A stretch of DNA of 64,000 nucleotides from an uncultured Candidatus Saccharibacteria bacterium (GTDB lineage: Bacteria > Patescibacteriota > Minisyncoccia > Phycocordibacterales > UBA6065). The notes under the pieces were generated by a model that made no database searches, had not been told where the DNA came from, and worked only from the letters and a program-made list of their open reading frames with translations. The stretch spans positions 63,633-127,632 of the forward strand of contig CAZBVG010000004.1 in the NCBI GenBank assembly GCA_964495425.1. Reading direction: 5' to 3'. Within the stretch, counting starts at the first letter, position 1. Every line of letters begins with the position of its first letter. The position numbers and the translations under genes are program-made. Shown here in pieces: positions 1-64,000 of the stretch.

Positions 1-2
1 TT

Positions 3-2510
3 AAGGCCCACAGCAAACAAGATTTCTTTATTATATTTTCCACCATTGCTTGTATCGTAATTGGTATAGCAATTCTCTGGGTTGCTTCACTTCGTCTCCC
101 TGATCTATCGTCTTTCGAGCAACGAAAAGTGCTTGAATCTACCAAAATATACGATCGTACAGGTAAAGTGCTTTTATATGACTTTAATGATGGAGTAAAA
201 AGAACCATCATCCCTTCAGAAGAAATCTCCCCTCTTCTAAAAAAGGCTACTGTCGCCATAGAGGATGCGGATTTTTATAATCATAATGGTATAAAAATAA
301 GCTCAATCATCCGTGCGGTATTCGCTAACATTATGAGCGGAGGTTATGGTCAAGGAGGTTCAACAATCACTCAACAGGTTGTTAAAAACACCCTTCTCAC
401 TACCGACAAACACATTTCTCGAAAACTTAAGGAGTGGGTTTTGGCTATCAAACTTGATAAGGCTCTCTCTAAAGATGCGATCCTCACAAGCTATCTCAAC
501 GAAAACCCTTACGGCGGTAGTATTTATGGTGTTGAAGAAGCAGCAAAACAGTTTTACGCAAAAAGCGCTAAAGATGTAACATTAGCCGAAGCTGCATACC
601 TCGCTGCTATTCCTCAAGCGACAACCTATTACTCTCCTTATGGAAATAATTTTGACAAACTTGAGGAACGAAAAAATTTGGTTTTAAGAAAGATGCTTGA
701 AAATGGTTCTATTACTCAAGCAGACTACGATGCCGCTCTCCAAGAGAAAGTTCGTTTCCAACCACAAGAACAATTTGGAATAAAAGCTCCTCATTTTGTT
801 TTCTTTGTGAAAGATTATCTTGAAAAGGTTCTCAATATCGACTCAATAGATGAAGGGGGTTATCGTGTCATCACTTCCCTAGACACCGATCTTCAGGAAA
901 AAGCTGAGGATTTGGTAAAAGCTACCGCTCTTTCAAATACCGAGAACTTTAACGCAAGCAATGCTGCACTTATTGCGCTTGATCCTAAAACTGGAGGAAT
1001 TCTATCGATGGTAGGTTCTCGAGACTACTTTGATAAAGAAATTGATGGAAAATTTAATGTTTCAATCGCTCCAAATCGCCAACCAGGTTCAACGATGAAA
1101 CCTATTGTTTATGCTGAAGCGTTTACCAAAGGATATACACCAGAAACCGTACTCTTTGATCTTCAAACCGAATTTTCAAGCGAATGTACTGTTGAAGGTA
1201 AGCCTATAAAAGAAGGTGTTGATCCGGAGGTTTGTTACATGCCACAAAATTATGATGACCTTTTCCGTGGGCCAATGACGATGCGTGATGCGTTAGCACA
1301 ATCAATCAACATTGTGGCGATTAAGACCCTTTATCTCGCAGGTCTTCGTGACTCTCTTGCCTTGGCAAAGGATATGGGAATCACAAGTCTCACCAATACT
1401 GATCGATATGGCCTTACGTTAGTGCTTGGAGGTGGTGAAATATCACTCCTAGAGATGACAAGCGCCTATGGAGTATTTGCAAATGACGGTACACGAGTAG
1501 CCTACAGGCCAGTTATACAAGTTTTTGACTCAAAAGGTGGTGAAATTAGACTTCCTACCCAAAAACAGAATCGAGTTATCACAGAAAACGTAGCACGAAC
1601 AATCTCAAGTATTCTTTCTGACAATACCGCGCGAACCCCAGCATATGGACCAAACTCTGTGCTTTATTTCCCTTCTCGAGATGTAGCGGTAAAAACTGGT
1701 ACCACAAACGACTCACGAGATGCGTGGACAATTGGATACTCCCCTAACATTGTTGTAGGTGTATGGGCAGGAAATAATGACAACTCACCGATGGTTAAAA
1801 AGGTTGCGGGACAAATTGTTGCCCCTATGTGGAGTTCATTTATGAAACAAGCTCTTGCTGTACTACCCGATGAACGATTCCCTCTCCCTATTTCCCCTGA
1901 TCCAACAACACTTAAACCTGTTATGAAAGGTATCTGGCAGGGTGGCGAAACATATGTAATCGACACAGTTTCAAATAAACTCGCAACCGAGTTCACACCA
2001 CCGGAAACCCGAAAGGAAATTGCAATTCAATCTGTTCATTCAATTCTTCATTGGGTTGATAAAACAAATCCACTTGGTCCAGCTCCGCTTGATCCAACAA
2101 AAGATTCTCAGTATGAACATTGGGAAGCTCCTATTCGAAAATGGGCACAAGAACGTGGATACACTGATCAAAACTCATCAGTAATACCAACCCAGTCAGA
2201 TGACGTGCATACCGCAAACAACTCACTTTCTGTCACAATTCAAAATATTGATTCTGCAAAAAAATACGGTCTTAACGAAACAGTAAGCGTACACGTATCA
2301 GCAACAGGTAAATACCAGCTCACAAAGGCATCATTATATGTTAATAATGTGTTTGTAGAGACCTTGGATAGAGGACCATTTGTTTTTAGATTCACCCCAA
2401 GAGATCTTTCTCGAATCGAGGAAATGAATGAAATACGTATAGTTGGATATGATTCGGTATATAACAAAGATGAAGCTCTGTCTCAATTCTCTGTAGCGCT
2501 CGATAATTAA
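3..2510 (+). CDS. Class A penicillin-binding protein (transglycosylase GT51 + transpeptidase), 5' partial at window edge
   Basis: The frame is open from nt 3 and encodes a TM helix before the listed ORF. The GT51 motif region GGSTITQQVVKN and a transpeptidase region are present. Listed ORF is 129..2510. Confidence 0.85.
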   Translation, partial: KAHSKQDFFIIFSTIACIVIGIAILWVASLRLPDLSSFEQRKVLESTKIYDRTGKVLLYDFNDGVKRTIIPSEEISPLLKKATVAIEDADFYNHNGIKISSIIRAVFANIMSGGYGQGGSTITQQVVKNTLLTTDKHISRKLKEWVLAIKLDKALSKDAILTSYLNENPYGGSIYGVEEAAKQFYAKSAKDVTLAEAAYLAAIPQATTYYSPYGNNFDKLEERKNLVLRKMLENGSITQADYDAALQEKVRFQPQEQFGIKAPHFVFFVKDYLEKVLNIDSIDEGGYRVITSLDTDLQEKAEDLVKATALSNTENFNASNAALIALDPKTGGILSMVGSRDYFDKEIDGKFNVSIAPNRQPGSTMKPIVYAEAFTKGYTPETVLFDLQTEFSSECTVEGKPIKEGVDPEVCYMPQNYDDLFRGPMTMRDALAQSINIVAIKTLYLAGLRDSLALAKDMGITSLTNTDRYGLTLVLGGGEISLLEMTSAYGVFANDGTRVAYRPVIQVFDSKGGEIRLPTQKQNRVITENVARTISSILSDNTARTPAYGPNSVLYFPSRDVAVKTGTTNDSRDAWTIGYSPNIVVGVWAGNNDNSPMVKKVAGQIVAPMWSSFMKQALAVLPDERFPLPISPDPTTLKPVMKGIWQGGETYVIDTVSNKLATEFTPPETRKEIAIQSVHSILHWVDKTNPLGPAPLDPTKDSQYEHWEAPIRKWAQERGYTDQNSSVIPTQSDDVHTANNSLSVTIQNIDSAKKYGLNETVSVHVSATGKYQLTKASLYVNNVFVETLDRGPFVFRFTPRDLSRIEEMNEIRIVGYDSVYNKDEALSQFSVALDN

Positions 2511-2523
2511 GAAATATCATAAA

Positions 2524-2552
2524 CAAAACCACCTGCATGTAGGTGGTTTTGT
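2524..2552. terminator. Bidirectional rho-independent terminator between the convergent PBP gene and the DUF721-like gene
   Basis: Hairpin aaaccacctgcatgtaggtggtttt flanked by A/T runs. Confidence 0.6.
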
Positions 2553-2804
2553 TTATCGCACATCATATATTTTACTCTGCGGGTGCTTTTTCTTGATCGC
2601 TTCAATTAACGCTGCCTTGCGGGTAAAAATAAGAGATTTTGCCATAGGTGAGCCTTTTATATACAAAATCCCCTTCTTTAGTTCAAAGCCAACTCCTTCA
2701 ATATTACAAATTTCTTTAAGAGCTGACTTAATTGAATCACTTTGAAGAATAGATCCTTCCTCGATTTGTGAAAACTTCTTGAAATAGTCAGCAATGTTGA
2801 ACAT
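2553..2804 (-). CDS. Small DUF721-like (DciA/YaaA-position) protein downstream of dnaN
   Basis: 83 aa, immediately downstream of dnaN in the dnaA-dnaN operon position. The C-terminal pattern GILYIKGSPMAKSLIFTRKAALIEAI resembles the DUF721 core. From memory only, no search run. Confidence 0.4.
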   Translation of the reverse strand: MFNIADYFKKFSQIEEGSILQSDSIKSALKEICNIEGVGFELKKGILYIKGSPMAKSLIFTRKAALIEAIKKKHPQSKIYDVR

Positions 2805-2823
2805 AAAACCTTCGTATTAGGCT

Positions 2824-3924
2824 TTATCTGTTCATTGGCATCACGAGATAGGTGAAAGACTTGTCAGACACACCCTTGAGTACCAATGGCTTGTTGGCGC
2901 CGCTTATAGAGAGAACCAGACTATCAGCATCAATCGACTGGAAACAATCTGCAATGTACTTATGATTGAAGTTTATATCTACATCCTGGCCAGTAATACT
3001 TGAATCAAGTGAGTTGGTGTACTCCCCCACATCACTATTTTTTGTTGAAATCACAAAACTCTTCTTTGAAGGAAGTGCTTTTACGTTTACTTGATTAAAC
3101 TTATCTGAAAATACGTTTGAAGTTTTAAGTGAATCTACAAAATCCTGCTTCAAAATAACAACCTCGGTAACAAATGACTTTGGAATGATCTGTCGATAAT
3201 CCGGGAATGTCGCATCGATTACTCGAGACATCAAATAAATGTCTTTTGATTCAAAAGCAATCTGATTTTTATCAAAAAGCACTTTAATATCATCCGAAAG
3301 ACCATCGAGAGTGCGAATTATATCAGCAACATTCTTTGCTGGAACAATAACCGACGGAAAATCTATCGAATCCTTAACCTTCACCCTCTTTTCTGCGAGT
3401 CTAAACGAATCTGTCGACACAAATACCAAGTCAGAATCTTCCTTAAATACATAGACGCTTGAGAGTTCAGGCTTTACTGTAGACAAAGAAGCGCTATAAA
3501 CAACAGATTTGAAACCTTTTACGAGAAGTTTTGGGCTAATCTCGATTATCTTATTAGTTTCCAGCTTTGGAATTGAAGGGAAATCATCAGTTGGGAATGT
3601 TTTGATGAGAGTTGTGTTAGTTGAGGTTGAAATAACCACATTTCCATCCTTAGACTCAAGAGTAATATTCTTTTCCTTTGGAAGTCCGGCAAGAAGAGAG
3701 CTGATAACACCTCCCTGAAGGGCAATTTCACCCTCCTGTTCAACTTTAGCTGGAATCTTGATCTCTATACCACAATCAAGATTTGTCGCTCGTATAACGA
3801 GAGAATTTTTAGACGCGGATAAATTAATACATGAAAGAATTGGTAACGAAAGATTCTTACCTGTTAGACGATCAGCCTTTGAAATTCCTTCAATCAGTTT
3901 TTCTTTGATGCATTCGATTTTCAT
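2824..3924 (-). CDS. dnaN: DNA polymerase III beta sliding clamp
   Basis: 366 aa, typical three-domain clamp length, immediately downstream of dnaA. N-terminus MKIECIKEKLIEGI is typical. Confidence 0.9.
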   Translation of the reverse strand: MKIECIKEKLIEGISKADRLTGKNLSLPILSCINLSASKNSLVIRATNLDCGIEIKIPAKVEQEGEIALQGGVISSLLAGLPKEKNITLESKDGNVVISTSTNTTLIKTFPTDDFPSIPKLETNKIIEISPKLLVKGFKSVVYSASLSTVKPELSSVYVFKEDSDLVFVSTDSFRLAEKRVKVKDSIDFPSVIVPAKNVADIIRTLDGLSDDIKVLFDKNQIAFESKDIYLMSRVIDATFPDYRQIIPKSFVTEVVILKQDFVDSLKTSNVFSDKFNQVNVKALPSKKSFVISTKNSDVGEYTNSLDSSITGQDVDINFNHKYIADCFQSIDADSLVLSISGANKPLVLKGVSDKSFTYLVMPMNR

Positions 3925-4154
3925 GTTCCTAGTATATCTTTATATTTATTCTATTAAGAAGACTATTACTTCTAATAGCAGTGTGAATATGTGAATAACT
4001 TTTTATATGGCTTTGTATAAGGATATTCCATATATTTTTTCTAAAGATTCTGTGGATAATCACAGATCTATTTTGAACAACATATTCACAAAGTGAACTT
4101 ATACCCCTTTTTATCCACACTTCCCCACGTCTTGTCCCCAACAAACTAACACAC
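3925..4154. promoter_or_regulatory. Candidate oriC in the AT-rich dnaA-dnaN spacer
   Basis: Perfect DnaA boxes TGTGGATAA at 4051-4059 and TTATCCACA at 4111-4119. The 230 bp spacer is AT-rich. Confidence 0.5.
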
Positions 4155-5498
4155 TTATGAGATGAGAGATCGTATATGATTTACTTCCTGAAGAAGTACC
4201 TGGTTGGACTTTATCTCCTCTTTAACCTTTTCGCAAGAATGAATAACTGTCGTATGATCACGACCTCCAAGTTTCTCACCAATAGATGGGTAAGAAATAT
4301 TCATATCCTCTCGTAAAAGATACATGATTACCTGTCGTGGTTTCACCACTTCTTTCTTTCGTGTCTTCTCGTAAATGTTGTTTTCCTCAATATTATAGAA
4401 ATCTGAGACGATTTTAACGACATCTTTAATAGAAATAAGTTTCTTTGGCTTTGCACTATTCTTTATGAGGTTTTTTATCTCTAAAATGTTAAGTTCTCTT
4501 CCTCGAACTTGAGTTTGCATCACAATAGAGTTGATAATTCCCTCTAATTCTCGAATATTTCCATCAACTGAGCTTGCAAGAAAATCTAAAATGTCAGATG
4601 AAAGACCAACATTTTGCTTGGCAAGCTTATTTTTAAGGATAATTAAGCGTGATTCATAGTCTGGAGCTGCAACATCTACAATCATTCCTGATCCAAGACG
4701 AGATTTAATACGATCCTCGAGGTCAGGCATGTGGTTAGGATGCTGATCTGAAGAACAGATAAGCTGCTTATTATTTTCCTTGAGAGTATTGAAGAGGTGG
4801 AAGAACTCTTCTTGTGACTTTTCCTTGCTTGAGAAGAATTGTACGTCATCCATGATGAGTACATCATACTTTCGATATTTTTCTTTGAACTGATTCGCCT
4901 TACCAAGCTGAAGTGAATTCATAAAATCAACCGCAAAACGCTCAGAAGTCACATAATATACTTTCTTTGAAGGATCTTTTGCTTTAATATGATTCCCTAC
5001 CGCCTGCATAAGGTGAGTTTTACCTCGTCCTGTACCTCCGTAAATATAAAGAGGGTTATAAGCTATACCAGGATTTTTGATCACCGCCTGTGCAGCTGCG
5101 TGAGCAAGTTCATTAAATGGCCCAACCACAAAGGTATCAAAGGTATATTTAGGATTGAGGTTGTCATCCTTGCTTACATAGAACTCCTGAAGAGGTAATT
5201 CATATACGGGAGCAGCTTTCTGCTCAATTTCAAGAGGAGCTTTTCGTTCTTGATTTTTAGAAATAACATATTCAAGCGCGCGGACGTCGTTTCCAAAATC
5301 TCGAAGGTGCTTCAATATAGTTTTGTGAAATTTGCTCGAGAGCCACTCTTTTGCAAAGACACTTGGTACTGCCACATAGATAACACCATCATCCTGTTTG
5401 TGGATATATGTGTCTTTAAACCACATATTGAAGTTCGCCTTCGAGACCTGAAGCTCAACTGTCCCCAAAACGCTATCCCACAATTTTTTTGTATCCAT
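4155..5498 (-). CDS. dnaA: Chromosomal replication initiator DnaA
   Basis: AAA+ Walker A GGTGRGKTHL, Walker B-like DDVQF, and a C-terminal domain IV DNA-binding region (HTTVIHSCEKV). Confidence 0.95.
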   Translation of the reverse strand: MDTKKLWDSVLGTVELQVSKANFNMWFKDTYIHKQDDGVIYVAVPSVFAKEWLSSKFHKTILKHLRDFGNDVRALEYVISKNQERKAPLEIEQKAAPVYELPLQEFYVSKDDNLNPKYTFDTFVVGPFNELAHAAAQAVIKNPGIAYNPLYIYGGTGRGKTHLMQAVGNHIKAKDPSKKVYYVTSERFAVDFMNSLQLGKANQFKEKYRKYDVLIMDDVQFFSSKEKSQEEFFHLFNTLKENNKQLICSSDQHPNHMPDLEDRIKSRLGSGMIVDVAAPDYESRLIILKNKLAKQNVGLSSDILDFLASSVDGNIRELEGIINSIVMQTQVRGRELNILEIKNLIKNSAKPKKLISIKDVVKIVSDFYNIEENNIYEKTRKKEVVKPRQVIMYLLREDMNISYPSIGEKLGGRDHTTVIHSCEKVKEEIKSNQVLLQEVNHIRSLIS

Positions 5499-5657
5499 GG
5501 TTTTTTATTCGGAGGTGAAGTAAGTATAAAGGTTCCAAAAAATTGTAGTACTTGTGAGCATTAAGTAAATGTGTTAATAATATGTGAACAAGTTGTTGAC
5601 AAAGAGTCTTCGGACGCTCTGTACAGCAGAAGAGAAATAATATAGAGTACTTACCCT

Positions 5658-5795
5658 ATGGCAATTGTATACAAAACTAGAAATAGAAAGCGCGCACGAG
5701 CACACGGCTTTCTCGCCCGAAAAGCGTCACGAAACGGCAGAAATGTCCTTACTCGACGACGCCATAAAGGCCGAAAGAAGATAGTTAAGGTCTAA
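5658..5795 (+). CDS. rpmH: 50S ribosomal protein L34
   Basis: Hand translation [45 protein letters not shown] matches the L34 consensus (..NRKR..HGFR.R....GR.VL..RR.KGRK.L). Sits directly upstream of rnpA. Missing from the ORF track because it is under 60 aa. Confidence 0.85.
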
Positions 5796-5801
5796 TCCCC
5801 T

Positions 5802-6128
5802 ATGCTCGCAAAGAAAGATCGGCTTACAGTCACAGATTTGGAAGCCCTCTCTCGTGGAATAAGCGTCTTTTCGACGCTTATTTCGTTGAGGTATTGTGAG
5901 GCACCCTCGCTCAAGTTTGCTGTATCAGTATCTAAAAAGGTTGCACCAAGCGCAGTGCTTCGTAATAGAATCCGTCGCCGAACTTACTCTATCGTGCAAA
6001 AATTGATGCCGCAGATTCAAAAGAAGGCGTTTATTATGCTTATGCCTAAAAAAGAGTTCGCGGGTAAGCCAATAGCTGAACTTGAGGTGGAAATGAAAGG
6101 AATATTCAGTAAGGCGCACCTTCTGTAG
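5802..6128 (+). CDS. rnpA: RNase P protein component
   Basis: 108 aa with the VSKKV..AV.RNRIRRR motif, between rpmH and yidC. Confidence 0.85.
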   Translation: MLAKKDRLTVTDLEALSRGISVFSTLISLRYCEAPSLKFAVSVSKKVAPSAVLRNRIRRRTYSIVQKLMPQIQKKAFIMLMPKKEFAGKPIAELEVEMKGIFSKAHLL

Positions 6129-6190
6129 TTCATTTGAGGTAGAGGCTTAAGTACGTTACTATTCTTAAGTATTCTTTTGACACTATAATC

Positions 6191-6928
6191 ATGCACTATC
6201 TATATACAACCTTTATTTATCATCCGCTCTATAATGGCCTTATTCTCCTTGGAGACCTGCTTCCCTTCCTTGATGCGGGTATTCTCATTATTATCTTTAC
6301 TATCATCGTAAAACTCATTCTTTTTCCGCTTTCAAAGAAGGCGGTGCGAACACAAGCAACCATGAAGCTTGTTGAGCCAGAGTTGAGAGCAATTAAAGAA
6401 AAGTTTAAAGATAACAAGCAGGCACAGGCGGTAGAGACGATGAAGTTGTATAAAGAGAAGCAGATTAACCCATTTTCAAGCATCTTCCTTCTCTTGATAC
6501 AGCTCCCTATCATCTTTGCTTTGTATAAAGTTTTCTCGGCAAGTAATTTTTCTGCGGTTAATACTGACATCTTATATTCTTTTGTGAAAGTCCCTGAGCA
6601 TATAAGCACAATGTTTTTGGGTCTTATAGATGTAACCCAAAAGAGTTTTATTTTAGCTATATTGGCAGCCATTTCTCAGTATTTTCAGATTAAATTTTCC
6701 GCACCAAATTTACCTCCTAAGTCTGAAAATGGATCATTTCAGGATGATTTCGCACGAAACATGCATGTTCAAATGAAGTACGTATTCCCTATTATGATCT
6801 TGTTCATTTCATATAACGTTGCTGCAGCTCTTGCGATCTACTGGGTGACCTCAAACCTCTTTATGATTGGCCAGGAGCTCTATATTCGAAAGCAGATGGC
6901 TCGTGAGCGTTTGGCGGCAGGTAAGTAA
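6191..6928 (+). CDS. yidC: Membrane protein insertase YidC (short Oxa1-type)
   Basis: 245 aa polytopic protein with a conserved KLILFPL..K...Q..M..L.PE....KEK region, in the rpmH-rnpA-yidC arrangement. Confidence 0.85.
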   Translation: MHYLYTTFIYHPLYNGLILLGDLLPFLDAGILIIIFTIIVKLILFPLSKKAVRTQATMKLVEPELRAIKEKFKDNKQAQAVETMKLYKEKQINPFSSIFLLLIQLPIIFALYKVFSASNFSAVNTDILYSFVKVPEHISTMFLGLIDVTQKSFILAILAAISQYFQIKFSAPNLPPKSENGSFQDDFARNMHVQMKYVFPIMILFISYNVAAALAIYWVTSNLFMIGQELYIRKQMARERLAAGK

Positions 6929-6947
6929 TAACAACATTGATATGTTA

Positions 6948-6972
6948 AAAGCGGCCATATGGCCGCTTTTAA
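6948..6972. terminator. Bidirectional terminator after yidC, between convergent genes
   Basis: Hairpin aaaagcggccatatggccgctttt. Confidence 0.6.
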
Positions 6973-6977
6973 GTTGT

Positions 6978-8219
6978 TTATTCTGTAAGTTCGTATCGCC
7001 ACACCGTCTGATCTTTTTTATTTTTAAATACGAGGACCGTTTCACTTTGATTGAGGTTGAGGTTGGTTATGTCCATGGAGCGACTGACTTCGAAAAGCGG
7101 GTTAAAGATCTCATTTGTTTCTCCTGTAGAAACATCAATTTTCCAAAGTGTATCACTAAATGAAACTTTACCTTTATACCAATCATCAGGAAAAGTACCG
7201 CTTGCAAGTGTTGTTGGACTTGCGCAATAAATAATATTTTTGTTTTTAACACTCCATACACATTTGTCAGCAAGAGCCACTATTCCAGTGTTTTCAGTGG
7301 TGAAAGTTTTAGTATTGTATATTGCTGATTTTATTGAGTTTCCGGAAGTGTATGAGAGAAACACGAAGGTTCCATCTATATTAGCAAGAGCAGATAGGCC
7401 ATTAAGGTCGTTACCTGCCTTTGTGTAAGTACCGTTTGTTGTGTTGAGAAGGTATGCTGCGCTCATTACCGAACCAGCCGGCCGAGGATAAATAGTGATA
7501 AGTGTCGGAGAAGACCATCGTGAAGTCCAGTCGCTAAACGAAGAAGAAAATACTGAAGTTTTTTCAGAGCCATCCATGTTTGCTGTTATACCACTAGAAC
7601 CAGCTGATGTTTTTAAGGTGTAGTAAATTTTTGTACCCAACGAAGTAATGTTTTGTATATTGTCCTGAAGAAAAGTTCCCTCAAGGGCTTCTTCGGGTGC
7701 ATTTAACGCTGAAATTGTTGCATAAAAGGTTTTTATAGTTTCTTCCTCCCCTTTTAGATATCGCAAGATAACTTTTGATCCATCATTTGACCACAGAGAT
7801 TCATATACTTTCGGTATAGTTACGCTGGAAATTTTTTTGATCTGAGCCGAGACATTGTTTGTTTCATAAATATGACCAGTTGCTCTTTCAATATAACGGA
7901 TCAGGGTACTACTGCCCATGTCGAAAACTATCGCTCCCGCCGCTGGAGTTTTTGATATTTGGCGAAGGCGTGGAAGACCTGTTGCACTATTGATTTCACC
8001 CACTTCTGCTGTAGATGATGATATGTCAACAAGTATACCTGTACCTGTTTGAGAATCAGAGCTTGAGTTTTGTCCAAAAGGAAAAAGATCAGTTGGTGAT
8101 GTAATTGGGGTCTCTGTTTGTGGGGTTATATCCCCTGTTCGTAAGAAGAAGTACCAACCAAAAAATCCAGAAACAATAAGTAGGAATGCTAGTACTAAGA
8201 AAAAAGTTTTTTTAGACAT
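6978..8219 (-). CDS. Membrane-anchored secreted protein, beta-rich; last gene of the T4SS-like operon
   Basis: The likely start is the internal Met (MSKKTFFLVLAFLLIV), 4 nt after the upstream stop. The listed ORF runs to 8300. It has an N-terminal TM and then a Ser/Thr/Gly-rich beta-type sequence, with no recognisable family. Confidence 0.5.
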   Translation of the reverse strand: MSKKTFFLVLAFLLIVSGFFGWYFFLRTGDITPQTETPITSPTDLFPFGQNSSSDSQTGTGILVDISSSTAEVGEINSATGLPRLRQISKTPAAGAIVFDMGSSTLIRYIERATGHIYETNNVSAQIKKISSVTIPKVYESLWSNDGSKVILRYLKGEEETIKTFYATISALNAPEEALEGTFLQDNIQNITSLGTKIYYTLKTSAGSSGITANMDGSEKTSVFSSSFSDWTSRWSSPTLITIYPRPAGSVMSAAYLLNTTNGTYTKAGNDLNGLSALANIDGTFVFLSYTSGNSIKSAIYNTKTFTTENTGIVALADKCVWSVKNKNIIYCASPTTLASGTFPDDWYKGKVSFSDTLWKIDVSTGETNEIFNPLFEVSRSMDITNLNLNQSETVLVFKNKKDQTVWRYELTE

Positions 8220-8223
8220 AGAT

Positions 8224-9333
8224 TTAATTTGATGGGAAGGTGAATACAGGTCGAACTGGTTTAGCCACAGTTTCAGTAGTAATTGGTGTATAGGTACCAC
8301 TCATGGTTGTTTTTGTCCCATTTCTCCAAGCCAGCATTTTCTCTAAATAAGTCATCTGTTGAGCAAGTTGATTTTCGATAGTTATGATTTCTTCATTAGA
8401 AAATACATTAGAACCAGAGTTGGTTTTTTGATCCCTCATACTTGATATAAGCTTTGCTGAGTCAACAGCAAGCTTATTTATATTTGCTCTGATTTGATCA
8501 GTACTGAATGTGTCGGCGTTTGTAGCATAAACGTTGGATAGTTCTGCTGCACTTGTGTACGAGTACAATTTTATTTGTGCATATTCAGCATTTGCTTTTG
8601 CCTGGATTGCAGCGTCTCTTTTATCTTGAAGCTCGTTAATTACGTCATCGGTTGCCCCTGCTGCGATTGCTGCATCAAGAGCCTTTTGTGCAGCTGTAGC
8701 AGTGTCGTTAAGTGAGTTCAATTCTCTATTTTTGACAGATATTTTATTACGGAGATCTTCTATTGCGACCTTAAGGGGATCAGATGAAAGGAGTTGGCAC
8801 GGCACCTTTTTTCCGTCTTTATCAAGAACACTGCATTCGACAGGTGTACCTAAACTCAAATCCACGTTAACAAGCTGAACGTTGATTGTTTGGAGAATAA
8901 GGAAAGCTGATAGAAGTAGAAGTAAACCCCAAAGAGCGCCATGCCAATGTTCTTTGGCAGCAGATTTGCCGGTTATGGCTTCGGTGGTCGCGTATTGAAT
9001 ACCTGCCCATATGATCATACCTATCGCAAGTATTGCAGCTATGCCGATCGCAACACCATAAACATTAGAGAGAACTTTTACAGGATTAGCTTTAACACAG
9101 CTGCTGGTATCACCATGGATATCTGGGACACAGCCGGTTGTTAAACCGGGTATTGTTGTAAGTGGGACATAGGTGCATCCAACAGGTACATAACCTCTTG
9201 CATCGGGCGCACAAGGGTCTACAGTAGCCGCCAAGGCGCTATTGGTACCAATGAAAAGAGAGGTGACTATGAATAGTATTGTGTAAATACTCAGTATTTG
9301 TTTAAGGATCGTTTTGTTGGATGATCTAATCAT
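8224..9333 (-). CDS. Putative T4SS pilin-like protein (TrbC/VirB2-like topology) with a long C-terminal coiled-coil extension
   Basis: Signal peptide, a Cys-containing segment, then two hydrophobic helices separated by a short loop (VAIGIAAILAIGMIIWAGIQY ... ALWGLLLLLSAFLIL), as in VirB2/TrbC pilins. Topology-based call only. Confidence 0.35.
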   Translation of the reverse strand: MIRSSNKTILKQILSIYTILFIVTSLFIGTNSALAATVDPCAPDARGYVPVGCTYVPLTTIPGLTTGCVPDIHGDTSSCVKANPVKVLSNVYGVAIGIAAILAIGMIIWAGIQYATTEAITGKSAAKEHWHGALWGLLLLLSAFLILQTINVQLVNVDLSLGTPVECSVLDKDGKKVPCQLLSSDPLKVAIEDLRNKISVKNRELNSLNDTATAAQKALDAAIAAGATDDVINELQDKRDAAIQAKANAEYAQIKLYSYTSAAELSNVYATNADTFSTDQIRANINKLAVDSAKLISSMRDQKTNSGSNVFSNEEIITIENQLAQQMTYLEKMLAWRNGTKTTMSGTYTPITTETVAKPVRPVFTFPSN

Positions 9334-10301
9334 TGAAATATTGTTACGCTCGCTTGCCCTCCTTGCAATATTCTTTCATTGTGCTGAACATTAAGCTCAA
9401 TCACTGCTTGACCCCCCTCTGCCCCACGTATCGTGATTTCGTTTTTATTTGAAAAGTTTGTATTCCTTACCCCATTTACGAGCCAGTCAAGCGAAATCGA
9501 CGGTGAATTTATCTTTGAAATTGAGAAATCAAAAGGCACTGCTCGAAGAGTGAGTTCCTCTTGGTTTAAATTGATATTATTTGGAATCACGTGCTCGTAA
9601 ATAACACCAATGAGAGGATTGTTTTCATAGAATAAAATTTCTGGTGTGCTGGGAGTTATAGTTATTGCTTTTGATCCGCTCATATCGTCATTTTGATTTG
9701 AAACCACAACAGAGATTTCATCTTCGCCGCGTACGTAGCTCTCTTGCATTCCAGAATAGGAATCTTTTCCGTAACCAGACTGATCTTGAACAGCGCTCCC
9801 GTTTTTCTTCCAAATATAAATTAGTGTTTTCGGGTCGAGTCTTTTCCCTGTTGAATTATAAAATTCAGGTATTGCAGTCACTTTAAATTTTGTACCGTAA
9901 GCTTCAAGAGCTCTTCCTTTATAAAAAGGTGGTGTATATCCGTCTGATTCCCAGAGTAAGGTTATGTCTACAGGGTTAAATGACGTTTGCCTTGTGATTG
10001 TTCCAAAGGAACCAGAAATAGTTGCTGAGACACGCGTAATCAAACCCGCTTTACCTGTAGGAACCTCAATTGAGGTTATGCCCTTCCCCTTTTTAAAAAC
10101 CTTACCATTGACGGTCCATGTTATGGTTGCAGAGTCAATATCGGTACCGATTGCAGAAATTTTAACAACGACAGTTGCATTGGGTCGTGGTGATTGCGGG
10201 TTAAGTTGCAAGACGACATCAGTATTCTGCGCATACGCGGTCAAAAAAACGAAACTCGATAGAAAGAGAACAAAAAAAGTACGTTGTAACAAGCGAAACA
10301 T
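9330..10301 (-). CDS. Secreted protein (signal peptide), operon member
   Basis: N-terminal signal peptide MFRLLQRTFFVLFLSSFVFLTAYAQ. A 4-nt ATGA overlap with the downstream gene indicates coupling. Confidence 0.5.
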   Translation of the reverse strand: MFRLLQRTFFVLFLSSFVFLTAYAQNTDVVLQLNPQSPRPNATVVVKISAIGTDIDSATITWTVNGKVFKKGKGITSIEVPTGKAGLITRVSATISGSFGTITRQTSFNPVDITLLWESDGYTPPFYKGRALEAYGTKFKVTAIPEFYNSTGKRLDPKTLIYIWKKNGSAVQDQSGYGKDSYSGMQESYVRGEDEISVVVSNQNDDMSGSKAITITPSTPEILFYENNPLIGVIYEHVIPNNINLNQEELTLRAVPFDFSISKINSPSISLDWLVNGVRNTNFSNKNEITIRGAEGGQAVIELNVQHNERILQGGQASVTIFQ

Positions 10302-10361
10302 ACGGTTATTCTAGCATAAAAAATGCCCTGAAATCGCAAAGCGCCTGTTAATAAACATCGT

Positions 10362-12167
10362 TTAGAGTTGTTGGTTCTTTTTTGCCTCTTTTATAGCCAA
10401 TATTTGCGATGGATCTGAGGTGATAATCTGGTCTTCAGTGTAGGAAGCGATGATTTTAATAGCCACATGCTTCAATCCTACGAAGAAGATACCCTCACCC
10501 ACGTCTGATTCCAACAAGAGATACTTTTCCTCATCGGTAAGGTTAAAGACTTGTTGTAGCCTATCGATCGATGATGGGGACTGTTTTAGAAGGATTTGTA
10601 TAGAAGAGTTGGTAATAATCGGTGTTCCATAAGGAGATTTGAGGAAGTCGTCCACGTCCTGGGTAATAGTTGCCACTCCAAGGAAGTATTTTCGGCCTCG
10701 TTTTGCCAAACCAAGAAGGAATGAGGCGGTATCCTCGGATTTCATCATCCACCATGCCTCGTCGATCACAAGGAGACGCTTTTTGAGGTTTTTACGGATA
10801 GCGTTCCAGATATAGTGGGTCACAATATACATTGCCACTGGTTTAAGCTCTTCTTCCATGTCTCGAAGAGAGAAGACGATGAATTTCGCGCCGATATCTA
10901 CGTTTGTTGGCTGATTTATGAAGCCAGACCAGGTTCCTTTGGTGTACTTGGTAAGTCTTTGAACAAGTGACTCCCCTCCTTCCATACCCGCAAGTACCAA
11001 TTCAAAGTCCGAAAGAAGTGGTGGTTGAATGTTTTTGAAGTCAGAATCAGGTGTGATGTCTTTGAGAGCGTAAGTTTCAGTAATTGCCTTGTCGATAAGC
11101 GCATCTTCTTCAGGTGTGAGACCCCCCATCATGATTCTAAAGAGACCTACAAGGTTAATGATGTTTGATCGAAGCACATCTGCGCCAGATTCGTCCTCGC
11201 GCGGTACCGGAAGATCAAATGGGTTGATGTGATGCTCAGAGTTAAGTGAGATATTGAAGTATTTTCCACCAGTTGCCTCTGCAAGGAACTCATATTCCCT
11301 CTCTGGGTCGATAACAATCACATCTGTATCGAACATGAGTGTTCGAAGGATTTCGAGTTTCGTTGTGTATGACTTACCAGCACCAGACTTTGCAAAGGTA
11401 ATTGAATTGTAGTTTTCAAGGGAGAATCGATCGAAAAGTACAAGAGATGAATTGTGTCGGTTAATACCGTACAAAATTCCCTTATCCGACGTGAGGTCGA
11501 ATGAAATAAATGGGAATAGTGAAGAAAGTGGTGATGAGTTGAGCTTTGAATGCACCAAAAGTTCATCGGTTGCAGTTGGTAAGTTTGATTTATAGCCTTG
11601 TTCCTGTTGGAAAAGTGCCGGTTTTACATATACGAGCTTTGATTCAAGGATTGATTTGATTTCAGACTCAGTTTTGTCGAGTTCTGCCTCTGAATCGCCA
11701 TAAATAGAGATATATACACCCACATCAAAGAGTTTTTCTTGCGCCTGCTGGAGCTGATCTCGGAGGTTTTCAAGGTCTTGATATGCCGTATCAAGCATTG
11801 GATCGCGTACAAGCCCCTTCTGTTCCCTGATGGCAATCTGGCTTTGCACCTCAGCAACCTTTTTCTGGAATTGGCGAAGCACTTTGGCGGTTTCAACAGG
11901 GTGAACAAAGATAGAAATATTGAAAACCTTGTCGAGGTTAATGATTGGGGCAAACCAGCTTTCACCAAGGAAGCGTGGATATGAAATAACAAAGAAGCTG
12001 CGAACGATTTTGTCACCAAGATTGAGTTCTCGAGGAGAAACCTTCAAGGCCGATGGCGCAATGACATCCTTCAATTCCAAAACTCCCGCTTCGTATATTT
12101 CCTGTGGAAGAATTGGGGCGATTCTTGTACTGTCGTCTTTCTTTTTAAGAAAATCAAAGATTCCCAT
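10362..12167 (-). CDS. VirB4/TrbE/CagE-family T4SS ATPase, C-terminal ATPase part
   Basis: Walker A AKSGAGKSYTTK, Walker B LLVIDEAWWMM (DEAW is typical of VirB4/TraC), and a downstream ITQDVDDF motif. Confidence 0.8.
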   Translation of the reverse strand: MGIFDFLKKKDDSTRIAPILPQEIYEAGVLELKDVIAPSALKVSPRELNLGDKIVRSFFVISYPRFLGESWFAPIINLDKVFNISIFVHPVETAKVLRQFQKKVAEVQSQIAIREQKGLVRDPMLDTAYQDLENLRDQLQQAQEKLFDVGVYISIYGDSEAELDKTESEIKSILESKLVYVKPALFQQEQGYKSNLPTATDELLVHSKLNSSPLSSLFPFISFDLTSDKGILYGINRHNSSLVLFDRFSLENYNSITFAKSGAGKSYTTKLEILRTLMFDTDVIVIDPEREYEFLAEATGGKYFNISLNSEHHINPFDLPVPREDESGADVLRSNIINLVGLFRIMMGGLTPEEDALIDKAITETYALKDITPDSDFKNIQPPLLSDFELVLAGMEGGESLVQRLTKYTKGTWSGFINQPTNVDIGAKFIVFSLRDMEEELKPVAMYIVTHYIWNAIRKNLKKRLLVIDEAWWMMKSEDTASFLLGLAKRGRKYFLGVATITQDVDDFLKSPYGTPIITNSSIQILLKQSPSSIDRLQQVFNLTDEEKYLLLESDVGEGIFFVGLKHVAIKIIASYTEDQIITSDPSQILAIKEAKKNQQL

Positions 12168-12171
12168 ATGA

Positions 12172-12807
12172 TTATTTTAGTGCAATCGGCTTTTCGGTGT
12201 CCCCAGGATTGAATATCTTATAAAAAAGTTCGACGATTTCCTCGGTCCCAAGCTCTACTGTTCGGATACCGCATCGCACCAAACCTTGCGTGACCACACT
12301 CATTCTTTGTTCCAATTGACTGCGACGCTCTTCAAAATCTGCGGCTTTTTTTTCAGCACTCTCAGCAGCGTCTTTTTTCTTTCCCAAAAGATCAGCCACT
12401 CCCCCTTTATTGAGAAGTGCTGGTGAATATGGCACCACAACGAAGAATGTTTTCGTCATGATGTTTGAATTTTCTGTGAAATTCTTGATGAATTGAATAT
12501 ATTCCCGTGTCTGAATTTTCAAAAGATCGCTCATTTGCTCTTTGAGTCGGTTTTCAAGCAAAGCGATATAGGGGCGGATATCAAGCCGACGTGACTGAAT
12601 AAAGATCTGTACTGAAAAGTCGAGTGAATTGAGAAAATTTTGGAACTGAAGAAGGATGGATTGCTGTTCGTCAGCTGATTTAAGAGCAAAGTTAAGAGAT
12701 GAGGCCATAATAATGCCACGTAGCGAATCATCCTTGAGGATTACGATCCCTTGCTTTATTTCCTTGATTGGAACGAACTCTTGAGTGGTTTTAGCGTTTA
12801 CTGCCAT
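12172..12807 (-). CDS. VirB4 N-terminal domain fragment (split gene or frameshift)
   Basis: The 211 aa ORF ends 4 nt before the ATPase ORF and lies in a different frame. Together the two ORFs total ~812 aa, a typical VirB4 length. The N-terminal pattern (..VPIKEIKQGIVILKDDSLRGIIMASSLNFAL.S..EQ) resembles the VirB4 N-domain. Confidence 0.5.
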   Translation of the reverse strand: MAVNAKTTQEFVPIKEIKQGIVILKDDSLRGIIMASSLNFALKSADEQQSILLQFQNFLNSLDFSVQIFIQSRRLDIRPYIALLENRLKEQMSDLLKIQTREYIQFIKNFTENSNIMTKTFFVVVPYSPALLNKGGVADLLGKKKDAAESAEKKAADFEERRSQLEQRMSVVTQGLVRCGIRTVELGTEEIVELFYKIFNPGDTEKPIALK

Positions 12808-12844
12808 GCAAATAAATTATGGGTACAGTATATCGTACTTTTTT

Positions 12845-13285
12845 CTAGAACGTTTTCTTCCCCTGCTCATTCTGTGCCGGGGTCTGGCTTTGTTTGATAT
12901 CAAGTGACCAGGTGAGATCTTTAAGCTTGCTGTCAGAGAGCTTTGGGACATAAAAGCTTGATGTTGGGTCATTTTCCTCACCCGGCTTTGGAGTTATTGG
13001 TTTTTCCACCTTCTTCCAAAGGTATAGTTTGCTCTTTGTATAGTAGTTAAATGCCGATTCTATGACATTTATGAAGGGCTTGTTGTTTACTTTGTAGAAT
13101 GAAAGGACAAAGGTGAAAGCAATTACTGGTAAGATAAAAATGAGGCTTATAAAGAGGTTTTTTATAATTGCGTAGAATATAAATGATATTCCCGCTCCAC
13201 TCAAAAGATAGATGAACTGCTTGATAGTAAGTGGTCCAAAAATTTTATCTTCTACTTCAATGAATTGAGGAACTTGAAATCTCAT
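12845..13285 (-). CDS. PrgI/VirB3-like small membrane protein
   Basis: 146 aa. The N-terminal motif FQVPQFIEVEDKIFGPLTIKQFIYL is followed by two TM helices, which is the architecture of PrgI-family (VirB3-like) proteins of Gram-positive-type T4SS. It sits adjacent to VirB4. Confidence 0.5.
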   Translation of the reverse strand: MRFQVPQFIEVEDKIFGPLTIKQFIYLLSGAGISFIFYAIIKNLFISLIFILPVIAFTFVLSFYKVNNKPFINVIESAFNYYTKSKLYLWKKVEKPITPKPGEENDPTSSFYVPKLSDSKLKDLTWSLDIKQSQTPAQNEQGKKTF

Positions 13286-13335
13286 AGGTTAAGTATAACT
13301 CAAAACAAAATCCACCTAAATAGGGTGGATTTTGT

Positions 13336-14052
13336 TTAGAGCGCGGGCTCTCGGTACGGGTCGCTTGAAGATTTTTGCGGAGGTTTTTGTTCCTGGGGAT
13401 TTTCTATCAAATTTGTTCTTTGCGCCGGAAGATTTGTGGGTTGAGCTAGTTTACTTGTAAGGAAATCCTGAGCAATTCGGTTCTTTGTGACTTCCCAAGG
13501 CTTATCTGGACCACGCTTCAACCTATCTAGATCGGGCTGTGGGACAGGCAGGATAGGTTTTACTGGTTCTGGATTTTCGATTTCAGTAAGAACTTTGCGT
13601 GGGGTCGGCATTATAACTGCTCTATTTTGTGTTGGGGTCGGTGTTGGTTGAGTTGCGGGCGTCGGTCGTGCGGGAATGTAGTTCGATGGGGGTTTAGGCG
13701 CAACAGGCACAGACTTTGGTGTTATTGGATTGCTTTCGGTATTACCTTTAATCACAAGAGCTCTATAAGCAACAAATATTTTTTCATTCACCTCTTTCAT
13801 AATAGATTCAAGGGTGTTTGGATCAAGCGAGAGTTCAACCGCAAGCGAGGATTTAACGTCAGAAGTTTTTATGAGGCCAATCAAAGTCGCAAACAGGATA
13901 TCTCCAAGCGCTCCGATTTTATCTATATGAAGATTATACTTCTTCCCTATTGTGTTATAGCTATCAGTAAAGGTATCAGAAGCAAGATAATCCTTCTGTT
14001 CATCTGATAATCGTTTATATGCCTCAAGTTTTTGTTCTTTTGGGATGTTCAT
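13336..14052 (-). CDS. Pro-rich hypothetical protein (operon member)
   Basis: 238 aa with a PT-rich linker (PTPATQPTPTPTQ) and no known domain. Confidence 0.45.
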   Translation of the reverse strand: MNIPKEQKLEAYKRLSDEQKDYLASDTFTDSYNTIGKKYNLHIDKIGALGDILFATLIGLIKTSDVKSSLAVELSLDPNTLESIMKEVNEKIFVAYRALVIKGNTESNPITPKSVPVAPKPPSNYIPARPTPATQPTPTPTQNRAVIMPTPRKVLTEIENPEPVKPILPVPQPDLDRLKRGPDKPWEVTKNRIAQDFLTSKLAQPTNLPAQRTNLIENPQEQKPPQKSSSDPYREPAL

Positions 14053-14054
14053 AT

Positions 14055-16475
14055 TTAGAAGCTCTCACCTACTGGATTATCGGTGAACCATTTATTAACC
14101 TTTTTCACGTTAGCGTCAGCATTAGGTGTAAGTGCACCATAAACTCCCCTGGCCGCATCGGCAAAACGCTTTTTAATTGCTGCTCGTTGGGTGCTATCTA
14201 ACTCGTCTATTGCCTTAGAGAGAGTCTTAGGTGTCATACGAATCGAAACTTCAAAATTGTCTAACCTGTCTTTCCACCCCAATTTCGCAATTTCATTTTC
14301 TTCTAACTTATCAAGTTCCATTTCAATGGTTGGTCCGTTAGTGCGTAGTATTGCAGCATCAAGATCCTGGTATCGAGTCTTCTTCATATCTGCCTTTATG
14401 ACGCCAGGAAGCTTCTTATTCTTCATGAGCTTATCGAACTTGTCATAATCCATGATCTTAGGATTGATGAAGTCATATGATCGAAGGTCGCCTGGAGAAA
14501 GATTCTGAAGTTCCTCGTCAGAGTGATTCCTAATAGCCTTTTTGATCTCATCAGTATTCTTGCTTTTGAGCGCAAGATTAACATCAGAGAGACGTGTTGC
14601 CCAGATTTTTTGTTTACCCGCATCGCTTTCCTGCTTATCAGCAAGATGGTCGACCTGACTCTGAGAGATGGTCTGAAGAAAGACTTCGTTCCCCAGGATT
14701 TTTTTATCAAGTTTCTCAAGTTCTTTGTTACCGAGTTTCTGAGCTTGGTCTGCAATTCTAAGCTTTGCCGCCTGAACTTTAGCATCACCATTAAAGCTTT
14801 GAAGTGCTGATGAATAATCTGCTTGTGCAGAAGCCAGCGCTGCAGCTGTTCCTGTTCCGTTTTTAAGTGCTGTAGATGCATTGTCCATAGCAAGCTTTTT
14901 CGTAATAAGATCTAAATCCTCAGCAGCTTTTTTGAGGTCGCCTTCGATGTCCTTAAGAATATTTTCATCTGCTTCGGCAATTTTGCGTTCTTCCGCCCAC
15001 GCCGCAGTCTGTGCCCCAAGCTCCTTTTTATCCCAGGCTTTTGCATCAATCTTAGCGTCGGTTGTGCTACTAAGTGAACCGCTTAAGAGTGAGCCAACAT
15101 TGGTCTTGTCGGTACCAATATTTCGTATATCAAGAGTACCCGATTTAAGTGTTTTTTGTGCGGCATCCATTGCTTTGCGTGGATCCTTTATGTATTTACC
15201 AATTTTTGATGTGGTTAGAATTGGAGGTAGGTTCTCGATAGCCGCCTTTTTAAATGCTGCACCCTTCGCCCCATTCTGCGCAGCTGCGGCCGCAAGACCT
15301 CCTCGCGCTAGAACTCGAGTTCCCATTGCAACACCACCTATTCCAAGCGTCGTTACTGCTGTTACAGCGAGTTTGCCTAAGCTGTCTGCAATTCCGCCAA
15401 GAGTCTTACCCATTTCCCCGCTATTTTCTTTTGCAATTTTAAGTACAGTACGAAGGAGGAAGATGACTAAGAAATATTGGAAAAATTGAGCTACTGTGAA
15501 ATTACTGATAAGTGCAATAGAGTTGGTCTTTGCATCAAAAAGTTTTCCACCCAAGTTTCCTAGGCTATTTATAAATTGAAGTGCTATGTAAAGCATCAAG
15601 AGAGTCGCAAGAGGAAAAACCGCTGCTGATAACAGCTCCTCTTTCCAATCTCCAGCATGCTTTTTTAACTGAGGCAATACGCCACCCATAAATCCCAGGG
15701 GCGAAAATACCAATAGAAAAAGTATCGTTATGCTTCTCGAAATAAAAAGAATCGCACAATATAAGAAGATGTAGGATGTCGTGCATACAATTATGAGTCG
15801 CAACATGACACCAATGAAACCCTTTGTGCCATCAGTTACCTGTTCCACATAATCTTGTGCATTAGCTGCGTTAGCATTCGTGGTTGCAGACCAAAATCCT
15901 ATAATACCGAGTCGTGTTGCAATGAGTCCGCTAAGACTTACAGGGCTTGATCGGTCGCTACTGTTGCTTACAAGGGTGTTTTGAACACCTTGATAGAGCC
16001 AGTTACCAAAAATGTTACTTACATCAACAACAGCTTTTGTGATGAAGAGGCTGAAGTTAATAAGAATTGCGGCAATGATCACGTTCTTAAGCATGTTCAT
16101 TGTGCCAAAACGCGTGCCATTAATGATTGTTCCTAGGCTAATCCATATGAGGATAAATATAAAGAATATATTTGCTATGTCGCGAATAATCACCCACCCA
16201 AGATTAATTGCCGGTGAAAGGCTAAATATATATGCGGTATTGATACTGAACTGGATCGCAATATCCATTATCAATCCACATAAATACATTATGCCCGCCG
16301 CAAGGGGGAGTATATAAAGCTCAAAAGGGAGCATGATGAGCCTTTGTATGGTGCCAAGGGCAATACCATCAAGGCTAAACCATCCAGCGTGGGCATGGTG
16401 AGGGATTATAAAAAGCGCAACAACAAGACTGAGGATAGAAGTGATTGCGGCAGGTTTTGTAAAGAAACGCTTCAT
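14055..16475 (-). CDS. Large polytopic membrane protein, VirB6/TrbL-like candidate with a C-terminal coiled-coil domain
   Basis: 806 aa. The N-terminal ~430 aa carry a signal peptide and many TM helices. The C-terminal ~370 aa are Ala/Lys/Asp-rich predicted coiled coil. Size and position match the VirB6-like proteins of minimal T4SS. Inference. Confidence 0.45.
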   Translation of the reverse strand: MKRFFTKPAAITSILSLVVALFIIPHHAHAGWFSLDGIALGTIQRLIMLPFELYILPLAAGIMYLCGLIMDIAIQFSINTAYIFSLSPAINLGWVIIRDIANIFFIFILIWISLGTIINGTRFGTMNMLKNVIIAAILINFSLFITKAVVDVSNIFGNWLYQGVQNTLVSNSSDRSSPVSLSGLIATRLGIIGFWSATTNANAANAQDYVEQVTDGTKGFIGVMLRLIIVCTTSYIFLYCAILFISRSITILFLLVFSPLGFMGGVLPQLKKHAGDWKEELLSAAVFPLATLLMLYIALQFINSLGNLGGKLFDAKTNSIALISNFTVAQFFQYFLVIFLLRTVLKIAKENSGEMGKTLGGIADSLGKLAVTAVTTLGIGGVAMGTRVLARGGLAAAAAQNGAKGAAFKKAAIENLPPILTTSKIGKYIKDPRKAMDAAQKTLKSGTLDIRNIGTDKTNVGSLLSGSLSSTTDAKIDAKAWDKKELGAQTAAWAEERKIAEADENILKDIEGDLKKAAEDLDLITKKLAMDNASTALKNGTGTAAALASAQADYSSALQSFNGDAKVQAAKLRIADQAQKLGNKELEKLDKKILGNEVFLQTISQSQVDHLADKQESDAGKQKIWATRLSDVNLALKSKNTDEIKKAIRNHSDEELQNLSPGDLRSYDFINPKIMDYDKFDKLMKNKKLPGVIKADMKKTRYQDLDAAILRTNGPTIEMELDKLEENEIAKLGWKDRLDNFEVSIRMTPKTLSKAIDELDSTQRAAIKKRFADAARGVYGALTPNADANVKKVNKWFTDNPVGESF

Positions 16476-16479
16476 ATAT

Positions 16480-18054
16480 TTATTGGACGGTTATGTAGTG
16501 ATCTTTAAGTCCAAGCGTGTTTCCTTGAACGTCATACACAACAGTTTGGAATGCGTAATTTCCAGGAACCCCTCCAGGCTTCTTGGTCGCGGTAATTCTC
16601 ACGGTAAAAGGTTTACCACTGTCCGTCCAAATATCACTCCACCCTACTGTCGCTTGTGGGTTTGAGGTAATCGGGAATGTGCTCGAGGTTCCATCGGCTC
16701 GGACGAATTCAATATTTATATTAGAAAATGCTACAGAGAATGGAACATCTGCCATAGTACTTGCATTCTTGAATGCTGTTCGCATGAGAAGGCCATCGGT
16801 TCGATAATTAGTTGCCAATTCCGCTTCGTAGAAAAGGGTGCTTGCAGCACTAACAAATGTTGAGTTGCCTGGATTAAGTGTTAGATCGAGCGTCTGTGTC
16901 CCGGTAGGCCCACCTACTGTTGGTGAATTACCCGACGGTCCGCCAGCGCCACCAGCCTCTACAGGAGGTGGGTTACTGAGGGCTGAATTAAAGTCGCTAG
17001 CACCAGTAGCAAGACCGGTTTTCAAGGCGCCACCAAGTGTTCCCTCGTCTCCTGTTATTACGGTAGGCTGGGCCGAGGCGTTGTAATCAGATGGTTGAAC
17101 GACAGTTTTTCGTTTTCCTCGGTTACCACCAAGAAGTCCAAATGAATTGTTCATGATTTGCTTTACAAGTTGATTTGTCAGCGCATCGTAAACAGCATTG
17201 ATGTCATTTGCGAGACCTATCTGTTGAAGATCAACATTTAGAGTTGCACTTAAACGATCTTGAATAATAATTCCTGGAGTTTCGATAGTACATGTTTCTT
17301 TTCCGGTAGCATCTTTTTCACAGAATTTCCAATTTTTGAAACCGTTACCCCAATCAAGATACTTTTCCTCTATAGCCTGGGCATCAATGATTCTTCGTGA
17401 TAACTCATCCTGCGCAATCATATATGCGCCGTAGGCATTATTTTTTGGGACGGTTGTGACTTGTAACCAGTTGTCCCATCCCCCACTATTATCTCCAGCA
17501 ACAAATCCTGTCACATTATCTATAACCTTGGTTAGCGTACACGAGGCCCGTTTGTTGTAGGGTAATCGGCTTTGTGCCAAAGCTATTCTGAGTTTGAAAG
17601 AAAATTGTGAGCACAAAAAGGGCGCTTCTTTTGCTATGAAGTCACCTATAACCTGATCCGCGGTGTCTTTGAGTAGCCCTTCAAAATTCACCTCAAATCC
17701 TGGATTTCCTTGGAAACCGTTGTTTATCCAGGCAACCGTATCCATTGTCATTTTATTAAGAAGAGCCTTTGCCATTTTTACGACAAGAGGTTTGAAAATA
17801 CAGTCAGAAACAAAGCTTCCGGCAGAGCTTAATTTTGTGGTCGAGTCGTTTGAGGTAGCGACGCGAGTCATTTCATCGGTTGCAGCGCTAAAACCAAGCG
17901 CGGCAGCAACTTGTGAAAGACATGACGCCTGCGCTGCAGACTTTTTAGGGTATAAAAAGAAACCGCTCGGTATTAGAAGAGTGAGGATGAGGACAGAAAG
18001 GACTGTTTTTTTGCAAAAACGAGAAATCATGTATCTCGAAAAGATAGAGGTCAA
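16480..18054 (-). CDS. Secreted protein with a Gly/Pro-rich region (operon member)
   Basis: 524 aa with an N-terminal TM/signal and a PPVEAGGAGGPSGNSPTVGGPTGT segment. No family recognised. Confidence 0.5.
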   Translation of the reverse strand: MTSIFSRYMISRFCKKTVLSVLILTLLIPSGFFLYPKKSAAQASCLSQVAAALGFSAATDEMTRVATSNDSTTKLSSAGSFVSDCIFKPLVVKMAKALLNKMTMDTVAWINNGFQGNPGFEVNFEGLLKDTADQVIGDFIAKEAPFLCSQFSFKLRIALAQSRLPYNKRASCTLTKVIDNVTGFVAGDNSGGWDNWLQVTTVPKNNAYGAYMIAQDELSRRIIDAQAIEEKYLDWGNGFKNWKFCEKDATGKETCTIETPGIIIQDRLSATLNVDLQQIGLANDINAVYDALTNQLVKQIMNNSFGLLGGNRGKRKTVVQPSDYNASAQPTVITGDEGTLGGALKTGLATGASDFNSALSNPPPVEAGGAGGPSGNSPTVGGPTGTQTLDLTLNPGNSTFVSAASTLFYEAELATNYRTDGLLMRTAFKNASTMADVPFSVAFSNINIEFVRADGTSSTFPITSNPQATVGWSDIWTDSGKPFTVRITATKKPGGVPGNYAFQTVVYDVQGNTLGLKDHYITVQ

Positions 18055-18066
18055 GATAATTATACA

Positions 18067-18975
18067 CTACTTTAGAAAGAGGTATCCACTTTCAAATGAG
18101 GAAAACTCCACGTTTCTATTTTTAAGGTGGCTTGATATCACTCGGAGCGCTGGATCTATAGATTTTATACCGTCTTCATAACTTAACATGAGTCGAGCTG
18201 CTCCGATTGGGTCTGAGTCTATGTATGTCATGCCCTTAATGCCCTCAATTATCGCAGAAAGTGAGTTGAGAAATGCGAGGTGGGCATCGACAAGGTTCTT
18301 TGGGACAGCTATTTGAGACGCGATTTTACGTGCCTCGGTATAGCGAGCGATATTTTGAGGTAATTTTTCGAGATATGAAGCATCGTCTGTCTCATACACA
18401 TGATTTACAATAGCGATTTCACTTTCGTATCCAACTGGGGCAGGTCTACTTATTGCTGAGGCCATCTCATTGGCATATTTTTTCAATTCTGACGGTAAAT
18501 CAGTATCTAAGACAATAATATCTGTAATTGTATAGATTTTTTCTCCCTCAGGGCCACCATAATCCTTAGTTAGAAGCTCGTTCACGAAGCGAATGGTGGT
18601 GTTTTCGTCTATTACCCCACCCTTATTCTTGAAATCTACATATTTTTCAAGAAGTTCTCTTGAAAAGCGGTCTGTTGCAGTAATCGGGGCCGTTTCAGCA
18701 TCACTTTTTTCATAAGCATCCTTTAATTCTGCGATTTTGTCGTCAGTGGTAGATGTACTACTCACAGCTAAAAGGGCCTCTTCCCAACCAGACGTGTCAA
18801 TTTGGCCATTTTGCAAGGCCTTTTTAATGCTTTCTTGTGCGATAAGGTCGATTTTCGCTCTAACTGAATTACTAGACTTCTCGGTTGCCTTTTTGAGATA
18901 AATTCCTCCCCCAATAATTACAACAGCTGCTATAAGTGAAAGGCCGATACTTGAAAAGAGAAATTTTCGAATCAT
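18067..18975 (-). CDS. Membrane-anchored protein, first gene of the T4SS-like operon
   Basis: 302 aa with an N-terminal TM (IGLSLIAAVVIIGGGIYL). Confidence 0.5.
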   Translation of the reverse strand: MIRKFLFSSIGLSLIAAVVIIGGGIYLKKATEKSSNSVRAKIDLIAQESIKKALQNGQIDTSGWEEALLAVSSTSTTDDKIAELKDAYEKSDAETAPITATDRFSRELLEKYVDFKNKGGVIDENTTIRFVNELLTKDYGGPEGEKIYTITDIIVLDTDLPSELKKYANEMASAISRPAPVGYESEIAIVNHVYETDDASYLEKLPQNIARYTEARKIASQIAVPKNLVDAHLAFLNSLSAIIEGIKGMTYIDSDPIGAARLMLSYEDGIKSIDPALRVISSHLKNRNVEFSSFESGYLFLK

Positions 18976-19035
18976 ATGAAAAGTATATCAGGCTCTTACT
19001 ACGCTTCATAGAGAGAATGGTGCTATAATTTACAG

Positions 19036-19818
19036 GTGAGAAACACTTTTCAATACATTGCAACAGTTGTTTTAGTGGGGCTTTTCAGTTCTACGGTGCC
19101 CTTTTCAACCGCGAATGCGCAAAATATTACCGCCACCTCGTTTTCAAACACTCAGTCAGAGGTACGTCAGACTATTCCAACCCTCACGAACCCACTTTTG
19201 AATAAAAAGACTGTAAATTCAAGCGTTTCATCGACTCCCACTACAAATCTCTTACGGAGATCACCTGGAACAACTGCAAATCAGGTAAATTTGTCTGGTT
19301 TTATCAATAAGGTGAGAAGAAATGGTAAAAATCTTCCTGAAATTGAATCAATAATCAATCAGATCAAGATTGATACCGCAACAACAACGGACCTCATGGG
19401 TTTATTTTTAAAACAGGATGGAATTATTCCTATAACTTCGAGTTTTCGAGTAAGTGAGAGTAATCCCCTTAAAGAAAAGTTGCTTTCATTTGCGCAATTC
19501 TTTAAGCCACGAGAGGTACAAGCTGTTGGCACATCAAATTTCGGCGGCCCGCTCCTCTATTCATTCTTCTGTTCGTGTAGCTATACATTCCTTGTTTGGA
19601 TTGGACCTACAGCAAGCGCGGGTACCTCAAATCTGATTCTTGATTACGTACCATATTCACAAATGTACATGCAGTACAACATGCCATATACATCAAAAGC
19701 CATCGGAAAATATACTCCGAGTTCTTCTATGTGTTACATCTACTATGGTTACGGCTGTGTAAACGTACCAGTGAGCGAGGGCCTCATCTCATCTCAAGTT
19801 GGTTCGTCGGCTTACTAG
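19036..19818 (+). CDS. Secreted protein (signal peptide), divergent from the T4SS-like operon
   Basis: Signal peptide with an ANA cleavage site, then a Ser/Thr-rich sequence. The apparent GTG start follows a TGcTATAAT extended -10 at 19022-19030. Confidence 0.45.
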   Translation: MRNTFQYIATVVLVGLFSSTVPFSTANAQNITATSFSNTQSEVRQTIPTLTNPLLNKKTVNSSVSSTPTTNLLRRSPGTTANQVNLSGFINKVRRNGKNLPEIESIINQIKIDTATTTDLMGLFLKQDGIIPITSSFRVSESNPLKEKLLSFAQFFKPREVQAVGTSNFGGPLLYSFFCSCSYTFLVWIGPTASAGTSNLILDYVPYSQMYMQYNMPYTSKAIGKYTPSSSMCYIYYGYGCVNVPVSEGLISSQVGSSAY

Positions 19819-19828
19819 CCTTCCGTGC

Positions 19829-20647
19829 TTATTCGCTGTTGCGTACGAGTTCCATCCAAAGTGGAAGTGGAATTTCTTCTGCGCGAGCGTTTGTATTTAG
19901 GTTAAGGCGTTTGAACTTCGCCTCGAGAACCTCTTTAGTTTCAACCGCTTCGAGATTTGAAATAAGTTTTTTGCGCTTTTGGGCAAAACCAGCTTTTACG
20001 AACTCAAAAAATCGGGCTTCTTCCTCTTTGTTTTTAAAGGGATTGTGAATGTTGCTGAGTTTTAGTACTGCTGAATCAACGTTAGGAATCGGAAAGAAAT
20101 TTCCCCGAGATACGTTCATAACAAGTTCGGGCGTAGCAAACACCTTTACTGAGATTGAAAGAATGCTTTCTTTAGTATCTTTTGCCAAGATTCTGCGGGC
20201 AACTTCCTTTTGCACCATAATAACCATCATTGAAGGCCGACAGGTGCTCGAGAGAAGGTTTCGAATGAGTGCCCCGGTGATGTAATACGGAATGTTAGCA
20301 ATTACTTTGTAGTTTTTTCCAACAATCGTCTCGATTTCTTCATCTTTAATATCGAGAACGTCCCGGTGAAATATCTCAAGTTTACCTTCTGAGATTTCTT
20401 TTTTAAATTCTTGAGTTAAATACGGTACGAGACGATTGTCCTTTTCAACCGCTTTCACGATGCCACCCATATACATCAACGCCCGAGTTAAAACTCCTTT
20501 TCCTGGTCCAACTTCAAGCACCACATCTTTTTCTTTAAGGTCACCAGCTTTAATGATTGCTTCAATAATGCGAGGAGAGATAAGAAAATTTTGGCCAAGA
20601 GATCTTTTTGCTGGTAAACCATCCGATTCATGCTGCTTGTGTTCCAT
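19829..20647 (-). CDS. rsmA: 16S rRNA (adenine1518/1519-N6)-dimethyltransferase
   Basis: GQNFL motif and the SAM-binding VLEVGPGKGVLT. Confidence 0.9.
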   Translation of the reverse strand: MEHKQHESDGLPAKRSLGQNFLISPRIIEAIIKAGDLKEKDVVLEVGPGKGVLTRALMYMGGIVKAVEKDNRLVPYLTQEFKKEISEGKLEIFHRDVLDIKDEEIETIVGKNYKVIANIPYYITGALIRNLLSSTCRPSMMVIMVQKEVARRILAKDTKESILSISVKVFATPELVMNVSRGNFFPIPNVDSAVLKLSNIHNPFKNKEEEARFFEFVKAGFAQKRKKLISNLEAVETKEVLEAKFKRLNLNTNARAEEIPLPLWMELVRNSE

Positions 20648-20655
20648 GGTGAAAA

Positions 20656-22599
20656 CTATATATCAAAATAGATAACTTTGCCTCCTGCTCGTGTGCGCAT
20701 TTCTTCCTCTATATAGTGCTCTGGAATGTCGAATATGAACTCCGATGGCACGGTTACCTGTCGTGAACCAAAGATGGTACGAATGGAAGCGTGAGAGAGG
20801 AATAATTTTTTCTTTGCACGGGTGATAGCGACATAGAAAAGACGTCGTTCCTCTTCGTCATCTCGCTTACTGCTTTTGGTTTCCATTGCCTTGTGTGGGA
20901 ACAGATCTTGTTCGAGGCCTGTGATAAATACATACTCGAATTCAAGGCCTTTTGAGGCGTGAATAGTCATTAAGCGTACCGCGGGCGCATCTTCTTCCAT
21001 TTCATCTTGATCGGTGGCCAAAGAAGCATCCTCGAGAAGTTTGGTCACACCTTCTCCGGGAATCATGAAATCATACTTTGTTGCTAGAGTTGCAAGCTCC
21101 TTTACGTTTTCAAGTCGCTCAAGATCTTCTTCTGTTCCCTGCTGGAACATTTCTTCGAGCCCGGTGCGCTTGATAACAAAACGAACGAGATCAGAAGCCT
21201 TCTCGCTTTGTGTTTTTTGTGCGATTTCATCAAGCATCATATTGAAATCACTCCATTTTTTAGAATGGGTTGAAGAAAGTTGGTCGAGCATGCCTGAAAA
21301 AATTTTGGCAATAGTAACTTTTCCAATTCCTCGTGCTGGAACATTGATCACCCGCTCTATATCAGAGAGAGAGTCACGATTAAGTGCGGCACGAATGAAC
21401 GACAAGACATCCTTGATCTCTTTTCGTTCAAAGAACTTAACGCCGAGCACCTGATACTGCACATCGCGAGCAAGCATCGCTTCTTCAAGTGCTCGAGATT
21501 GGAAGTTTGCTCGATAAAGAACGGCAATGTTGCTTGGATCCGTGCCTTTTTCAATGAGATCTGCGGATTTTTCTGCGATAAATCGAGCTTCATCGTTTTC
21601 ATCAAAGGCTGGATAGACAGTAATTTTCTCCCCTGCCCCTTGTTTGGTGAAAAGATTTTTTTCAAAGCGATTCTTGTTCTTTTTTATGATATGGTTTGCG
21701 ACTTCAAGGATTGTTTGTGTTGAACGGTAGTTTTCCTCGAGCGTGACCATTTTTGCACCCGGGTAGTCTTTTTCAAACGAGAGTATGTTTTTAATATCTG
21801 CTCCACGCCAGCTGTAAATATTTTGATCGACATCACCTACCACGCATATGTTTTTTCGCTCTCCTGCAATGAGTTTGGCGATTTTATACTGCACTTTATT
21901 CGTATCCTGATACTCATCAATATGTACGTATGTCCACGCTTTTTGATATTTTGCTCGCACCTCAGCATCTTTTTCGAGAAGCTCTGCGGTTTTAAGAAGA
22001 AGATCATCAAAATCCAACGCCTTTTCCTTTCTCAGTGCTGCTTCATATTTCTGCCATACCTTATACACGATATCTCGCATGTAATCGTTGCCCACTGATT
22101 CAAAAAATTGGGATAGATTTACCCCGTTACCCTTTTCTTTTGAAATTATTGAGAGGAGTACATTCGGCTCATATTGTTTTGGATCGAGCCCGGTATCCGT
22201 GATGGCATTTTTTACCGCGCGCCGTGAGTCTGATCGATCGAAAATGGTGAAATGCTTGGTCAAGCCAAATCTTTGAGCATTTTCACGAATAATGTGTACT
22301 CCGAGTGAATGAAAGGTACTTACGAATGGTCGCTCGGTAAAGCTTATGGGCACATTCAAGTCCTTGTCTTCCTTTAAAAGTTTTAGGACACGCTCTCGCA
22401 TTTCCTTCGCCGCCTTGTTGGTGAAAGTAATTGCAAGGATGTTTGCCGGTGTAATTCCGTTTTTTATGAGATGGAGTATGCGATACGTGATGGTTTTTGT
22501 CTTTCCGGCACCCGCTCCAGCCAAAATGAGCACCGGACCCTCAGTCAAAAGCACCGCTTCCTTCTGTCGATCGTTTAAAGTGGCGAGATGATTCACCAA
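20656..22599 (-). CDS. pcrA: UvrD/PcrA-family ATP-dependent DNA helicase
   Basis: LNDRQKEAV, Walker A AGAGAGKT, and the helicase motifs of SF1A. Confidence 0.9.
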   Translation of the reverse strand: MVNHLATLNDRQKEAVLLTEGPVLILAGAGAGKTKTITYRILHLIKNGITPANILAITFTNKAAKEMRERVLKLLKEDKDLNVPISFTERPFVSTFHSLGVHIIRENAQRFGLTKHFTIFDRSDSRRAVKNAITDTGLDPKQYEPNVLLSIISKEKGNGVNLSQFFESVGNDYMRDIVYKVWQKYEAALRKEKALDFDDLLLKTAELLEKDAEVRAKYQKAWTYVHIDEYQDTNKVQYKIAKLIAGERKNICVVGDVDQNIYSWRGADIKNILSFEKDYPGAKMVTLEENYRSTQTILEVANHIIKKNKNRFEKNLFTKQGAGEKITVYPAFDENDEARFIAEKSADLIEKGTDPSNIAVLYRANFQSRALEEAMLARDVQYQVLGVKFFERKEIKDVLSFIRAALNRDSLSDIERVINVPARGIGKVTIAKIFSGMLDQLSSTHSKKWSDFNMMLDEIAQKTQSEKASDLVRFVIKRTGLEEMFQQGTEEDLERLENVKELATLATKYDFMIPGEGVTKLLEDASLATDQDEMEEDAPAVRLMTIHASKGLEFEYVFITGLEQDLFPHKAMETKSSKRDDEEERRLFYVAITRAKKKLFLSHASIRTIFGSRQVTVPSEFIFDIPEHYIEEEMRTRAGGKVIYFDI

Positions 22600-22760
22600 G
22601 AGATTTTAGCATATAACAAGAGGGAATAAAATATGGCTTAAAATAAGGCTATTTTTACAAAAATTGGTAAGGGGCACGTGAAAAAAACTGGTTGTGGATA
22701 GTACGGGGACAACCCAAGTTGACTGAACTTTCTGGGTGGGTATAGTTATAGGGCACAGAA

Positions 22761-23909
22761 ATGACTGTATGTCCGAAATATGGCTCAACAGAGCCATATA
22801 TTCAGAAAATGAAGCAAATACTGGATAAAATAAGCACTATTTTTAGATTTCTCAAAGAACTTTCGCCAAAATCGGTCCGTAGTATAAAGGCGAAATCACA
22901 TACGACCCTTACTATCGCGCTTTACTTAGTAAAGCATGTTTTCTTTTATACGGCTCTACTTATACCTCTTTCGGCTTCCGCGGGGGTATTTTCATTTCTA
23001 ACTGACCTTATGGGCAAAGAGGTGGATGCTAATATCCGACAAAGCTCACAGTATCTGGGTGTACTTCAGGCGCAGGTTGGTCCGGGCTCTACGTCATCTG
23101 TTGGTGGAGGTGAAATACAGATGGTTGATGGAGGTGCTCTCATTCAGGAAGCGGGTGTTATTGGTACTCAGGCGGATATTACAGAGCCAAAGTCTACCCA
23201 GATCAGTATTTACGTTGTTCGTAAGGGTGATTCCCTTTCTCAGATAGCTCAAATGTATGATGTGACGGTAAATACCATTAAGTGGTCTAACAACATTACA
23301 GGTCCAATTCAGGAGGGTGATGAACTTGTTATATTGCCAATCTCAGGTGTAAGCCATACGGTAAAAAAGGGTGACACCGTTCGTTCAATTGCGACAAAGT
23401 ATAAAGCGAGCCTCGATGAAATTCTTGCGTATAACAATGTTAAAGCGACAGACAAGCTAGAAGTTGGATCTGTGCTTATTGTTCCTGATGGTGAGGTGCA
23501 GGCTACGCCTATCGCGACATCTAACTCAACCTCAAAGGTGCGCAGTGTGGGCGGTCCGGTGTACAAGGATTTTTATATTCGACCTATCGAAGGAGGTGTG
23601 CGTACTCAAGGTCTCCATGGTTTGAACGGTGTTGACCTTGCTGCGCCTGTTGGCACCCCTATTCGTGCTTCTGCGGGCGGTACGGTTATTATTGCTCGAT
23701 CGTCTGGTTACAACGGTGGATATGGATCATATGTTGTGATCTCGCACGCAAATGGAACACAAACGTTGTACGCGCATATGAGTCGCGTTGTGGTTGTTCA
23801 GGGCACAACTGTCAGCCAGGGAGATATGCTCGGAAATGTTGGAAGCACGGGTAAATCTACTGGTCCCCATATTCATTTTGAAGTTCGAGGTGCTGCAAAT
23901 CCGTTCTAA
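22761..23909 (+). CDS. LysM-domain M23 family metallopeptidase
   Basis: Two LysM repeats (YVVRKGDSLSQIA.., HTVKKGDTVRSIA..) and an M23 catalytic region HGLNGVDLAAP...GPHIHFEV. Confidence 0.85.
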   Translation: MTVCPKYGSTEPYIQKMKQILDKISTIFRFLKELSPKSVRSIKAKSHTTLTIALYLVKHVFFYTALLIPLSASAGVFSFLTDLMGKEVDANIRQSSQYLGVLQAQVGPGSTSSVGGGEIQMVDGGALIQEAGVIGTQADITEPKSTQISIYVVRKGDSLSQIAQMYDVTVNTIKWSNNITGPIQEGDELVILPISGVSHTVKKGDTVRSIATKYKASLDEILAYNNVKATDKLEVGSVLIVPDGEVQATPIATSNSTSKVRSVGGPVYKDFYIRPIEGGVRTQGLHGLNGVDLAAPVGTPIRASAGGTVIIARSSGYNGGYGSYVVISHANGTQTLYAHMSRVVVVQGTTVSQGDMLGNVGSTGKSTGPHIHFEVRGAANPF

Positions 23910-23911
23910 AC

Positions 23912-25468
23912 CTATATAAAATGTTTCTGTCGATATTGAAGCGCTTCCAGTATATGGGGCGCTTCAATTGTTTCTGAATTTTCAATATCAGCAATCGTTC
24001 GTGCCAGTTTAACTGTGCTGTGGTATCCACGGCCCGATATGTCGTAGGTTTGTGCGGCTTTATTTAGAGTTTCCTCAGCTGATTTGGAAAGAAAAGTTCC
24101 TTTCGCAAGATCGCGAGAATGGATAGATGAGTTTGAGTGTGCATTAATGGCTACTTTTTTAAACCGTTCTCGTTGTTTGGTGCGGGCCATTACAACTGTG
24201 TGGCGCGCAGAGTCTGTTTCGTGGGAGTCGCTTTTGTGACGCATGAGCTTCTCGTGATCTATCTTTGACACTTCGATCCACATATCAATACGATCCATGA
24301 TGGGTCCGGATAGTTTTCGTGCATACCTGGCAATATCAGCAGGCGCACAGATGCATGTCTTGCCAGAAACTCCTCTATTACCACACGGGCAAGGATTGAG
24401 TGCGGCCACGAGGATAAAATGTGCTGGAAACTGAGCTGTTCCCTTTGATCGAGAGATAGAGATAATACGATCTTCAAGAGGTTGCCGGAGTGATTCAATT
24501 ACCCGCTTATCAAACTCAGGAAATTCATCCAAGAAAAGAATGCCACGATGAGCCAAAGTGATTTCTCCGGGTTTAGGTGTACCTCCTCCTCCCACAAGTG
24601 ATGCGTATGAGGCGGTGTGGTGCGGGGAGCGAACTGGTGAAGTGGTGATGAGACTTCCTTCGAGTCTGCCAGCAACAGAATGAATTTCGGTCACTTCAAG
24701 CATCTCCTCAAATGAAAGAGGTGGAAGGATGCTTTGAAGCGCACGAGCAAGCATTGTTTTTCCTGTTCCGGGTGGTCCGAAGAGAGCAATGTTGTGTATG
24801 CCGGCTGCAGCAATGATGAGACCTCTTTTTGCTGTTTCTTGACCAGCTATATCATCTAGATCGGTTGTAGCGGTATTTTCCATGATCAAGGTTTTTGGAT
24901 CGAGTTTCTGTTCTGGGGAGAGAACAATTTTTTCAAACCCATCACTTTCCTTTGTGTGTAAATGGGATATGACTTCGGTGAGAGTTTTAATGCCAAATAC
25001 ACGGACCCCATCTATGAGAGCGGCTTCGGGGGCATTTTCCTTTGGAACATATATTTCCTGAATTCCTTTTGATAAAGCGAGTTTTGCATAAGAAAGTGCT
25101 CCTCGTATTGGCCGCAGGCTTCCATCAAGCGCGAGTTCTCCAATGAATAATTTTCCTTCCGGATCAAATTCAATTTCTTCGGCTGAAAGTAAATAAGCAA
25201 GAGCGATAGGAAGATCAAACGCTGGTCCCTCCTTTCTAATATCAGCGGGTGCAAGTGAGACGGTTATTTTTGCGTTTGTTTGCTTTGGGGATTTGAATCC
25301 GGAGTTTTTGATAGCGGCAGATACTCTGTCTCGGGCCTCCTCAATTGCTTTATCGGGCAGGCCAACAATTGAAAAAGAGTGAAGTCCGCGTGACATATCC
25401 ATTTCTACTGAAATGACATGCGCCTTAAGCATGTGGTTTTGTGCACTAAAGACTTTTGAAAACCTCAT
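23912..25468 (-). CDS. comM: YifB/ComM Mg-chelatase-like AAA+ ATPase
   Basis: Lon-like N-terminus, Walker A GPPGTGKTMLA, and a C-terminal Mg-chelatase ChlI region. Confidence 0.85.
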   Translation of the reverse strand: MRFSKVFSAQNHMLKAHVISVEMDMSRGLHSFSIVGLPDKAIEEARDRVSAAIKNSGFKSPKQTNAKITVSLAPADIRKEGPAFDLPIALAYLLSAEEIEFDPEGKLFIGELALDGSLRPIRGALSYAKLALSKGIQEIYVPKENAPEAALIDGVRVFGIKTLTEVISHLHTKESDGFEKIVLSPEQKLDPKTLIMENTATTDLDDIAGQETAKRGLIIAAAGIHNIALFGPPGTGKTMLARALQSILPPLSFEEMLEVTEIHSVAGRLEGSLITTSPVRSPHHTASYASLVGGGGTPKPGEITLAHRGILFLDEFPEFDKRVIESLRQPLEDRIISISRSKGTAQFPAHFILVAALNPCPCGNRGVSGKTCICAPADIARYARKLSGPIMDRIDMWIEVSKIDHEKLMRHKSDSHETDSARHTVVMARTKQRERFKKVAINAHSNSSIHSRDLAKGTFLSKSAEETLNKAAQTYDISGRGYHSTVKLARTIADIENSETIEAPHILEALQYRQKHFI

Positions 25469-25527
25469 GTACTAAGTGTATGGTTTATAGATAAAGTAAA
25501 TATAAACTCGGGCTGTGTATGGGTGAT

Positions 25528-25560
25528 AGTAAGCAAACAAAAATCCGTCAAATTCTGACG
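25528..25560. terminator. Rho-independent terminator downstream of the dksA-like gene
   Basis: Hairpin aaatccgtcaaattctgacggattttt. Confidence 0.55.
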
Positions 25561-25583
25561 GATTTTTGTTAGAGATGGGCGCC

Positions 25584-25964
25584 TTACTTCTTTCCTTTCA
25601 TGTGGGCGACACAGGTTCTCGCTGCAGGATTTGCTTCGAGTCGTGCGGCTTCGATGGGTTCCCCACCAACTTCACACACTCCATATGTACCCTTCTTAAT
25701 TTTATCTAGAGCGAGCTTTACATCGTTGTACTGAGTTTCGAGCGGCTTGAGGATGGCGGTGTTAGATTCGTAGCTTTCAATATTGTCAGCAATGTCTGCG
25801 GCGTCAGAAGCATTAACATCAACATCACCTGAAGATGGTTCCCAATCCTTTGGATTATCAGGATTCTTGTGGCCTACGCTTTTAAGCTCAGTTTCAAGTG
25901 TTTTAAGTTCTGCTTCGAGCTTAGCCTTGAGTTTCGTTGTGTCTATATTGGTTTGTTTTTTCAT
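25584..25964 (-). CDS. DksA/TraR-family protein (Zn-finger degenerate, two Cys only)
   Basis: Coiled-coil N-terminus with acidic tip DAADIAD, and a C-terminal C-x22-C segment. Confidence 0.55.
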   Translation of the reverse strand: MKKQTNIDTTKLKAKLEAELKTLETELKSVGHKNPDNPKDWEPSSGDVDVNASDAADIADNIESYESNTAILKPLETQYNDVKLALDKIKKGTYGVCEVGGEPIEAARLEANPAARTCVAHMKGKK

Positions 25965-26003
25965 GAATGTTGGATTTGTCCCCTATCATAGCGGGATTTT
26001 TTC

Positions 26004-27125
26004 CTACTGTATAGTACGTACAGAAAGGAGTCGGTCGAGTATGTACTTTAGGGCAGATGTGTTGGTTGCTATAACAATAGTGTCTTTATCTGCGAACGCG
26101 TAGAGGAGGATTGGGTCACCAGCATCATTTTTAAGGGCTCTGGTGTCTACATTTGATACAACGGTATCGGCAAAGGTGGTGCTTGTAGCTGTTGCTGTTT
26201 CATCCGGATGAGCAACCTGGATAAGAGGAAGCAAATCTGCTCGCATAGTCTTTTCCCAATCGAGCATTCCAGAGAAGGCGTTTTGGAAGAATGTATTCTT
26301 GACGATAATAAACGGACTATTTGCGTCATAAGTATACGTTCCGATCATATATGTGTCGGAAAGCGATCGCTTGAGGCGGTCAGGCATTTTTGTCATACGG
26401 AACACCTGCGCTATCGGAGCAAATACAGTTGATGTAGCGCTGTTTGTAGGAACTATCGTGTAAATATTACCGAGACCAGCATTCGACGCTTCCAGTTTTG
26501 AGCTAATGAGAATAAGTGGGTTGCTGTTTGGTTCGAGGTAGACGGCTGAGCCCTTTGTGGACGGCACAATTGTTTTTACGGTTGGAGGAATCGGTACCGC
26601 TTCAACTGAATCTTGGGAAGAAATAAACCAGTAGTACCAACCGCCACCAATAAGTACGATGACAAGTATCGCTACGAGCACAAATACACCAGGAGAAGCG
26701 GGTTTCTTTTCGGTAACTTCAACTTTATTGCGAGCCTCTCGTCTCTTTTGTTCCGCGACAGCGATATCAATAGTTGAGACGTTTTGGTACTTAACGGCTT
26801 CTTCGGCATCACTTTTGAATGTTCTAAGTGGCTTGATAGAAGGGTCATTCATCGGTTCCGTTGTTTTTTCTGGTGTGGTTTGTGGTCGTACAGGCGGAAC
26901 TTCAGTTGGCTTAAGTGGGGCCAATGGGGTTTGGTCAAGCATTTGTCCGGCTCGATTGAGCGGTGATTCATTTGGAATTCGTTTTTCTTGCACAGGTTCT
27001 GGGGCTGACTCTGGACCCGGCATTATATCAATACCCTCTGCCTTAAAATCAGAGTTGGATTGAGCAGCCTGTGTATTGGAAAGATCATTTTGATCCTTTT
27101 CTGGTGTCGGATTGTTCGGTTCCAT
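26004..27125 (-). CDS. Bitopic membrane protein with a Pro-rich cytoplasmic N-terminus
   Basis: Single TM (VFVLVAILVIVLIGGGWYYWFI) at about aa 150, and no known domain. Confidence 0.45.
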   Translation of the reverse strand: MEPNNPTPEKDQNDLSNTQAAQSNSDFKAEGIDIMPGPESAPEPVQEKRIPNESPLNRAGQMLDQTPLAPLKPTEVPPVRPQTTPEKTTEPMNDPSIKPLRTFKSDAEEAVKYQNVSTIDIAVAEQKRREARNKVEVTEKKPASPGVFVLVAILVIVLIGGGWYYWFISSQDSVEAVPIPPTVKTIVPSTKGSAVYLEPNSNPLILISSKLEASNAGLGNIYTIVPTNSATSTVFAPIAQVFRMTKMPDRLKRSLSDTYMIGTYTYDANSPFIIVKNTFFQNAFSGMLDWEKTMRADLLPLIQVAHPDETATATSTTFADTVVSNVDTRALKNDAGDPILLYAFADKDTIVIATNTSALKYILDRLLSVRTIQ

Positions 27126-27157
27126 AGATACATTATATACCTTACCTACTTTTTTGG

Positions 27158-27204
27158 TTAAAGAAAAGCCGCGGCGCCGTCCCGGCGCCGCGGCCTTCTC
27201 CTTT
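27158..27204. terminator. Strong GC hairpin terminator (bidirectional)
   Basis: gccgcggcgccgtcccggcgccgcggc is a perfect 12-bp inverted repeat with T-rich flanks. Confidence 0.65.
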
Positions 27205-27867
27205 TTATCTTAACTTTCGTATAACTTTGCGCATCCCACCAACTTTTCCCTGGTCTTGCTTTCCAGATGATTTTTCTTCATCTGAATGTACACGCTGTTC
27301 GTTTTTCTTGGTGAATTCTCTATTGTCACGGTTGTCTCGAGTATCACGATTGCTGTTATGTCGCCCACCCATGACATAGCGACCTGCATTTTCGTCCATA
27401 TCAACAAAATCATCAGCAACTTCCTTGAGTTTCGATGATGCTGATTTTCCGAACGAGATTACTTCCACCTGGCATCCATTCATCTTTAAGTATTCAATGA
27501 GAGGAATGAAATCTCCGTCGCCTGATGCAATGACAACCACATCAAGTTTTGATGCAAGTTTGACTGCATCGATTGCGAGACCTACGTCCCAATCTGCTTT
27601 TTTTGAACCAGATGAAAAGATTTGAAGATCTTTTGTCTTAGTTTCGATGCCGATTTTCGTCAAAGCATCAAAAAAGCCTTTTTCTTCACCTGTTTCTGTG
27701 GTGATAACATATGCAATTGCACGAACAAGCTGTCGACCAGCAAGTGCGTCATTGAGAACATTTTCAAAGTTTACTCTACCTTGATGAATGTTTTTTGCGC
27801 TGTGATAAAGATTCTGCGCATCGAGAAACACGCCTACGCGCTGTTCCTTATGTTTAATAACTGCCAT
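27205..27867 (-). CDS. NYN/LabA-like (PIN-related) domain protein with an Arg/Asp-rich tail
   Basis: VGVFLDAQNLYHS ... VVVIASGDGDFIPLI is typical of the NYN/DUF88 fold. The C-terminus is RDTRDNRDNRE low complexity. Confidence 0.65.
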   Translation of the reverse strand: MAVIKHKEQRVGVFLDAQNLYHSAKNIHQGRVNFENVLNDALAGRQLVRAIAYVITTETGEEKGFFDALTKIGIETKTKDLQIFSSGSKKADWDVGLAIDAVKLASKLDVVVIASGDGDFIPLIEYLKMNGCQVEVISFGKSASSKLKEVADDFVDMDENAGRYVMGGRHNSNRDTRDNRDNREFTKKNEQRVHSDEEKSSGKQDQGKVGGMRKVIRKLR

Positions 27868-27954
27868 ACAAATATAAATTACTAACTAACTGACTAAAAA
27901 TATGAAAAAGTGACTAACTTTTGCAAAACACATGCTGACAAAGAGGTTGTAAAC

Positions 27955-27990
27955 GAAACCGCCCTACTTTCAAAGTATCGGGCGGTTTTC
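27955..27990. terminator. Terminator downstream of rpsO
   Basis: Hairpin accgccctactttcaaagtatcgggcggtttt. Confidence 0.55.
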
Positions 27991-27993
27991 GTG

Positions 27994-28260
27994 TTACTTC
28001 TTGAGTTCGAGTTTCTTTGAGATCTCTGAGTGTCTTTTTGGAGACTTCTTCGCGAGATATCTCATATGATTCTGACGATCAGCTACCATCGCGAGGAGAC
28101 CTCGTCTTGAGTGCTTGTCTTTATCATGTTTCTTGAGATGTCGAGCAAGTTCCTCAATCTTCGCTGTAAGAAGCGCGATTTGAACTTCCGGAGAACCGGT
28201 GTCCTTATCATGGACGCCCGCGTTCTTGATTACTTTGGTTTTCTTTGTCGTTGAAAGCAT
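27994..28260 (-). CDS. rpsO: 30S ribosomal protein S15
   Basis: 88 aa with GSPEVQIALLT..I..L..H...KDKHSRRGLL. Confidence 0.9.
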   Translation of the reverse strand: MLSTTKKTKVIKNAGVHDKDTGSPEVQIALLTAKIEELARHLKKHDKDKHSRRGLLAMVADRQNHMRYLAKKSPKRHSEISKKLELKK

Positions 28261-28361
28261 GGTTCACACAGGATAGCACACAACTTTTAAAATTGCAAGG
28301 GCCTGAAGCCGTTTTTTACCAAAAACTCTTAAACATATAGGTTTTTATCAATAAAAAGAGC

Positions 28362-28390
28362 CATAATCGAGATTATGGCTCATTGCAATA
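28362..28390. terminator. Terminator downstream of the HExxH protein gene
   Basis: Hairpin gagccataatcgagattatggctc. Confidence 0.5.
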
Positions 28391-28397
28391 TTTGCTA

Positions 28398-29288
28398 TCA
28401 GTTTTTCATCATCCATTTATAGAGGGCTTGTTTTTCCTCCACCGAACCTCTTTTTCTGTCGATATAAGCAAACCCTACTCCTAGTTGGTAGATAGTTTGT
28501 GTATACCCCACTAAACCATAATTGATCTTTGGTCCCAAGATGATTTTATCGAAATACTCCATGTCCTCGACAGTTATTGATGCAACCGCATGCTTGAAGT
28601 CGCCAAGTTTCTTTCTATCGAGAATTTGATCGATTCGAGTCTTGTATTCAGGATATGCTCGTAACATGATGGCATTTCCTACTTCATAAGCCTGTATTTC
28701 AATCTTCGCTTCCTCTGTCATGTCATTACCTAATAAATGTTGAATTGCATGGCAACATTCGTGATAAATAAAACATGCAAACAAGGCGGACGGTATCTCC
28801 AAACAAGGAATAAAGATTGTATTAGAGCGGGGGTTATACGAAAACATTGTATCGACCTTACTCGCCTTAATTTTGTCCGCAACATCAGTCGCCATAAGTA
28901 TAATTGCTGGACTTGAACCCTTACGAACCACTGTCGACCTTATCTCAAGTCCGTCACTGTGTCTTATTGCGGGAGCATTCGTAACACTCCATTCAGCTTT
29001 TTCTAGGTGTTTGTATATTCTTTGAGTTTCTGAATTTGTATTTTCATATTTAGCCGCGATGGCCGAGAGCATGGAAACTACTTGCTCGATGTGTTGTTTG
29101 TATTTAGCGGCATCTTCGCTTTTAGTGAGGTACCAACGTTCTGGAGAATCGTCTTTATCTATCATTACGGAATATTTCCGCATGTTTTCCTTCAACGACT
29201 CTTCTGGAGAAGATTTTTTTGCAGTAGTGAGGACTAAACCTACCCCGATTGTAGTCAGGACCAAGAGGACTAACAGTGCTTTTTTCAT
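28398..29288 (-). CDS. Secreted putative zinc metalloprotease-like protein (HExxH)
   Basis: N-terminal signal/TM. The single HECCH motif (YHECCHAIQH) has a downstream Glu. No family assigned. Confidence 0.4.
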   Translation of the reverse strand: MKKALLVLLVLTTIGVGLVLTTAKKSSPEESLKENMRKYSVMIDKDDSPERWYLTKSEDAAKYKQHIEQVVSMLSAIAAKYENTNSETQRIYKHLEKAEWSVTNAPAIRHSDGLEIRSTVVRKGSSPAIILMATDVADKIKASKVDTMFSYNPRSNTIFIPCLEIPSALFACFIYHECCHAIQHLLGNDMTEEAKIEIQAYEVGNAIMLRAYPEYKTRIDQILDRKKLGDFKHAVASITVEDMEYFDKIILGPKINYGLVGYTQTIYQLGVGFAYIDRKRGSVEEKQALYKWMMKN

Positions 29289-29375
29289 GGAAAGATCTTG
29301 AATTTCAAAACCTTTATATTTCTACATTAGAAAATGAAAAAAGTCAATTAACTTATTTCAAATATCTGGACTCGC

Positions 29376-30323
29376 TTGTCTGCTATAATATTGTGCGACA
29401 TGGCATCTCTTAAAGATTTAAAAACACAATTTCTTGAATACACCGAGATAGAAAAAGGTCGTAGCTTAAATACGGTCCAGAATTATGACCGTTATCTTAC
29501 CCGTTTCCTGGCTTTTCTTAAAAAAGATTTCCCTACAGATATAACAGACTCATCGGTGCGTGAATTTCGCCTCTGGCTTAACCGTCAGGCTACGGGAAAT
29601 AACAAAAAGACGGGAGATACGCTCAAAAAGAAGACGCAAAACTATTATTTGATTGCTTTGCGAGCGTTTTTGAAATATTTGGCGCGGCAAAATGTAAAAT
29701 CGATGCCGCCAGAGCGAATTGAACTTGCAAAAGTTGGCGAACGACATATTGAGTTCATGTCGAATGAAGAATTGCATCGACTTCTTGAATCGCCCAAGGG
29801 AAATGATCTTAAATCGCTGCGCGATCGGGCAATTTTGCAAATGCTTTTCTCGACAGGACTTCGTGTCTCCGAGCTCTGTTCCCTCTCGAGAGATATTGAT
29901 CTGTCTGCGGATGAAATCTCTATTAGAGGAAAAGGTGACAAGGTGCGAGTGGTTTTCCTCTCGGACGAGGCAAAAAAAGCTACGAAGGCTTATGTAGATA
30001 AGAGAGATGATGTCGACGATTCGCTTTTTGTGAAGGTAGCAGTAGAAACACGTAACAAGGGCGAATCAATGCCACTTACACGTCGTTCTGTAGAACGAAT
30101 TGTGAAACACTACGCAACCAAGGCCGGCATTATGTCGAAAAAGGTTACACCGCACGTTATTCGTCACTCATTTGCAACAGATTTACTCTCAAACGGTGCG
30201 GATTTGCGCTCAGTACAGGCATTACTCGGCCATGCAAACATTGGAACAACACAGATATATACTCACGTAACGGATAAACATCTGCGGAATATTCACAAAC
30301 AGTTTCACAATAAGAAGAAGTAA
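29376..30323 (+). CDS. Tyrosine recombinase XerC/XerD family
   Basis: C-terminal catalytic region HVIRHSFATDLL...LGHANIGTTQIYTHV with R..H..R..Y residues. Confidence 0.85.
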   Translation: MSAIILCDMASLKDLKTQFLEYTEIEKGRSLNTVQNYDRYLTRFLAFLKKDFPTDITDSSVREFRLWLNRQATGNNKKTGDTLKKKTQNYYLIALRAFLKYLARQNVKSMPPERIELAKVGERHIEFMSNEELHRLLESPKGNDLKSLRDRAILQMLFSTGLRVSELCSLSRDIDLSADEISIRGKGDKVRVVFLSDEAKKATKAYVDKRDDVDDSLFVKVAVETRNKGESMPLTRRSVERIVKHYATKAGIMSKKVTPHVIRHSFATDLLSNGADLRSVQALLGHANIGTTQIYTHVTDKHLRNIHKQFHNKKK

Positions 30324-30362
30324 AAGCGGACGAAGAGGGTCCGCTTTTGTTATAGTAGTTTC

Positions 30363-31160
30363 ATGAAAATCATTTCGTGGAACGTAAACGGTATACGAGC
30401 GGTGCATAAAAAGGGACTTTTTCTCCCTTTTATTGATAAATACAAGCCTGACATTCTTTGTTTACAAGAAACCAAGGCAGAACAAGGTCAGGCAGAGATT
30501 GATCTTAAGCTGTATGAGGAGTATTGGAATTCCGCTACCAAAAAGGGTTATTCAGGTACCGCTATTTTTACCAAAGAAAAGCCGATTGCGGTGTTGAACG
30601 GTATTCCAGAGCATATTGCTGAAAAATATGGCTTAAAAGCTGATGATTATGGCGATCCGCGTACTGAAGGGCGTGTTATTGCAGCTGAATTTAAGGATTT
30701 CTATGTAGTTACCGTCTATACGCCCAACGCAAAAGATGATTTGACTCGTGTTTCCCTTCGCCATAAGCAGTGGGATCCCGCTTTTTTGGCATATTGTAAG
30801 GAGCTTGATAAGAAAAAGCCGGTTATTTTCTGCGGAGACCTCAATGTTGCTCATACTCCTGATGATTTGGCTCGACCAAAGGAGAATGAAGGCATGAAAG
30901 GTTTCACCGAGGAAGAGCGTGAAGGATTCGATAACATCATCAAGGCAGGATTCGTAGATTCATTTAGATTATTTAAAAAAGGAAATGGTTTTTATACATG
31001 GTGGTCGCACTTTGCAAATGCACGCGCGAGAAATGTTGGTTGGAGAATTGATTACATTTTAGTGTCAAAAAAATTAGAGAAAAAAATAAAATCTGCGGAG
31101 ATTTTGCCGGAAGTGTTAGGATCTGATCATTGTCCCGTTTCTCTAGAAATCGCTTTGTAG
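30363..31160 (+). CDS. xth: Exodeoxyribonuclease III (AP endonuclease)
   Basis: MKIISWNVNGIRA, the QETK motif, and a C-terminal SDHCPV. Confidence 0.9.
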   Translation: MKIISWNVNGIRAVHKKGLFLPFIDKYKPDILCLQETKAEQGQAEIDLKLYEEYWNSATKKGYSGTAIFTKEKPIAVLNGIPEHIAEKYGLKADDYGDPRTEGRVIAAEFKDFYVVTVYTPNAKDDLTRVSLRHKQWDPAFLAYCKELDKKKPVIFCGDLNVAHTPDDLARPKENEGMKGFTEEEREGFDNIIKAGFVDSFRLFKKGNGFYTWWSHFANARARNVGWRIDYILVSKKLEKKIKSAEILPEVLGSDHCPVSLEIAL

Positions 31161-31171
31161 AGCCACGAAAA

Positions 31172-31202
31172 GAATGTCCTTTATAAAGGACATTTTTATT
31201 TT
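31172..31202. terminator. Terminator after xth
   Basis: aatgtcctttataaaggacatt is a perfect hairpin followed by a T-run. Confidence 0.6.
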
Positions 31203-31234
31203 GAAAATAAATGTAGTTATCCACACATAATGTC

Positions 31235-31625
31235 CTTTACATGTCTTTTATGCTTGATACACTATCTGAGGAAGCGACGGGACTGATCTGCTTCGTGCAG
31301 AGAGGAGCTTCGAAGAATGGTTCTTTACACATAAGTCGGTAATCGTTTAAGGTTTGGTCTCGGGTATCGGGAAGTGGTGCTCAACGTTGTGTGCTCATCA
31401 TTAAGAAGGATGAACATAGATCGTTGAGTGTCATTTAGCCGGCACTCAACTTGGTCCTCAAAGACCTACATCTGAAAAGAGAGCTCCAGCGAGCACAGAT
31501 GTCGCCCCATTTGATAGACGTTTATTTTTTTAAATCGCGTCTCCATCGTGGGATCACGCTCTGTACTCACTAAGCACCCTTTTCTAACCGTCGCGCACTC
31601 GCGGCGGTTTATTGTTTTCAAAATA
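31235..31625 (+). ncRNA. Candidate structured ncRNA of unassigned family; strand tentative
   Basis: ~390 bp ORF-free stretch between convergent genes, with many local helices. One example is CUCAACG...CGUUGAG. It is bounded by the xth terminator and by a plus-strand terminator ccgtcgcgcactcgcggcggtttattgtttt at 31589-31620. Confidence 0.3.
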
Positions 31626-31630
31626 CTAAA

Positions 31631-31652
31631 AAATGGCTCAGTTGAGCCATTT
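31631..31652. terminator. Bidirectional terminator at the cca 3' end
   Basis: aatggctcagttgagccatt flanked by A and T runs. Confidence 0.6.
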
Positions 31653-31655
31653 TTT

Positions 31656-33161
31656 CTATTTTACATTATGCTTTCCACGTATTTTTGCGAGCTCTTCCTC
31701 CTCGGCTTGCGCCTTCTTTTCCTTCCCTATCGCTGCTAGCTTGTTGAGCTCTACATCACTGAGTGCCTGTAACGCGACAACTCGGCCGGTAAGGTATTCC
31801 TTGGTATTGAGTTTCGGATCCTCGAGTACTTCTTCCATCAAGGCATTCAGTATAAGTCCAACTTTTGGCCCGGGAGACATTTTTGTTACCTCCATGACTT
31901 CTTTGCCATCGATTTTAAGCATTCCTACGCTTATAGGATCGCGCAATGCCTCCTCAATCATGGATTTATACTTTCGGAGGCGGTACGGGCTCTCCTTGGG
32001 CCTTCCAGTGCCTATTCGGTCACATATTCGTACGCTCATGAGGTCCCAAATGTGCTCCTTTCCTACATTTGCAATCATGCGACGAACTGCTGAGAGTGTA
32101 ATTTGTTCGGTATCTGAGAAAAACATGTGCCAGCGGACAAGTTTCACAACAATGTCCACTGTTTTTCCTGGAAAATTGAGGTTTTTCAACACTTTTTCGG
32201 TCATTCGCGCTCCAACTACCTCATGGCCGTAAAACGTGTATTGGTTGGTTTCACGTGAAAACCTGCGGGTTGCCGGCTTACCTATATCATGAAATAGAGC
32301 CGCAAGACGGATCTCGAGCGGATATTTTTTGTCTGCAGCATGTTGAAGGCTACGAAGAAGATGCTCCCATACATCATATGAGTGGGCCTGTGTCTGCTCT
32401 ACCCCATATCCCTCCTCAAGTTCCTTTGCGATAAAAGGAATAACGCCGAGTTCTCTGCAGAGTACGAGGGCGTTCATAGGCGCATCTGACATGAGAATTC
32501 GTACAAATTCATCACGAATTCGCTCCTTGGCTATGTGTTCAAGGAGTTTTGAGTGAGTTTTGAGGGCCTCAAGGGTGCTTTTTTCGATAGCGAAATCAAG
32601 TTCTGCGGCTATGCGAATAGCGCGCATGATACGTAAAGCGTCTTCTGAAAGGCGCTCATGCGCATCCCCTACGGTGCGGATAACCCCCTCTTTGAGGTCC
32701 TTTTCTCCCTCAAAGAGATCGGTAATGTTTCCCGTGAAACCACCATTTTTAGCCGTTTTTTCGATTTTGAGAGCTAGAGCGTTAATGGTGAAGTCCCTTC
32801 GTTTCAAGTCATCCTCTATTTTGGTGCTAAAGGACACCTTATCTGGGCGTCTTTTATCCGTATAGTCTGATTCAACACGGAATGGTGTCACCTCAATTAC
32901 TTTGAGGCGTTCATCTTTGGCTTCATCGAATACTACTCCCACGGTTCCAAATGAGTTTTCGTAAAAGGTGTGCGTAAAGGTGGCTTGAATCTGTTCGGGT
33001 GTGGCGTCTGTTGTGACGTCCCAATCCTTCGGTTCTCGGCCTAGCAAAAGATCACGCACGCATCCCCCTACTAAATATGCCTGGAAGCCAGCTTTTTCGA
33101 GCTCGATGGTTACATGTGAAACTTCGGATGGAATATCAAGCGTGAGAGGTTTTTTTGACAT
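31656..33161 (-). CDS. cca: CCA-adding tRNA nucleotidyltransferase with HD domain
   Basis: The Pol-beta NT motif LVGGCVRDLLLGREPKDWD and the HD motif LFHDIGKP. Confidence 0.85.
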   Translation of the reverse strand: MSKKPLTLDIPSEVSHVTIELEKAGFQAYLVGGCVRDLLLGREPKDWDVTTDATPEQIQATFTHTFYENSFGTVGVVFDEAKDERLKVIEVTPFRVESDYTDKRRPDKVSFSTKIEDDLKRRDFTINALALKIEKTAKNGGFTGNITDLFEGEKDLKEGVIRTVGDAHERLSEDALRIMRAIRIAAELDFAIEKSTLEALKTHSKLLEHIAKERIRDEFVRILMSDAPMNALVLCRELGVIPFIAKELEEGYGVEQTQAHSYDVWEHLLRSLQHAADKKYPLEIRLAALFHDIGKPATRRFSRETNQYTFYGHEVVGARMTEKVLKNLNFPGKTVDIVVKLVRWHMFFSDTEQITLSAVRRMIANVGKEHIWDLMSVRICDRIGTGRPKESPYRLRKYKSMIEEALRDPISVGMLKIDGKEVMEVTKMSPGPKVGLILNALMEEVLEDPKLNTKEYLTGRVVALQALSDVELNKLAAIGKEKKAQAEEEELAKIRGKHNVK

Positions 33162-33181
33162 GAAACTATTGTACTTCTAAT

Positions 33182-33919
33182 GTGATTTTTTGGGAAATTA
33201 GAACCATGCTATACTATCGTATAAATATGAAAGCACGGTTGGAAGATAGAAATAAAGCCATAGAATTACGTCGTAAGGGTCTAAGCTACAAGGAGATCCA
33301 AACTTTCGTGAGGGTTTCTAAAGGGCTACTTTCAATGTGGCTTTCGGATCTCGAACTGAGTCCGGCAGAAGAAAAACAGCTTGAAAGTAAAATTCTTGAA
33401 CGAAAAAAGAGGGGCAGGCTCAATTCAAAGATTTCAAATCAAACCAGACGACTTGAACGGGAACGAAGAACACTTAAAGAAGCCGAAATCATCTTTAAGA
33501 AGAGAAAAGGGGATCCGCAGTTTCTTATGGGAATTGCACTTTTTTGGGCACACGGCTCAAAGTCATCGTCAAATTTCAATTTTATGAGCACTGATACGGA
33601 TATGATTTTTATTATGTTTGCTTGGGTACAAAAGTATTTATCTGTAGGGAAGGATAGGGTAAGGGTGAGAATATGTGTACCAGAGGACCAGCCAACGCAG
33701 GCATTTGTCGGTTTTTGGGCTAAAAACCTGGGTATTTCTGAGAATTCTATCGCCGTTTCACGTGAAAAGACCCGTAAAACAAAGCACATCACTAACCCTT
33801 ATTACAAAGGATGTGTTCGTTTGACGGTAGTAGGGGTCACATATAAGCGTCTCATGGCAACGTGGCAGAGGCTCTATATTGATCTCTATGGAAAGGCTCT
33901 ACTAAGCCACAAAGTGTAA
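33182..33919 (+). CDS. HTH-containing hypothetical protein, possibly a degenerate LAGLIDADG-like fold
   Basis: The likely start is the third Met (MKARLEDR, ~33227). It has an N-terminal HTH (LSYKEIQTFVRVSKGLLSMWL). Then LMGIALFWAHGSKSSSNFNF...MIFIMFAWVQKYLSVG has LAGLIDADG-like spacing without the acidic residues. Weak. Confidence 0.4.
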   Translation: MIFWEIRTMLYYRINMKARLEDRNKAIELRRKGLSYKEIQTFVRVSKGLLSMWLSDLELSPAEEKQLESKILERKKRGRLNSKISNQTRRLERERRTLKEAEIIFKKRKGDPQFLMGIALFWAHGSKSSSNFNFMSTDTDMIFIMFAWVQKYLSVGKDRVRVRICVPEDQPTQAFVGFWAKNLGISENSIAVSREKTRKTKHITNPYYKGCVRLTVVGVTYKRLMATWQRLYIDLYGKALLSHKV

Positions 33920-33922
33920 AAT

Positions 33923-33997
33923 TGGTGCTTCCGGAGGGATTCGAACCCCCAACAACGGTTCCGAAGACCGGTATGATATCCATTTCACCACGGAAGC
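33923..33997 (-). tRNA. tRNA-Arg (anticodon TCG), CCA encoded
   Basis: Hand-folded: acceptor GCTTCCG/CGGAAGC, anticodon stem ccggt/accgt, loop cttcgga, T-arm ggggg-ttcgaat-ccctc, 3' ACCA. Confidence 0.85.
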
Positions 33998-34336
33998 GAT
34001 GTGGTAATAATACGTGAAAATCAATATAAATCAAAAGTGTGATAGGATTTTGGTTAGAAATTCATTATGAATCCCATATCACGACAAGGTACAGTTGATG
34101 GCTTTGTGTTGTTCACACACCAACAACCCTTTGGTACGAGGCCCTGTGCGTGCGATAGCGCGAAAGGCCTTAAATCAGATACTGTAGCGGGGGAGTATGA
34201 AATTAATCTCGATACCGGCGAATTTGCAAGCAATGGGCCTACTTCACTAAAGAAGGACCCACCATCACCCAAGTAAAGGGTGATTTTTTCTTTCCATTTG
34301 GAAAATATTGATTGTTGGTGTAGTATTTTCGCTATC

Positions 34337-34407
34337 GCGGGTATCGTTTAGTGGTAGGACACGTCCTTGCCAAGGATGAGGTGAGAGTTCGATTCTCTCT
34401 ACCCGCA
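34337..34407 (+). tRNA. tRNA-Gly (anticodon GCC)
   Basis: Acceptor GCGGGTA/TACCCGC, anticodon stem-loop CGTCC-TTGCCAA-GGATG, T-arm GAGAG-TTCGATT-CTCTC. Confidence 0.85.
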
Positions 34408-34439
34408 CATATGCAAAAGGCGCCAAGGGGCGCTTTTTG

Positions 34440-34754
34440 CTTTCAAGGCTGTGCTGTCTTTAACAATGAGTGTCTTTTGAAACATTTTTTATCTCTCGTA
34501 CGTATAAAATAATTCTAAAAAAGTGAATAGAAATAAAGGTATTTTATAAAACTGTGGATAACTCTGTGGATTGTGTTTAAAAGACAGGTTTTTGGACAAG
34601 GCAAATTCAGTGTCTTTTGTCCTTAGTGTCGCTTAATGAAGCCATGTATTGACATTTTGCTATTAAAACTTAGAAATCCACAGTTTTATGCCCAAGAACT
34701 CCTTAGGTGTGGGTTCTTTAGGTTATTTTTATCTCTTTTTGCCATGCTGTAGCG
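34440..34754. promoter_or_regulatory. AT-rich region with DnaA boxes upstream of the yraN-like gene
   Basis: Perfect TGTGGATAA at 34554-34562, adjacent TGTGGATTG at 34566-34574, and an ATCCACAG box at 34675-34682. Confidence 0.4.
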
Positions 34755-35147
34755 ATGAAAACATTCACTTCACCATCTCAAAAGATAGGGAAAATAGGTG
34801 AAGATGTGGGTTGCACATATCTTGTATCAAAAGGATATCGTGTTATTGAACGAAATTTCACAAGGAAGTGGGGAGAAATAGATATCATTGCTGAAAAGGA
34901 CGGAGTGGTTCATTTTGTAGAGGTAAAAAGTGTTACGGAGGATGCGTATGGTGATCCAGGGTCAGAAAAGATGAGGCCGGAAGATCAATTACATGCAGTA
35001 AAACAGAAATGTCTTATACGAACTATCGAGTCCTATATGGACAAGCATCCGGTTTCAAGGTGGCAGGTCGATCTTCTGTGTGTTTTTTTGAACATGAGGC
35101 ATAGGAGTGCGAGGGTCAAAGTGCTGCCTGATGTTATCCTGGGGTAG
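34755..35147 (+). CDS. YraN-family (UPF0102) endonuclease-like protein
   Basis: GEDVGCTYLVSKGYRVIERNF..GEIDIIA..VVHFVEVK is typical of YraN. Confidence 0.75.
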   Translation: MKTFTSPSQKIGKIGEDVGCTYLVSKGYRVIERNFTRKWGEIDIIAEKDGVVHFVEVKSVTEDAYGDPGSEKMRPEDQLHAVKQKCLIRTIESYMDKHPVSRWQVDLLCVFLNMRHRSARVKVLPDVILG

Positions 35148-35204
35148 TTGCTGAGTAATTAGATTTTTCCGCTTAGTGTGCTAGTATGTGAAAGTTCTAA
35201 ATAT

Positions 35205-35277
35205 CGGGGCGTGGTGTAACGGCTAACATGCATGACTTGGGATCATGTGACTCTGGGTTCGAATCCCAGCGCCCCGA
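35205..35277 (+). tRNA. tRNA-Pro (anticodon TGG)
   Basis: Acceptor CGGGGCG/CGCCCCG, anticodon stem-loop CATGA-CTTGGGA-TCATG, T-arm CTGGG-TTCGAAT-CCCAG. Confidence 0.85.
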
Positions 35278-35293
35278 CACGTGACGGTACCTT

Positions 35294-35599
35294 ATGTCTA
35301 AAAAGTTTACGAGAACAATTGAGGATTTTGTCTGTGAGCACTGCGGCACAGAGATACAAGGTGATGGTTATACAAACCATTGCTCAAAATGTTTGTATTC
35401 AAAACATGTAGATAAGAATCCTGGAGACAGGGAAGAGACGTGTGGTGGGCTCATGGAACCGATTTCAGCAGAAAAAGTGGGAAATGAATATAAAATTACG
35501 CAGAAATGTTTGAAATGTGGTTTTAAGCGCCGTGATCATTTGCGTGATGGCGATAATTTCGATGCCTTTTTAGGAATTTTTAAAAAAATTCCAGCCTAG
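35294..35599 (+). CDS. RNHCP-domain zinc-ribbon protein
   Basis: The CEHCG...YTNHCSKC motif (RNHCP signature) plus a second C..C pair. Confidence 0.55.
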   Translation: MSKKFTRTIEDFVCEHCGTEIQGDGYTNHCSKCLYSKHVDKNPGDREETCGGLMEPISAEKVGNEYKITQKCLKCGFKRRDHLRDGDNFDAFLGIFKKIPA

Positions 35600-35906
35600 A
35601 TTCCGTCAAGAATCTTTTGGTGAGCACCAAGGTTATTCAATTGACATTTATATGAAAAATGGTGAATTCGGCAGGTTTTTGAAAGAAATTTCGAGCATTT
35701 TGGCTCAAATCTGAGGATAAGGGCTCGGAAAAATAATAAAGTCACTAAAAATGATCCACGTCAATTTTTAGAGAGGGTTTTGACATGATGTCTACACCCA
35801 TGATTCTTTATTTTTTCTTGAAAATACAGGTCTATACTTTATGACGAAAGGGAGGACAGTACTCGTCTTTCATAAAGGTTTATTATAAGAACTAATGTGA
35901 AATAAT

Positions 35907-35981
35907 ATGGCAGATACACCTAAGAAACCAGCTGCGCCAAAGAAGCCACAGCCAGCTACACCAGTTCCTCCAACTGCGTAA
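35907..35981 (+). CDS. Candidate 24-aa Lys/Pro-rich small ORF
   Basis: MADTPKKPAAPKKPQPATPVPPTA. A rho-independent terminator follows at 35990-36016. No convincing SD sequence. Speculative. Confidence 0.2.
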   Translation: MADTPKKPAAPKKPQPATPVPPTA

Positions 35982-35989
35982 GCTCAACA

Positions 35990-36016
35990 AAACTCCGGAT
36001 TATCTCCGGAGTTTTG
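35990..36016. terminator. Terminator after the small ORF
   Basis: actccggattatctccggagt hairpin followed by TTTT. Confidence 0.55.
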
Positions 36017-36060
36017 ATTTAGAGGGAAGTATGCTACATTGATTCTCGTCTCGATCATTT

Positions 36061-36133
36061 GCGGGTGTAGTATAACGGCTCATTATGCTTGCCTTCCAAG
36101 CAAGATACGCGGGTTCGACTCCCGCCACCCGCA
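36061..36133 (+). tRNA. tRNA-Gly (anticodon TCC)
   Basis: Acceptor GCGGGTG/CACCCGC, anticodon stem-loop CTTGC-CTTCCAA-GCAAG, T-arm GCGGG-TTCGACT-CCCGC. Confidence 0.8.
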
Positions 36134-36204
36134 CAACAAGAAAGTAACCAGGAAACATAAAAACCGCATTACTGCGGTTTTTATGTTAGTGCTCGGGCAG
36201 TTAA

Positions 36205-36477
36205 TTACTTAACTGCATCCTTCAAAGCTTTTGCAGCTCTGAACTTAGGCACTTTCATCGCTGGAACTGATATTGTTTCTCCAGTTCGAGGATTTCGAGC
36301 CTGTCGAGCCTTTCGGGTCTTCACAGAGAAGATACCGAGGCCGGCGATAGATACTTCATCGCCCTTCTTGAGGCCAGCTACGATTGAGTCGAATACTTTG
36401 TCGACAACCTGCTCTGCCTGCACTTTAGTGGTGTTGAGAACACCGTGAACTGCTTCTACGATTGCTGCTTTGTTCAT
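36205..36477 (-). CDS. hup: HU-family DNA-binding protein
   Basis: 90 aa with MNKAAIVEAV...GLGIFSV..R.AR.ARNPRTGE. Confidence 0.9.
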   Translation of the reverse strand: MNKAAIVEAVHGVLNTTKVQAEQVVDKVFDSIVAGLKKGDEVSIAGLGIFSVKTRKARQARNPRTGETISVPAMKVPKFRAAKALKDAVK

Positions 36478-36742
36478 CTTATTGATTGTTACCTTATAAA
36501 GACTTACTTACAGAACCTATTAAATCACTTTACATAAAAACGATTGGACGCTTTAGATAAAGTAGTCTAGTGAGTTCTATATAAGAGCGGTACCGAAAGG
36601 TAATGGTCTATATAAAGTATATATGAAGCCATTTATTAGGCAAATGATGAAAATATGGCTCTGTTGACAACTTTTTTCGAATTTATGGGTAAGCAATATA
36701 AAACGGCTCTATTGAGCCGTTTTAAAGTATTATGCTGAGTGT

Positions 36743-38272
36743 TTACCTTGCGAAATCAGTCACTCTTGATTCACGAATAAGTGTAACTTTGATTTCTCCT
36801 GGGTACTTGAGATCACGTTCAATTTTTTCTGCTACAGTTCTCGCCATATTTTTCGCTTCGATGTCAGAAATTTCTTCAGGCTTCACGAAAATACGAATTT
36901 CTCGACCGGCTTGAAGGGCATATGCCTTCTCAACACCAGGGAGCGAAGTAGCAATTCCTTCTAGATCCTGAAGGCGCTTGAGGTAATTTTCTACACTATC
37001 GTGTCGTGCTCCTGGTCGAGCGCCAGAAATTGCATCGGCTACCTGCACGATAATTGATTCAACGGTTTCGTATGGATATTCCTCGTGATGAGCCTGCATA
37101 GCTTTTATGATTGCTTCATCAGTGCCAAACTTTTGCAAGATTCGTCTGCCGATCTCTACATGGGTACCCTGAACCTCGTGGTCGAGGGCTTTCCCTATGT
37201 CATGAACGAGGGCGCCGGCCTTGGCTACCTGTACGTTTGCGCCTAGTTCCTCTGCGATCATACCGGCAATATGCGCCATTTCTACAGAGTGCTGCAACAC
37301 ATTTTGCCCATATGAGGTTCTGAAATAGAGGCGACCCAGGATGGCAACAACTCGAGGGTCGAGATTCATGACACCCGTTTCAAATGTTGCTTGTTCACCT
37401 TTCTCCTTAATTATCTTATGTATGTCTTCTTTTGCTTTCTCTACTAGTTTTTCAATTTTCGCAGGCTGAATACGTCCGTCTGCAATGAGTGCCTCAAGTG
37501 CGAGTCGAGCTACCTGGCGACGTATTGGATCGAATGATGAAAGGGTAATGGTGCCGGGGGTATCGTCAACAATAACTTCAACACCGGTTACACGCTCAAA
37601 GCTTTTAATGTTTCTTCCTTCTTTTCCAATAATCTTTCCTTTGATCTCTTCAGAAGGGATGGTTACGGTGGTAGAGAAGATGTCTGCGGTTACTGCATTA
37701 CCAAGTCGATGAATAGCCGTCGCAAGTATTTCCTTTGCGCGAGATTCAATTTTTTCCTGATTTGAAATTTCGAGTTTTTGCATACGCACCACCAAGTCTT
37801 CTCCGTATTTTTTCTCAACATCTTTAATGAGTTCTTCTTTAGCCTCTGCGGTTGTGAGCTTAGAAGTTTTTTCGAGCACCGCTTCACGATCAGCTAAAAG
37901 TTTATCTGCCCTTTCTTTAATGGCACGAATTTCTGAGGCTTTATTTTTAAGGCTTTCAACTTCAGAGTCGAGATCAGCCTGACGCTTTTCTAGCGAGTCC
38001 TCCTTTTTAATGAGACGCTCTTCGGTTGCCTTTAGTTTTTCTTCTTTTTCTTTTGCAGCCTCTCGCGACTCTCTCAATGTTTCCGCAGCTTTATGTTCAG
38101 CTTCAAGAATAATTTTTTTCCCTTTCTCCTGCGCGGCAGTTTCCATTTTATCGATCTGAAGCTCCATTGAGTTTCGTTTCGATCGCGCGATCAAGAGTCG
38201 CAAGTAATAACCCAAAGCGATCCCAACAAGCCCTGCGATGCTTGCGAGAAGTATTGCGATTTTAAGTGACAT
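36743..38272 (-). CDS. rny: Ribonuclease Y
   Basis: N-terminal TM, a coiled-coil, a KH domain (IGKEGRNIKSFE), and an HD domain (VHDIGKA). Confidence 0.9.
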   Translation of the reverse strand: MSLKIAILLASIAGLVGIALGYYLRLLIARSKRNSMELQIDKMETAAQEKGKKIILEAEHKAAETLRESREAAKEKEEKLKATEERLIKKEDSLEKRQADLDSEVESLKNKASEIRAIKERADKLLADREAVLEKTSKLTTAEAKEELIKDVEKKYGEDLVVRMQKLEISNQEKIESRAKEILATAIHRLGNAVTADIFSTTVTIPSEEIKGKIIGKEGRNIKSFERVTGVEVIVDDTPGTITLSSFDPIRRQVARLALEALIADGRIQPAKIEKLVEKAKEDIHKIIKEKGEQATFETGVMNLDPRVVAILGRLYFRTSYGQNVLQHSVEMAHIAGMIAEELGANVQVAKAGALVHDIGKALDHEVQGTHVEIGRRILQKFGTDEAIIKAMQAHHEEYPYETVESIIVQVADAISGARPGARHDSVENYLKRLQDLEGIATSLPGVEKAYALQAGREIRIFVKPEEISDIEAKNMARTVAEKIERDLKYPGEIKVTLIRESRVTDFAR

Positions 38273-38480
38273 GACAATGACGGCGGTTTCTCAACTGTCT
38301 GTGTGAAATTGTAGAGGTGTCGGACGTGGTGGGAAAAAGAAATTAGTTTCAAAAGAGGGCAGAGGACCAGCCGGTAATTTAAAAGTAGTAACGCCCTCAT
38401 ACTACATATCTTTGCTATAGATGGCAAATGTAAGCAAAAGAAAAACCACCGAAATCAATCGGCGGTTTTTCTTGATTACT

Positions 38481-39059
38481 TTAGCTTAAAACTTTGTCTA
38501 TGATACCGTACTTTTTTGACTCTTCAGCATCAAGGAAGAAATCTCGATCAACATCCTTTTCAATTTGTGCGAGTGGCTTGCCGGTGTTGTCTGCAAGAAT
38601 TTTGTTGAGGCGTTCACGAGTTTTCAAAATATGTTTTGCGGTGATTGCGATATCAGCTGCCTGACCCTCAACTCCACCGAGCGGTTGATGGATCATTACT
38701 TCCGCGTTTGGAAGCGCGAATCGTTTTCCTTTTTTACCCGCCGACAAAATAACTGCACCCATTGATGCTGCGATACCAACACATACAGTCGAGACATCAT
38801 TTTTGATGTGATTCATGGTGTCGATAATTGCGAGACCTGCGGTCACTGAACCACCCGGAGAGTTTACGTACAAAGAAATATCTTTCTTTGAATCTTCTGA
38901 TTGTAAAAATAAAAGCTGGGCGATCACCGTGTTTGCAACATGATCATCAATCGGACCCGAAAGAAAAATAATATTTTCTTTGAGAAGTCGTGAATAAATA
39001 TCATAGGCGCGTTCACCGAGATTTGTTTTTTCTATAACTGTTGGAATAAGTATCGACAT
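38481..39059 (-). CDS. clpP: ATP-dependent Clp protease proteolytic subunit
   Basis: The [18 protein letters not shown] region, and an active-site triad context of NSPGGSV (Ser), HQP (His) and FFLDA (Asp). Confidence 0.9.
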
Positions 39060-39096
39060 ATGTTTTTGAAATTAGGGATAGCGACACAATATCAAA

Positions 39097-39432
39097 ATGG
39101 AGGGGAAGTGCAAATGGTTAACGTATGAGTGGTTTGAAGTAGTATGTGGGCAGATTCAAAATCAGCATATGAACCTTCTAATCAAGTTCTTCGCGTCTGT
39201 GTTTATGACAGTGTGCGCTCTCACTCCTTTGTGGATTTTTCTGCTCGCTCGCTCGATGCTTAACCCACAAGGATTTTGGCAGAATCTTGCGTTATCTGGA
39301 CTGAGTTTCTATATTCTTTGTGGCGCACAATTGCTGGCACTTGGATTGTTGGGAGTGTTCCTCATTATTATTTGGAGTATCGCGCCGACATGTTCTCAGT
39401 TTGGCAACAAACACCTTGAGAGCCGTAGATAA
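39097..39432 (+). CDS. Small polytopic membrane protein
   Basis: 111 aa with about three TM helices. Confidence 0.45.
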   Translation: MEGKCKWLTYEWFEVVCGQIQNQHMNLLIKFFASVFMTVCALTPLWIFLLARSMLNPQGFWQNLALSGLSFYILCGAQLLALGLLGVFLIIIWSIAPTCSQFGNKHLESRR

Positions 39433-39467
39433 CCTACGGCTTTTTTATTTTTCTTCTTTGAGGTAGA

Positions 39468-40175
39468 GTGTTTCGCATGAGGTTACACCGATTTTATATC
39501 TTACAAACTATAGATAAAGAAAAGATAAATTCCTTCTCGAACAAGGATCAAATCCATCAATTACGCCGTGTTTTCCGGTTACACGCAGGGGATACCTGTA
39601 TTTTCTTCGATGGGAGCGGAGAGGATCATGTCTGTGAGATTGTTTCAATGACGGATGTAAAACTCGAGTTCAAGGTTCTTGAAACATATTCCGTGAAACC
39701 GATATCCACCAAATTGTCTTTGGCAGTTTCATTAATAAAGAAAGATAATTTTGAGTGGGTCATTCAAAAAGGCACTGAGCTTGGAGTCTCAGAATTCATA
39801 CCTCTTATTTCAGAACGAAGTGAGAAAAAGGGATTCAATATGGAACGAGCGCGCAAAATTATGATTGAGGCAGTTGAGCAATCGGGACGCGCTGATGTTC
39901 CAACAATTTTTGAACCTGTTGATCTCGACGTGTTTCTTGAAACTGAAAAAAGAGGCTTGGTTGTATTTAACACAACTGGGATAAATTTTTTCTCAAAAAA
40001 ATCTAAAGAAAAAATAAATTTGGTAGTATGCATTGGACCTGAAGGTGGTTGGTCAGAAAAAGAAATTGAAAAGTTTAAAAATAAAGGCGCAGAAATTGTA
40101 AAACTTGATACACCAATTTTGCGCACGGAAACAGCAGCGGTTGCGATCGCTACACTTTTTCTGGCACAAAAATAA
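39468..40175 (+). CDS. rsmE: 16S rRNA (uracil1498-N3)-methyltransferase RsmE family
   Basis: RLHAGDTCIFFDGSG N-terminal domain and a C-terminal GPEGGWS SPOUT motif. Confidence 0.8.
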   Translation: MFRMRLHRFYILQTIDKEKINSFSNKDQIHQLRRVFRLHAGDTCIFFDGSGEDHVCEIVSMTDVKLEFKVLETYSVKPISTKLSLAVSLIKKDNFEWVIQKGTELGVSEFIPLISERSEKKGFNMERARKIMIEAVEQSGRADVPTIFEPVDLDVFLETEKRGLVVFNTTGINFFSKKSKEKINLVVCIGPEGGWSEKEIEKFKNKGAEIVKLDTPILRTETAAVAIATLFLAQK

Positions 40176-40177
40176 GT

Positions 40178-40208
40178 AACAAAAACCGCGCGTGATGCGC
40201 GGTTTTTT
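40178..40208. terminator. Bidirectional terminator between rsmE and tig
   Basis: aaaaccgcgcgtgatgcgcggttttttt. Confidence 0.6.
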
Positions 40209-41288
40209 TTATTTCTGATTTTCCAAGAATTCGAACACCGCCTGATTCAAAAGTATCTGTTCAAAATACGCTCGTGCACTTTCTGGGTCAACATCCTTGT
40301 GATGTTCCTTTGCGTGTGCAACTTCAGCATCAAGTCGTTCTTTGTTTGCGGTAAGTTTTTCTTTCTTTGCAATGTGATCGATTGCGAGATCTAGTTTCAC
40401 TCGCTTCATTGCATCCGATTTCCATTCCTTTTTGAGATCATCTGCAGTCTTCTTGAGGTGTTTCAAATATTCATCAAACTTGAGGCCCATGCGTTCAATG
40501 TCGTGTGTCATCTGTGAAAGCATGCGGCGCAATTCAGCTTCAATGAGAACTTCAGGAATTACAACCTCAAGATCTTTTGTTAATGCATCAACCAATTCGA
40601 GACGCTTCTTTTCCTGTGCCTTGTGTTCCTTTTCGCTTACAAGATTTTTTCGAAGATTTTCTTTAAAATCCGCAACATCTTTAAACTCACCCCATGTTTT
40701 CACAAGGTCGTCCGTGAGTTCGATTGGTTTTGCTTCTTGACCTTCAACTTTCTTTGCGCCGATTCGAGCGTAATTATTTTTAATATCTTCGATCGCCTTG
40801 TCTACTTCCGCATCCGTTACTTCAACCTTCTCAACTTTTTTTGAATTTTCTTTTTCAGCAATTTTCTTATATTCGAACTTTCCAATTTCTGGAACGACCG
40901 CGGTGAGGATAGTAAATTCAAGTGGGTTACCTTCAGCAATTTTGGTGATTGAAACTCGTGGGTGACCGATCGCGTCAATTTTCTCTGCTTCAAGGATGTG
41001 TCCGTATGCATGTGAAATTGCATGCTCAGCTGCTTCGCTCAGAAGTGCCGCGTCACCAATTTTTTCTCGAACTAGTTTTTCTGGAGCCGCACCCTTTCGA
41101 AAACCAGGAAGCGATACATCCTTTTTGATTTCTTTGAGTGTTTCTTGAACTGCCTGAGTAAACTCCTTTGCATCGATGGAGCTTTTGATCTCTACTTCGC
41201 CCGTTTCCGGGAGCTTCTTTATAACTGCTTTATATGAATGATGTGATGACATATATATGTATAGTTGTGAGAGGAAGTCTATCCGCAA
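40209..41288 (-). CDS. tig: Trigger factor, apparently lacking the central PPIase (FKBP) domain
   Basis: The N-terminal ribosome-binding motif GFRKGAAP is present. There is a C-terminal chaperone domain. At ~347 aa from the likely start MSSHH it is too short to hold an FKBP domain. Confidence 0.7.
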   Translation of the reverse strand: MRIDFLSQLYIYMSSHHSYKAVIKKLPETGEVEIKSSIDAKEFTQAVQETLKEIKKDVSLPGFRKGAAPEKLVREKIGDAALLSEAAEHAISHAYGHILEAEKIDAIGHPRVSITKIAEGNPLEFTILTAVVPEIGKFEYKKIAEKENSKKVEKVEVTDAEVDKAIEDIKNNYARIGAKKVEGQEAKPIELTDDLVKTWGEFKDVADFKENLRKNLVSEKEHKAQEKKRLELVDALTKDLEVVIPEVLIEAELRRMLSQMTHDIERMGLKFDEYLKHLKKTADDLKKEWKSDAMKRVKLDLAIDHIAKKEKLTANKERLDAEVAHAKEHHKDVDPESARAYFEQILLNQAVFEFLENQK

Positions 41289-41361
41289 AGACCATTTTTG
41301 TCCATAAACTAGCTTTTAGGTTTTTGGGTAAGCAAAAGCCCCGTTACCGGGGCTTTGTGCG

Positions 41362-41658
41362 TTACATATTTTCGAGACCAGTGAGATCAACATCGGTTGA
41401 TCCGCTATTTTGGAGTTCAGCCTCGAGAGCGTTGACCTCGTCTGAAGTGCTAGCTTGTGGAGCTGCTTCGTTAGTTGTAACCATGGTCTCATTCTGAGCC
41501 GGAGCAACAGCTGAGGCGTCATTTCGGTTAGAAATTTTTTCTCCCCAGAAGTACAACACAGCTATAACGATAAGAACGATGACAACTACGATGCTAATGA
41601 CAGGAGCGATGCTTCTTTTTGGTGCTGCACCTGGCATTTGTGGCTGAATTGGATCCAT
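41362..41658 (-). CDS. Small bitopic protein
   Basis: 98 aa with a single TM (IAPVISIVVVIVLIVIAVLYFW). Confidence 0.4.
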   Translation of the reverse strand: MDPIQPQMPGAAPKRSIAPVISIVVVIVLIVIAVLYFWGEKISNRNDASAVAPAQNETMVTTNEAAPQASTSDEVNALEAELQNSGSTDVDLTGLENM

Positions 41659-41676
41659 ATACTATTTATTTACTTA

Positions 41677-42414
41677 TTAATTTCGAGTCGTTGAAGCGGT
41701 GGTGGTTGCTGGTCGGTCGCGCTTTTCTTTATCTCGCATGAGCGTTCCCTGTAAACCCTTCATGTCCGCGATAACTTGCATAAGAGACTTATGTGCATCC
41801 TGAATAGCAGTCTGAGCTGTTTTTACGGCCGTCTTGAGCGCTGCCGCGGTAGTTGTTGGGGTGGAAGTTGAAATTGGGGTCGAGAGAACTGCCTGAACTG
41901 AAGTGCTTGCTATTGCTAGTTTTGACACAGCAATTGAAAGATCTGCTCGAGCGCTGGTTGTAGTAGCCCCAGCTTGTTCGAACTTGGTTAGGCGAGACTC
42001 GATACGTGCTTTTATTGAATTAAGTTCCTCGAGTGCGTGTGAAAGTCGCTTTCCTGCATTTTTCACAATGAGATCGAGACGATCTGACGCCTTTTCTCGG
42101 ACCTCAGCACGCAATTCCTTTATATCTTCGCGTTTCTCGCTCATTTTTTCTTTAACTTCTTCTCTTTTATCCTTCACTTCCTCTCTTTTATCCTGAAGTT
42201 CCTGCTTCTTAGCTTCGATCTGTGCCTTAAGCACGTCTCGCTTTTCAAGGATTGGTCTTGAAGTGCTTGCTTCGCCGCGAACCTTAGCATTTACCTTTAC
42301 TGGCGTAGTTGAGCCATTAACAGTAAGTTCAAGAGTTGCTTCTTCTGCAGCTGCGGTAAGTGCCCACGAAAAGGCGAGTGCGGAAGCGGCAATGATGAGT
42401 AATGATTTTTTCAT
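41677..42414 (-). CDS. Secreted coiled-coil protein
   Basis: Signal peptide and K/E/R-rich heptad-like repeats (KREEVKDKREEVKEK). Confidence 0.5.
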   Translation of the reverse strand: MKKSLLIIAASALAFSWALTAAAEEATLELTVNGSTTPVKVNAKVRGEASTSRPILEKRDVLKAQIEAKKQELQDKREEVKDKREEVKEKMSEKREDIKELRAEVREKASDRLDLIVKNAGKRLSHALEELNSIKARIESRLTKFEQAGATTTSARADLSIAVSKLAIASTSVQAVLSTPISTSTPTTTAAALKTAVKTAQTAIQDAHKSLMQVIADMKGLQGTLMRDKEKRDRPATTTASTTRN

Positions 42415-42535
42415 AGTATATTCTTTGTTATAGCCGTACTAGGGGATTCCCAAAGGAATCTTTAGTGCGGATCTCCCTATTATACAACAAAAAACGAAGT
42501 CTAGTGGACTTCGTTTTTTGCTTAGGATAGTGAGA

Positions 42536-43072
42536 TTATTTCTTAGCTTTTTTTGCTTTTGCCTTCTTGTAGAGCTCGGTTGAGCGTTTGAATGCTTCTT
42601 CTGCCTCTTTTTTACCCTTAAATCCATGAACCGCTACTTCTTTGTTCTGGAGTTTCTTGTAGGTTGCATAGAAATGCTCAATTTCCTTAAGAGTATGCTT
42701 GTTTATATCCTTAAGATCGTGCATTTCAGCAAATCGAGGATCGTCAACAGGAACCGCAATGACTTTTGCATCAGAATCTCCTGAATCGGTCATATCCATG
42801 ATGGCAATAGGACGAACTCGAACGAGAATTCCCGGAAGGAGAGCGTGGGTGGTAATAACAAGTACGTCGAGCGCATCTCCGTCATCCCAGAGTGTTTGTG
42901 GCACAAAACCGTAGTCGAACGGGAAGTCTTGAGCGGTATGCGCGACTCGATCAAGGGCAATAATGCCTGTTTCTTTGTCGATCTCGTACTTATTCTTAGA
43001 GCCCTTGTTGATTTCGATAACAACATTCATCTTATCAACTGAACCTGCTGGCAAATCGTGGAGTAAATTCAT
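42536..43072 (-). CDS. ppa: Inorganic pyrophosphatase (family I)
   Basis: DGDALDVLV and the Y..DYGF.P.T motifs. Confidence 0.9.
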   Translation of the reverse strand: MNLLHDLPAGSVDKMNVVIEINKGSKNKYEIDKETGIIALDRVAHTAQDFPFDYGFVPQTLWDDGDALDVLVITTHALLPGILVRVRPIAIMDMTDSGDSDAKVIAVPVDDPRFAEMHDLKDINKHTLKEIEHFYATYKKLQNKEVAVHGFKGKKEAEEAFKRSTELYKKAKAKKAKK

Positions 43073-43110
43073 GTAATTTCTAAAAAGCGTTATTATAAGC
43101 CGTATAATTG

Positions 43111-44262
43111 TTATTCTGCGCTTGCTTCTGAAGCTTCTACGACAGCATCCTTTGCACCACCTACTGGTCTGATATCAATTTTCCAGCCTGTAAGTTTTGC
43201 TGCTAATCGAACGTTTTGTCCGCCTTTACCAATTGCAAGTGACTGCTGGTCCTCCTTCACTTCAACGGTCGCGGTTTTGGTTGCCTCATCAAGCACAATA
43301 GAGGAAGCCTTAGCTGGTGAAAGAGAGTCTTCGATAAACTTCTTTGGATCAGCTGACCATTCAATAATATCGATTTTTTCACCACCGAGTTCTGAAGTTA
43401 CTGTGGTAACACGTACACCTCGCTGACCTACAAGAGAGCCGATAGGATCAATGTGTGAGTCGTGTGAGATAACAGCAATCTTTGATCGTGAACCAGCTTC
43501 TCGTGCAACCGCTTTTACTTCAACCGTCTTGTTTGCGATCTCAGGAGCCTCGATTTCAAAGAGTTTTTCAAGGAATTTAGGATGTGATCGAGAAAGTTTG
43601 AGGAAAACGCCTCGAGGAGACTCTTCTACACGGAAAAGATATGCGCGAAGGCGCTCACCTTGCTTGAAATGCTCGCTTCGGATCTGCTCTTCAAAAGGCA
43701 AAACACCTGTAGCACGGCCCATATCAACGAAAATGGTGCCTCGTTCTACTCTCTGAACAGTACCAGAGACAATATCACCCTCTCGTTTACCATATTCACC
43801 CAATACTGAGACCTTTTCAGCCTCTCGGATCTTCTGAATGATCACCTGTTTAGCTGTTTGAGCAGCAATTCGGCCAAAATCATCCTTTGGCTCGAGCGGG
43901 AAGAGCATTTCCTCGTCCAATTCCACGTTTTTCTTGATGAGGCGTGCTTCGTCAATCCAGATATGGTGTTCCGGGTTGTAGCGCACTCGTTCATCGTCCT
44001 CTGCAAGCTCAGGAAGCTCTTCTCCCTCAGGAATATTGATGACTTTTGTGTCATCTACAGCAATTTTGACCTGGAAAAACTCGGTTGCTCCGGTATTTAC
44101 GTCAAAAGTGGCTCGAACGATCTGTCCGCGCTTGCCGTACTCCTTTTTATAAGCGGTCGCCAAAGCCATTTCTATGGCTTCAATTATCTTTTCTTTGGGA
44201 ATTCCGCGTTCTTCCTCGAGCTGTCCGAGTACAGAATGGATTACTTTAAGATCAAACAACAT
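43111..44262 (-). CDS. nusA: Transcription termination/antitermination factor NusA
   Basis: S1 domain plus two KH domains (GKGGQNVRLAAKLTGWKIDI). Confidence 0.9.
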   Translation of the reverse strand: MLFDLKVIHSVLGQLEEERGIPKEKIIEAIEMALATAYKKEYGKRGQIVRATFDVNTGATEFFQVKIAVDDTKVINIPEGEELPELAEDDERVRYNPEHHIWIDEARLIKKNVELDEEMLFPLEPKDDFGRIAAQTAKQVIIQKIREAEKVSVLGEYGKREGDIVSGTVQRVERGTIFVDMGRATGVLPFEEQIRSEHFKQGERLRAYLFRVEESPRGVFLKLSRSHPKFLEKLFEIEAPEIANKTVEVKAVAREAGSRSKIAVISHDSHIDPIGSLVGQRGVRVTTVTSELGGEKIDIIEWSADPKKFIEDSLSPAKASSIVLDEATKTATVEVKEDQQSLAIGKGGQNVRLAAKLTGWKIDIRPVGGAKDAVVEASEASAE

Positions 44263-44436
44263 ATTGGGTATTGTGTGCTAAATTTCAGGCTATTAAACAA
44301 GAAAGTCCGCCCAGAGGGCGAACTTACATACAGAGAAGTATATCTTTTGAATGAATTTTTGTCAAATAGATGCTTATACACAGGTTATGTACACAATTTC
44401 GACTTTGAGTTGTCTATATCCTTGCTATGATAGAGA

Positions 44437-45678
44437 GTGATGAAATCTCTTTTTTCTAAAATAGTTTTTGCTCTTCTTTTTTCTTTGTTCCCACTTTTTG
44501 CCTCTGCAGATATCGGAAACATTACTGGTTGGGCATGGTCAGATACAATTGGCTGGATTAGTTTTACCTGCGTAAATACCGGTACGTGTGCAAGTTCGTC
44601 AGGAGTTGACTATGGTGTGACTCAAAATGCGAGCGGGGATCTAACTGGATATGCTTGGTCAGAAAATATTGGTTGGATACAGTTTGGAGGACTTTCTGGT
44701 TTTCCTGCTGGAGCAGGGACGACTGCTGCAAATGCGCGTCTTACGGGCGGTACTGTTACGGGTTGGGCGCGAGCTTGCTCAGGAACTCAAGGTGGAAATT
44801 GTTCGAGTATGACGAGTCGAACTGACGGTTGGGATGGATGGATTGCTCTTTCTGGTGCAACCTATGGAGTAACAAAATCTGGTGACAATTTCCTCGGATA
44901 TGGCTGGGGAAGTGATGTTATAGGCTGGACTCTCTTTGATATTCAAAATAAATTCCCAGCTATATGTTCAAATTGTGGACCGCAGACCGGCGGAAGCAGC
45001 GCTGATCTTGATGTGCGAAGCGGTGGTGCGGGCGGCCCAACAATTGTAGGTAATGGTGCTGTGCCATTTGGAACCATTCCTACTTTCGTATGGACAATCA
45101 ACTCAACAACGATGTCTTGTGACGTTACAAAACTCGCTGGAGGCACAGCATTTACTGCAATAACGGGCAGGACGACCTCAGGTTCTCAATCTGGAAATGC
45201 ACTCACATCACCAGGACTTCACACGTATCATCTTGAGTGTACTAACCCTGCGTTTACAAAAGACGTAAGCTTCACAGTTGCTCCGATGGCGGTTGGATTC
45301 TCACTCGGTGGAACCGAAACCGCCCGAATACAATTCCTCGGTCCAGGCGCAGCGAATTCAGAAATTAAGACTATATATGTATCACCCGGTGGAGGATTTA
45401 CTGAGCCGGTAAGCATTTCTATTACTGGTTACCCAACACCTCCAGCTGGCACGACATTCACCTATTCATTAGGAGGCGGTGCGTTCGTTGCAAATCCAGC
45501 TCCGGTCGTTATTTCAAGTCCATATGGAAGCGGGCAGACATTCCAGGTGAGAGTTTCAAAACCTATTACTACACCATATACAATTACACTCACGGGTCAG
45601 TCAGCATCAGCCGGACCGGTAACAAAGGACATTATTCTTGATCCTCGTGGATTCGATCCGTCATTTAATGAAATTTAA
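44437..45678 (+). CDS. Secreted protein with W-rich G-W/Y-AWS-x-x-IGWI-x-F repeats
   Basis: Signal peptide, then four copies of the x-G-[WY]-[AG]-W-[SG]-x-x-IGW-[IT]-x-F motif, then a Gly/Thr-rich beta-type C-terminal part. Confidence 0.5.
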   Translation: MMKSLFSKIVFALLFSLFPLFASADIGNITGWAWSDTIGWISFTCVNTGTCASSSGVDYGVTQNASGDLTGYAWSENIGWIQFGGLSGFPAGAGTTAANARLTGGTVTGWARACSGTQGGNCSSMTSRTDGWDGWIALSGATYGVTKSGDNFLGYGWGSDVIGWTLFDIQNKFPAICSNCGPQTGGSSADLDVRSGGAGGPTIVGNGAVPFGTIPTFVWTINSTTMSCDVTKLAGGTAFTAITGRTTSGSQSGNALTSPGLHTYHLECTNPAFTKDVSFTVAPMAVGFSLGGTETARIQFLGPGAANSEIKTIYVSPGGGFTEPVSISITGYPTPPAGTTFTYSLGGGAFVANPAPVVISSPYGSGQTFQVRVSKPITTPYTITLTGQSASAGPVTKDIILDPRGFDPSFNEI

Positions 45679-45949
45679 TATGAAAAAAGTTTTACTCATA
45701 CTACTCGTGTTGCTTGTTGTCGGAGGAGCTGTGTATTGGTGGATGCAGACACAGAAAAAGCCGACCGGGCCAACTTCAGAAGAGACCGCTCGAGCACTCG
45801 ATCGACTCTCCGGTAAGACGTATGAAGAACAGCCGCTCACACCAGCACAGAAACAGGCAATCGACGGACTATCAGCACAGCAAGAACAAAAGAGTGCAGC
45901 AGAGATAAAGGCAGAGGAAGACGCATTAAAATTATTACAAGGAAAATAA
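45638..45949 (+). CDS. Small membrane-anchored protein
   Basis: 103 aa with an N-terminal TM. It overlaps the upstream gene end. Confidence 0.4.
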   Translation: MILVDSIRHLMKFNMKKVLLILLVLLVVGGAVYWWMQTQKKPTGPTSEETARALDRLSGKTYEEQPLTPAQKQAIDGLSAQQEQKSAAEIKAEEDALKLLQGK

Positions 45950-45968
45950 GCACATAACATTACGAACC

Positions 45969-46559
45969 ATGACCCGAATTACAACGATTACCACAGCAGT
46001 CATAAGCGCAATACTACTCGCGCTCTTGCCAGTTGGTGCAAGTGCGTGGACAGGTCCAACGGCAGCGCCGCCAAGTAATAACGTGGCAGCGCCTCTTAAC
46101 GTTTCTGGTAGCGCACAGGCAAAGGGCGCAGGACTTCTTCTTGCGACAAGTGCAACAACCTACGGTCTTTTGGTTCAGAACGGTAATGTGGGTATCGGAC
46201 TTCTTAACCCAGGCTACAAACTTGAAATCGCAGGCAGTGTAGGAGCAAGTGCTTTCTTCTATACATCTGACAAGTCGCTTAAGACTAATATTTCTCCTCT
46301 TTCAGGATCACTTGCAAAGGTTCTTAATCTTCAGGGAGTCTCATTTAATTGGAAGGAGGGCGGTGAAAAGAGCGTAGGTCTTGTTGCTCAGGATGTGGAG
46401 AAGGTGTATCCAGAACTTGTTCATACGAACCCACAGAGCGGTCTTAAATCAGTTGAATACGGAAATCTCGTCGCCCCTCTTATTGAAGCAATCAAAGAAC
46501 AGCAGAAGCAGATTGATGACTTAAAAGCAGAGGTTAAGGCGTTAAAGGGAAATAATTAA
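45969..46559 (+). CDS. Tail-fibre-like protein with a C-terminal intramolecular chaperone (peptidase S74-like) domain
   Basis: N-terminal GNVGIGLLNPGYKLEIAGS is typical of tail-fibre-domain proteins. The C-terminal SDKSLKTNISPLSGSLAKVLNLQGVSFNWKE...VGLVAQDVEKVYPELV matches the autoproteolytic chaperone domain of phage tail spikes and endosialidases. Confidence 0.6.
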   Translation: MTRITTITTAVISAILLALLPVGASAWTGPTAAPPSNNVAAPLNVSGSAQAKGAGLLLATSATTYGLLVQNGNVGIGLLNPGYKLEIAGSVGASAFFYTSDKSLKTNISPLSGSLAKVLNLQGVSFNWKEGGEKSVGLVAQDVEKVYPELVHTNPQSGLKSVEYGNLVAPLIEAIKEQQKQIDDLKAEVKALKGNN

Positions 46560-46564
46560 AACGT

Positions 46565-47002
46565 ATGGAAACAAATAACAATAACAATAAGAATGTATTG
46601 GTGATTGGATTGGTTATCGTGGTAGTGGCAGTAGTGGCATTTCTTTATTATCGTGACAAGGGAACAACCCAAAACACGTCAACAGGAACGACTCCTGAAC
46701 TTACTCAGGATCAAAGAAAAGCTCTAGTAACAGCGATTGTTAAAGAAGCAAAAGAGACAAATGTGATTGATATTAGTGCATGTAAACCATTCCCTGAAAC
46801 AGCTCAATTCAAACAGACAGCAGCTGTAACATTCAAAAATCAAGATTCGATGTCACATGAAATTGTATTCACACCTCAACACAAGTTCACAGTACCAGGA
46901 AAAGGTGAATATAAGATCGTCTTCGATTTCTTCCAGTATCCTGGCGTTAGGCATTATACGTGTGATTCAAAATCAGTAGGAACCGTTCTCATTATTAAAT
47001 AA
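46565..47002 (+). CDS. Membrane-anchored small protein
   Basis: 145 aa with N-terminal TM VLVIGLVIVVVAVVAFLYY. Confidence 0.4.
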   Translation: METNNNNNKNVLVIGLVIVVVAVVAFLYYRDKGTTQNTSTGTTPELTQDQRKALVTAIVKEAKETNVIDISACKPFPETAQFKQTAAVTFKNQDSMSHEIVFTPQHKFTVPGKGEYKIVFDFFQYPGVRHYTCDSKSVGTVLIIK

Positions 47003-47012
47003 ACACATTCAC

Positions 47013-49403
47013 ATGAGATCTTTCGTTAAAACTATAGGTACGACCGCAGTCGCGATACTGTCGCTTTTTACAGCTACAGTTGCTTATGCTGATGTAAATA
47101 CCTATGTTTTGACGGACCACAAGGTTGAGTCAGGTACAACTGCTCGAGTGGATGAATGGGGTATTTGTTTTGATGTAACAAATGGAATTCAGAATCCTCC
47201 AATTCATATTCCTACAAAAACTGCTGCAGAGTGGGCATCATTTTATAACAATACACCACCATATGTATCACTCGCGCCTTGTGGAGGAACAGTGCAAGGA
47301 TGTACTGATACAACTGCAACAAATTATAATCCGTCTGCGACAGCAAATGACGGTTCTTGTACATATGCGCCCGCCTGTAATTCTAATGCGGGAAACATTT
47401 GTTTTTCTACACCAAACGTCTGTGGGCAGTCGAATCCTGGTGTAATTGATTGTGGTGGAGTATGTAACGCGATCACACCGCCAAATAGTAACTGTATAAC
47501 TGTTGTTGAGGGCTGTACTGATGCAAGTGCCACAAATTATAATCCAAATGCCAATGTAGATAACGGGTCCTGTGTCTACCCAGTAGGTTGTGATACGAAT
47601 GCTGGAAATAGCTGTGTCTCAGGCGCAAATGTATGCGGGCAGACTGGTTCAGGTGTTATTCAGTGTAATGGTACGTGTAGCGCGGTAACACCACCGAATT
47701 CGAATTGTCCCATGACTGTTTATGGTTGTACTGATCCGGCTGCAAATAATCACAATCCGAATGCGAACTTCGATGATGGTTCTTGTACTTACAATCCGGT
47801 TTGTGTTTCAAATGTAAATCAAGCATGTACGTCTAGTACCAATGCGTGTGGAGACAGTGGAGTTGGAACAATTCAATGTGATGGATCATGTAGCGCAACT
47901 GTTCCCTCAGTTCCTTCGAATTTAGGCGCTTCATGTAATTCAGGAGGTAACAATTGTGGTGATGTGAACGTTGGCTCAATTCAATGTGATGGTAGCTGTA
48001 GTGCAAGCCAACCGGCAGATAGAGCATCATGTTCAACATGTCCATCTGCAGGTCAACCATGTCAGTCTGCATCAAACGCGTGTGGAGATACTGCTTCAGG
48101 CACTGTTGATGGGGGATCTTGTACGTGTAATGCGGTTCCGCCAGTCACCGCTTCAAATTTTGGAGATTCATGTACTTCTGCTGCAAACGCTTGTGGGGCA
48201 ACTTCTGCGGGTACAATTCAATGTGACGGTTCATGTTCTGCAAGTATTCCTGCTAATCCAGCAAATCTCGGGGCGCCGTGCTCTACAAGCCCAAATGCCT
48301 GTGGTGCAGTAGGTGCGGGTACAATTCAATGTGACGGTTCATGTTCTGCGGGAATGCCATCTCTTCCAGCATCATATGGAAACACATGTACTTCAGGTGC
48401 AAACAATTGTGGTGCAACAGGGTCGGGCACAATAGGTTGTAGTGGTTCCTGCTCAGCAACTACACCCGCTGATGTTCCAAATGTAGGAGGGGGTTGTATG
48501 TCAGGACCAAATAATTGTGGAGATCGGGGTTCGGGTGCTATGCAATGCGATGGATCATGTAGTGCAACACAGCCTGGAGATATTAGTGGTATAGGAGGAA
48601 TTTGTTATTCAGGTGCAAATAATTGCGGTGATGTGAATACAGGTACGATGCAATGTGGTGGTTGTGATGCAGTAACGCCAGCAAATCGAACCTGTGGACC
48701 AATGGCAGTTTCTGGTTGTACGGATCCAATGGCGGACAACTACGATTCAAATGCAACAACAGATGACGGATCATGCCAAAGAACTGGTTGTACAGATCCA
48801 ATGGCGGACAACTATGATCCAAATGCAACGGGTGGTGGTGCATGTACCTATTCGATTAATTATGGTTGTACAGACCCTGGTGCAGATAATTATGATCCAT
48901 TTGCTGATGCGGATGATGGATCATGTACATATCCTTCAGCATGTGTACCTCAAGTTTGTAATGGTGCGGCATACTGGGACAGCGGATCGTGCTCATGTGC
49001 ATGCGCACCGTTCTACCATGAGGAAAATGGAGATTGTGTAGCGGATCCTATGGATCCATGTGTGAGTGACCCGTGGCTTGTTGGCTGTAGTGGTGATCCG
49101 TGTCTACTAGACCCAACTTTCCCAGGATGTTCTGATCCATGTGAACTGGACCCAGGTTACCCTGGTTGTCAGCCAATTGATCCTTGTACTCAAGATCCAA
49201 GCTCGCCAGCATGTAATCCTTGCGGTTTTGATGAAGTAAGACAGCCAGATGGTTCATGTGCAGTTGACTGTGATGCGCATCCGGCAAGTTGTATACAGTC
49301 GTGCGTCGCAGGGGATGAAGAGTGTCTTTGTAGGAATGCAGGAAAATCATGGGATGGGTATAGTTGTTGCGAAAACCTAGATGGATACGGGTATTGTATG
49401 TAA
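47013..49403 (+). CDS. Large secreted cysteine-rich tandem-repeat protein
   Basis: Signal peptide. About 6 copies of GCTD-x-x-A-x-NY(N/D)-P-x-A-x-x-DDGSC-x-Y, and about 11 copies of a ~35-aa unit C-x-S-x-x-N-x-CG-x-x-x-x-G-[TS]-[IM]-QCDGSCSA. Cys-dense C-terminus. Confidence 0.6.
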   Translation: MRSFVKTIGTTAVAILSLFTATVAYADVNTYVLTDHKVESGTTARVDEWGICFDVTNGIQNPPIHIPTKTAAEWASFYNNTPPYVSLAPCGGTVQGCTDTTATNYNPSATANDGSCTYAPACNSNAGNICFSTPNVCGQSNPGVIDCGGVCNAITPPNSNCITVVEGCTDASATNYNPNANVDNGSCVYPVGCDTNAGNSCVSGANVCGQTGSGVIQCNGTCSAVTPPNSNCPMTVYGCTDPAANNHNPNANFDDGSCTYNPVCVSNVNQACTSSTNACGDSGVGTIQCDGSCSATVPSVPSNLGASCNSGGNNCGDVNVGSIQCDGSCSASQPADRASCSTCPSAGQPCQSASNACGDTASGTVDGGSCTCNAVPPVTASNFGDSCTSAANACGATSAGTIQCDGSCSASIPANPANLGAPCSTSPNACGAVGAGTIQCDGSCSAGMPSLPASYGNTCTSGANNCGATGSGTIGCSGSCSATTPADVPNVGGGCMSGPNNCGDRGSGAMQCDGSCSATQPGDISGIGGICYSGANNCGDVNTGTMQCGGCDAVTPANRTCGPMAVSGCTDPMADNYDSNATTDDGSCQRTGCTDPMADNYDPNATGGGACTYSINYGCTDPGADNYDPFADADDGSCTYPSACVPQVCNGAAYWDSGSCSCACAPFYHEENGDCVADPMDPCVSDPWLVGCSGDPCLLDPTFPGCSDPCELDPGYPGCQPIDPCTQDPSSPACNPCGFDEVRQPDGSCAVDCDAHPASCIQSCVAGDEECLCRNAGKSWDGYSCCENLDGYGYCM
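48199..48345. repeat. Intragenic near-perfect direct DNA repeat (~38 bp units ~106 bp apart)
   Basis: gcgggtacaattcaatgtgacggttcatgttctgc occurs at 48202-48236 and again at 48308-48342. Confidence 0.7.
48715..48850. repeat. Intragenic tandem DNA repeat (~46 bp units, ~75 bp period)
   Basis: tgtacagatccaatggcggacaactacgat... at 48717 and tgtacagatccaatggcggacaactatgat... at 48792. Confidence 0.7.
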
Positions 49404-49431
49404 CGCTCACCGGTAAGAACATTAGAGTATT

Positions 49432-50883
49432 ATGAGAAGTATTAAATATTGGTCACTCTGTGTCTTGTGCGGAATTGCTTTAATTTTCTCATTATATAAA
49501 CTAGGCGATCAATCACTTTGGATTGATGAGGGTTATTCAATTAATGCAGCTGAAGGCATTCAGGAGCATGGTTTACCAGTACTAGGTTCGGGAAAGACCT
49601 ATGTTAAAGGAATTGCCTCTACCTATTTAATGGCCTTAAGCATGTCGATGTTCGGTTTTGAGGCGACGAATCCTTGGTCAGCACGATTGCCTTCAGCGAT
49701 GTTTTGGCTAATGACAATTGTAGCGATGTATTTTGTGTCAAAAAGATTTTTTGGCTCAAATACCATCGCTTTTTTGTCATCAGCAATGTTAACTTTTTTA
49801 TCGTGGGAGATAGCGTGGGCAAGGCAGGCGAGGGGATACATAGGCATGCAATTTTTTTCACTCGTGTCATTCTTTTTCTTGTATATGTGGTTTAAGGAAA
49901 GAAAGCACAAAAGTCTTTATCTTTGTTTTATCTTTTTAGGAGTTTCAATACTGTTCCATCCATCATCGGCGGTACTTATATTGCCTATGACCGGAAGCGT
50001 GATATTTGATGTGTTGAAAAGGAGAGAGGAAAGGGTGGGGCCTGCAGTATTAGCAGTCGCGGTATTGTTGATTACAGCTATATTTTTTTATGAATTTCTA
50101 TCAATTCAATTTGTAATAAGATATTCACCATCTTATTTTATTGCGATTAAGGAAAATATATTAGGGCTTTCTATTTTGGCGCTCGCAGCACCTTTTTTAC
50201 TGGCCGTAGATACAATAAACAAAAAGAAGATTTTTTTACTTGCACTTCTAGTTTTGATACCTATTTGTTTTTTGTCTTTTTATCATTATTCAACGCAACA
50301 ACGGTACTTATTCGTGCTCCTTCCGTATATTGTGCTCTTGTCAGCATTTGCTGCGGTAAGAATTTCCAAAATAGTTTTTCGGGGCAGAGCCGGGCTTGTT
50401 ATTTTGGGTGCAATTATTTTGGTTTCAGTAATCAGCTTTGATTCTTTCACTTTTTACCCACATGCGTTTTATTATGTGGAAAAGCGCTCACCGCAGCCAA
50501 ATTTTAAAGAAGCATATTTACTTATTAAAGAAAGACGAACGGGGGAAGATATTGTTGTATCTTCATACACACACCTTTCCCAAATTTATTTGAGAGATAA
50601 GGGGTATTGGTGGCCAATTGCTTTAACAACCAATAAAGACGAAATAATTCGTAATTCAATTGATGAAGTTGATTATTATACTGGCGCGCCCAAAATTAAT
50701 GGGATCGATGAACTAAAACTCCTTTTAGATAAAAATTCAGGATATATAGTATTTGATGGCTTATCGTGGATTCGATCTGGAAAAAAGGTGGCGGAGTTAA
50801 TTCGTTCCTTGAAATTAGAGTTGGTATATCACACAGGTATAAAACTAGATGAAATTTGGGTTTATAGATTTGTAAAAAAATAA
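49432..50883 (+). CDS. GT-C fold glycosyltransferase (PMT/ArnT/GT83-like)
   Basis: 483 aa polytopic protein. The first periplasmic loop has LWIDEGYS, with the DE motif typical of PMT_2/ArnT-family polyprenol-P-sugar-dependent transferases. Confidence 0.65.
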   Translation: MRSIKYWSLCVLCGIALIFSLYKLGDQSLWIDEGYSINAAEGIQEHGLPVLGSGKTYVKGIASTYLMALSMSMFGFEATNPWSARLPSAMFWLMTIVAMYFVSKRFFGSNTIAFLSSAMLTFLSWEIAWARQARGYIGMQFFSLVSFFFLYMWFKERKHKSLYLCFIFLGVSILFHPSSAVLILPMTGSVIFDVLKRREERVGPAVLAVAVLLITAIFFYEFLSIQFVIRYSPSYFIAIKENILGLSILALAAPFLLAVDTINKKKIFLLALLVLIPICFLSFYHYSTQQRYLFVLLPYIVLLSAFAAVRISKIVFRGRAGLVILGAIILVSVISFDSFTFYPHAFYYVEKRSPQPNFKEAYLLIKERRTGEDIVVSSYTHLSQIYLRDKGYWWPIALTTNKDEIIRNSIDEVDYYTGAPKINGIDELKLLLDKNSGYIVFDGLSWIRSGKKVAELIRSLKLELVYHTGIKLDEIWVYRFVKK

Positions 50884-50913
50884 AAAGTGACTCATTTCTG
50901 AGTCACTCGAATA
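50884..50913. terminator. Bidirectional terminator
   Basis: gtgactcatttctgagtcac hairpin. Confidence 0.55.
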
Positions 50914-51870
50914 TTATTCGTGGTTCGCAACGGCAACTGTTTGTCCTTGCTTGATGGGAGTCATGGGCAATCGTGCCACGACTAGTCGCACCAATTTCGA
51001 GGCCATTTTTGGATCATGGGCCTCAAGATAGGGCGTCTTGCCGTCCACTTTTACCTGGAATTCTGCAATTTCATCATCGGTAGCGAGCCTCCAGCCAGGC
51101 ATAAGCTTTTGACCATCTTCCAGTGCACGGAGTACAGCATCTTTTTCAATGCCGAAATAACCATACATGAAATTTGCGTCATGCATACTAACACCTGGAG
51201 AAGATGGGATGAATCCCACATGTCGTGTATCGAGGCTTCGAATCACGTACTGCTGATAACCAGGATAACTGCGCTGCTCACCGAAAGTCTCAAAAAACTT
51301 TTGACGGTAGTAGTCAGATGCAATTTTGTATCCTGTACCCATGAAAGCCTTGAGTTTTTCAGGGAGCTTTTCAGGTGGTACGGTCGAATATAGAAGATAA
51401 TACCGAGCATTATCTAGATCCAGGTACTTGTCGCTTATGCGGACCAGCCGTTCAGTTACTGTCTTGGGGATCAAGGCAGATGCTGACGTGGTCTTATTAA
51501 CCGGAGTGGTAACGTAAGAGGTCACGTTACTGAACTTCGGCAACTCGCCGACTTCAGCGATGAATTTCTCCATCTCTTCGTCGGTAGCGATGCGATAGGG
51601 AACGCCTCGATTGCTGATGGCAGCGATGAACGCTTCCTTGCTCATGTCCGTGTAGACATGATTGAAACGAACACCGTCGATGACTGTATAGCGTGACGTG
51701 GGGACGATATTGGTGCCGGCGGCGCTGCGCAAGGGGATCTTGCTCAGGGCAGGAGTAACCGAATCCATCTTCTTTACCGAAGGGGCTGTCGAGCAGCCAC
51801 CGAAGGTGAACATCACACTAACGAACGCCAGAAGGCGGAAGAGTAGACTGAAGAGTCTATTCGTTTTCAT
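50914..51870 (-). CDS. Putative lipoprotein
   Basis: Signal peptide with a lipobox-like FTFGGC. Confidence 0.45.
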   Translation of the reverse strand: MKTNRLFSLLFRLLAFVSVMFTFGGCSTAPSVKKMDSVTPALSKIPLRSAAGTNIVPTSRYTVIDGVRFNHVYTDMSKEAFIAAISNRGVPYRIATDEEMEKFIAEVGELPKFSNVTSYVTTPVNKTTSASALIPKTVTERLVRISDKYLDLDNARYYLLYSTVPPEKLPEKLKAFMGTGYKIASDYYRQKFFETFGEQRSYPGYQQYVIRSLDTRHVGFIPSSPGVSMHDANFMYGYFGIEKDAVLRALEDGQKLMPGWRLATDDEIAEFQVKVDGKTPYLEAHDPKMASKLVRLVVARLPMTPIKQGQTVAVANHE

Positions 51871-52017
51871 TGGTATGAAAGGATTTGAGGTTTTGTACGA
51901 AAAGACAAAGTCCTTTCATACGTGGGATACAAGGAAAATCTGTGTCGTCGTGACAAAGAACCTGTACTAACTATATGGTATACCTGACAATTTTATTGTC
52001 AAATAGGCAAATTTTGC

Positions 52018-52311
52018 CTAGGGAGATTTTGTTCGGTTTTTCTTGATTAGATGAATATTGTAGATTGCGAGAAAAAGGGGAAAAACATTGGTTAAAACAC
52101 CAATATAGTCTCCTCGACCGAATGTAAAATAGAGAAGAAGAAGGAGGCTTCCTGTTAGACTCACATACCAGAATCGGGCAGTGAGTATACTATTTTTCGC
52201 TTTTCTTGACTCGAGTGTCTGTAATAGCCATCGTGACGTAAAAATGAGGAATCCGCAGATTCCAATAATATGCCATATGGTAGGTACTTCCGTACTTAAT
52301 ATGTTATTCAT
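52018..52311 (-). CDS. Lipid-A-disaccharide synthase N-terminal domain-like (LAB_N) small membrane protein
   Basis: 97 aa with three TM helices. Its start overlaps the upstream GT2 stop (8-bp overlap). This is the usual GT2 partner arrangement. Confidence 0.5.
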   Translation of the reverse strand: MNNILSTEVPTIWHIIGICGFLIFTSRWLLQTLESRKAKNSILTARFWYVSLTGSLLLLLYFTFGRGDYIGVLTNVFPLFLAIYNIHLIKKNRTKSP

Positions 52312-52963
52312 GGTGTGTATGTTTCATCAATCGTCTTACAGTATATAGATCCCGTATGCCGTGAAGAGCCCTTTTACTAATTGTGTACTTTGTTTTACCT
52401 CCGATTCTTTTTCGTGTGCTCAGTAGGACTTCTTTGCCCGAAAGTTTCTTTGCTTCTAGCAAACTGGGTATGAATCGATGCATTCCATCAAATAGATGAA
52501 GGTGTGCTAAGTGATGTTTTCGAATGAGCTTCATCGCACCGGTATCTCGAGCGCTATCCAGTGTAAATAATCTTCTTGTCCAGTTTGCAATTCTTGAAGC
52601 GGCTCGATTTATCACACTCCGTTTACGATTGATCCTAAACCCACACACAAAGTCCGCTGTTTTTGCCGCATCGATAAGTTTGCAAATATCTCGGGGGTCA
52701 CATTCACCGTCACCATCCATGAGTATACATAATTCGTTGGCGGCATTCTGTATGCCGTGCCATGTAGCATGGCTTTGTCCATTACGGGTATCAAATGCAA
52801 TAAGGCACACATTTTTTGTCCTCACTATTTCACGACTTTTATCCGTACTTCCATCATCCACCACAATAATTTCAGCCTCAGGGTGATATTTCTGTAATTC
52901 ATCAAGCACAAACCCGATGCTCTCCTCCTCGTTGTAGACCGGAATAATAATAGAAAAGCTCAT
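52304..52963 (-). CDS. GT2 family glycosyltransferase (polyprenol-phosphate sugar synthase, DPM1/ArnC-like)
   Basis: FSIIIPVYNEEESI ... VVDDGSTDKS and a DGD motif. Confidence 0.85.
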   Translation of the reverse strand: MSFSIIIPVYNEEESIGFVLDELQKYHPEAEIIVVDDGSTDKSREIVRTKNVCLIAFDTRNGQSHATWHGIQNAANELCILMDGDGECDPRDICKLIDAAKTADFVCGFRINRKRSVINRAASRIANWTRRLFTLDSARDTGAMKLIRKHHLAHLHLFDGMHRFIPSLLEAKKLSGKEVLLSTRKRIGGKTKYTISKRALHGIRDLYTVRRLMKHTHHE

Positions 52964-53045
52964 AGGTACTCATTCTAGCGCTTTTACGCCCAACAAAAAA
53001 CTCTCAAAAGAGAGTTTTTTGAAAGCATAGTATGAACCTTACGCT

Positions 53046-53765
53046 CTATTTTCCAAGAGCAGCTTTGAGGGAATTCTCGAGGGAGTCAGCTGATACTGCG
53101 CCGCCTACAACCGTATTGCCTTTCGCGGTCACGATAACTGAGTATGGGGTACCTTTTGCGCCAGCTGCAATACCTGACTGATATTGTTCTTCAACTTTCT
53201 TTGCATACTTACCACTGTCGAGACATGTCTGGAACTTTGCGCGATCTAGACCGATATACGCCGCGATATTTCCAAGCTCTGTTGGTTCTAGGCGGTTGTT
53301 AGCAGGGGTAATTTCAAAGAGTCGATCAGTGTACTTCCAGAAGGCATCGTTGCCGCCAAGTTCTGCTGCGCACTCGGTTGCTTCAGCTTCTTTTCGTGCT
53401 TTTGAGTGAAGCGCATCAAGAGGGAAGTGTCGATATACCCATGCAACCTCGCTACCGCTGTATTTAGAAACAACAGATTTTACGGTTGCGTGGAACTGCT
53501 TACAGAATGGGCATTCAAGATCTGAATACTCAAAGATCACTGCTTTTGCATTCGCATTGCCTCGAATATGATCGGTTGATGTTATCGCACCAACTTTTAC
53601 GGCAGAAGGGGCAGCTGCGGCAGTTGGTGTTCCTGCTGCGGCAACAGGAACTGCGGTGCGGACACCTCCTACATTGCTAAGTCCGAAATAGAGTCCGCCA
53701 CCGATAAAGAGCCCAGCGAGAGCAATTGATACCGGAAGCGTGAGCCAATCCATTTTTTGATCCAT
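53046..53765 (-). CDS. DsbA-like thiol:disulfide oxidoreductase, membrane-anchored
   Basis: N-terminal TM, and a CPFC active site within a thioredoxin-fold context. Confidence 0.75.
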   Translation of the reverse strand: MDQKMDWLTLPVSIALAGLFIGGGLYFGLSNVGGVRTAVPVAAAGTPTAAAAPSAVKVGAITSTDHIRGNANAKAVIFEYSDLECPFCKQFHATVKSVVSKYSGSEVAWVYRHFPLDALHSKARKEAEATECAAELGGNDAFWKYTDRLFEITPANNRLEPTELGNIAAYIGLDRAKFQTCLDSGKYAKKVEEQYQSGIAAGAKGTPYSVIVTAKGNTVVGGAVSADSLENSLKAALGK

Positions 53766-53836
53766 AATATATGCTTAATTGAAAGGATAACTCGAACATT
53801 GTATCACGCAGCCACTATTTTTGTTATGCTTTACAC

Positions 53837-54292
53837 ATGACTAATCGTGCGATGAAAAGTAGGTCAAAGCGCGCTCGACCTTTTAAGATCTTTATACGAA
53901 TCCTCTCGGCTATTTTACTAGTCTCGGTGATGTATGGGGTGCTTTCTCTCGTGCTACGGCCAAACCCGATGCCACAGGTGGCGCCTAAACCCGTCGCTAC
54001 GGTTTTTATGAATAAAAACGGTATCATTCCTGCTGAAATTATCCTTAAAAAAGGGCAGTCGGTTGAATTTATCAACAATTCGCCGGGTACATGTTCGGCG
54101 GGGGACGCATCATGTAACGTGTGGCCAGCTTCTGACCCTGAGCCATCTCATGCCAATTACCCTGAATTTGATCCTAAAAAGCCTATTGCACCGGCAAAAT
54201 CATGGATCTTTGTCTTTAACAAGGTGGGGAATTGGGGTTTTCATGATCATTTGTGGCCAAAGAACAAGGGGGTTATTCGCGTTATAGAATAA
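53837..54292 (+). CDS. Membrane-anchored hypothetical protein
   Basis: 151 aa with an N-terminal TM and a Cys/His-containing C-domain. No family assigned. Confidence 0.4.
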   Translation: MTNRAMKSRSKRARPFKIFIRILSAILLVSVMYGVLSLVLRPNPMPQVAPKPVATVFMNKNGIIPAEIILKKGQSVEFINNSPGTCSAGDASCNVWPASDPEPSHANYPEFDPKKPIAPAKSWIFVFNKVGNWGFHDHLWPKNKGVIRVIE

Positions 54293-54326
54293 TGCGCTAT
54301 AATTAATGAGATTTTAAGAGATCTCT

Positions 54327-56075
54327 ATGTACATCGAAGAGCAACAACTCAAAACATTCATCGCGGACTCCGGCTTAGTATCAAAAAAGGATATTGCGGA
54401 TGCAGAAAAGGAAGCGCGTGCCAAGAAAACTGGTCTTGGTGAAATTCTCGTCTCAAAAGGCAAACTCTCCGAGGATGATCTTCGCAAAACGCAGGCATAT
54501 GTTTTGGGAATTCCATTCGTGGATCTCAAAGGCCAAAAGATTGATTTTTCTGTGCTCTCACTTGTGCCTGAACCTATCGCACGAAGTCACAATATAGTCG
54601 CGTTCAAGAAAAATTCTGACACGCTTGAAGTTGCCATGCTCGATACTGATGACCTTCACGCTATCGACTTCATCAAAAAGAAGGTAGGTTTGCGCATCGT
54701 ACCGCGTCTTACCGACTCTGATTCAATCAAGTCGGTACTCTTGCAGTATCAAAAGAGCCTCAAAGCCGAATTCGGTGACCTTATCAAGCAGGAAACTGCT
54801 ACATTGAAGGCTCTCTCAGAAGAAATTGGCGATAAGGCAAGCGGCAGTGACCTCAAAAAGATGGCCGAAGACCTGCCGGTAATTCGTGTTGTCGACACTC
54901 TCTTGAAACACGCGATTATTCAAGGTGCTTCTGACGTTCATATCGAGCCAATGGAAAAAGAACTTCTTGTTCGATATCGAATTGACGGTTTGCTCCATGA
55001 TGCGATGGTGCTTCCTAAAGAAGCGGAAACATCTATCACCGCTCGTATCAAAGTGCTTTCTAATCTCAAGCTCGATGAAAAGCGTTTACCACAAGACGGT
55101 CGATTCAAAGTTGAGATGAATGACGAAAAAGTGTCGCTTCGTGTGTCGATTCTTCCCACATTTTATGGAGAAAAGACTGTTATGCGACTTTTGCGAGAAT
55201 CGGTTTCAGGATTTAGCCTCGAGCATCTCGGTTTCCATGGGGAAGCGCTTGAGCGAATTCATGCTGCTACCAAGCTTGCAACTGGAATGATTCTTGCGAC
55301 AGGTCCGACGGGATCCGGTAAATCAACTACACTCTATACCGTGCTCGATATTTTAAATACGCCTGACGTAAACATTTCTACGGTAGAGGATCCGGTTGAA
55401 TACCAGATGCCGCGAGTAAATCAGACGGCGGTTCGTCCTGATATTGGCTTTACGTTCGCGGTTGGACTTCGAACACTCGTGCGACAAGACCCGGACATTA
55501 TCATGGTGGGAGAAATTCGAGACAACGAGACGGCGGCGCTTGCTGTGAACGCTGCACTTACCGGTCACTTGGTGCTTTCTACACTCCACACCAACTCTGC
55601 AGCAGGTGCAATGCCACGTCTTCTTGATATGAAGATCGAACCGTTCCTCCTCGTCTCAACACTCTCGGTGGTAATTGGTCAAAGACTCGTGCGACGCCTC
55701 ACTGAATCTCGCGAGAGACGCCCTCTTACTAAACCCGAACTCGCTGCGCTTGGAAAAGTTGTTGATCTCGATCGAATGCTCGGTATTTTGCGAGACGAAA
55801 AGGCTATTGGTCCAAAGGATGATTGGGACAAGGTTATGTTCGGTGTTCCAAAAGTCACTCCAGAAAGTGATGGATATAAAGGGCGAGTTGGTATTCATGA
55901 AGTACTTAAAATGTCTCCTGCAATTAAGGATCTCATCATGAAAGGTGCAACTTCGGGTGCTATAGAAGAGCAGGCAAAACGAGAGGGAATGATCACCATG
56001 CTTGAGGACGGTATATACAATGCTGCTCAGGGCTACACAACTATTGAAGAAGTGCTGCGCGTCGTTACCGAATAG
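54327..56075 (+). CDS. pilB: Type IV pilus assembly / type II secretion ATPase PilB/GspE family
   Basis: N-terminal GSPII_E_N-like domain, Walker A GPTGSGKSTTL, and Asp and His boxes. Confidence 0.85.
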   Translation: MYIEEQQLKTFIADSGLVSKKDIADAEKEARAKKTGLGEILVSKGKLSEDDLRKTQAYVLGIPFVDLKGQKIDFSVLSLVPEPIARSHNIVAFKKNSDTLEVAMLDTDDLHAIDFIKKKVGLRIVPRLTDSDSIKSVLLQYQKSLKAEFGDLIKQETATLKALSEEIGDKASGSDLKKMAEDLPVIRVVDTLLKHAIIQGASDVHIEPMEKELLVRYRIDGLLHDAMVLPKEAETSITARIKVLSNLKLDEKRLPQDGRFKVEMNDEKVSLRVSILPTFYGEKTVMRLLRESVSGFSLEHLGFHGEALERIHAATKLATGMILATGPTGSGKSTTLYTVLDILNTPDVNISTVEDPVEYQMPRVNQTAVRPDIGFTFAVGLRTLVRQDPDIIMVGEIRDNETAALAVNAALTGHLVLSTLHTNSAAGAMPRLLDMKIEPFLLVSTLSVVIGQRLVRRLTESRERRPLTKPELAALGKVVDLDRMLGILRDEKAIGPKDDWDKVMFGVPKVTPESDGYKGRVGIHEVLKMSPAIKDLIMKGATSGAIEEQAKREGMITMLEDGIYNAAQGYTTIEEVLRVVTE

Positions 56076-56133
56076 CTGCAAAATACAAAAGAGCCTCGCG
56101 AGAGGCTCTTTTGTATGTGTACATAACCTACGG
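56076..56133. terminator. Bidirectional terminator between pilB and the SIMPL gene
   Basis: aaaagagcctcgcgagaggctctttt. Confidence 0.6.
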
Positions 56134-56916
56134 TTATCTGATTTCGTAACTGATCGTTACGTTAGAGACAATTTTGCTTTCGCCAGTAGGGAGTGAAACC
56201 TGATTAGCTACTTCGCTTGATACAGCGCCACCCATGCCTGCATCTTTTGCAAAATACATTGGCTGGTATGGTGACTGCTCGTAGAAGCTTGTGATGCCGA
56301 CAATTTTAACGCCAAGTGATTGTGCAAGCTTTTCAGCCTGAACCTTTGCGTCTGCGATTGCCTTATCTCGTGCTTCGCGGAGGAGTTCGTCCTGCTTGTC
56401 TACAGAGAAGGTGAGACCAGAGACGTTAGTTGCTCCGTATTCACCGATTCCTGAAAGAAGTGTTCCTGCATCTTCAAGCTTTCGAACTTTTATTTGAATA
56501 GTTTGAGAGACGACGTATCCCGCAAGAATCTGTTTGCCAGGAACATAGCTAGTGCTGTTAGTGTAATCATAGCGAGGGTAAATATCGTAAGAGAGGGTCT
56601 TAACATCTTTGTCTTCTACTCCGCTTTTCTTGATATACGCGAGAATATTAGCCATCTTTTCGGTAGCTTTTGTCTGCGCATCACTTACTTTGCTTGCCTC
56701 TTCACTTACGGTGAAGGTAAAGGTAGCAATGTCTGGAGTAGCGATGACTTCGCCCTTACCAAAAACACTGATGTTGTTAGGTACGTTCGTAGATTTGCCA
56801 ATGTATGACATTGACTTAAGCTCCGATGCGATCTTTACGCCAACAAAAGCGATAAGAATAACGCAAAGACCTGTAAGAAGACTCTTTAAACGAGGATTGT
56901 TATTGATTGTATCCAT
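56134..56916 (-). CDS. SIMPL-domain (DUF541) protein
   Basis: N-terminal TM, and a SIMPL-like pattern ...YIKKSGVEDKDVKTLSYDIYPRYDY... Confidence 0.65.
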   Translation of the reverse strand: MDTINNNPRLKSLLTGLCVILIAFVGVKIASELKSMSYIGKSTNVPNNISVFGKGEVIATPDIATFTFTVSEEASKVSDAQTKATEKMANILAYIKKSGVEDKDVKTLSYDIYPRYDYTNSTSYVPGKQILAGYVVSQTIQIKVRKLEDAGTLLSGIGEYGATNVSGLTFSVDKQDELLREARDKAIADAKVQAEKLAQSLGVKIVGITSFYEQSPYQPMYFAKDAGMGGAVSSEVANQVSLPTGESKIVSNVTISYEIR

Positions 56917-57030
56917 ATAATTTTAATAATAGTTCCAACTAGAAGACTTTGAGAGAATAATGCCTCTAAAAGCCTTTAAAGGCGCCTCTGCGGCCCTCTA
57001 CAGAGAGAAGACGTGTGAGACGTCTAATTC

Positions 57031-57909
57031 TTACGAGATCCTCCTCCCGTGCGCCATTTCAGCCGAGAGTATTAGATTATCAAATAAAGAGAGTACCGTC
57101 ATTGGGCCAACACCTCCGGGAACTGGGGAAATTGCTGAAACGAGGGGAGATACAGAGGCAAACTGAACATCGCCTACGAGGCGTTGTTTCGGAAGCTCCT
57201 CTTCAAGTTTTTTACCCGAGATACTGTTGATACCCACATCAATGACGATTGCGCCCGAGTGTATGTATGAAGCATCAATACATTCTGGTTTACCAATTGC
57301 GACAATAACAATGTCAGCTTTTCGTGAGATCTCCTGAGGGTTTGGAGTTTGAGAGTGGCAAACAAACACGGTAGCTCCTTTATGTTTGAGGAGTTCGGCT
57401 GTGGGATGGCCCACAAGCCTAGAACGGCCAAAGACAGCCACGGTTTTGCCTTTTGGATTGATGTTATAGAAATCCATAAGCAAGCTAACGCCTTTTGCGG
57501 TCGCCGGAATAAACTGAGGTTTTCCGATCGAGAGCAAGTGCTGGTTGGTATCCGTGAGACCGTCAACATCTTTTTGTGGGTCAATGCATTCGATGAGTGT
57601 GGCTTTATTGAGATGCGCAGGAATAGGGAGTTGAATGATAATGCCGTGGACGTCGGTGCGTGCATTGAGAGCGGCTATGTGTGAGCGAACATCTGCTTCT
57701 GATGTTGTTTCTGCAAGGTGAATATGTTCGACGAGAGCGCCGATTGAAGCTGCAAACTTTTTCTTTTGCTCGATGTAAATTGCTGATTCAGCATTGTTTC
57801 CAATGTGAATGAGGGCAAGCAGGGGCTTTGAGGAAAGTCTCGTAAGACGATCTATGAGCTGTGTTTTGTAAAAATCACGAGCGCGTTTTCCGTCGAGAAT
57901 CAGTGTCAT
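57031..57909 (-). CDS. folD: Bifunctional methylenetetrahydrofolate dehydrogenase/cyclohydrolase
   Basis: VIVIDVGIN..., the GGVGPMTV motif, and an NAD(P)-binding region. Confidence 0.9.
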   Translation of the reverse strand: MTLILDGKRARDFYKTQLIDRLTRLSSKPLLALIHIGNNAESAIYIEQKKKFAASIGALVEHIHLAETTSEADVRSHIAALNARTDVHGIIIQLPIPAHLNKATLIECIDPQKDVDGLTDTNQHLLSIGKPQFIPATAKGVSLLMDFYNINPKGKTVAVFGRSRLVGHPTAELLKHKGATVFVCHSQTPNPQEISRKADIVIVAIGKPECIDASYIHSGAIVIDVGINSISGKKLEEELPKQRLVGDVQFASVSPLVSAISPVPGGVGPMTVLSLFDNLILSAEMAHGRRIS

Positions 57910-57952
57910 GGACGTGACTATAGCATGGCTCTAAAGCGCAGTCACTGGAGGC

Positions 57953-58516
57953 CTAGAGTGAGCGAGCGACGAGCCAGATGGCGATAATACCAAGAGTGTT
58001 GAAGGTGTATGAAATGAGAATAAAGCGTTTTGTAGAAATTTTAGACATTCCCACAAGTGCGAGACCGAGCTCATCGGGCAGTGGTGATGCGATGACAATC
58101 GCTCCAACAAAAGCGAGTGACCAGCGAATAAATCGATAACGAAATATATGTCGAATACGACGCGATTTGGAATGCGATAGCAGGAAACTTATATCTTGGG
58201 ACACATGACCCTTTACGAAGCTAAAGATGATGAGGTCACCGAGTACAGACCCGAGCGCGCCGATGAGCGCAACAGCTACAGGAGGGAATACGAGCGTGAG
58301 CTTTGCAAGGACAACGATTGCGGGCGCTGTCGTGAATGCCGAGGTAAAAAATAATCCTGCTACGAATGCGCCTAGAATGTAGTAACCCTCGACGTGTGCC
58401 AAAAGATCGTCTATCAGTCCTGAGCGTACCAAAAGAAGAGCAACAATAATTGATATAACCACTACACCTATATCCCGAATGATTCTGCCGCGAGCTTTTT
58501 GTTCCATGGGGTACAT
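57953..58516 (-). CDS. Polytopic membrane protein (possibly DedA/VTT-like)
   Basis: 187 aa with 4-5 TM helices. Weak family guess. Confidence 0.4.
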   Translation of the reverse strand: MYPMEQKARGRIIRDIGVVVISIIVALLLVRSGLIDDLLAHVEGYYILGAFVAGLFFTSAFTTAPAIVVLAKLTLVFPPVAVALIGALGSVLGDLIIFSFVKGHVSQDISFLLSHSKSRRIRHIFRYRFIRWSLAFVGAIVIASPLPDELGLALVGMSKISTKRFILISYTFNTLGIIAIWLVARSL

Positions 58517-58568
58517 TCTAGCAAATTATTGCAAACGAAAAGCCACTCGAGTGAGTGGCTTTTGTGAA

Positions 58569-59225
58569 TTAGAGGGTGATTTCCTTTGCTGGATTGAAGA
58601 TTCCGTCCTCTGCAATGAAGATCTTTGTGCGAGGAACAGAAGGGGTAGCTGACATTGGTTCGCCCTTATCTCGATCGAGGTAGCTTACTGAAACTACCGC
58701 CTGAGCCTTGCCGCCATTGTCGGTTACGGTATCTACTCGGATACCAGTAATGCTTACGCGGTCTCCAACGAGAGCGTATGACTTATCAGTCAAAGCGCTA
58801 CCAGAGTCCTCGAACAAGACGATGTACTGGAATACACCTGAGCCACCTGAATTAACTGCAAGTGAGGTAACAACAAATTTTGCGCCACCAACTTCTTTTT
58901 CTACTGCGATATCACCAAGGGTGAGGGTACCTTTTACGTTACCTTCGCTGAACTTTGCTGTTCCGTTCTGGAGAGCAACGCGAGCTCCGCTTTCAGAAGC
59001 TGAAACAGAAGCGCTCTTGAGTCTTCCGAGGAGGGAAGTGTCAGTAGAGTCCTTGGTAACTGGAGCGTAGTCCTCCTTGGTTGCACCTGAAGGAGTCTCT
59101 GTTGTTGTCTCTGTACCTGTATTTTCTGTATTTGTAGCTGGGGTGCCTGCGCCTTTGAACGCCATGACAGCGATCACGACAACGACAACCAAGATCACAA
59201 ACACTGCAATGCCTTTCTTATTCAT
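58569..59225 (-). CDS. Secreted hypothetical protein
   Basis: N-terminal TM/signal and a Thr-rich linker. A terminator (aaaagccactcgagtgagtggctttt) lies downstream at 58530-58556. Confidence 0.45.
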   Translation of the reverse strand: MNKKGIAVFVILVVVVVIAVMAFKGAGTPATNTENTGTETTTETPSGATKEDYAPVTKDSTDTSLLGRLKSASVSASESGARVALQNGTAKFSEGNVKGTLTLGDIAVEKEVGGAKFVVTSLAVNSGGSGVFQYIVLFEDSGSALTDKSYALVGDRVSITGIRVDTVTDNGGKAQAVVSVSYLDRDKGEPMSATPSVPRTKIFIAEDGIFNPAKEITL

Positions 59226-59272
59226 ATGAATTATTAACTACTGTCAGTAAAATTGACTCGGCCATTGTAACA

Positions 59273-60352
59273 CTAGATGGTCTCAACCTCAATATCTTCT
59301 TTACCATCAGAAATAGCGACGGTGAAGTTAAGTCTGCCTAAAAGTTGTCCTCGTGGTGACGCTACATCCACTCGCCACAGTCCTGGAAACATATTTTCTT
59401 TTACAGAATAAGTTCGGAAACCTCCTTCACGGCCTCCGGTTATGGAGAGGCGAACTGTGTTTGCGGTTGTCCATGATTTGTCTTTCGTATCGTAGTACTG
59501 CCAGTTATGAATGACATCTGTTTTGAGATTTGTGGGCGCAAAAATTGCAGTGACGGCATAGAGAGGTTGGCCCGGTACCATATGAATGACTGGGTCAGAA
59601 GAGAACAGGTTGAACCACTCCTGATTTTCTCCGAATGCGTGGTATGTTCCGTCGGGAAGTTTAATGAGCGATCGATAGATGCCCGCTTCCTTAAGTGCGA
59701 GAGGGATTGGGGGAATAAGATTGGTGAAGTAGAGGGTATTTATGACACCAAAAATGACAAAGATAAGAAGGGTAAAGAAAGGTGCGCTTCGTTTGGTGCG
59801 CTGCGGTGCAAACCACGAGAGCATGTAGACAAAGAGCCCGGTAATGATAAGGCACGTAATACCCGTAATGATAAAGATAGAGTCACCCATCTTGCCTAAA
59901 ATGATCGGGAGGAAAAAGATGAGATACGAGAAAAGGGCGGTAAAGAAAACGGCTATTTGAAAGCTTAAACGGAGATAATTTTTACGAAGGATTTCGTTTC
60001 CAATAATGTAGCCCACAATAAGGAGCAAGAAAGGCCAACTCGAAGTAATAGTTCCACTTCGAGAATAAAAGAGGAAGGATGCGCTGAAAAGACCTCCGAG
60101 ACAAAACTGCATCATGAATATAAGTATCAAGTGCACAATTCCTGAATGTTCAGCTTCATATTTTGTCTGACGGATATTAAGAAGGACGATCGAGAGTGCT
60201 GAGATAATGAGATAAGAAATCAAAAGCGCATTCGAAAAGAACACGTCGATGCGACGAAGCATTAAGTTGTCGAATATGAAGCCGCCGACGACCGTTACCG
60301 GAGATACATAGCGCTCATATTTTGTGAAAAAGGGTAGTACCTTATCAAGCAT
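59273..60352 (-). CDS. Polytopic membrane protein with a C-terminal extracytoplasmic domain
   Basis: About 7 TM helices followed by a ~130 aa soluble domain. Confidence 0.45.
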   Translation of the reverse strand: MLDKVLPFFTKYERYVSPVTVVGGFIFDNLMLRRIDVFFSNALLISYLIISALSIVLLNIRQTKYEAEHSGIVHLILIFMMQFCLGGLFSASFLFYSRSGTITSSWPFLLLIVGYIIGNEILRKNYLRLSFQIAVFFTALFSYLIFFLPIILGKMGDSIFIITGITCLIITGLFVYMLSWFAPQRTKRSAPFFTLLIFVIFGVINTLYFTNLIPPIPLALKEAGIYRSLIKLPDGTYHAFGENQEWFNLFSSDPVIHMVPGQPLYAVTAIFAPTNLKTDVIHNWQYYDTKDKSWTTANTVRLSITGGREGGFRTYSVKENMFPGLWRVDVASPRGQLLGRLNFTVAISDGKEDIEVETI

Positions 60353-60360
60353 GAATCTTA

Positions 60361-60846
60361 TTATTGCACGCTTTCAGTCGTAGAAGCTGCGGTTGAGGTT
60401 GCTGCTGCGGGACTTGGTGCTTTGCAAGCGTATTTTTTATTCAAAGCATCAATAGTATTGTTGTTAACTTCTCCCGTTATTGCAATATCACTTTTTTCTT
60501 GGAAGTTACGGACAGCTGTTTGAGTTGAAGGACCATAATAGGCGGTGAGATAAACATTTCCACCGGTTTCCTCATTTGGATCTATGTAGAGACCTTCATT
60601 TTTGAGGGCGGTTTGGAGCGCTTTTACTTCAATAGGGTAATACGTAACGCCACCTGGGCCAACAATGCCTTCATTTGAAGCATTCTTGAAATCTTTTTTG
60701 TCACCGAATTGAGTGTTGTAGGTAAAGGTAAAGCAGAAGCCAGATGTGAACGGCTTGAAGTAAAGGAGGGACGCTGTGAGGATGACTACAATCGAAACAA
60801 AAATGATGAGAGTTTTCTGACCTGGAGTAAGAGTGTGTGATTCCAT
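60361..60846 (-). CDS. Membrane-anchored peptidoglycan-binding-domain protein
   Basis: ALKNEGLYIDPNEETGGNVYLTAYYGPSTQTAVRNFQE resembles a PG_binding_1 domain. Confidence 0.5.
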   Translation of the reverse strand: MESHTLTPGQKTLIIFVSIVVILTASLLYFKPFTSGFCFTFTYNTQFGDKKDFKNASNEGIVGPGGVTYYPIEVKALQTALKNEGLYIDPNEETGGNVYLTAYYGPSTQTAVRNFQEKSDIAITGEVNNNTIDALNKKYACKAPSPAAATSTAASTTESVQ

Positions 60847-60924
60847 ATAGATATATATTAAGTGCCCCTAGAGAATACCAGAGAAGAAAATAAAGACAAT
60901 CGAAGTTCTCCTGTTCTGAGAATT

Positions 60925-61212
60925 TTATTCAGTTGCGGAGACTTTTGTGAGCTTGCTTAGAGGTAAGACATTTCCCGCAGAAGTTACAAATACATTTCGC
61001 TTCATCTTTTCTTCAGATGCTGTGCATAGGTATTCAACCTCGGCCTGGTATCCAAAAGGGAGTCGCTTTGAAGAAATAACATCATTAAATGTGCATGTTC
61101 CGTCTTGTTTTGATGCTGCTTCGAGCTGCTTGTACGTATAGGCATTATCCATCCATGGTGCCCAAGCGAATACTATGGCCGCGCCAAATAAAAGGGTGAC
61201 GATTGTTTTCAT
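60925..61212 (-). CDS. Small secreted protein
   Basis: 95 aa with a signal peptide. Confidence 0.4.
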   Translation of the reverse strand: MKTIVTLLFGAAIVFAWAPWMDNAYTYKQLEAASKQDGTCTFNDVISSKRLPFGYQAEVEYLCTASEEKMKRNVFVTSAGNVLPLSKLTKVSATE

Positions 61213-61220
61213 ATGGTTGG

Positions 61221-61910
61221 TTACTTAATCTTTTCGATTTCTGGAGCTCCCACAACTGGCTTGATTACTACTGTTGTTGGTACAGAAGGAACAGCGGATG
61301 CTGGATCGGTTTGTTTTTTCTGGAGGTAATATACGAGAATTTCTGAGTCGTTTGAATTGATTTTGACTGATTGCATGGTAATTCCTTGATCGATAGCAAC
61401 CATGTTTGATGTTTTGTATCCATCCTCAGGAGTACTCATACCAGCTACAAGGTAGTAAAGATTTTTGGTGTTTTTATTTTGACGAGTGTAGAGCGCAACA
61501 ACATCTGCCTTCTTGTCTCCGTTTATGTCTCCCACGGTTTCGTATCCTGCATACGAAATAGTTTCATTATTTGAAGGATCGCCGGCAGTAATAACGGCAA
61601 ATCCGTTTACTACTTTGACCTGTCTGCCGTCTACGATAACCCATGTATTTTTAAGGTCATACGGAGATTTGGTAACAACGGGTTGAGATGTGGCTGGTTT
61701 CGGTGTTGTTGTTTTTGGTTGCGATACAACAGGAGTAGGAGCAGTAGTTTTTTCTGTGTCTGTTGTGACAACAGGTGTTTCTTCTGTGAGTGCAGTGTCA
61801 GTTGGTGCAGGCTTGTTTTTAAAGAGTACAAGACCAATCAAAATAATGAGTAAAACTATGATAAGTACCGTCGGCTTTTTGTTGCTTTCCATATACATAA
61901 AGTATAACAC
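61221..61910 (-). CDS. Membrane-anchored protein with a PT-rich linker
   Basis: TM, then a TPVVTTDTEKTTAPTPVVSQPKTTTPKP linker, then a beta domain. Confidence 0.45.
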   Translation of the reverse strand: MLYFMYMESNKKPTVLIIVLLIILIGLVLFKNKPAPTDTALTEETPVVTTDTEKTTAPTPVVSQPKTTTPKPATSQPVVTKSPYDLKNTWVIVDGRQVKVVNGFAVITAGDPSNNETISYAGYETVGDINGDKKADVVALYTRQNKNTKNLYYLVAGMSTPEDGYKTSNMVAIDQGITMQSVKINSNDSEILVYYLQKKQTDPASAVPSVPTTVVIKPVVGAPEIEKIK

Positions 61911-61913
61911 CGC

Positions 61914-62687
61914 TTACGTGCGGGCGTCTGGTTCTTTATGTATAAGCGCGATAATGATAAATGAAAAAATAAGGAGCATGTACCATGACGTAAACATGTG
62001 AAATGTGACCGGGTGCCATTCAGTTGCTTGGTGTGGATAGATCCAAACGCGGGCAAAGGTACCTATTTGTTCAGCCAACCAGACAAATGAGGCGAGCAAA
62101 GCATTCGTGAATAATGGGTGAAATGTATACCACGTATGTGTAAGTTGGACGCGTAGTTTTGTGTTCCAAAAGAGAGCAATCAGAATACCAAAAATAACCC
62201 ACCGCATATCTGGTATGTAATGGTTTGCAAAAAAGTTGGCGTAAATCAAAAGACCTACAAACGCCAGGGATATTTTATGAGGAAGATGTATGAATGTGAA
62301 TTTGTTTATTCTCCACGCGCGAGCCATATAGGAACCTACTGATGAATACAAAAATCCGGTAAAGAGAGGGACGGTGCCTATAGCAAAAAGCGCTGGTTCT
62401 GGGTATGCCCACGAGCCGACGGCAGGGGATGTCTTGAAGATTTCCATTCCCATTGCACATATATGAAATACAATGATGGCGACTACTTCTCGAGGTGTCT
62501 CAAGCTTTGAGAGGATCAAAACAATCTGAACGACTATGGCGATAAGAAACAGGAGGTCGTATCTGTAGATACCTGGTACAGAAACATACTTTGTTGCCAG
62601 GAGAAAAAAGAGCATCAGTCCACCAAAGAGGGAACATGACGCTTGTTTTTTGATAAAAATGTAGAATTCTTTGATAAATGAAGCCAT
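61914..62687 (-). CDS. Polytopic membrane protein (DUF817-like guess)
   Basis: 257 aa with about 7 TM helices. Confidence 0.4.
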   Translation of the reverse strand: MASFIKEFYIFIKKQASCSLFGGLMLFFLLATKYVSVPGIYRYDLLFLIAIVVQIVLILSKLETPREVVAIIVFHICAMGMEIFKTSPAVGSWAYPEPALFAIGTVPLFTGFLYSSVGSYMARAWRINKFTFIHLPHKISLAFVGLLIYANFFANHYIPDMRWVIFGILIALFWNTKLRVQLTHTWYTFHPLFTNALLASFVWLAEQIGTFARVWIYPHQATEWHPVTFHMFTSWYMLLIFSFIIIALIHKEPDART

Positions 62688-62728
62688 GCGGGAGGGGTCT
62701 ATCTATAATCGTGCTGTATTGGAAAAAG

Positions 62729-62983
62729 TTACGCTCGATGAGGGCAGCCGGCCCAGCAGCATGGTCGTCGTTTTCCTTCCTTTAATTCAGAGACAAGTCT
62801 TTTGATGTGATGAGCTCTTGTTTCTTCCTTTTTAACGGATGTGGTCCAACATATCCATTCATTACGAGCGAGTGGGGTGATGTCTTCCCATGCAAGAAGG
62901 GCTGCTTTGTCAGAAGCGAGCGCGTTATGCATATCACTCGGGAGAGTGTGAACCGTACCTTTTGAAATAGTATGAGTTGTCAT
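62729..62983 (-). CDS. YdeI/OmdA-family small protein
   Basis: LARNEWICWTTSVKKEETRAHHIKRLVSEL..GKRRP matches the OmdA-domain pattern. Confidence 0.5.
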   Translation of the reverse strand: MTTHTISKGTVHTLPSDMHNALASDKAALLAWEDITPLARNEWICWTTSVKKEETRAHHIKRLVSELKEGKRRPCCWAGCPHRA

Positions 62984-63027
62984 AAGTAAATCCTACAATA
63001 AATTATGAATTTTGATATCATAACCAC

Positions 63028-63582
63028 ATGGAACATCACGCATCTTCAATACCAGTTTCTGACGAATTACCAGAGATTTCACTACGACTTGAGCATTACG
63101 ACGACATATTTTCAGACTTTGATATGCGGCCGTATTCACGACGAGCCCTTTCAATTGATTTTTTAGGTGAAATAAAACGAGCGTCGCATGATAAATCGGG
63201 ACATGTGGAACTTGTGCTCTATGTACCTGAGAAGGATCGTAGTGAATCACACGAAACCACGATACGAGAGAGATTGTTTGCGCATTTCAAGAAGCATCAC
63301 CACCTCTTGGCACAGGATCGAAGCAGGATACTGCGATTTGGTTTGAGTATGGTTACGCTCGGTATTATTTCTATGGTTGGTGCAGCGCTTATCCATTTCC
63401 ATTCTGATAAGGAAAACTTGCTCACATCATTCCTTTTGGTGTTTCTTGAACCTGCAGCGTGGTTTCTTTTGTGGGAGGGAATGGACCAGATTATTTTTGA
63501 GTCAAAGCGCATTAACCCAGAGCTTATTTTCTACCGAAAGATGTCCTCAACTCACGGACACATTCACTTTAAGTCGTATTAG
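63028..63582 (+). CDS. Hypothetical protein with a central TM hairpin
   Basis: 184 aa with no family assigned. Confidence 0.4.
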   Translation: MEHHASSIPVSDELPEISLRLEHYDDIFSDFDMRPYSRRALSIDFLGEIKRASHDKSGHVELVLYVPEKDRSESHETTIRERLFAHFKKHHHLLAQDRSRILRFGLSMVTLGIISMVGAALIHFHSDKENLLTSFLLVFLEPAAWFLLWEGMDQIIFESKRINPELIFYRKMSSTHGHIHFKSY

Positions 63583-63598
63583 ACTACTCGGCTCGCTT

Positions 63599-63853
63599 TT
63601 AGCCTGTTGCGAGAATCACCCAAATCAGTGCAAATATAAGAAAGACTGCTGTACCGAGGATGAATCGGTATGCCGGTTTTACTATTCGCTGTGTCGCTAG
63701 TCGAATACTTAGGCTCATAACGACAAAGAATGTCCACGCAAACAGAAAGTCGTGCCATGTCCAGTTCCAACCATCAACAAAGGTATTGCCGAGAAGGGGA
63801 ATGATAAGGGCAGCTGCTGACCACAGCATGATTTTTACAATTGGTTTTTTCAT
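63599..63853 (-). CDS. Small membrane protein
   Basis: 84 aa with two TM helices. Confidence 0.35.
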   Translation of the reverse strand: MKKPIVKIMLWSAAALIIPLLGNTFVDGWNWTWHDFLFAWTFFVVMSLSIRLATQRIVKPAYRFILGTAVFLIFALIWVILATG

Positions 63854-64000
63854 ACGAATACTATAATCACCGTTAGTGTGGAATAGTTTCAGGTCTATCG
63901 AGAAGAATCAATTTCTGCCTGAAAACCTCCATAACAGAAGCGTTTGCCATCAAATGGCATTGCCATGTTTTGCATTTCCGGGCTATTCATTTCGGGGTCG

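What the first reader, a model, noticed from the sequence alone, without database searches (positions are those of the whole stretch)
44437..49403. Candidate surface/adhesin module: W-repeat protein, tail-fibre chaperone-domain protein and giant Cys-rich repeat protein
Five consecutive plus-strand genes all encode exported proteins. One has four G-W-AWS-x-x-IGWI-x-F repeats. One has a tail-fibre N-terminus and a C-terminal phage-type intramolecular chaperone (S74-like autoprocessing) domain. One is ~800 aa with repetitive disulfide-rich units (GCTD..A.NYNP.A..DDGSC.Y and CG....GTIQCDGSCSA). Such architectures are typical of adhesins or receptor-binding proteins. In an organism with episymbiont-like gene content they are candidates for host-cell attachment. 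The repeat families do not match any I can name.
Basis: partly seen in the sequence, partly recalled or inferred. Interest (0 to 1): 0.65.

Follow-up and report, generated by a model that had tools for sequence, protein, structure and literature searches.

The report
Cell-surface fibre cassette in CPR bacterium
Six tightly packed genes of an ultra-small (CPR/Paceibacteria) bacterium encode exported envelope proteins: a tryptophan-repeat protein, a tiny self-cleaving tail-fibre-like trimer, and a cysteine-rich repeat protein next to a sugar-adding enzyme. The core of this cassette recurs beside pilus genes in related genomes, which makes it a plausible but untested surface-display or host-attachment device.

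Summary
Genes at 44437-49403 are five co-directional ORFs, each with one N-terminal hydrophobic export segment. The W-repeats, the Peptidase_S74 domain (E=2.2e-16, invariant SDxxxK) and the 796-aa, 86-Cys protein with 6+10 repeat units are all present.

They belong to a six-gene operon (to 50883) in a Paceibacteria (CPR) genome; the sixth gene is a PMT_2 glycosyltransferase.

Comparison with 80 related loci shows a conserved cassette. It consists of the W-repeat/Ig protein, a small membrane protein and a fibre protein with a CPR-specific N-terminal motif. It usually lies between nusA and pilB-pilC-prepilin genes. S74-type fibres are specifically followed by a protein carrying the 65-aa N-domain of the Cys-rich protein, with swappable C-terminal payloads.

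The W-repeat domain has no Pfam or PDB match, yet about 6,000 50%-identity cluster representatives match it.

The GCTD...DDGSC unit is not unknown: it abounds in Bacteroidota T9SS cargo.

My best reading is a Sec-exported surface-display module analogous to Bdellovibrio MAT fibres, matured by S74 autocleavage, disulfide formation and probably O-glycosylation. Host attachment remains inference. It is a new variant of a known kind and of moderate interest.

The parts
44437..45678 (+). g1: Sec-exported W-repeat/Ig protein (413 aa; the public gene call starts at 44440). Signal peptide is aa 1-24. The Trp-rich W-repeat domain is aa 25-172 (44509-44952). Two Ig-like beta-sandwiches span aa 187-405. 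The extreme C-terminal tail is conserved (P..F.P.F.E.).
45668..45949 (+). g2: small bitopic membrane protein (89-93 aa). It has an N-terminal TM segment followed by three loose repeats of the type (T/S)xxExxxxLxxLxA.
   Evidence: Similar small TM ORFs lie next to the W-protein gene in about 30 related loci, although the iterative search is partly driven by the TM segment. A gene of 93-97 aa sits at this position in L001-L005.
45969..46559 (+). g3: minimal tail-fibre-like protein (196 aa). Signal peptide is aa 1-26. The CPR-specific N-motif plus a short GNVGIG..P.YKL stalk is aa 27-99 (46047-46265). The Peptidase_S74 intramolecular chaperone with a C-terminal coiled coil is aa 100-196 (46266-46556). 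The predicted autocleavage site is before Ser100.
   Evidence: Pfam PF13884, E=2.2e-16. PHROG tail-fibre C-termini match with E down to 7e-36. PDB sequence hits: 8jov at 2.7e-5 and 6f45 at 4.1e-5. S100, D101 and K105 are invariant in 30 homologues. NCBI names homologues 'tail fiber domain-containing protein'.
46565..47002 (+). g4: bitopic membrane protein (145 aa) with a beta-rich ectodomain of unknown family. It recurs in the closest related loci (L009, L020).
   Evidence: No PDB sequence match. The cupredoxin-like impression is an unverified inference from the sequence.
47013..49403 (+). g5: secreted mosaic Cys-rich protein (796 aa). Signal peptide is aa 1-26. The conserved 'g5N' domain is aa 27-92 (47091-47288). 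Six A units (GCTD..NY[ND]..DDGSC) and ten B units (N.CG..GTIQCDGSCSA) span aa 93-642 (47289-48938). A Cys/Pro/Asp-rich C-terminal region is aa 643-796.
   Evidence: Only one full-length homologue was found: P0122, 69% identity, same architecture. A units are abundant in Bacteroidota PF18962 (T9SS) proteins. The g5N-domain family lies downstream of S74-type fibres. No Pfam, PHROG or PDB match. The AF2 model is unusable, pLDDT 46.9.
49432..50883 (+). g6: polytopic GT-C glycosyltransferase (PMT_2 family, 483 aa) with a WIDEG motif in the first loop.
   Evidence: Pfam PMT_2 E=1.8e-11 and PMT E=1.2e-5. It has seven hydrophobic segments and a DE motif at residue 32-33. It starts 28 nt after g5. The same pairing occurs in L087 and L020, and with a PF02366 PMT in L086.
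50885..50908 (.). GC-rich hairpin with T/A runs between the end of g6 and the convergent gene 50914-51870. It is the probable bidirectional terminator that closes the operon.
   Evidence: No comparable + strand terminator lies between g1 and g6.
52018..53765 (-). Probable maturation genes on the opposite strand: a LAB_N small membrane protein (52018-52311), a GT2 glycosyltransferase (52304-52963) and a DsbA/MdbA-like thiol-disulfide oxidoreductase (53046-53765).
   Evidence: GT2 E=1.9e-27; Thioredoxin_4 E=1.5e-21; DSBA E=1.5e-16. GT2 plus a PMT-type gene recur near g5N-family genes in L020, L086 and L087. The CPR-enriched MdbA-like oxidoreductase is described in PMC6744442.
54327..56075 (+). 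pilB (T2SSE ATPase with an MshEN N-domain). This is the type IV pilus gene that directly follows the cassette in many related genomes. Here it lies 7.8 kb downstream of g3 and is not followed by pilC or prepilins.
   Evidence: T2SSE E=3.8e-118. Synteny. No prepilin-type ORF occurs in the window.

Best explanation
The region is the first five genes of a six-gene operon (44437-50883) in a Paceibacteria (Parcubacteria group, CPR/Patescibacteria) genome. The operon builds and decorates a cell-surface display module.

Its core is a lineage-wide cassette of four elements:
1. A Sec-secreted protein whose highly conserved Trp-rich W-repeat domain is followed by two Ig-like domains.
2. A small bitopic membrane protein.
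3. A Sec-secreted fibre protein with a CPR-specific N-terminal docking motif. Here it is in its minimal form.
4. With S74-type fibres, a secreted protein whose conserved 65-aa N-domain carries a swappable C-terminal payload. Here the payload is 16 disulfide-rich units.

Proposed mechanism:
- All parts cross the membrane through Sec.
- g3 trimerises on its C-terminal S74 intramolecular chaperone, which then cuts itself off at Ser100 (Ser-Lys dyad, SDxxxK). This leaves a very stable 73-residue trimeric beta-helical stub.
- The stub's invariant N-terminal motif docks it to a conserved envelope partner, most likely the W-repeat protein encoded next to it.
- The W-domain holds the assembly on the cell wall, acting as a non-covalent anchor, because none of the secreted proteins has a sortase, lipid or C-terminal TM anchor.
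- g5 is oxidatively folded by the nearby DsbA/MdbA-like enzyme.
- g5 is probably O-glycosylated on its Ser/Thr-rich repeats by the co-operonic PMT_2 enzyme, using a lipid-linked sugar made by the neighbouring GT2.
- g5 forms the variable, outward-facing element, attached through its conserved N-domain.

The module is ancestrally encoded directly upstream of the type IV pilus genes and plausibly works with pili in contact with other cells.

Shown: the export signals (heuristically), S74 membership and catalytic residues, domain architecture, operon structure, and conserved co-occurrence.
Inferred: trimerisation and cleavage, who docks to whom, wall anchoring, glycosylation, and any role in host attachment.
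For: Export and extracellular character:
- Each protein has a single N-terminal hydrophobic segment, and g1, g3 and g5 have AxA sites.
- g1 has invariant Cys pairs and Ig-like folds.
- W-domain relatives co-occur only with PKD, fn3, CARDB, LamG and Lcl_C domains.

S74:
- PF13884 E=2.2e-16. Phage tail-fibre C-termini match at E down to 7e-36. S100, D101 and K105 are invariant.
- The SDxxxK motif and self-cleavage are established for the family (PMC10769870).

Conserved cassette:
- The order nusA(-) | W-protein | ~95-aa TM protein | g3N-type protein | pilB | pilC | prepilins is seen in L003, L005 and many of 80 genome loci.
- A g3N-type gene lies within 2.5 kb in 30 of 51 evaluable loci.
- It follows 13 of 14 evaluable full-length g1 orthologues.
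- pilB lies downstream in 20 of 44-48 loci, seven times with a gap of 90 nt or less.

Anchor or adaptor logic:
- The W-domain is the most conserved part: 0.63 identity against 0.42-0.48 for the Ig domains. It is reused N-terminally with many different C-terminal domains.
- The g3N motif is conserved while lengths range from 55 to 1692 aa, and only 14 of 68 members carry S74. This parallels the S74 and non-S74 MAT fibres, which share a conserved N-terminal domain.

g5N link:
- A g5N-family gene follows S74-type fibres in 6 of 8 evaluable loci, against 0 of 28 loci with only non-S74 fibres. Fisher p=1.4e-5, not corrected for phylogeny.
- Payloads range from Cys repeats to Tyr-rich repeats to a Kelch propeller.

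Maturation:
- PMT_2 is in the operon, and GT2 and a DsbA-like gene lie nearby.
- PMT and GT2 recur beside g5N genes in three genomic contexts, including one without W or S74 genes.
- g5 is 19% Ser+Thr and 10.8% Cys.

Not a prophage:
- The flanks are housekeeping genes (nusA, ppa, tig, clpP).
- g1 and g5 have no PHROG hits.
- No W-domain relatives were found in IMG/VR.
Against: - There is no experimental or expression evidence of any kind.
- Signal peptides were judged by eye and hydrophobicity, not by a dedicated predictor.
- The W-domain has no recognisable relative among known wall-binding repeats, so its anchor role is inferred only from its conservation pattern and position (Pfam none at E<=1; fold searches returned only Ig hits).
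- Docking of g3 or g5 onto g1 rests on gene adjacency alone.
- Conserved order in small CPR genomes can be inherited rather than functional: nusA, tpiA and pgk are equally syntenic.
- The pilus block is separable from the cassette. Three loci go from the fibre gene to tpiA without pilB, 24 of 44 loci have no pilB within reach, and in this window pilB is 7.8 kb away without pilC or pilins.
- A 73-residue mature stub is too short to act as a reaching fibre.
- The g5 structure could not be modelled (pLDDT 46.9).
- PMT_2-family enzymes also glycosylate lipids and glycans, so the substrate of g6 is unknown.
Confidence: 0.5

Rival explanations
1. The cassette is a physical accessory of the type IV pilus. 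The W-protein, small TM protein and fibre would form a pilus-associated complex, such as a wall-spanning collar or exit structure, or a tip or side adhesin loaded onto the pilus, rather than an independent surface-display module.
For: The cassette is co-directional with pilB-pilC-prepilins and often immediately upstream of them. Seven loci have a gap of 90 nt or less between the W gene and pilB. CPR lack PilQ and must pass pili through a wall and S-layer (PMC6744442). The MAT-fibre paper also raises possible interplay of such fibres with type IV pili.
Against: None of the five proteins has a prepilin (class III) signal. The pilus block is missing next to the cassette in many loci, and tpiA follows directly in three. 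W-domain proteins are multi-copy with many unrelated C-terminal domains, which does not fit a dedicated machine part. In this genome pilB is 7.8 kb away and no pilC or pilins lie in the window.
Confidence: 0.2
2. These are ordinary self-envelope structural proteins, such as wall-associated or S-layer-like glycoproteins and their maturation enzymes, with no role in recognising other cells.
For: The core parts (W-domain, g3 N-motif) are highly conserved rather than diversifying. The mature g3 is only 73 residues. Glycosyltransferase and DsbA neighbours are typical of envelope biogenesis loci. The cassette sits in a housekeeping context near nusA.
Against: The payload position is hypervariable, carrying Cys repeats, Tyr-rich repeats, a Kelch propeller, or long against minimal fibres. 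That pattern is typical of interaction or recognition surfaces. S74-matured beta-helical fibres are otherwise known from receptor-binding proteins of phages and predatory bacteria.
Confidence: 0.22
3. This is a remnant of a prophage or a horizontally acquired phage receptor-binding cassette (tail fibre plus adhesin).
For: g3 residues 44-196 match the C-termini of dozens of phage tail-fibre PHROGs and solved phage fibres. A fibre followed by a separately encoded variable adhesin recalls phage gp37/gp38-type arrangements (from memory; a lead only).
Against: Only the short stalk preceding the IMC and the IMC domain itself are phage-like. g1, g2, g4 and g5 have no significant PHROG hits. The flanks are nusA, ppa, tig, clpP and rny, and the arrangement is syntenic across many Paceibacteria. 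No integrase, capsid or other tail genes are present. No W-domain relative was found in 2.9 million viral contigs. G+C is unremarkable.
Confidence: 0.03
4. This is a Sec-dependent, donor-strand-exchange pilus analogous to the recently described CPR Pam pili, with g1 as an Ig-fold pilin or anchor subunit.
For: [quoted passage not shown] The tandem Ig domains of g1 hit RbmA (Foldseek E=5e-6), and the Pam terminator PamR is described as RbmA-like.
Against: Pam homologues were reported mainly in Saccharimonadia and Microgenomatia, not Paceibacteria. The AF2 model of g1 shows two complete beta-sandwiches with no obviously missing strand. No PapD/FimC-like chaperone gene was recognised in the operon. 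The RbmA and chaperone hits are generic Ig matches with TM 0.15-0.25.
Confidence: 0.05

Closest known systems
Bdellovibrio bacteriovorus MAT (mosaic adhesive trimer) fibres, S74 and non-S74 subfamilies (PMC10769870)
   Same: Both are chromosomally encoded, signal-peptide-bearing bacterial fibre proteins of an organism that lives on other cells. Both have a conserved region directly after the signal peptide, proposed to bind the producer's own surface. Both have a variable beta-helical body and tip. In both, a subset ends in an S74 chaperone/protease with an SDxxxK motif while others have different termini.
   Different: The conserved N-terminal element here is a motif of about 20-30 residues (WTGPTxxPPxxNxxxPLN), not a ~130-aa beta-rich domain. 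Sequence similarity to solved MAT fragments is insignificant (E 0.4-0.7). The window's member is minimal, with a 73-residue mature part against fibres ~550 Å long. It is also embedded in a conserved cassette with a W-repeat protein, a small TM protein and a g5N-domain protein, next to pilus genes.
Phage tail fibres and tailspikes with a C-terminal intramolecular chaperone (Peptidase_S74; K1F endosialidase, T5 pb1, T4-like long tail fibre tips)
   Same: The C-terminal domain is homologous, with the Ser-Lys dyad, and is preceded by the same kind of beta-helical stalk repeat. The expected mechanism is also the same: trimerisation-dependent folding followed by self-cleavage (established for the family).
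   Different: The gene is cellular and Sec-exported rather than part of a virion. Nothing N-terminal of residue 44 is phage-like. There are no neighbouring phage genes.
Non-covalent cell-wall anchoring repeats of monoderm bacteria (choline-binding CW_binding_1, ChW, WxL, SLH, GW modules)
   Same: The W-domain consists of short aromatic-rich (Trp/Gly) beta-hairpin repeats placed at one end of secreted proteins that otherwise lack an anchor. It is reused with many different passenger domains and is more conserved than the passengers.
   Different: No sequence match to any of these families was found (no Pfam hit at E<=1). The fold searches returned only Ig-domain matches. The binding partner is unknown, and the resemblance is functional analogy only.
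Protein O-mannosylation and oxidative folding of secreted proteins in Actinobacteria (Pmt/GT39 with polyprenol-phosphate-mannose synthase; MdbA/DsbA)
   Same: A GT-C PMT-family enzyme with a DE motif, a GT2 enzyme and a DsbA/MdbA-like oxidoreductase are encoded beside a Ser/Thr- and Cys-rich secreted protein. The CPR-enriched MdbA-like family has been noted before (PMC6744442).
   Different: The operon enzyme matches PMT_2 (45 bits) better than the canonical PMT model (25.5 bits). The substrate and the sugar are unknown, and no glycosylation evidence exists.
Bacteroidota T9SS cargo proteins carrying GC[TM]D..A.NY[ND]..A..DDGSC repeats
   Same: They carry the same ~25-residue unit, present in hundreds of proteins with PF18962 or CHU_C sorting domains.
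   Different: g5 has no T9SS C-terminal domain and comes from a monoderm-like CPR organism. It combines this unit with a CPR-type N.CG..GTIQCDGSCSA unit and a g5N attachment domain. The unit itself has no Pfam model or known function.
Pam pili of CPR bacteria (10.64898/2026.03.03.709456)
   Same: [quoted passage not shown]
   Different: Pam pili come from different classes (Saccharimonadia, Microgenomatia). No chaperone-like genes and no truncated Ig domain were detected here. The relationship was not testable by sequence with the tools available.

Membership tests
Peptidase_S74 / intramolecular chaperone of endosialidase (g3) | Significant match to the family model at the C-terminus of the protein | tested here: met
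   PF13884 E=2.2e-16, 60.3 bits against a gathering score of 22, residues 100-152. PHROG tail-fibre families match with E down to 7e-36, always at their C-terminal ends.
Peptidase_S74 / intramolecular chaperone of endosialidase (g3) | Catalytic Ser-Lys dyad in an SDxxxK motif at the domain boundary | tested here: met
   SDKSLK at residues 100-105. S100, D101 and K105 are invariant in 30 homologues. The motif is as defined in PMC10769870.
Peptidase_S74 / intramolecular chaperone of endosialidase (g3) | Preceded by a trimeric beta-helical fibre segment | tested here: inconclusive
   A GNVGIG..P.YKL.I.G stalk motif is present, and PHROG alignments extend back to residue 44-60. However, only about 55 residues are available and no trimer model could be made.
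Peptidase_S74 / intramolecular chaperone of endosialidase (g3) | Trimerisation-dependent autoproteolysis releasing the chaperone | not testable with these tools
   This needs expression of g3 and of S100A and K105A variants, followed by SDS-PAGE and mass spectrometry.
Bdellovibrio MAT fibre family | Conserved ~130-aa beta-rich N-terminal domain directly after the signal peptide | tested here: not met
   g3 has only a conserved motif of about 20-30 residues. phmmer hits to MAT structures 8on4, 8oml and 8ond have E 0.4-0.73.
Bdellovibrio MAT fibre family | Signal peptide, variable trimeric body, and an S74 or alternative C-terminal tip within one paralogous family | tested here: met
   68 g3N-type proteins of 55-1692 aa were found, 14 of them with S74, and all have an N-terminal hydrophobic signal. 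This is an analogous architecture, not homology.
Type IV pilins / pseudopilins | Class III signal peptide (G|F-T-L-I-E) followed by a hydrophobic N-terminal helix | tested here: not met
   No ORF in the window, including g1-g5, matches the motif. The genes after pilC in L003 do match.
Known aromatic wall-binding repeats (CW_binding_1, ChW, WxL, SLH, GW) for the W-domain | Match to the family profile | tested here: not met
   g1 has no Pfam family at E<=1. Nine other W-domain proteins have none over that region. NCBIfam gives none above cutoff.
Known aromatic wall-binding repeats (CW_binding_1, ChW, WxL, SLH, GW) for the W-domain | Binding to a cell-wall polymer | not testable with these tools
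   This needs a binding assay of the recombinant W-domain with Paceibacteria (or surrogate) sacculi and glycopolymers.
T9SS cargo (for g5, because of the GCTD..DDGSC units) | C-terminal Por_Secre_tail or CHU_C sorting domain in an organism with a T9SS | tested here: not met
   g5 has no Pfam hit and ends in a Cys-rich region. The organism is a Patescibacterium.
PMT / PMT_2 GT-C glycosyltransferases (g6) | Profile match above gathering score, polytopic membrane topology, and a DE motif in the first extracytoplasmic loop | tested here: met
   PMT_2 scores 45 bits against a cutoff of 26.1, and PMT scores 25.5 against 22.7. There are seven hydrophobic segments and a WIDEG motif at residues 30-34.
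PMT / PMT_2 GT-C glycosyltransferases (g6) | Transfers sugar to Ser/Thr of a secreted protein (here g5 or g1) | not testable with these tools
   Only gene adjacency supports this, in three genomic contexts.
Pam pilins (CPR donor-strand-exchange pili) | C-terminal truncated Ig domain plus donor linker strand; PapD-like membrane-anchored chaperones in the operon | tested here: inconclusive
   The AF2 model of g1 shows two apparently complete sandwiches, and no chaperone-like family was detected.

The most novel reading that the evidence does not exclude
Paceibacteria possess a CPR-specific, modular surface-display system. It has three parts:
- a new Trp-repeat fold (the W-domain; 5,954 matching 50%-identity cluster representatives, no Pfam or PDB relative) that serves as the cell-wall-bound docking platform;
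- a short N-terminal 'WTGPT...PLN' tag that loads interchangeable trimeric fibres (S74-matured or not) onto it;
- a 65-aa g5N adaptor domain that hangs swappable payloads (disulfide-rich glycosylated repeats, Tyr-rich repeats, Kelch propellers) on the S74-matured stub.

The system would be encoded beside, and would cooperate with, the type IV pilus as the host-recognition apparatus of these episymbionts. It would be a bacterial counterpart of a phage baseplate-fibre-adhesin arrangement.
Probability: 0.2. Interest if true: 0.8.

Novelty: new variant of a known kind. Interest (0 to 1): 0.55.

Why it matters
How CPR/Patescibacteria recognise and hold on to their hosts is a central open question. 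Apart from type IV pili and the newly described Pam pili, almost no molecular players are known, especially for the huge and largely uncultured class Paceibacteria.

This locus offers concrete, testable candidates:
- a very large uncharacterised domain family (the W-repeat domain) that looks like a general anchoring or docking module;
- a family of MAT-like fibres sharing a CPR-specific N-terminal tag;
- an adaptor domain with exchangeable payloads that is specifically linked to S74-matured fibres.

If the docking model is right, it would define the surface-display logic of a major bacterial lineage and give handles (conserved tags, variable tips) for predicting host range from metagenomes. 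If it is wrong, the genes are still a well-delimited example of envelope glycoprotein biogenesis in CPR bacteria.

Tried and rejected
1. Structure of g5: AF2 with a 7-sequence alignment gave mean pLDDT 46.9. It was not used for fold search, so the folds of the A and B units remain unknown.
3. Sequence searches of solved structures with g1 (as a profile), g5, the g5N domain and g4 found nothing.
4. g4 as a paralogue of the cupredoxin-like ORF upstream of pilB: BLASTP E=0.94, rejected.
5. Prophage hypothesis: rejected on genomic context, PHROGs and the viral-contig scan.
6. Recent repeat expansion or strain-variable repeat number in g5: there are no DNA tandem arrays. The only full-length relative (69% identity) has the same architecture, 6 A units and 9-10 B units.
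7. Prepilin nature of any of the five proteins: rejected.
8. The iterative search for the g2 family drifted onto unrelated small TM proteins on the other strand. Only the adjacency-supported members were used.
9. Taxon names for distant W-domain proteins: the cluster look-up returned no names.
10. Literature: no paper in the held library links S74 or tail-fibre proteins with CPR, apart from a passing remark in the Pam-pilus preprint.

Full report
WHAT IS THERE

The reported interval contains five co-directional + strand ORFs:
- g1: 44437-45678, 413 aa
- g2: 45668/45680-45949, about 90 aa
- g3: 45969-46559, 196 aa
- g4: 46565-47002, 145 aa
- g5: 47013-49403, 796 aa

The gaps between them are -11, 19, 5 and 10 nt. 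A sixth gene, g6 (49432-50883), starts 28 nt after g5. The only convincing terminator-like hairpin lies at 50885-50908, in front of a convergent gene. The unit is therefore a six-gene operon that diverges from nusA (43111-44262, minus strand).

The window is part of a 180-kb metagenomic contig. All named homologues of g1 and g3 come from the Parcubacteria/Paceibacteria part of the Patescibacteria (CPR), for example Candidatus Taylorbacteria. The rest of the window fits such an organism: dnaA/dnaN, a monoderm-type T4SS cluster, and few metabolic genes.

CHECKING THE OBSERVATION

Each of the five proteins has exactly one hydrophobic 19-mer, and it is at the N-terminus. g1, g3 and g5 show classical signal peptides with AxA cleavage sites (FASA|D, GASA|W, AYA|D). 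These sites are conserved in the family alignments. g2 and g4 have a long hydrophobic stretch without such a site and are more likely signal-anchored. No dedicated signal-peptide predictor was available.

g1 contains three full G[WY]AWSxxIGWIxF units (residues 31, 71, 154), a compressed one (GWDGWIAL, 131) and a half unit (GWARA, 109). Ten of its eleven tryptophans lie in residues 25-172.

g3 matches Peptidase_S74 (PF13884) at E=2.2e-16. It also matches the extreme C-termini of dozens of phage tail-fibre PHROGs, with E down to 7e-36, and solved phage fibres 8jov and 6f45.

g5 has 86 cysteines (10.8%), six GCTD..NY[ND]..DDGSC units and ten N.CG....G...C.G.C units. The first part is arranged as three A+B super-repeats, followed by seven B units and three A units, and then a Cys/Pro/Asp-rich tail. 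There are no tandem repeats at DNA level, so the units are old.

g1: A W-REPEAT DOMAIN PLUS TWO Ig DOMAINS

g1 has more than 1,300 detectable relatives. Orthologues of about 400 aa share the whole architecture (alignment A1).

AF2 with this alignment gives a confident model (mean pLDDT 84.6). It shows a beta-hairpin-rich W-domain (residues 26-170) and two beta-sandwich domains (about 187-283 and 284-405).

No Pfam or NCBIfam model covers the W-domain, either in g1 or in nine other W-domain proteins.

A full HMMER pass over 1.84 billion cluster representatives finds 5,954 proteins at E<=1e-3 and 2,783 at E<=1e-10. Some carry up to nine matching stretches. In these relatives the domain is usually N-terminal and is combined with PKD, fn3, CARDB, LamG, Lcl_C or BNR modules.

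Within orthologues the W-domain is the best-conserved part: mean pairwise identity is 0.63, against 0.48 and 0.42 for the two Ig domains.

An invariant Cys228/Cys268 pair and an invariant extreme C-terminal tail (P..F.P.F[EQ]E[FIY]) are further family features.

No W-domain relative was found in 2.9 million viral contigs.

g3: A MINIMAL S74-MATURED FIBRE WITH A CPR-SPECIFIC N-TERMINAL TAG

In an alignment of 30 homologues, Ser100, Asp101 and Lys105 are invariant. These residues form the SDxxxK motif that defines the catalytic dyad of S74 chaperone/proteases (PMC10769870). Self-cleavage would release residues 100-196, which are the chaperone and its C-terminal coiled coil. That would leave a mature protein of only 73 residues.

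Phage similarity starts at about residue 44, at the GNVGIG..P.YKL stalk motif. The first about 20 mature residues, WTGPTAAPPSNNVAAPLNVS..Q.K.G.L, are not phage-like but are nearly invariant in the family.

Searching the 85 loci collected around W-domain genes with this N-terminal part finds 68 non-redundant proteins of 55-1692 aa that share the signal peptide and the tag. Only 14 of them end in S74.

This is the same logic as the Bdellovibrio MAT fibres: a conserved N-terminal element after the signal peptide, variable trimeric bodies, and S74 or non-S74 ends, with the N-terminal element proposed to bind the producer's surface. It is analogy rather than homology. The MAT N-domain is about 130 aa, and similarity to solved MAT fragments is insignificant. 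NCBI already names these CPR proteins 'tail fiber domain-containing protein'.

GENOMIC CONTEXT: A CONSERVED CASSETTE THAT NORMALLY ABUTS THE TYPE IV PILUS GENES

In more distant Paceibacteria the order is:

nusA(-) | variable secreted proteins | W-protein | ~95-aa TM protein | g3N-type protein | pilB (T2SSE) | pilC (T2SSF) | three prepilin-type genes | a ~580-aa gene | tpiA | pgk

(prepilin signals verified).

Across 80 genome loci retrieved with the g1 profile, the counts are as follows:
- A g3N-type gene lies within 2.5 kb of the W gene in 30 of 51 evaluable loci.
- It follows 13 of 14 evaluable full-length g1 orthologues.
- nusA lies upstream in 25 of 54 loci.
- pilB lies downstream in 20 of 44-48 loci, seven times with a gap of 90 nt or less.

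The link to pili is not absolute. Three loci run from the fibre gene straight to tpiA, and many W-domain paralogues sit elsewhere.

In the window itself, pilB (54327-56075, E=3.8e-118) is 7.8 kb downstream of g3. It is preceded by g4, g5, g6, a lipoprotein-like gene, LAB_N, GT2, a DsbA-like gene and a small cupredoxin-like gene. It is not followed by pilC or pilins, and no prepilin-type ORF exists in the window.

Because nusA, tpiA and pgk are equally syntenic, inherited gene order cannot be excluded as the reason for the pilus adjacency.

g5: A CONSERVED ADAPTOR DOMAIN WITH A LINEAGE-SPECIFIC Cys-RICH PAYLOAD, AND ITS MATURATION GENES

Only one full-length homologue exists: P0122, 69% identity, same architecture, same neighbours.

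The A unit is not new. The bulk of the 2,035 hits are Bacteroidota proteins with T9SS sorting domains (PF18962, CHU_C) that carry many copies of it. The B unit recurs in the protein's closest metagenomic relatives, including Paceibacteria locus L003.

The N-terminal 65 residues of mature g5 (..WGICFDVTNG...IHIPTKTAAEWASF..) define a separate family. A jackhmmer search over the loci finds 14 members.

In W-protein loci these members always lie downstream of an S74-type fibre gene. This holds in 6 of 8 evaluable loci outside the window's own genome, against 0 of 28 loci that have only non-S74 fibres. Fisher p=1.4e-5, not corrected for relatedness.

Their C-terminal parts differ completely: B-type Cys repeats, Tyr-rich YYxQG or YSEGYYPP repeats, or a Kelch beta-propeller. 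A conserved N-terminal adaptor with an exchangeable payload is the pattern expected of a protein that docks onto a conserved partner and presents a variable surface.

g6 is a PMT_2 GT-C glycosyltransferase (E=1.8e-11; DE motif at residues 32-33; seven hydrophobic segments). A GT2 gene (E=1.9e-27) and a DsbA/MdbA-like oxidoreductase (E=1.5e-21) lie within 4 kb.

PMT-type and GT2 genes recur beside g5N-family genes in L020, L087 and L086. L086 is a different genomic context with no W or S74 genes, a canonical PF02366 PMT, GtrA, and two g5N genes.

Together with 19% Ser+Thr and 10.8% Cys, this suggests that g5 is a disulfide-bonded O-glycoprotein. That is an inference by analogy with actinobacterial Pmt/Ppm1 and MdbA systems. 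The CPR-enriched MdbA-like family is noted in PMC6744442.

The AF2 model of g5 was too poor to use.

MOST LIKELY MECHANISM

I favour a Sec-exported surface-display module, with confidence of about 0.5.
- g3 trimerises on its S74 chaperone and self-cleaves at Ser100 to a stable stub.
- The conserved N-terminal tag docks the stub to a conserved envelope partner. The adjacent W-protein is the obvious candidate.
- The conserved, Trp-rich W-domain would hold the complex on the wall, because none of the secreted proteins has another anchor.
- g5, folded by DsbA and probably glycosylated by g6, is the variable outward-facing element attached through g5N.

Shown: the architecture, the catalytic residues, the operon and the co-occurrence patterns.
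Inferred: the interactions, the anchoring, the glycosylation and any role in host attachment.

RIVALS
- A physical accessory of the type IV pilus (0.2). Adjacency supports it. Against it are the lack of prepilin signals, the separability of the pilus block and the multi-copy nature of W-domains.
- Purely structural self-envelope proteins (0.22). The conservation of the core supports it. The hypervariable payload position argues against it.
- A Pam-like donor-strand-exchange pilus (0.05). The Pam preprint notes a tail-fibre-like protein co-localising with the pam operon. However, g1 shows complete Ig sandwiches and no chaperone gene was found.
- A prophage remnant (0.03). Context and the PHROG and viral scans argue against it.

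NOVELTY AND VERDICT

The S74 protein is a new, minimal member of a known kind, and its family is already auto-annotated. The A repeat is a known but unnamed repeat.

Three things appear not to have been described, judging from searches of the held literature:
- the W-repeat domain as a very large, unmodelled CPR family;
- the WTGPT-tag fibre family with S74 and non-S74 members;
- the specific pairing of S74 fibres with g5N-adaptor proteins, and the position of the cassette next to the pilus genes.

I rate this a new variant of a known kind (bacterial S74/MAT-like surface fibres with anchoring and maturation partners), with an interest score of 0.55. Its host-attachment claim remains a hypothesis.

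Noticed in passing
window 2824-5498 (- strand): dnaN (2824-3924) and dnaA (4155-5498) lie here, so the window sits next to the chromosomal replication origin region.
   Followed up: no
window 8224-14052 (- strand): A monoderm-type type IV secretion (conjugation-like) cluster: a T4SS_pilin-like protein (8224-9333), a VirB4/TraG P-loop ATPase (10362-12167) and a PrgI-family protein (12845-13285). This matches the Patescibacteria T4SS described in 10.1101/2025.01.22.634366.
   Followed up: no
window 53837-56075 (+ strand): pilB (MshEN + T2SSE) is preceded by a 151-aa membrane protein with a weak Cupredoxin_1 match (E=0.001). It is followed by unrelated minus-strand genes (SIMPL, folD, DedA-like). 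pilC and the prepilins, which follow pilB in related genomes, are absent from the window.
   Followed up: partly
window 50914-51870 (- strand); L087 4426-5358: A 318-aa lipoprotein-like protein (..FTFGGCSTAPS) with no Pfam match sits convergent to the PMT_2 gene. A 310-aa gene occupies the same position in the only close relative of the locus.
   Followed up: no
window 45655-45675 (g1 C-terminus); L004 7334-8626: The g1 family ends in an invariant tail P..F.P.F[EQ]E[FIY]-COOH with no following TM segment. The same Ig domain plus tail ends a neighbouring paralogous protein in L004, so it may be an unrecognised C-terminal interaction or sorting signal.
   Followed up: partly
L009 7327-8148; L020 11907-12698; L004 7334-8626: Long Tyr-rich low-complexity repeats (YYxQGYYY, YSEGYYPP) occur in secreted g5N-family and Ig-tail proteins of related Paceibacteria. 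They are reminiscent of adhesive or cross-linkable Tyr-rich proteins.
   Followed up: no
window 41677-42414 (- strand): A 245-aa secreted protein with a Lys/Glu-rich coiled-coil-like repeat (KREEVK...) and a Thr/Ala-rich tail has no Pfam match. A gene of similar size occupies the same position between ppa and tig in L003-L005.
   Followed up: no
window 33923-36134: A loose cluster of four tRNA genes (Arg-TCG, Gly-GCC, Pro-TGG, Gly-TCC) separated by short ORF-poor stretches.
   Followed up: no
L086 8001-15233: In an unrelated Patescibacteria contig, two g5N-family genes flank a GT2 gene, a canonical PMT (PF02366 + PMT_4TMC) and GtrA, without any W-repeat or S74 gene. This suggests that the g5N protein and its glycosylation genes form a sub-module that can exist on its own.
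   Followed up: partly

Follow-up and report, generated by a model that had tools for sequence, protein, structure and literature searches.

A predicted S74-capped mini-fibre encoded by a Paceibacteria-type CPR bacterium

The 64 kb window (the whole stretch of DNA analysed here) carries at 45969-46559, on the + strand, an ATG-initiated open reading frame for a 196-residue protein (20.2-kDa precursor), which is probably (we would say about 0.6) an exported, self-trimerising, self-cleaving and homotrimeric mini-fibre made by the cell itself, a Paceibacteria-type CPR/Patescibacteria bacterium. The protein, whose translation is identical to that quoted in the initial annotation of this DNA, comprises in order a signal peptide, a conserved N-terminal module, a short stalk and an S74 chaperone/protease domain. 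The gene is chromosomal and conserved, and the large cell-encoded fibre family to which the protein belongs is frequently found next to type IV pilus (T4P) genes, which makes the protein a candidate for a fibre of attachment at the cell surface. That it is displayed on the host surface as a fibre may reasonably be supposed by analogy with the MAT fibres of Bdellovibrio (PMC10769870), and its genomic context suggests surface anchoring, an association with pili and possibly a role in attachment to other cells. The earlier word 'domesticated' would further imply a transfer from phage to cell. Far from being an isolated curiosity, as it had earlier been treated, the protein is one minimal representative of a very large family of Patescibacteria proteins for which NCBI already has a label. 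This family bears on a central question, the means by which CPR/Patescibacteria recognise their host cells and stay attached to them; where CPR hosts are concerned, T4P have been implicated in long-range tethering and the "close-proximity adhesins" are still to be identified (PMC12206443). The pilus-linked Paceibacteria fibres, with their previously unmodelled N-terminal module, provide concrete and testable candidates for such close-range adhesins, and the 196-residue member, being exceptionally small, offers a tractable construct in which to study S74-driven trimerisation and cleavage.

Domain organisation and catalytic site

Residues 100-196 (46266-46556, + strand; 10.5 kDa) constitute a Peptidase_S74, or C-terminal intramolecular chaperone, domain (Pfam PF13884; MEROPS S74) by HMM, profile and fold. 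The initial annotation had proposed that the C-terminal ~110 residues form this domain and had suggested an S74 HMM search; the match was strong (60.3 bits, where the gathering cut-off is 22 bits), which upholds the identity of the domain and shortens it to about 97 residues. The PF13884 model ('Chaperone of endosialidase') aligned over its full length (positions 1-58 of 58) with residues 100-152 at E=2.2e-16. Tail-fibre and baseplate families of PHROGs aligned with residues ~44-195, with E-values down to 7e-36, the aligned part of the phage profiles being always their very C-terminal end. When a profile built from 61 relatives was compared with solved S74 structures, it matched gp37 of phage S16 (6f45, E=1.6e-13), the MyRF ICA domain (7dc3, E=2.5e-11), a tail fibre (8jov, E=2e-10) and the L-shaped fibre of T5 (8hqz, 0.007). 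The AF2 monomer model of the 196-residue protein (pLDDT 81.6 overall, above 90 over residues 100-190), in which a long helix (164-195) closes the S74 domain, likewise found MyRF ICA as its top PDB fold match (7dc3; Foldseek E=2.9e-6, TM 0.71 on the target), followed by the endosialidase chaperone 3gw6 at a probability of 0.94-1.0 and an E-value of only 0.02-0.1.

The domain opens with S100-D-K-S-L-K105 (46266-46283, + strand), a predicted autoproteolytic site and Ser-Lys dyad that fits SDxxxK and aligns with SDRRIK in 6f45, SDERLK in 8jov and ADLRAK in MyRF. S100, D101 and K105 are invariant in the alignment of the 61 relatives, and the chain is predicted to be cut directly before S100. In Bdellovibrio Bd3182, which carries the same SDxxxK motif, a Ser-to-Ala mutant blocks cleavage (PMC10769870). 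Homology to endosialidase, phage T5 pb1, MyRF and Bd3182 suggests that the present protein both trimerises and cleaves itself.

Upstream of the cut, residues 66-99 (…GNVGIGLLNPGYKLEIAGSVGASAFFYT; 46164-46265, + strand) form a short stalk of predicted beta strands that aligns with the beta-helical stalk of MyRF and with a Bdellovibrio fibre beta-helix (Bd2133, 8ond, E=5e-6). The stalk contains a single capping-loop-like motif, at residues 74-85. The G-N-VGIG-LLNPGYKLEI-AG motif that had been assigned to the N-terminus is indeed present, but it occupies residues 71-89, immediately ahead of the cleavage site. The stalk is conserved rather than variable and thus unlike a diversifying receptor-binding tip, and the mature chain, of only 73 residues, would fall far below any characterised S74 fibre in length.

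Residues 1-26 (45969-46046, + strand) were predicted by heuristics to be a Sec signal peptide, with MTR, a hydrophobic core and a GASA↓W site. In 213 of 215 family members a site with A/G/S at -1 and a small or aliphatic residue at -3 stands 0-2 residues ahead of the conserved Trp, and 210 of the 215 have K or R in the n-region. AF2 predicts a helix over residues 2-24. Cleavage of the signal, too, is predicted heuristically; alternatively, the hydrophobic segment (17-20 residues) could remain as a membrane anchor. Identity with a type IV pilin or pseudopilin was rejected for lack of a class III (prepilin peptidase) signal: the protein has neither a PF07963 match nor a G-F-T-L-I-E-type motif, and its hydrophobic segment precedes the AxA↓W site.

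The mature N-terminus begins with a conserved module, residues 27-58 (WTGPTAAPPSNNVAAPLNVSGSAQAKGAGLLL; 46047-46142, + strand), with the consensus W-T-x-P-T-x-x-P-P-x-G-N-x-x-A-P-L-N-V-x-x-x-x-Q-x-K; P34, N38, P42, Q50 and K52 do not vary in an alignment of the N-region. The module is covered by neither a Pfam nor an NCBIfam model, the 196-residue protein yielded no match in an NCBIfam search, and AF2 modelled the module poorly as a monomer (pLDDT ~55-60). Its profile nevertheless matched 8,291 protein clusters at E<=1e-3, nearly always at residues ~24-71. Of 148 representatives of this N-motif superfamily, 8 terminate in S74, other ends being collagen triple helix, gp53-like_C tail-fibre, Gly_rich_2, fn3/lectin-like and Cys-rich, and non-S74 paralogues adjoin S74 ones at two loci (L003 and L020). 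The cell-specific N-terminal module and the linkage to T4P loci, not the S74 end, are what set the 196-residue protein apart. In longer relatives, PF04917 Shufflon_N had been considered as a pilin-like N-terminus and was discarded, the match being to internal stalk (residues 110-182 of P0019).

Gene cluster and cellular ownership

The S74 gene sits in a tight cluster of six same-strand genes for secreted and membrane proteins, with intergenic gaps of -11, 19, 5, 10 and 28 bp. The first (44440-45678) encodes a 412-residue secreted protein that combines an N-domain of GWxWSxxIGWIxF repeats with tandem Ig-like beta-sandwiches, and the second (45668-45949) a 93-residue single-pass membrane protein with 'LTPxQKxAI..LSA' repeats, ending 19 bp before the S74 start. 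Five bp past the S74 stop begins the gene for a 145-residue single-pass membrane protein (46565-47002), followed by those for a 796-residue secreted Cys-rich repeat protein (47013-49403; internal repeats of 108 nt and 213 nt) and a PMT_2 protein/lipid glycosyltransferase of the GT-C type (49432-50883), all on the + strand. Since the gaps are short and a hairpin (50885-50908) occurs only behind the last gene, the cluster is suggested to be one operon of secreted and membrane proteins. In a promoter scan, promoter-like sites were no commoner than in shuffled sequence, and none fell on the + strand of the gap upstream of the cluster (44263-44439). The S74 gene pairs with those of the small membrane protein and the GW-repeat/Ig-like protein. 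At all ten loci examined, a counterpart of the small membrane protein, alike in architecture, is encoded 5-54 bp ahead of the S74 gene; this includes L167, where the remaining gene context differs. A PilB-type T4P assembly ATPase (T2SSE + MshEN; 54327-56075, + strand) is encoded 7.8 kb downstream, with opposite-strand genes standing between it and the S74 cluster; in relatives it comes immediately after the fibre module. The window is core chromosome (dnaA, dnaN, nusA, tig and clpP), and neither tblastn nor a motif scan found a paralogue of the gene in it.

Both halves of the S74 gene are under purifying selection. Compared with an 82%-identical orthologue (L082), the only one to give a usable estimate because dS is saturated for orthologues of 54-60% identity, dN/dS was 0.13 for the gene, 0.127 for residues 27-99 and 0.064 for residues 100-196. 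The identical 196-residue protein is found on seven contigs from independent assemblies, and its synteny beside nusA is kept across genomes whose NusA proteins are 67-96% identical. The GC content of the gene (0.464) and its GC3 (0.376) lie within the housekeeping range of the host and hold no signal of recent horizontal acquisition, which we discarded. Its codon-frequency correlation is lower (0.52), as is that of all secreted proteins of the cluster, so that amino-acid composition is the probable cause.

Phage fibres lack an N-terminal Sec signal. Domains of the S74 type on viral contigs show 45-57% identity/similarity to that of the 196-residue protein, and in 80 viral loci the likeness is mostly limited to residues ~85-195; the N-terminal module was absent from these viral relatives. 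A Pfam scan of all window ORFs of at least 100 residues, except a few small or overlapping ones, detected no capsid, terminase, portal, tube, sheath or baseplate family, nor did any occur in eight syntenic loci. The absence of flanking phage structural genes noted in the initial annotation therefore holds across the entire 64 kb, and inspection of the relatives' neighbourhoods, which it had proposed, gave the same answer for the syntenic loci. The sole match to the Phage_integrase family (29376-30323) has XerC/D architecture and lies among housekeeping genes 16 kb away. There is no tRNA gene within 8 kb of the S74 gene, and no att-like direct repeats flank it. A prophage or tailocin remnant was thus rejected for want of phage structural families in the window and of att-like repeats, and on the Xer nature of the integrase match. 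The earlier view of a cellular protein agrees with the low dN/dS, the host-range GC and GC3, the nusA synteny, the Sec signal and the lack of flanking tRNA genes and att-like repeats. A 17-nt AT-rich pair at 44453 and 50363 falls within coding sequence and appears fortuitous.

Relatives and comparison with known systems

Hundreds of relatives occur in Paceibacteria/Parcubacteria, under the NCBI label "tail fiber domain-containing protein", and others in further CPR lineages and in DPANN-labelled bins. Within the literature library searched, no paper brings S74 or the intramolecular chaperone together with CPR, Patescibacteria or DPANN. A short class of 170-215 residues accounts for 61 of the best 120 matches. 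Orthologues in the same chromosomal position range from 187 to 697 residues, and that of the divergent locus L017 reaches 941; all those in the same position keep the signal peptide, the N-terminal module and the S74 end. This variable length between fixed ends indicates modular fibre behaviour, and syntenic orthologues of 516-697 residues carry repeated capping-loop motifs.

PilB was encoded inside the fetched flanks of 9 of 17 N-motif S74 loci. In L084, L165 and L037, for example, the gene order is S74-PilB-PilC-pilins, and L017 combines S74 and a GW protein with PilM, PilB and PilT; no pilus gene was seen within 10 kb of the S74 gene in L083, L166, L167 and L020. The linkage to pili largely represents one inherited gene order, that of the nusA-adjacent cluster, plus the one divergent locus.

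The nearest characterised parallel is with the 'mosaic adhesive trimeric' (MAT) fibres of Bdellovibrio bacteriovorus, whose S74 subgroup includes Bd3182 (Caulton et al. 2024, PMC10769870). In 2024 these fibres, encoded by the cell and capped by S74, were established as adhesins for prey recognition; their surface localisation and S74 self-cleavage were demonstrated experimentally, and a possible interplay with type IV pili was raised by the authors (PMC10769870). As in the present family, the genes are chromosomal and belong to a bacterium living on other bacteria, and the proteins have a signal peptide, a family-wide conserved N-terminal region and an S74 end with SDxxxK; the MAT stalk is a trimeric beta-helix with a capping loop of the V-G-x-x-x-x-P-x-x-x-L type, and both families include S74-ended members alongside non-S74 members with swapped tips. 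Over the stalk, the window-family profile matched the structures of the fibres Bd2133, Bd1334 and Bd2439, and it is on this match to MAT beta-helix structures (8ond, E=5e-6) that we consider the 196-residue protein related to MAT fibres, though minimal. Membership of the MAT family proper was rejected, MAT proteins having ~1,000 residues and a ~130-residue beta-rich N-terminal domain (…LTYQGRI…) where the 196-residue protein has a ~32-residue Pro-rich module of unrelated sequence. Bdellovibrio relatives at three loci (L031, L044 and L045) accordingly start …LTYQGRI/ITFQGQL… without the W-T-x-P…P-P…N motif. In further contrast to MAT fibres, the mature part of the 196-residue protein has virtually no stalk and lacks a separate tip domain, and its host is a monoderm-like CPR bacterium rather than a diderm predator; surface localisation and cleavage are demonstrated for MAT fibres and predicted for the present protein.

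With the phage proteins (K1F endosialidase, 3GW6; T5 pb1, 4UW8/8HQZ; S16 gp37, 6F45) the likeness is in the S74 domain by HMM, profile and fold, in SDxxxK at the domain start and in the extreme C-terminal position behind a beta-helical segment. The 196-residue protein differs from them in having neither a virion context nor an N-terminal virion-attachment domain, in its Sec signal and cell-specific N-terminal module, and in being 5-10 times shorter than typical phage fibres. The ICA domain of eukaryotic MyRF/MrfA (7DC3), another cellular protein that uses the phage domain, aligns through its upstream short stalk as well ('G-x-VGI-x-T-x-x-P-x-x-x-L-x-V-x-GNV'); there, however, the domain occupies the middle of the chain and detaches the transcription factor at the N-terminus from the membrane anchor at the C-terminus, whereas in the 196-residue protein it is terminal, extracytoplasmic and bacterial.

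Non-pilin T4P adhesins (PilY1, and PilX1/PilX2 of TM7x) are encoded in or beside T4P operons, are exported although they lack a PilD-type signal and have been proposed to sit on pili as adhesins; for candidate T4P adhesins of Patescibacteria, the lack of a PilD signal therefore has a precedent (PMC12206443). The window family resembles them in its synteny with PilB, PilC and pilins; PilY1/PilX proteins are beta-propellers as opposed to trimeric fibres, bear no sequence or fold relationship to the 196-residue protein, and its own association with pili is suggested by context.

Two relatives (P0009 and P0038) are labelled trimeric autotransporter adhesins (TAAs) by JGI. TAAs, like the predicted mini-fibre, are trimeric, fibre-like and of the cell surface. 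At E<=1, the 196-residue protein matched neither a YadA-type anchor nor any TAA Pfam domain. TAAs need an outer membrane, and it is their C-terminal beta-barrel, not a cleaved S74 domain, that drives trimerisation. The label looks like a mis-annotation.

Proposed assembly and alternative readings

Sec export and a signal-peptidase cut after Ala26 would bare the mature N-terminus W27-T-G-P-T…P-P…N…A-P-L-N-V. The S74 domain (100-196) would then act as an intramolecular chaperone, three copies joining through their C-terminal helices to template an interdigitated trimeric beta-stalk of residues ~66-99. Once the trimer had formed, the Ser100/Lys105 dyad would cut the chain before Ser100, freeing the 10.5-kDa chaperone and leaving a very stable trimer of the 7.1-kDa mature peptide (residues 27-99). 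The N-terminal module would anchor this fibre on the cell envelope, preferably through the putatively co-transcribed small membrane protein (45668-45949), the linked type IV pilus or both, and the distal stalk bared by cleavage would be the interacting face. The mosaic cargoes carried by the N-terminal module match the logic of MAT fibres and were counted in favour of the mini-fibre reading, as were the PilB linkage and the repeated occurrence of prepilin-S74 fusions in Bdellovibrionota, OM95_08925/08930 of Bdellovibrio sp. ArHS among them.

An unlikely alternative, though one to be taken seriously, is that the protein is a structural element of the envelope, whether a spacer of the cell wall or S-layer, a plug, or a scaffold nucleating longer N-motif fibres, with neither a recognition role nor a link to pili. 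It would suit the tiny mature part (73 residues), which is conserved (dN/dS 0.127) and gives no sign of tip diversification, the abundance and uniformity of the short class among the best 120 matches, the several loci with no nearby pilus gene and the envelope-type neighbours (the PMT_2 glycosyltransferase, GT2 and DsbA). The 516-697-residue syntenic orthologues with their repeated capping loops resemble true fibres, however, the module turns up repeatedly beside PilB, PilC and pilins, in another phylum it is even part of pilin fusions, and characterised cellular S74 fibres are adhesins (PMC10769870). Were the protein only an envelope spacer, the finding would reduce to a routine domain annotation, one that NCBI already makes. 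We regard as improbable a membrane-tethered switch in the manner of MyRF, in which the anchor would stay uncleaved and regulation would act through release of the 10.5-kDa domain or a change of state of the stub, with no fibre formed. Its appeal is that the nearest fold match is itself a release switch, that the S74 half is the better conserved (dN/dS 0.064) and that a hydrophobic segment of 17-20 residues is borderline for an anchor; yet the AxA-type site, which in 213 of 215 members directly abuts the conserved Trp, argues for cleavage, the same N-terminal module bears collagen, lectin and other non-S74 cargoes incapable of switching, and no independent activity is known for the S74 domain once released.

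The two remaining explanations concern phages. That the gene is a decaying tail-fibre remnant of a prophage or tailocin, or a misassembled phage fragment, devoid of cellular function, is very improbable: phage tail-fibre PHROGs are the best family-library matches and viral contigs hold S74 domains up to 57% identical, but a remnant would sit ill with a dN/dS of 0.13, an identical protein on seven independently assembled contigs, retained nusA-side synteny at 67-96% NusA identity, a Sec signal joined to a module absent from 80 viral loci, host-like composition, the lack of att-like repeats and of a nearby tRNA, and 64 kb free of phage structural, terminase, sheath or tube genes. Slimmer still is the chance of an anti-phage decoy, whose S74 domain would co-assemble with the fibre chains of an incoming phage and poison their trimerisation. 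Hetero-trimerisation is conceivable given the 45-57% likeness to phage fibres; against it, no defence genes lie nearby and the N-terminal module bears many unrelated extracellular cargoes, and the export signal would take the protein out of the cytoplasm, the place where phage fibres fold, so that the two would not meet.

Beyond the mini-fibre reading of this one protein, it is possible, though on balance doubtful when all parts are taken jointly, that the protein is the minimal member of a Patescibacteria-wide mosaic trimeric surface fibre system. Such a system would be the CPR counterpart of the Bdellovibrio MAT fibres, defined by the conserved mature N-terminus (about 8,300 clusters), which would dock swappable cargoes (S74-capped stalks, collagen, lectin-like or Cys-rich) on the small membrane partner or T4P, and its fibres would supply the close-range host-recognition repertoire of these ultra-small episymbionts. 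The prepilin-S74 fusion proteins of Bdellovibrionota might then represent a covalent form of the pilus-fibre partnership. These fusions recur in that phylum, and an Oligoflexia protein at locus L034 carries both N_methyl and S74.

The S74 domain and the fibre family

The open reading frame at 45969-46559 (+) starts with ATG and encodes 196 aa, as in the initial annotation, and the chaperone domain claimed there was recovered by Pfam, with Peptidase_S74 ('Chaperone of endosialidase') matching residues 100-152 at E=2.2e-16 (60.3 bits, where the gathering score is 22). Among PHROGs, families of tail fibres and baseplates matched residues ~44-195 with E-values down to 7e-36, always through the extreme C-terminus of the phage profile; NCBIfam held no model for the protein. 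A profile of 61 relatives matched the S74-bearing structures of phage S16 gp37 (6f45, E=1.6e-13), the eukaryotic MyRF ICA domain (7dc3, E=2.5e-11), a phage tail fibre (8jov, E=2e-10) and the T5 L-shaped fibre (8hqz, E=0.007). The segment S100-D-K-S-L-K105 aligned with SDRRIK and SDERLK of solved S74 structures and with the MyRF site, which reads ADLRAK in the crystallised chain; S100, D101 and K105 were invariant in the 61-sequence alignment. The AlphaFold2 model built from this alignment (mean pLDDT 81.6) exceeded 90 over residues 100-190 and reached only 55-60 for residues 27-65, and its top PDB matches were the MyRF ICA domain (Foldseek E=2.9e-6) followed by the endosialidase chaperone 3gw6. 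The 'GNVGIGLLNPGYKLEIAG' motif, previously placed at the N-terminus, is real but occupies residues 71-89, just upstream of the predicted cleavage site, where it aligns with a MyRF stretch of 20 residues and resembles the 'capping loop' consensus of S74 fibres reported by Caulton et al. (PMC10769870). By every testable criterion, the domain belongs to the S74 family.

The homology search retrieved at least 597 proteins at E<=1e-3, the named organisms being Parcubacteria, Paceibacterota, Taylorbacteria or an unclassified 'bacterium' bin; NCBI already names these relatives 'tail fiber domain-containing protein'. Their common plan comprises, in order, a signal sequence, a conserved block (W-T/S-x-P-T/S-x-x-P-P-x-G-N-x-x-A-P-L/I-N-V-S/G-x-x-x-Q-x-K-x-G-x-L), a middle of variable length, a GNVGIG…KL.V motif and SDxxLK with the S74 domain. 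At the signal junction of 215 block carriers, position +1 was Trp in 95%, position -1 was Ala in 80% and position -3 was one of V/A/I/L in 83%. Judging from these sequences, the block is very probably the mature N-terminus, since 213 of the 215 have an SPase-I-type site that precedes the Trp by 0-2 residues, and 210 have K/R in the n-region. At the chromosomal position corresponding to that of the window's 196-aa gene, the fibre gene of related loci encodes 187 (L166), 192 (L083), 195 (L082 and L168), 204 (L165), 207 (L084), 284 (L003), 516 (L037), 653 (L019) or 697 aa (L015), and the more divergent L017 fibre has 941 aa; capping-loop motifs number three in L015 and four in L017. This range is the indel-driven modularity expected of fibres, of which the window protein is the minimal form: both predicted cleavages together would yield 73 residues (7.1 kDa) per chain and a 10.5 kDa chaperone. 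In several relatives of 260-330 aa, such as P0019 (residues 110-182) and P0030 (residues 131-197), an internal stalk segment matched Pfam PF04917 (positions 210-281) with E-values of 1e-10 to 1e-13. PF04917 is Shufflon_N, the constant region of R64 PilV pilus-tip adhesins, and the sequence match hints at a stalk module common to PilV-type adhesins and these fibres.

A cell-specific N-terminal module on a core chromosome

A search of 1.84 billion representative proteins with a 45-column profile of the block matched 8,291 clusters (50% identity) at E<=1e-3, of which 2,429 passed E<=1e-10; nearly every match fell at residues ~24-71. Of the 148 best representatives, only 8 ended in an S74 domain; other cargoes sampled were collagen triple helix, a 'gp53-like' tail-fibre C-terminus, Gly-rich, fn3 plus endostatin/lectin-like and unassigned Cys-rich ends. 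Carriers were mostly secreted proteins of 150-450 aa with diverse Cys-rich or fibre-like C-termini, some bearing 2-4 copies of the block. The 80 viral loci with related S74 domains (865 kb) nowhere had the block following a signal sequence, whereas 82 cellular loci had it 14 times; viral similarity was mostly limited to residues ~85-195. The N-terminal module, for which neither Pfam nor NCBIfam has a model, is thus specific to cells within this set, and the S74 stalk is only one among its cargoes. The window protein's architecture works like that of the Bdellovibrio 'mosaic adhesive trimeric' (MAT) fibres, and the two families share a mosaic logic; their N-termini differ, however, the MAT domain starting with …LTYQGRI…, and MAT membership fails on both this domain and size. 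As identities for the 196-aa protein, virion component, type IV pilin and trimeric autotransporter were likewise rejected.

The window is core chromosome. It carries PBP1a, dnaN, dnaA and yidC (0.1-7 kb), a patescibacterial-type T4SS cluster (VirB4/TraG-like, VirB6-like; ~8-19 kb), ksgA, uvrD, an M23/LysM peptidase, comM, a Xer-type recombinase, exoIII and the CCA-adding enzyme (~19.8-33 kb), four tRNAs (33.9-36.1 kb), RNase Y, clpP, rsmE, tig, ppa and nusA (36.7-44.3 kb), and GT2, dsbA, pilB, SIMPL and folD (52-58 kb). Given dnaN (2824-3924, -), dnaA (4155-5498, -) and yidC (6191-6928, +), it probably spans the chromosomal replication origin region. Consistent with the earlier claim that phage structural genes are lacking, the window yielded no family of capsid, terminase, portal, tube, sheath or baseplate proteins, and no tRNA or att-like repeat flanks the S74 cluster. 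The sole Phage_integrase-family protein (29376-30323, +; 315 aa, SAM_1 N-domain) looks like XerC/D and sits between housekeeping genes (for an NYN-domain protein and exonuclease III), with no adjoining mobile-element genes seen. The S74 gene has a GC of 0.464 and a GC3 of 0.376, within the housekeeping range, and independent assemblies carry the identical protein on seven contigs of up to 180 kb. Against the 82%-identical L082 orthologue (dS about 1), dN/dS was 0.13 overall, 0.127 for residues 27-99 and 0.064 for residues 100-196. The gene is maintained and is not a decaying prophage fragment. Because NusA shares 89-96% identity with its counterparts in Paceibacterota and Ca. Taylorbacteria MAGs, the host would, from sequence, be a Paceibacteria/Parcubacteria-type member of Patescibacteria.

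Putative operon partners and linkage to type IV pilus genes

The S74 gene is third in a same-strand run of g413 (44440-45678, +), g93 (45668-45949, +), the S74 gene itself, g145 (46565-47002, +), g796 (47013-49403, +) and PMT_2 (49432-50883, +). The shared strand, successive gaps of -11, 19, 5, 10 and 28 bp, and a hairpin with a 10-bp stem after PMT_2 suggest one operon. The fibre gene has two recurring partners, a small membrane protein and a GW-repeat/Ig-like protein. The former, a single-pass protein of 89-120 aa with 2-3 'LTPEQKxAL…LSAP' repeats, is encoded 5-54 bp 5' of the fibre gene in 10 of 10 loci examined and is kept even in L167, where all other context differs; equivalents were seen in L003, L015, L037, L082-L084 and L165-L168. 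In the small single-pass membrane protein g145, a single unit of this kind (TPELTQDQRKAL) precedes a beta-rich domain. The secreted 412-aa g413 (AF2 pLDDT 88) has four 'G-W/Y-A-W-S-x-x-I-G-W-I-x-F' repeats and then tandem Ig-like domains; its large, CPR-specific family (at least 1,338 matches at E<=1e-5) showed no Pfam domain or PDB sequence match, and in relatives the GW-repeat N-domain is fused to laminin-G, BNR/sortilin, fn3, CARDB or TSP1 domains. The secreted 796-aa g796, without a Pfam match, consists of 36-aa Cys-rich repeats (108-nt DNA period; C-x-S-x-x-N-x-C-G-x-x-x-x-G-x-I-Q-C-D-G-S-C-S-A) and also has 'G-C-T-D-x-x-A-x-N-Y-N-P-x-A-x-x-D-D-G-S-C' units; its first ~90 aa recur beside S74 genes in L020, L046, L082 and L083.

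PilB was present within the fetched flanks of 9 of 17 S74 loci bearing the N-terminal module and was not seen in those of L083, L166, L167 and L020. The S74 gene is followed by a 251-aa gene, PilB, PilC, three N_methyl pilins and a 622-aa gene in L084, by a 335-aa gene, PilB, PilC and two N_methyl proteins in L165, and by PilB, PilC and pilin-like genes in L037; a distance of 7.7-8.4 kb separates the S74 gene from a downstream, same-strand PilB in the window, L082 and L168. In L017, where PilB is only 39% identical, the 941-aa fibre precedes a GW-like protein, PilM, PilB and PilT. Since much of this linkage is one inherited gene order, it amounts to few independent observations. An independent hint of a pilus link comes from Bdellovibrionota: in an Oligoflexia MAG (BOLD01000004.1; L034:5284-6288, +), a 335-aa protein combines a class III prepilin signal (PF07963 N_methyl, …G|FSLIEVMIVIG…) with a C-terminal S74 domain, and has ~30 full-length relatives, at least 14 with both Pfam domains precomputed. 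Members of this family (P0389-P0422) span about 305-389 aa, and Bdellovibrio sp. ArHS has two adjoining copies (OM95_08925 and OM95_08930). A pilin ending in a trimerising, self-cleaving phage-fibre domain seems to be undescribed.

Proposed mechanism and alternatives

We propose that the protein would be exported and cleaved by SPase at A26|W27, that the S74 domain would template trimerisation of the short stalk before Ser100/Lys105 autocleavage, and that the N-terminal module would keep the 3 x 73-aa product on the envelope. Trimerisation and cleavage would follow by analogy with endosialidase and T5 pb1 (S74 work as relayed in PMC10769870), the cleavage precedent of the Bd3182 S782A mutant (PMC10769870) and MyRF; context points to a putative anchoring partner and a possible adhesive role. 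The operon's PMT_2 could, speculatively, O-glycosylate the T/S-P-rich module. In TM7x, T4P-2 was proposed as a long-range tether alongside 'additional close-proximity adhesins' (PMC12206443), and because its candidate pilus adhesins PilX1 and PilX2 lack PilD signals (PMC12206443), a Sec-exported fibre encoded in a pilus locus has, by analogy, a precedent.

A stronger but tentative reading, with a probability of roughly one in four, is that mosaic fibres linked to pili form a host-recognition system across the CPR, which would be of high interest if true. A purely structural role in the envelope, for which the tiny, conserved mature part and the loci without pilus genes argue, is doubtful but deserves serious weight. 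The protein might instead be a release switch resembling MyRF, its anchor left uncleaved; the SPase site and the non-S74 cargoes on the same module make this improbable. A prophage remnant is very improbable and an anti-phage decoy slightly more so, given the selection on the gene, its synteny, its export signal and a neighbourhood without phage or defence genes. The notion that cells encode S74 fibres is not new (Bdellovibrio 2024; MyRF), and existing annotation of these genomes already includes the domain. Within the searchable literature, no account seems to exist of the Patescibacteria family as such, of its N-terminal module, fixed small membrane partner and pilus-locus linkage, or of the 196-aa minimal form.

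Elsewhere in the window, the type IV secretion-like cluster (~8224-18975, - strand) comprises a weak T4SS_pilin match (8224-9333, -), a VirB4/TraG-type ATPase (10362-12167, -), a TrbL/VirB6-like 806-aa protein (14055-16475, -) and several ORFs without a match; this fits the monoderm-type T4SS that a recent preprint reports for Patescibacteria (bioRxiv 10.1101/2025.01.22.634366). Predatory and episymbiotic lineages are prominent among the 80 cellular relatives that best match the stalk and S74 region (L003-L081), in a plain listing rather than a controlled enrichment: many CPR classes, Bdellovibrionales/Oligoflexia, Omnitrophota and DPANN-labelled bins, and also Bacteroidota. The DPANN-assigned proteins (L004, L014 and L024 from Woesearchaeota/Nanoarchaeota MAGs; P0456 from 'Candidatus Nanoarchaeia') are 49-60% identical to this region of the window protein, that of L014 having 229 aa and an N-terminal hydrophobic segment, and could reflect either real presence in archaeal episymbionts or mis-binning.
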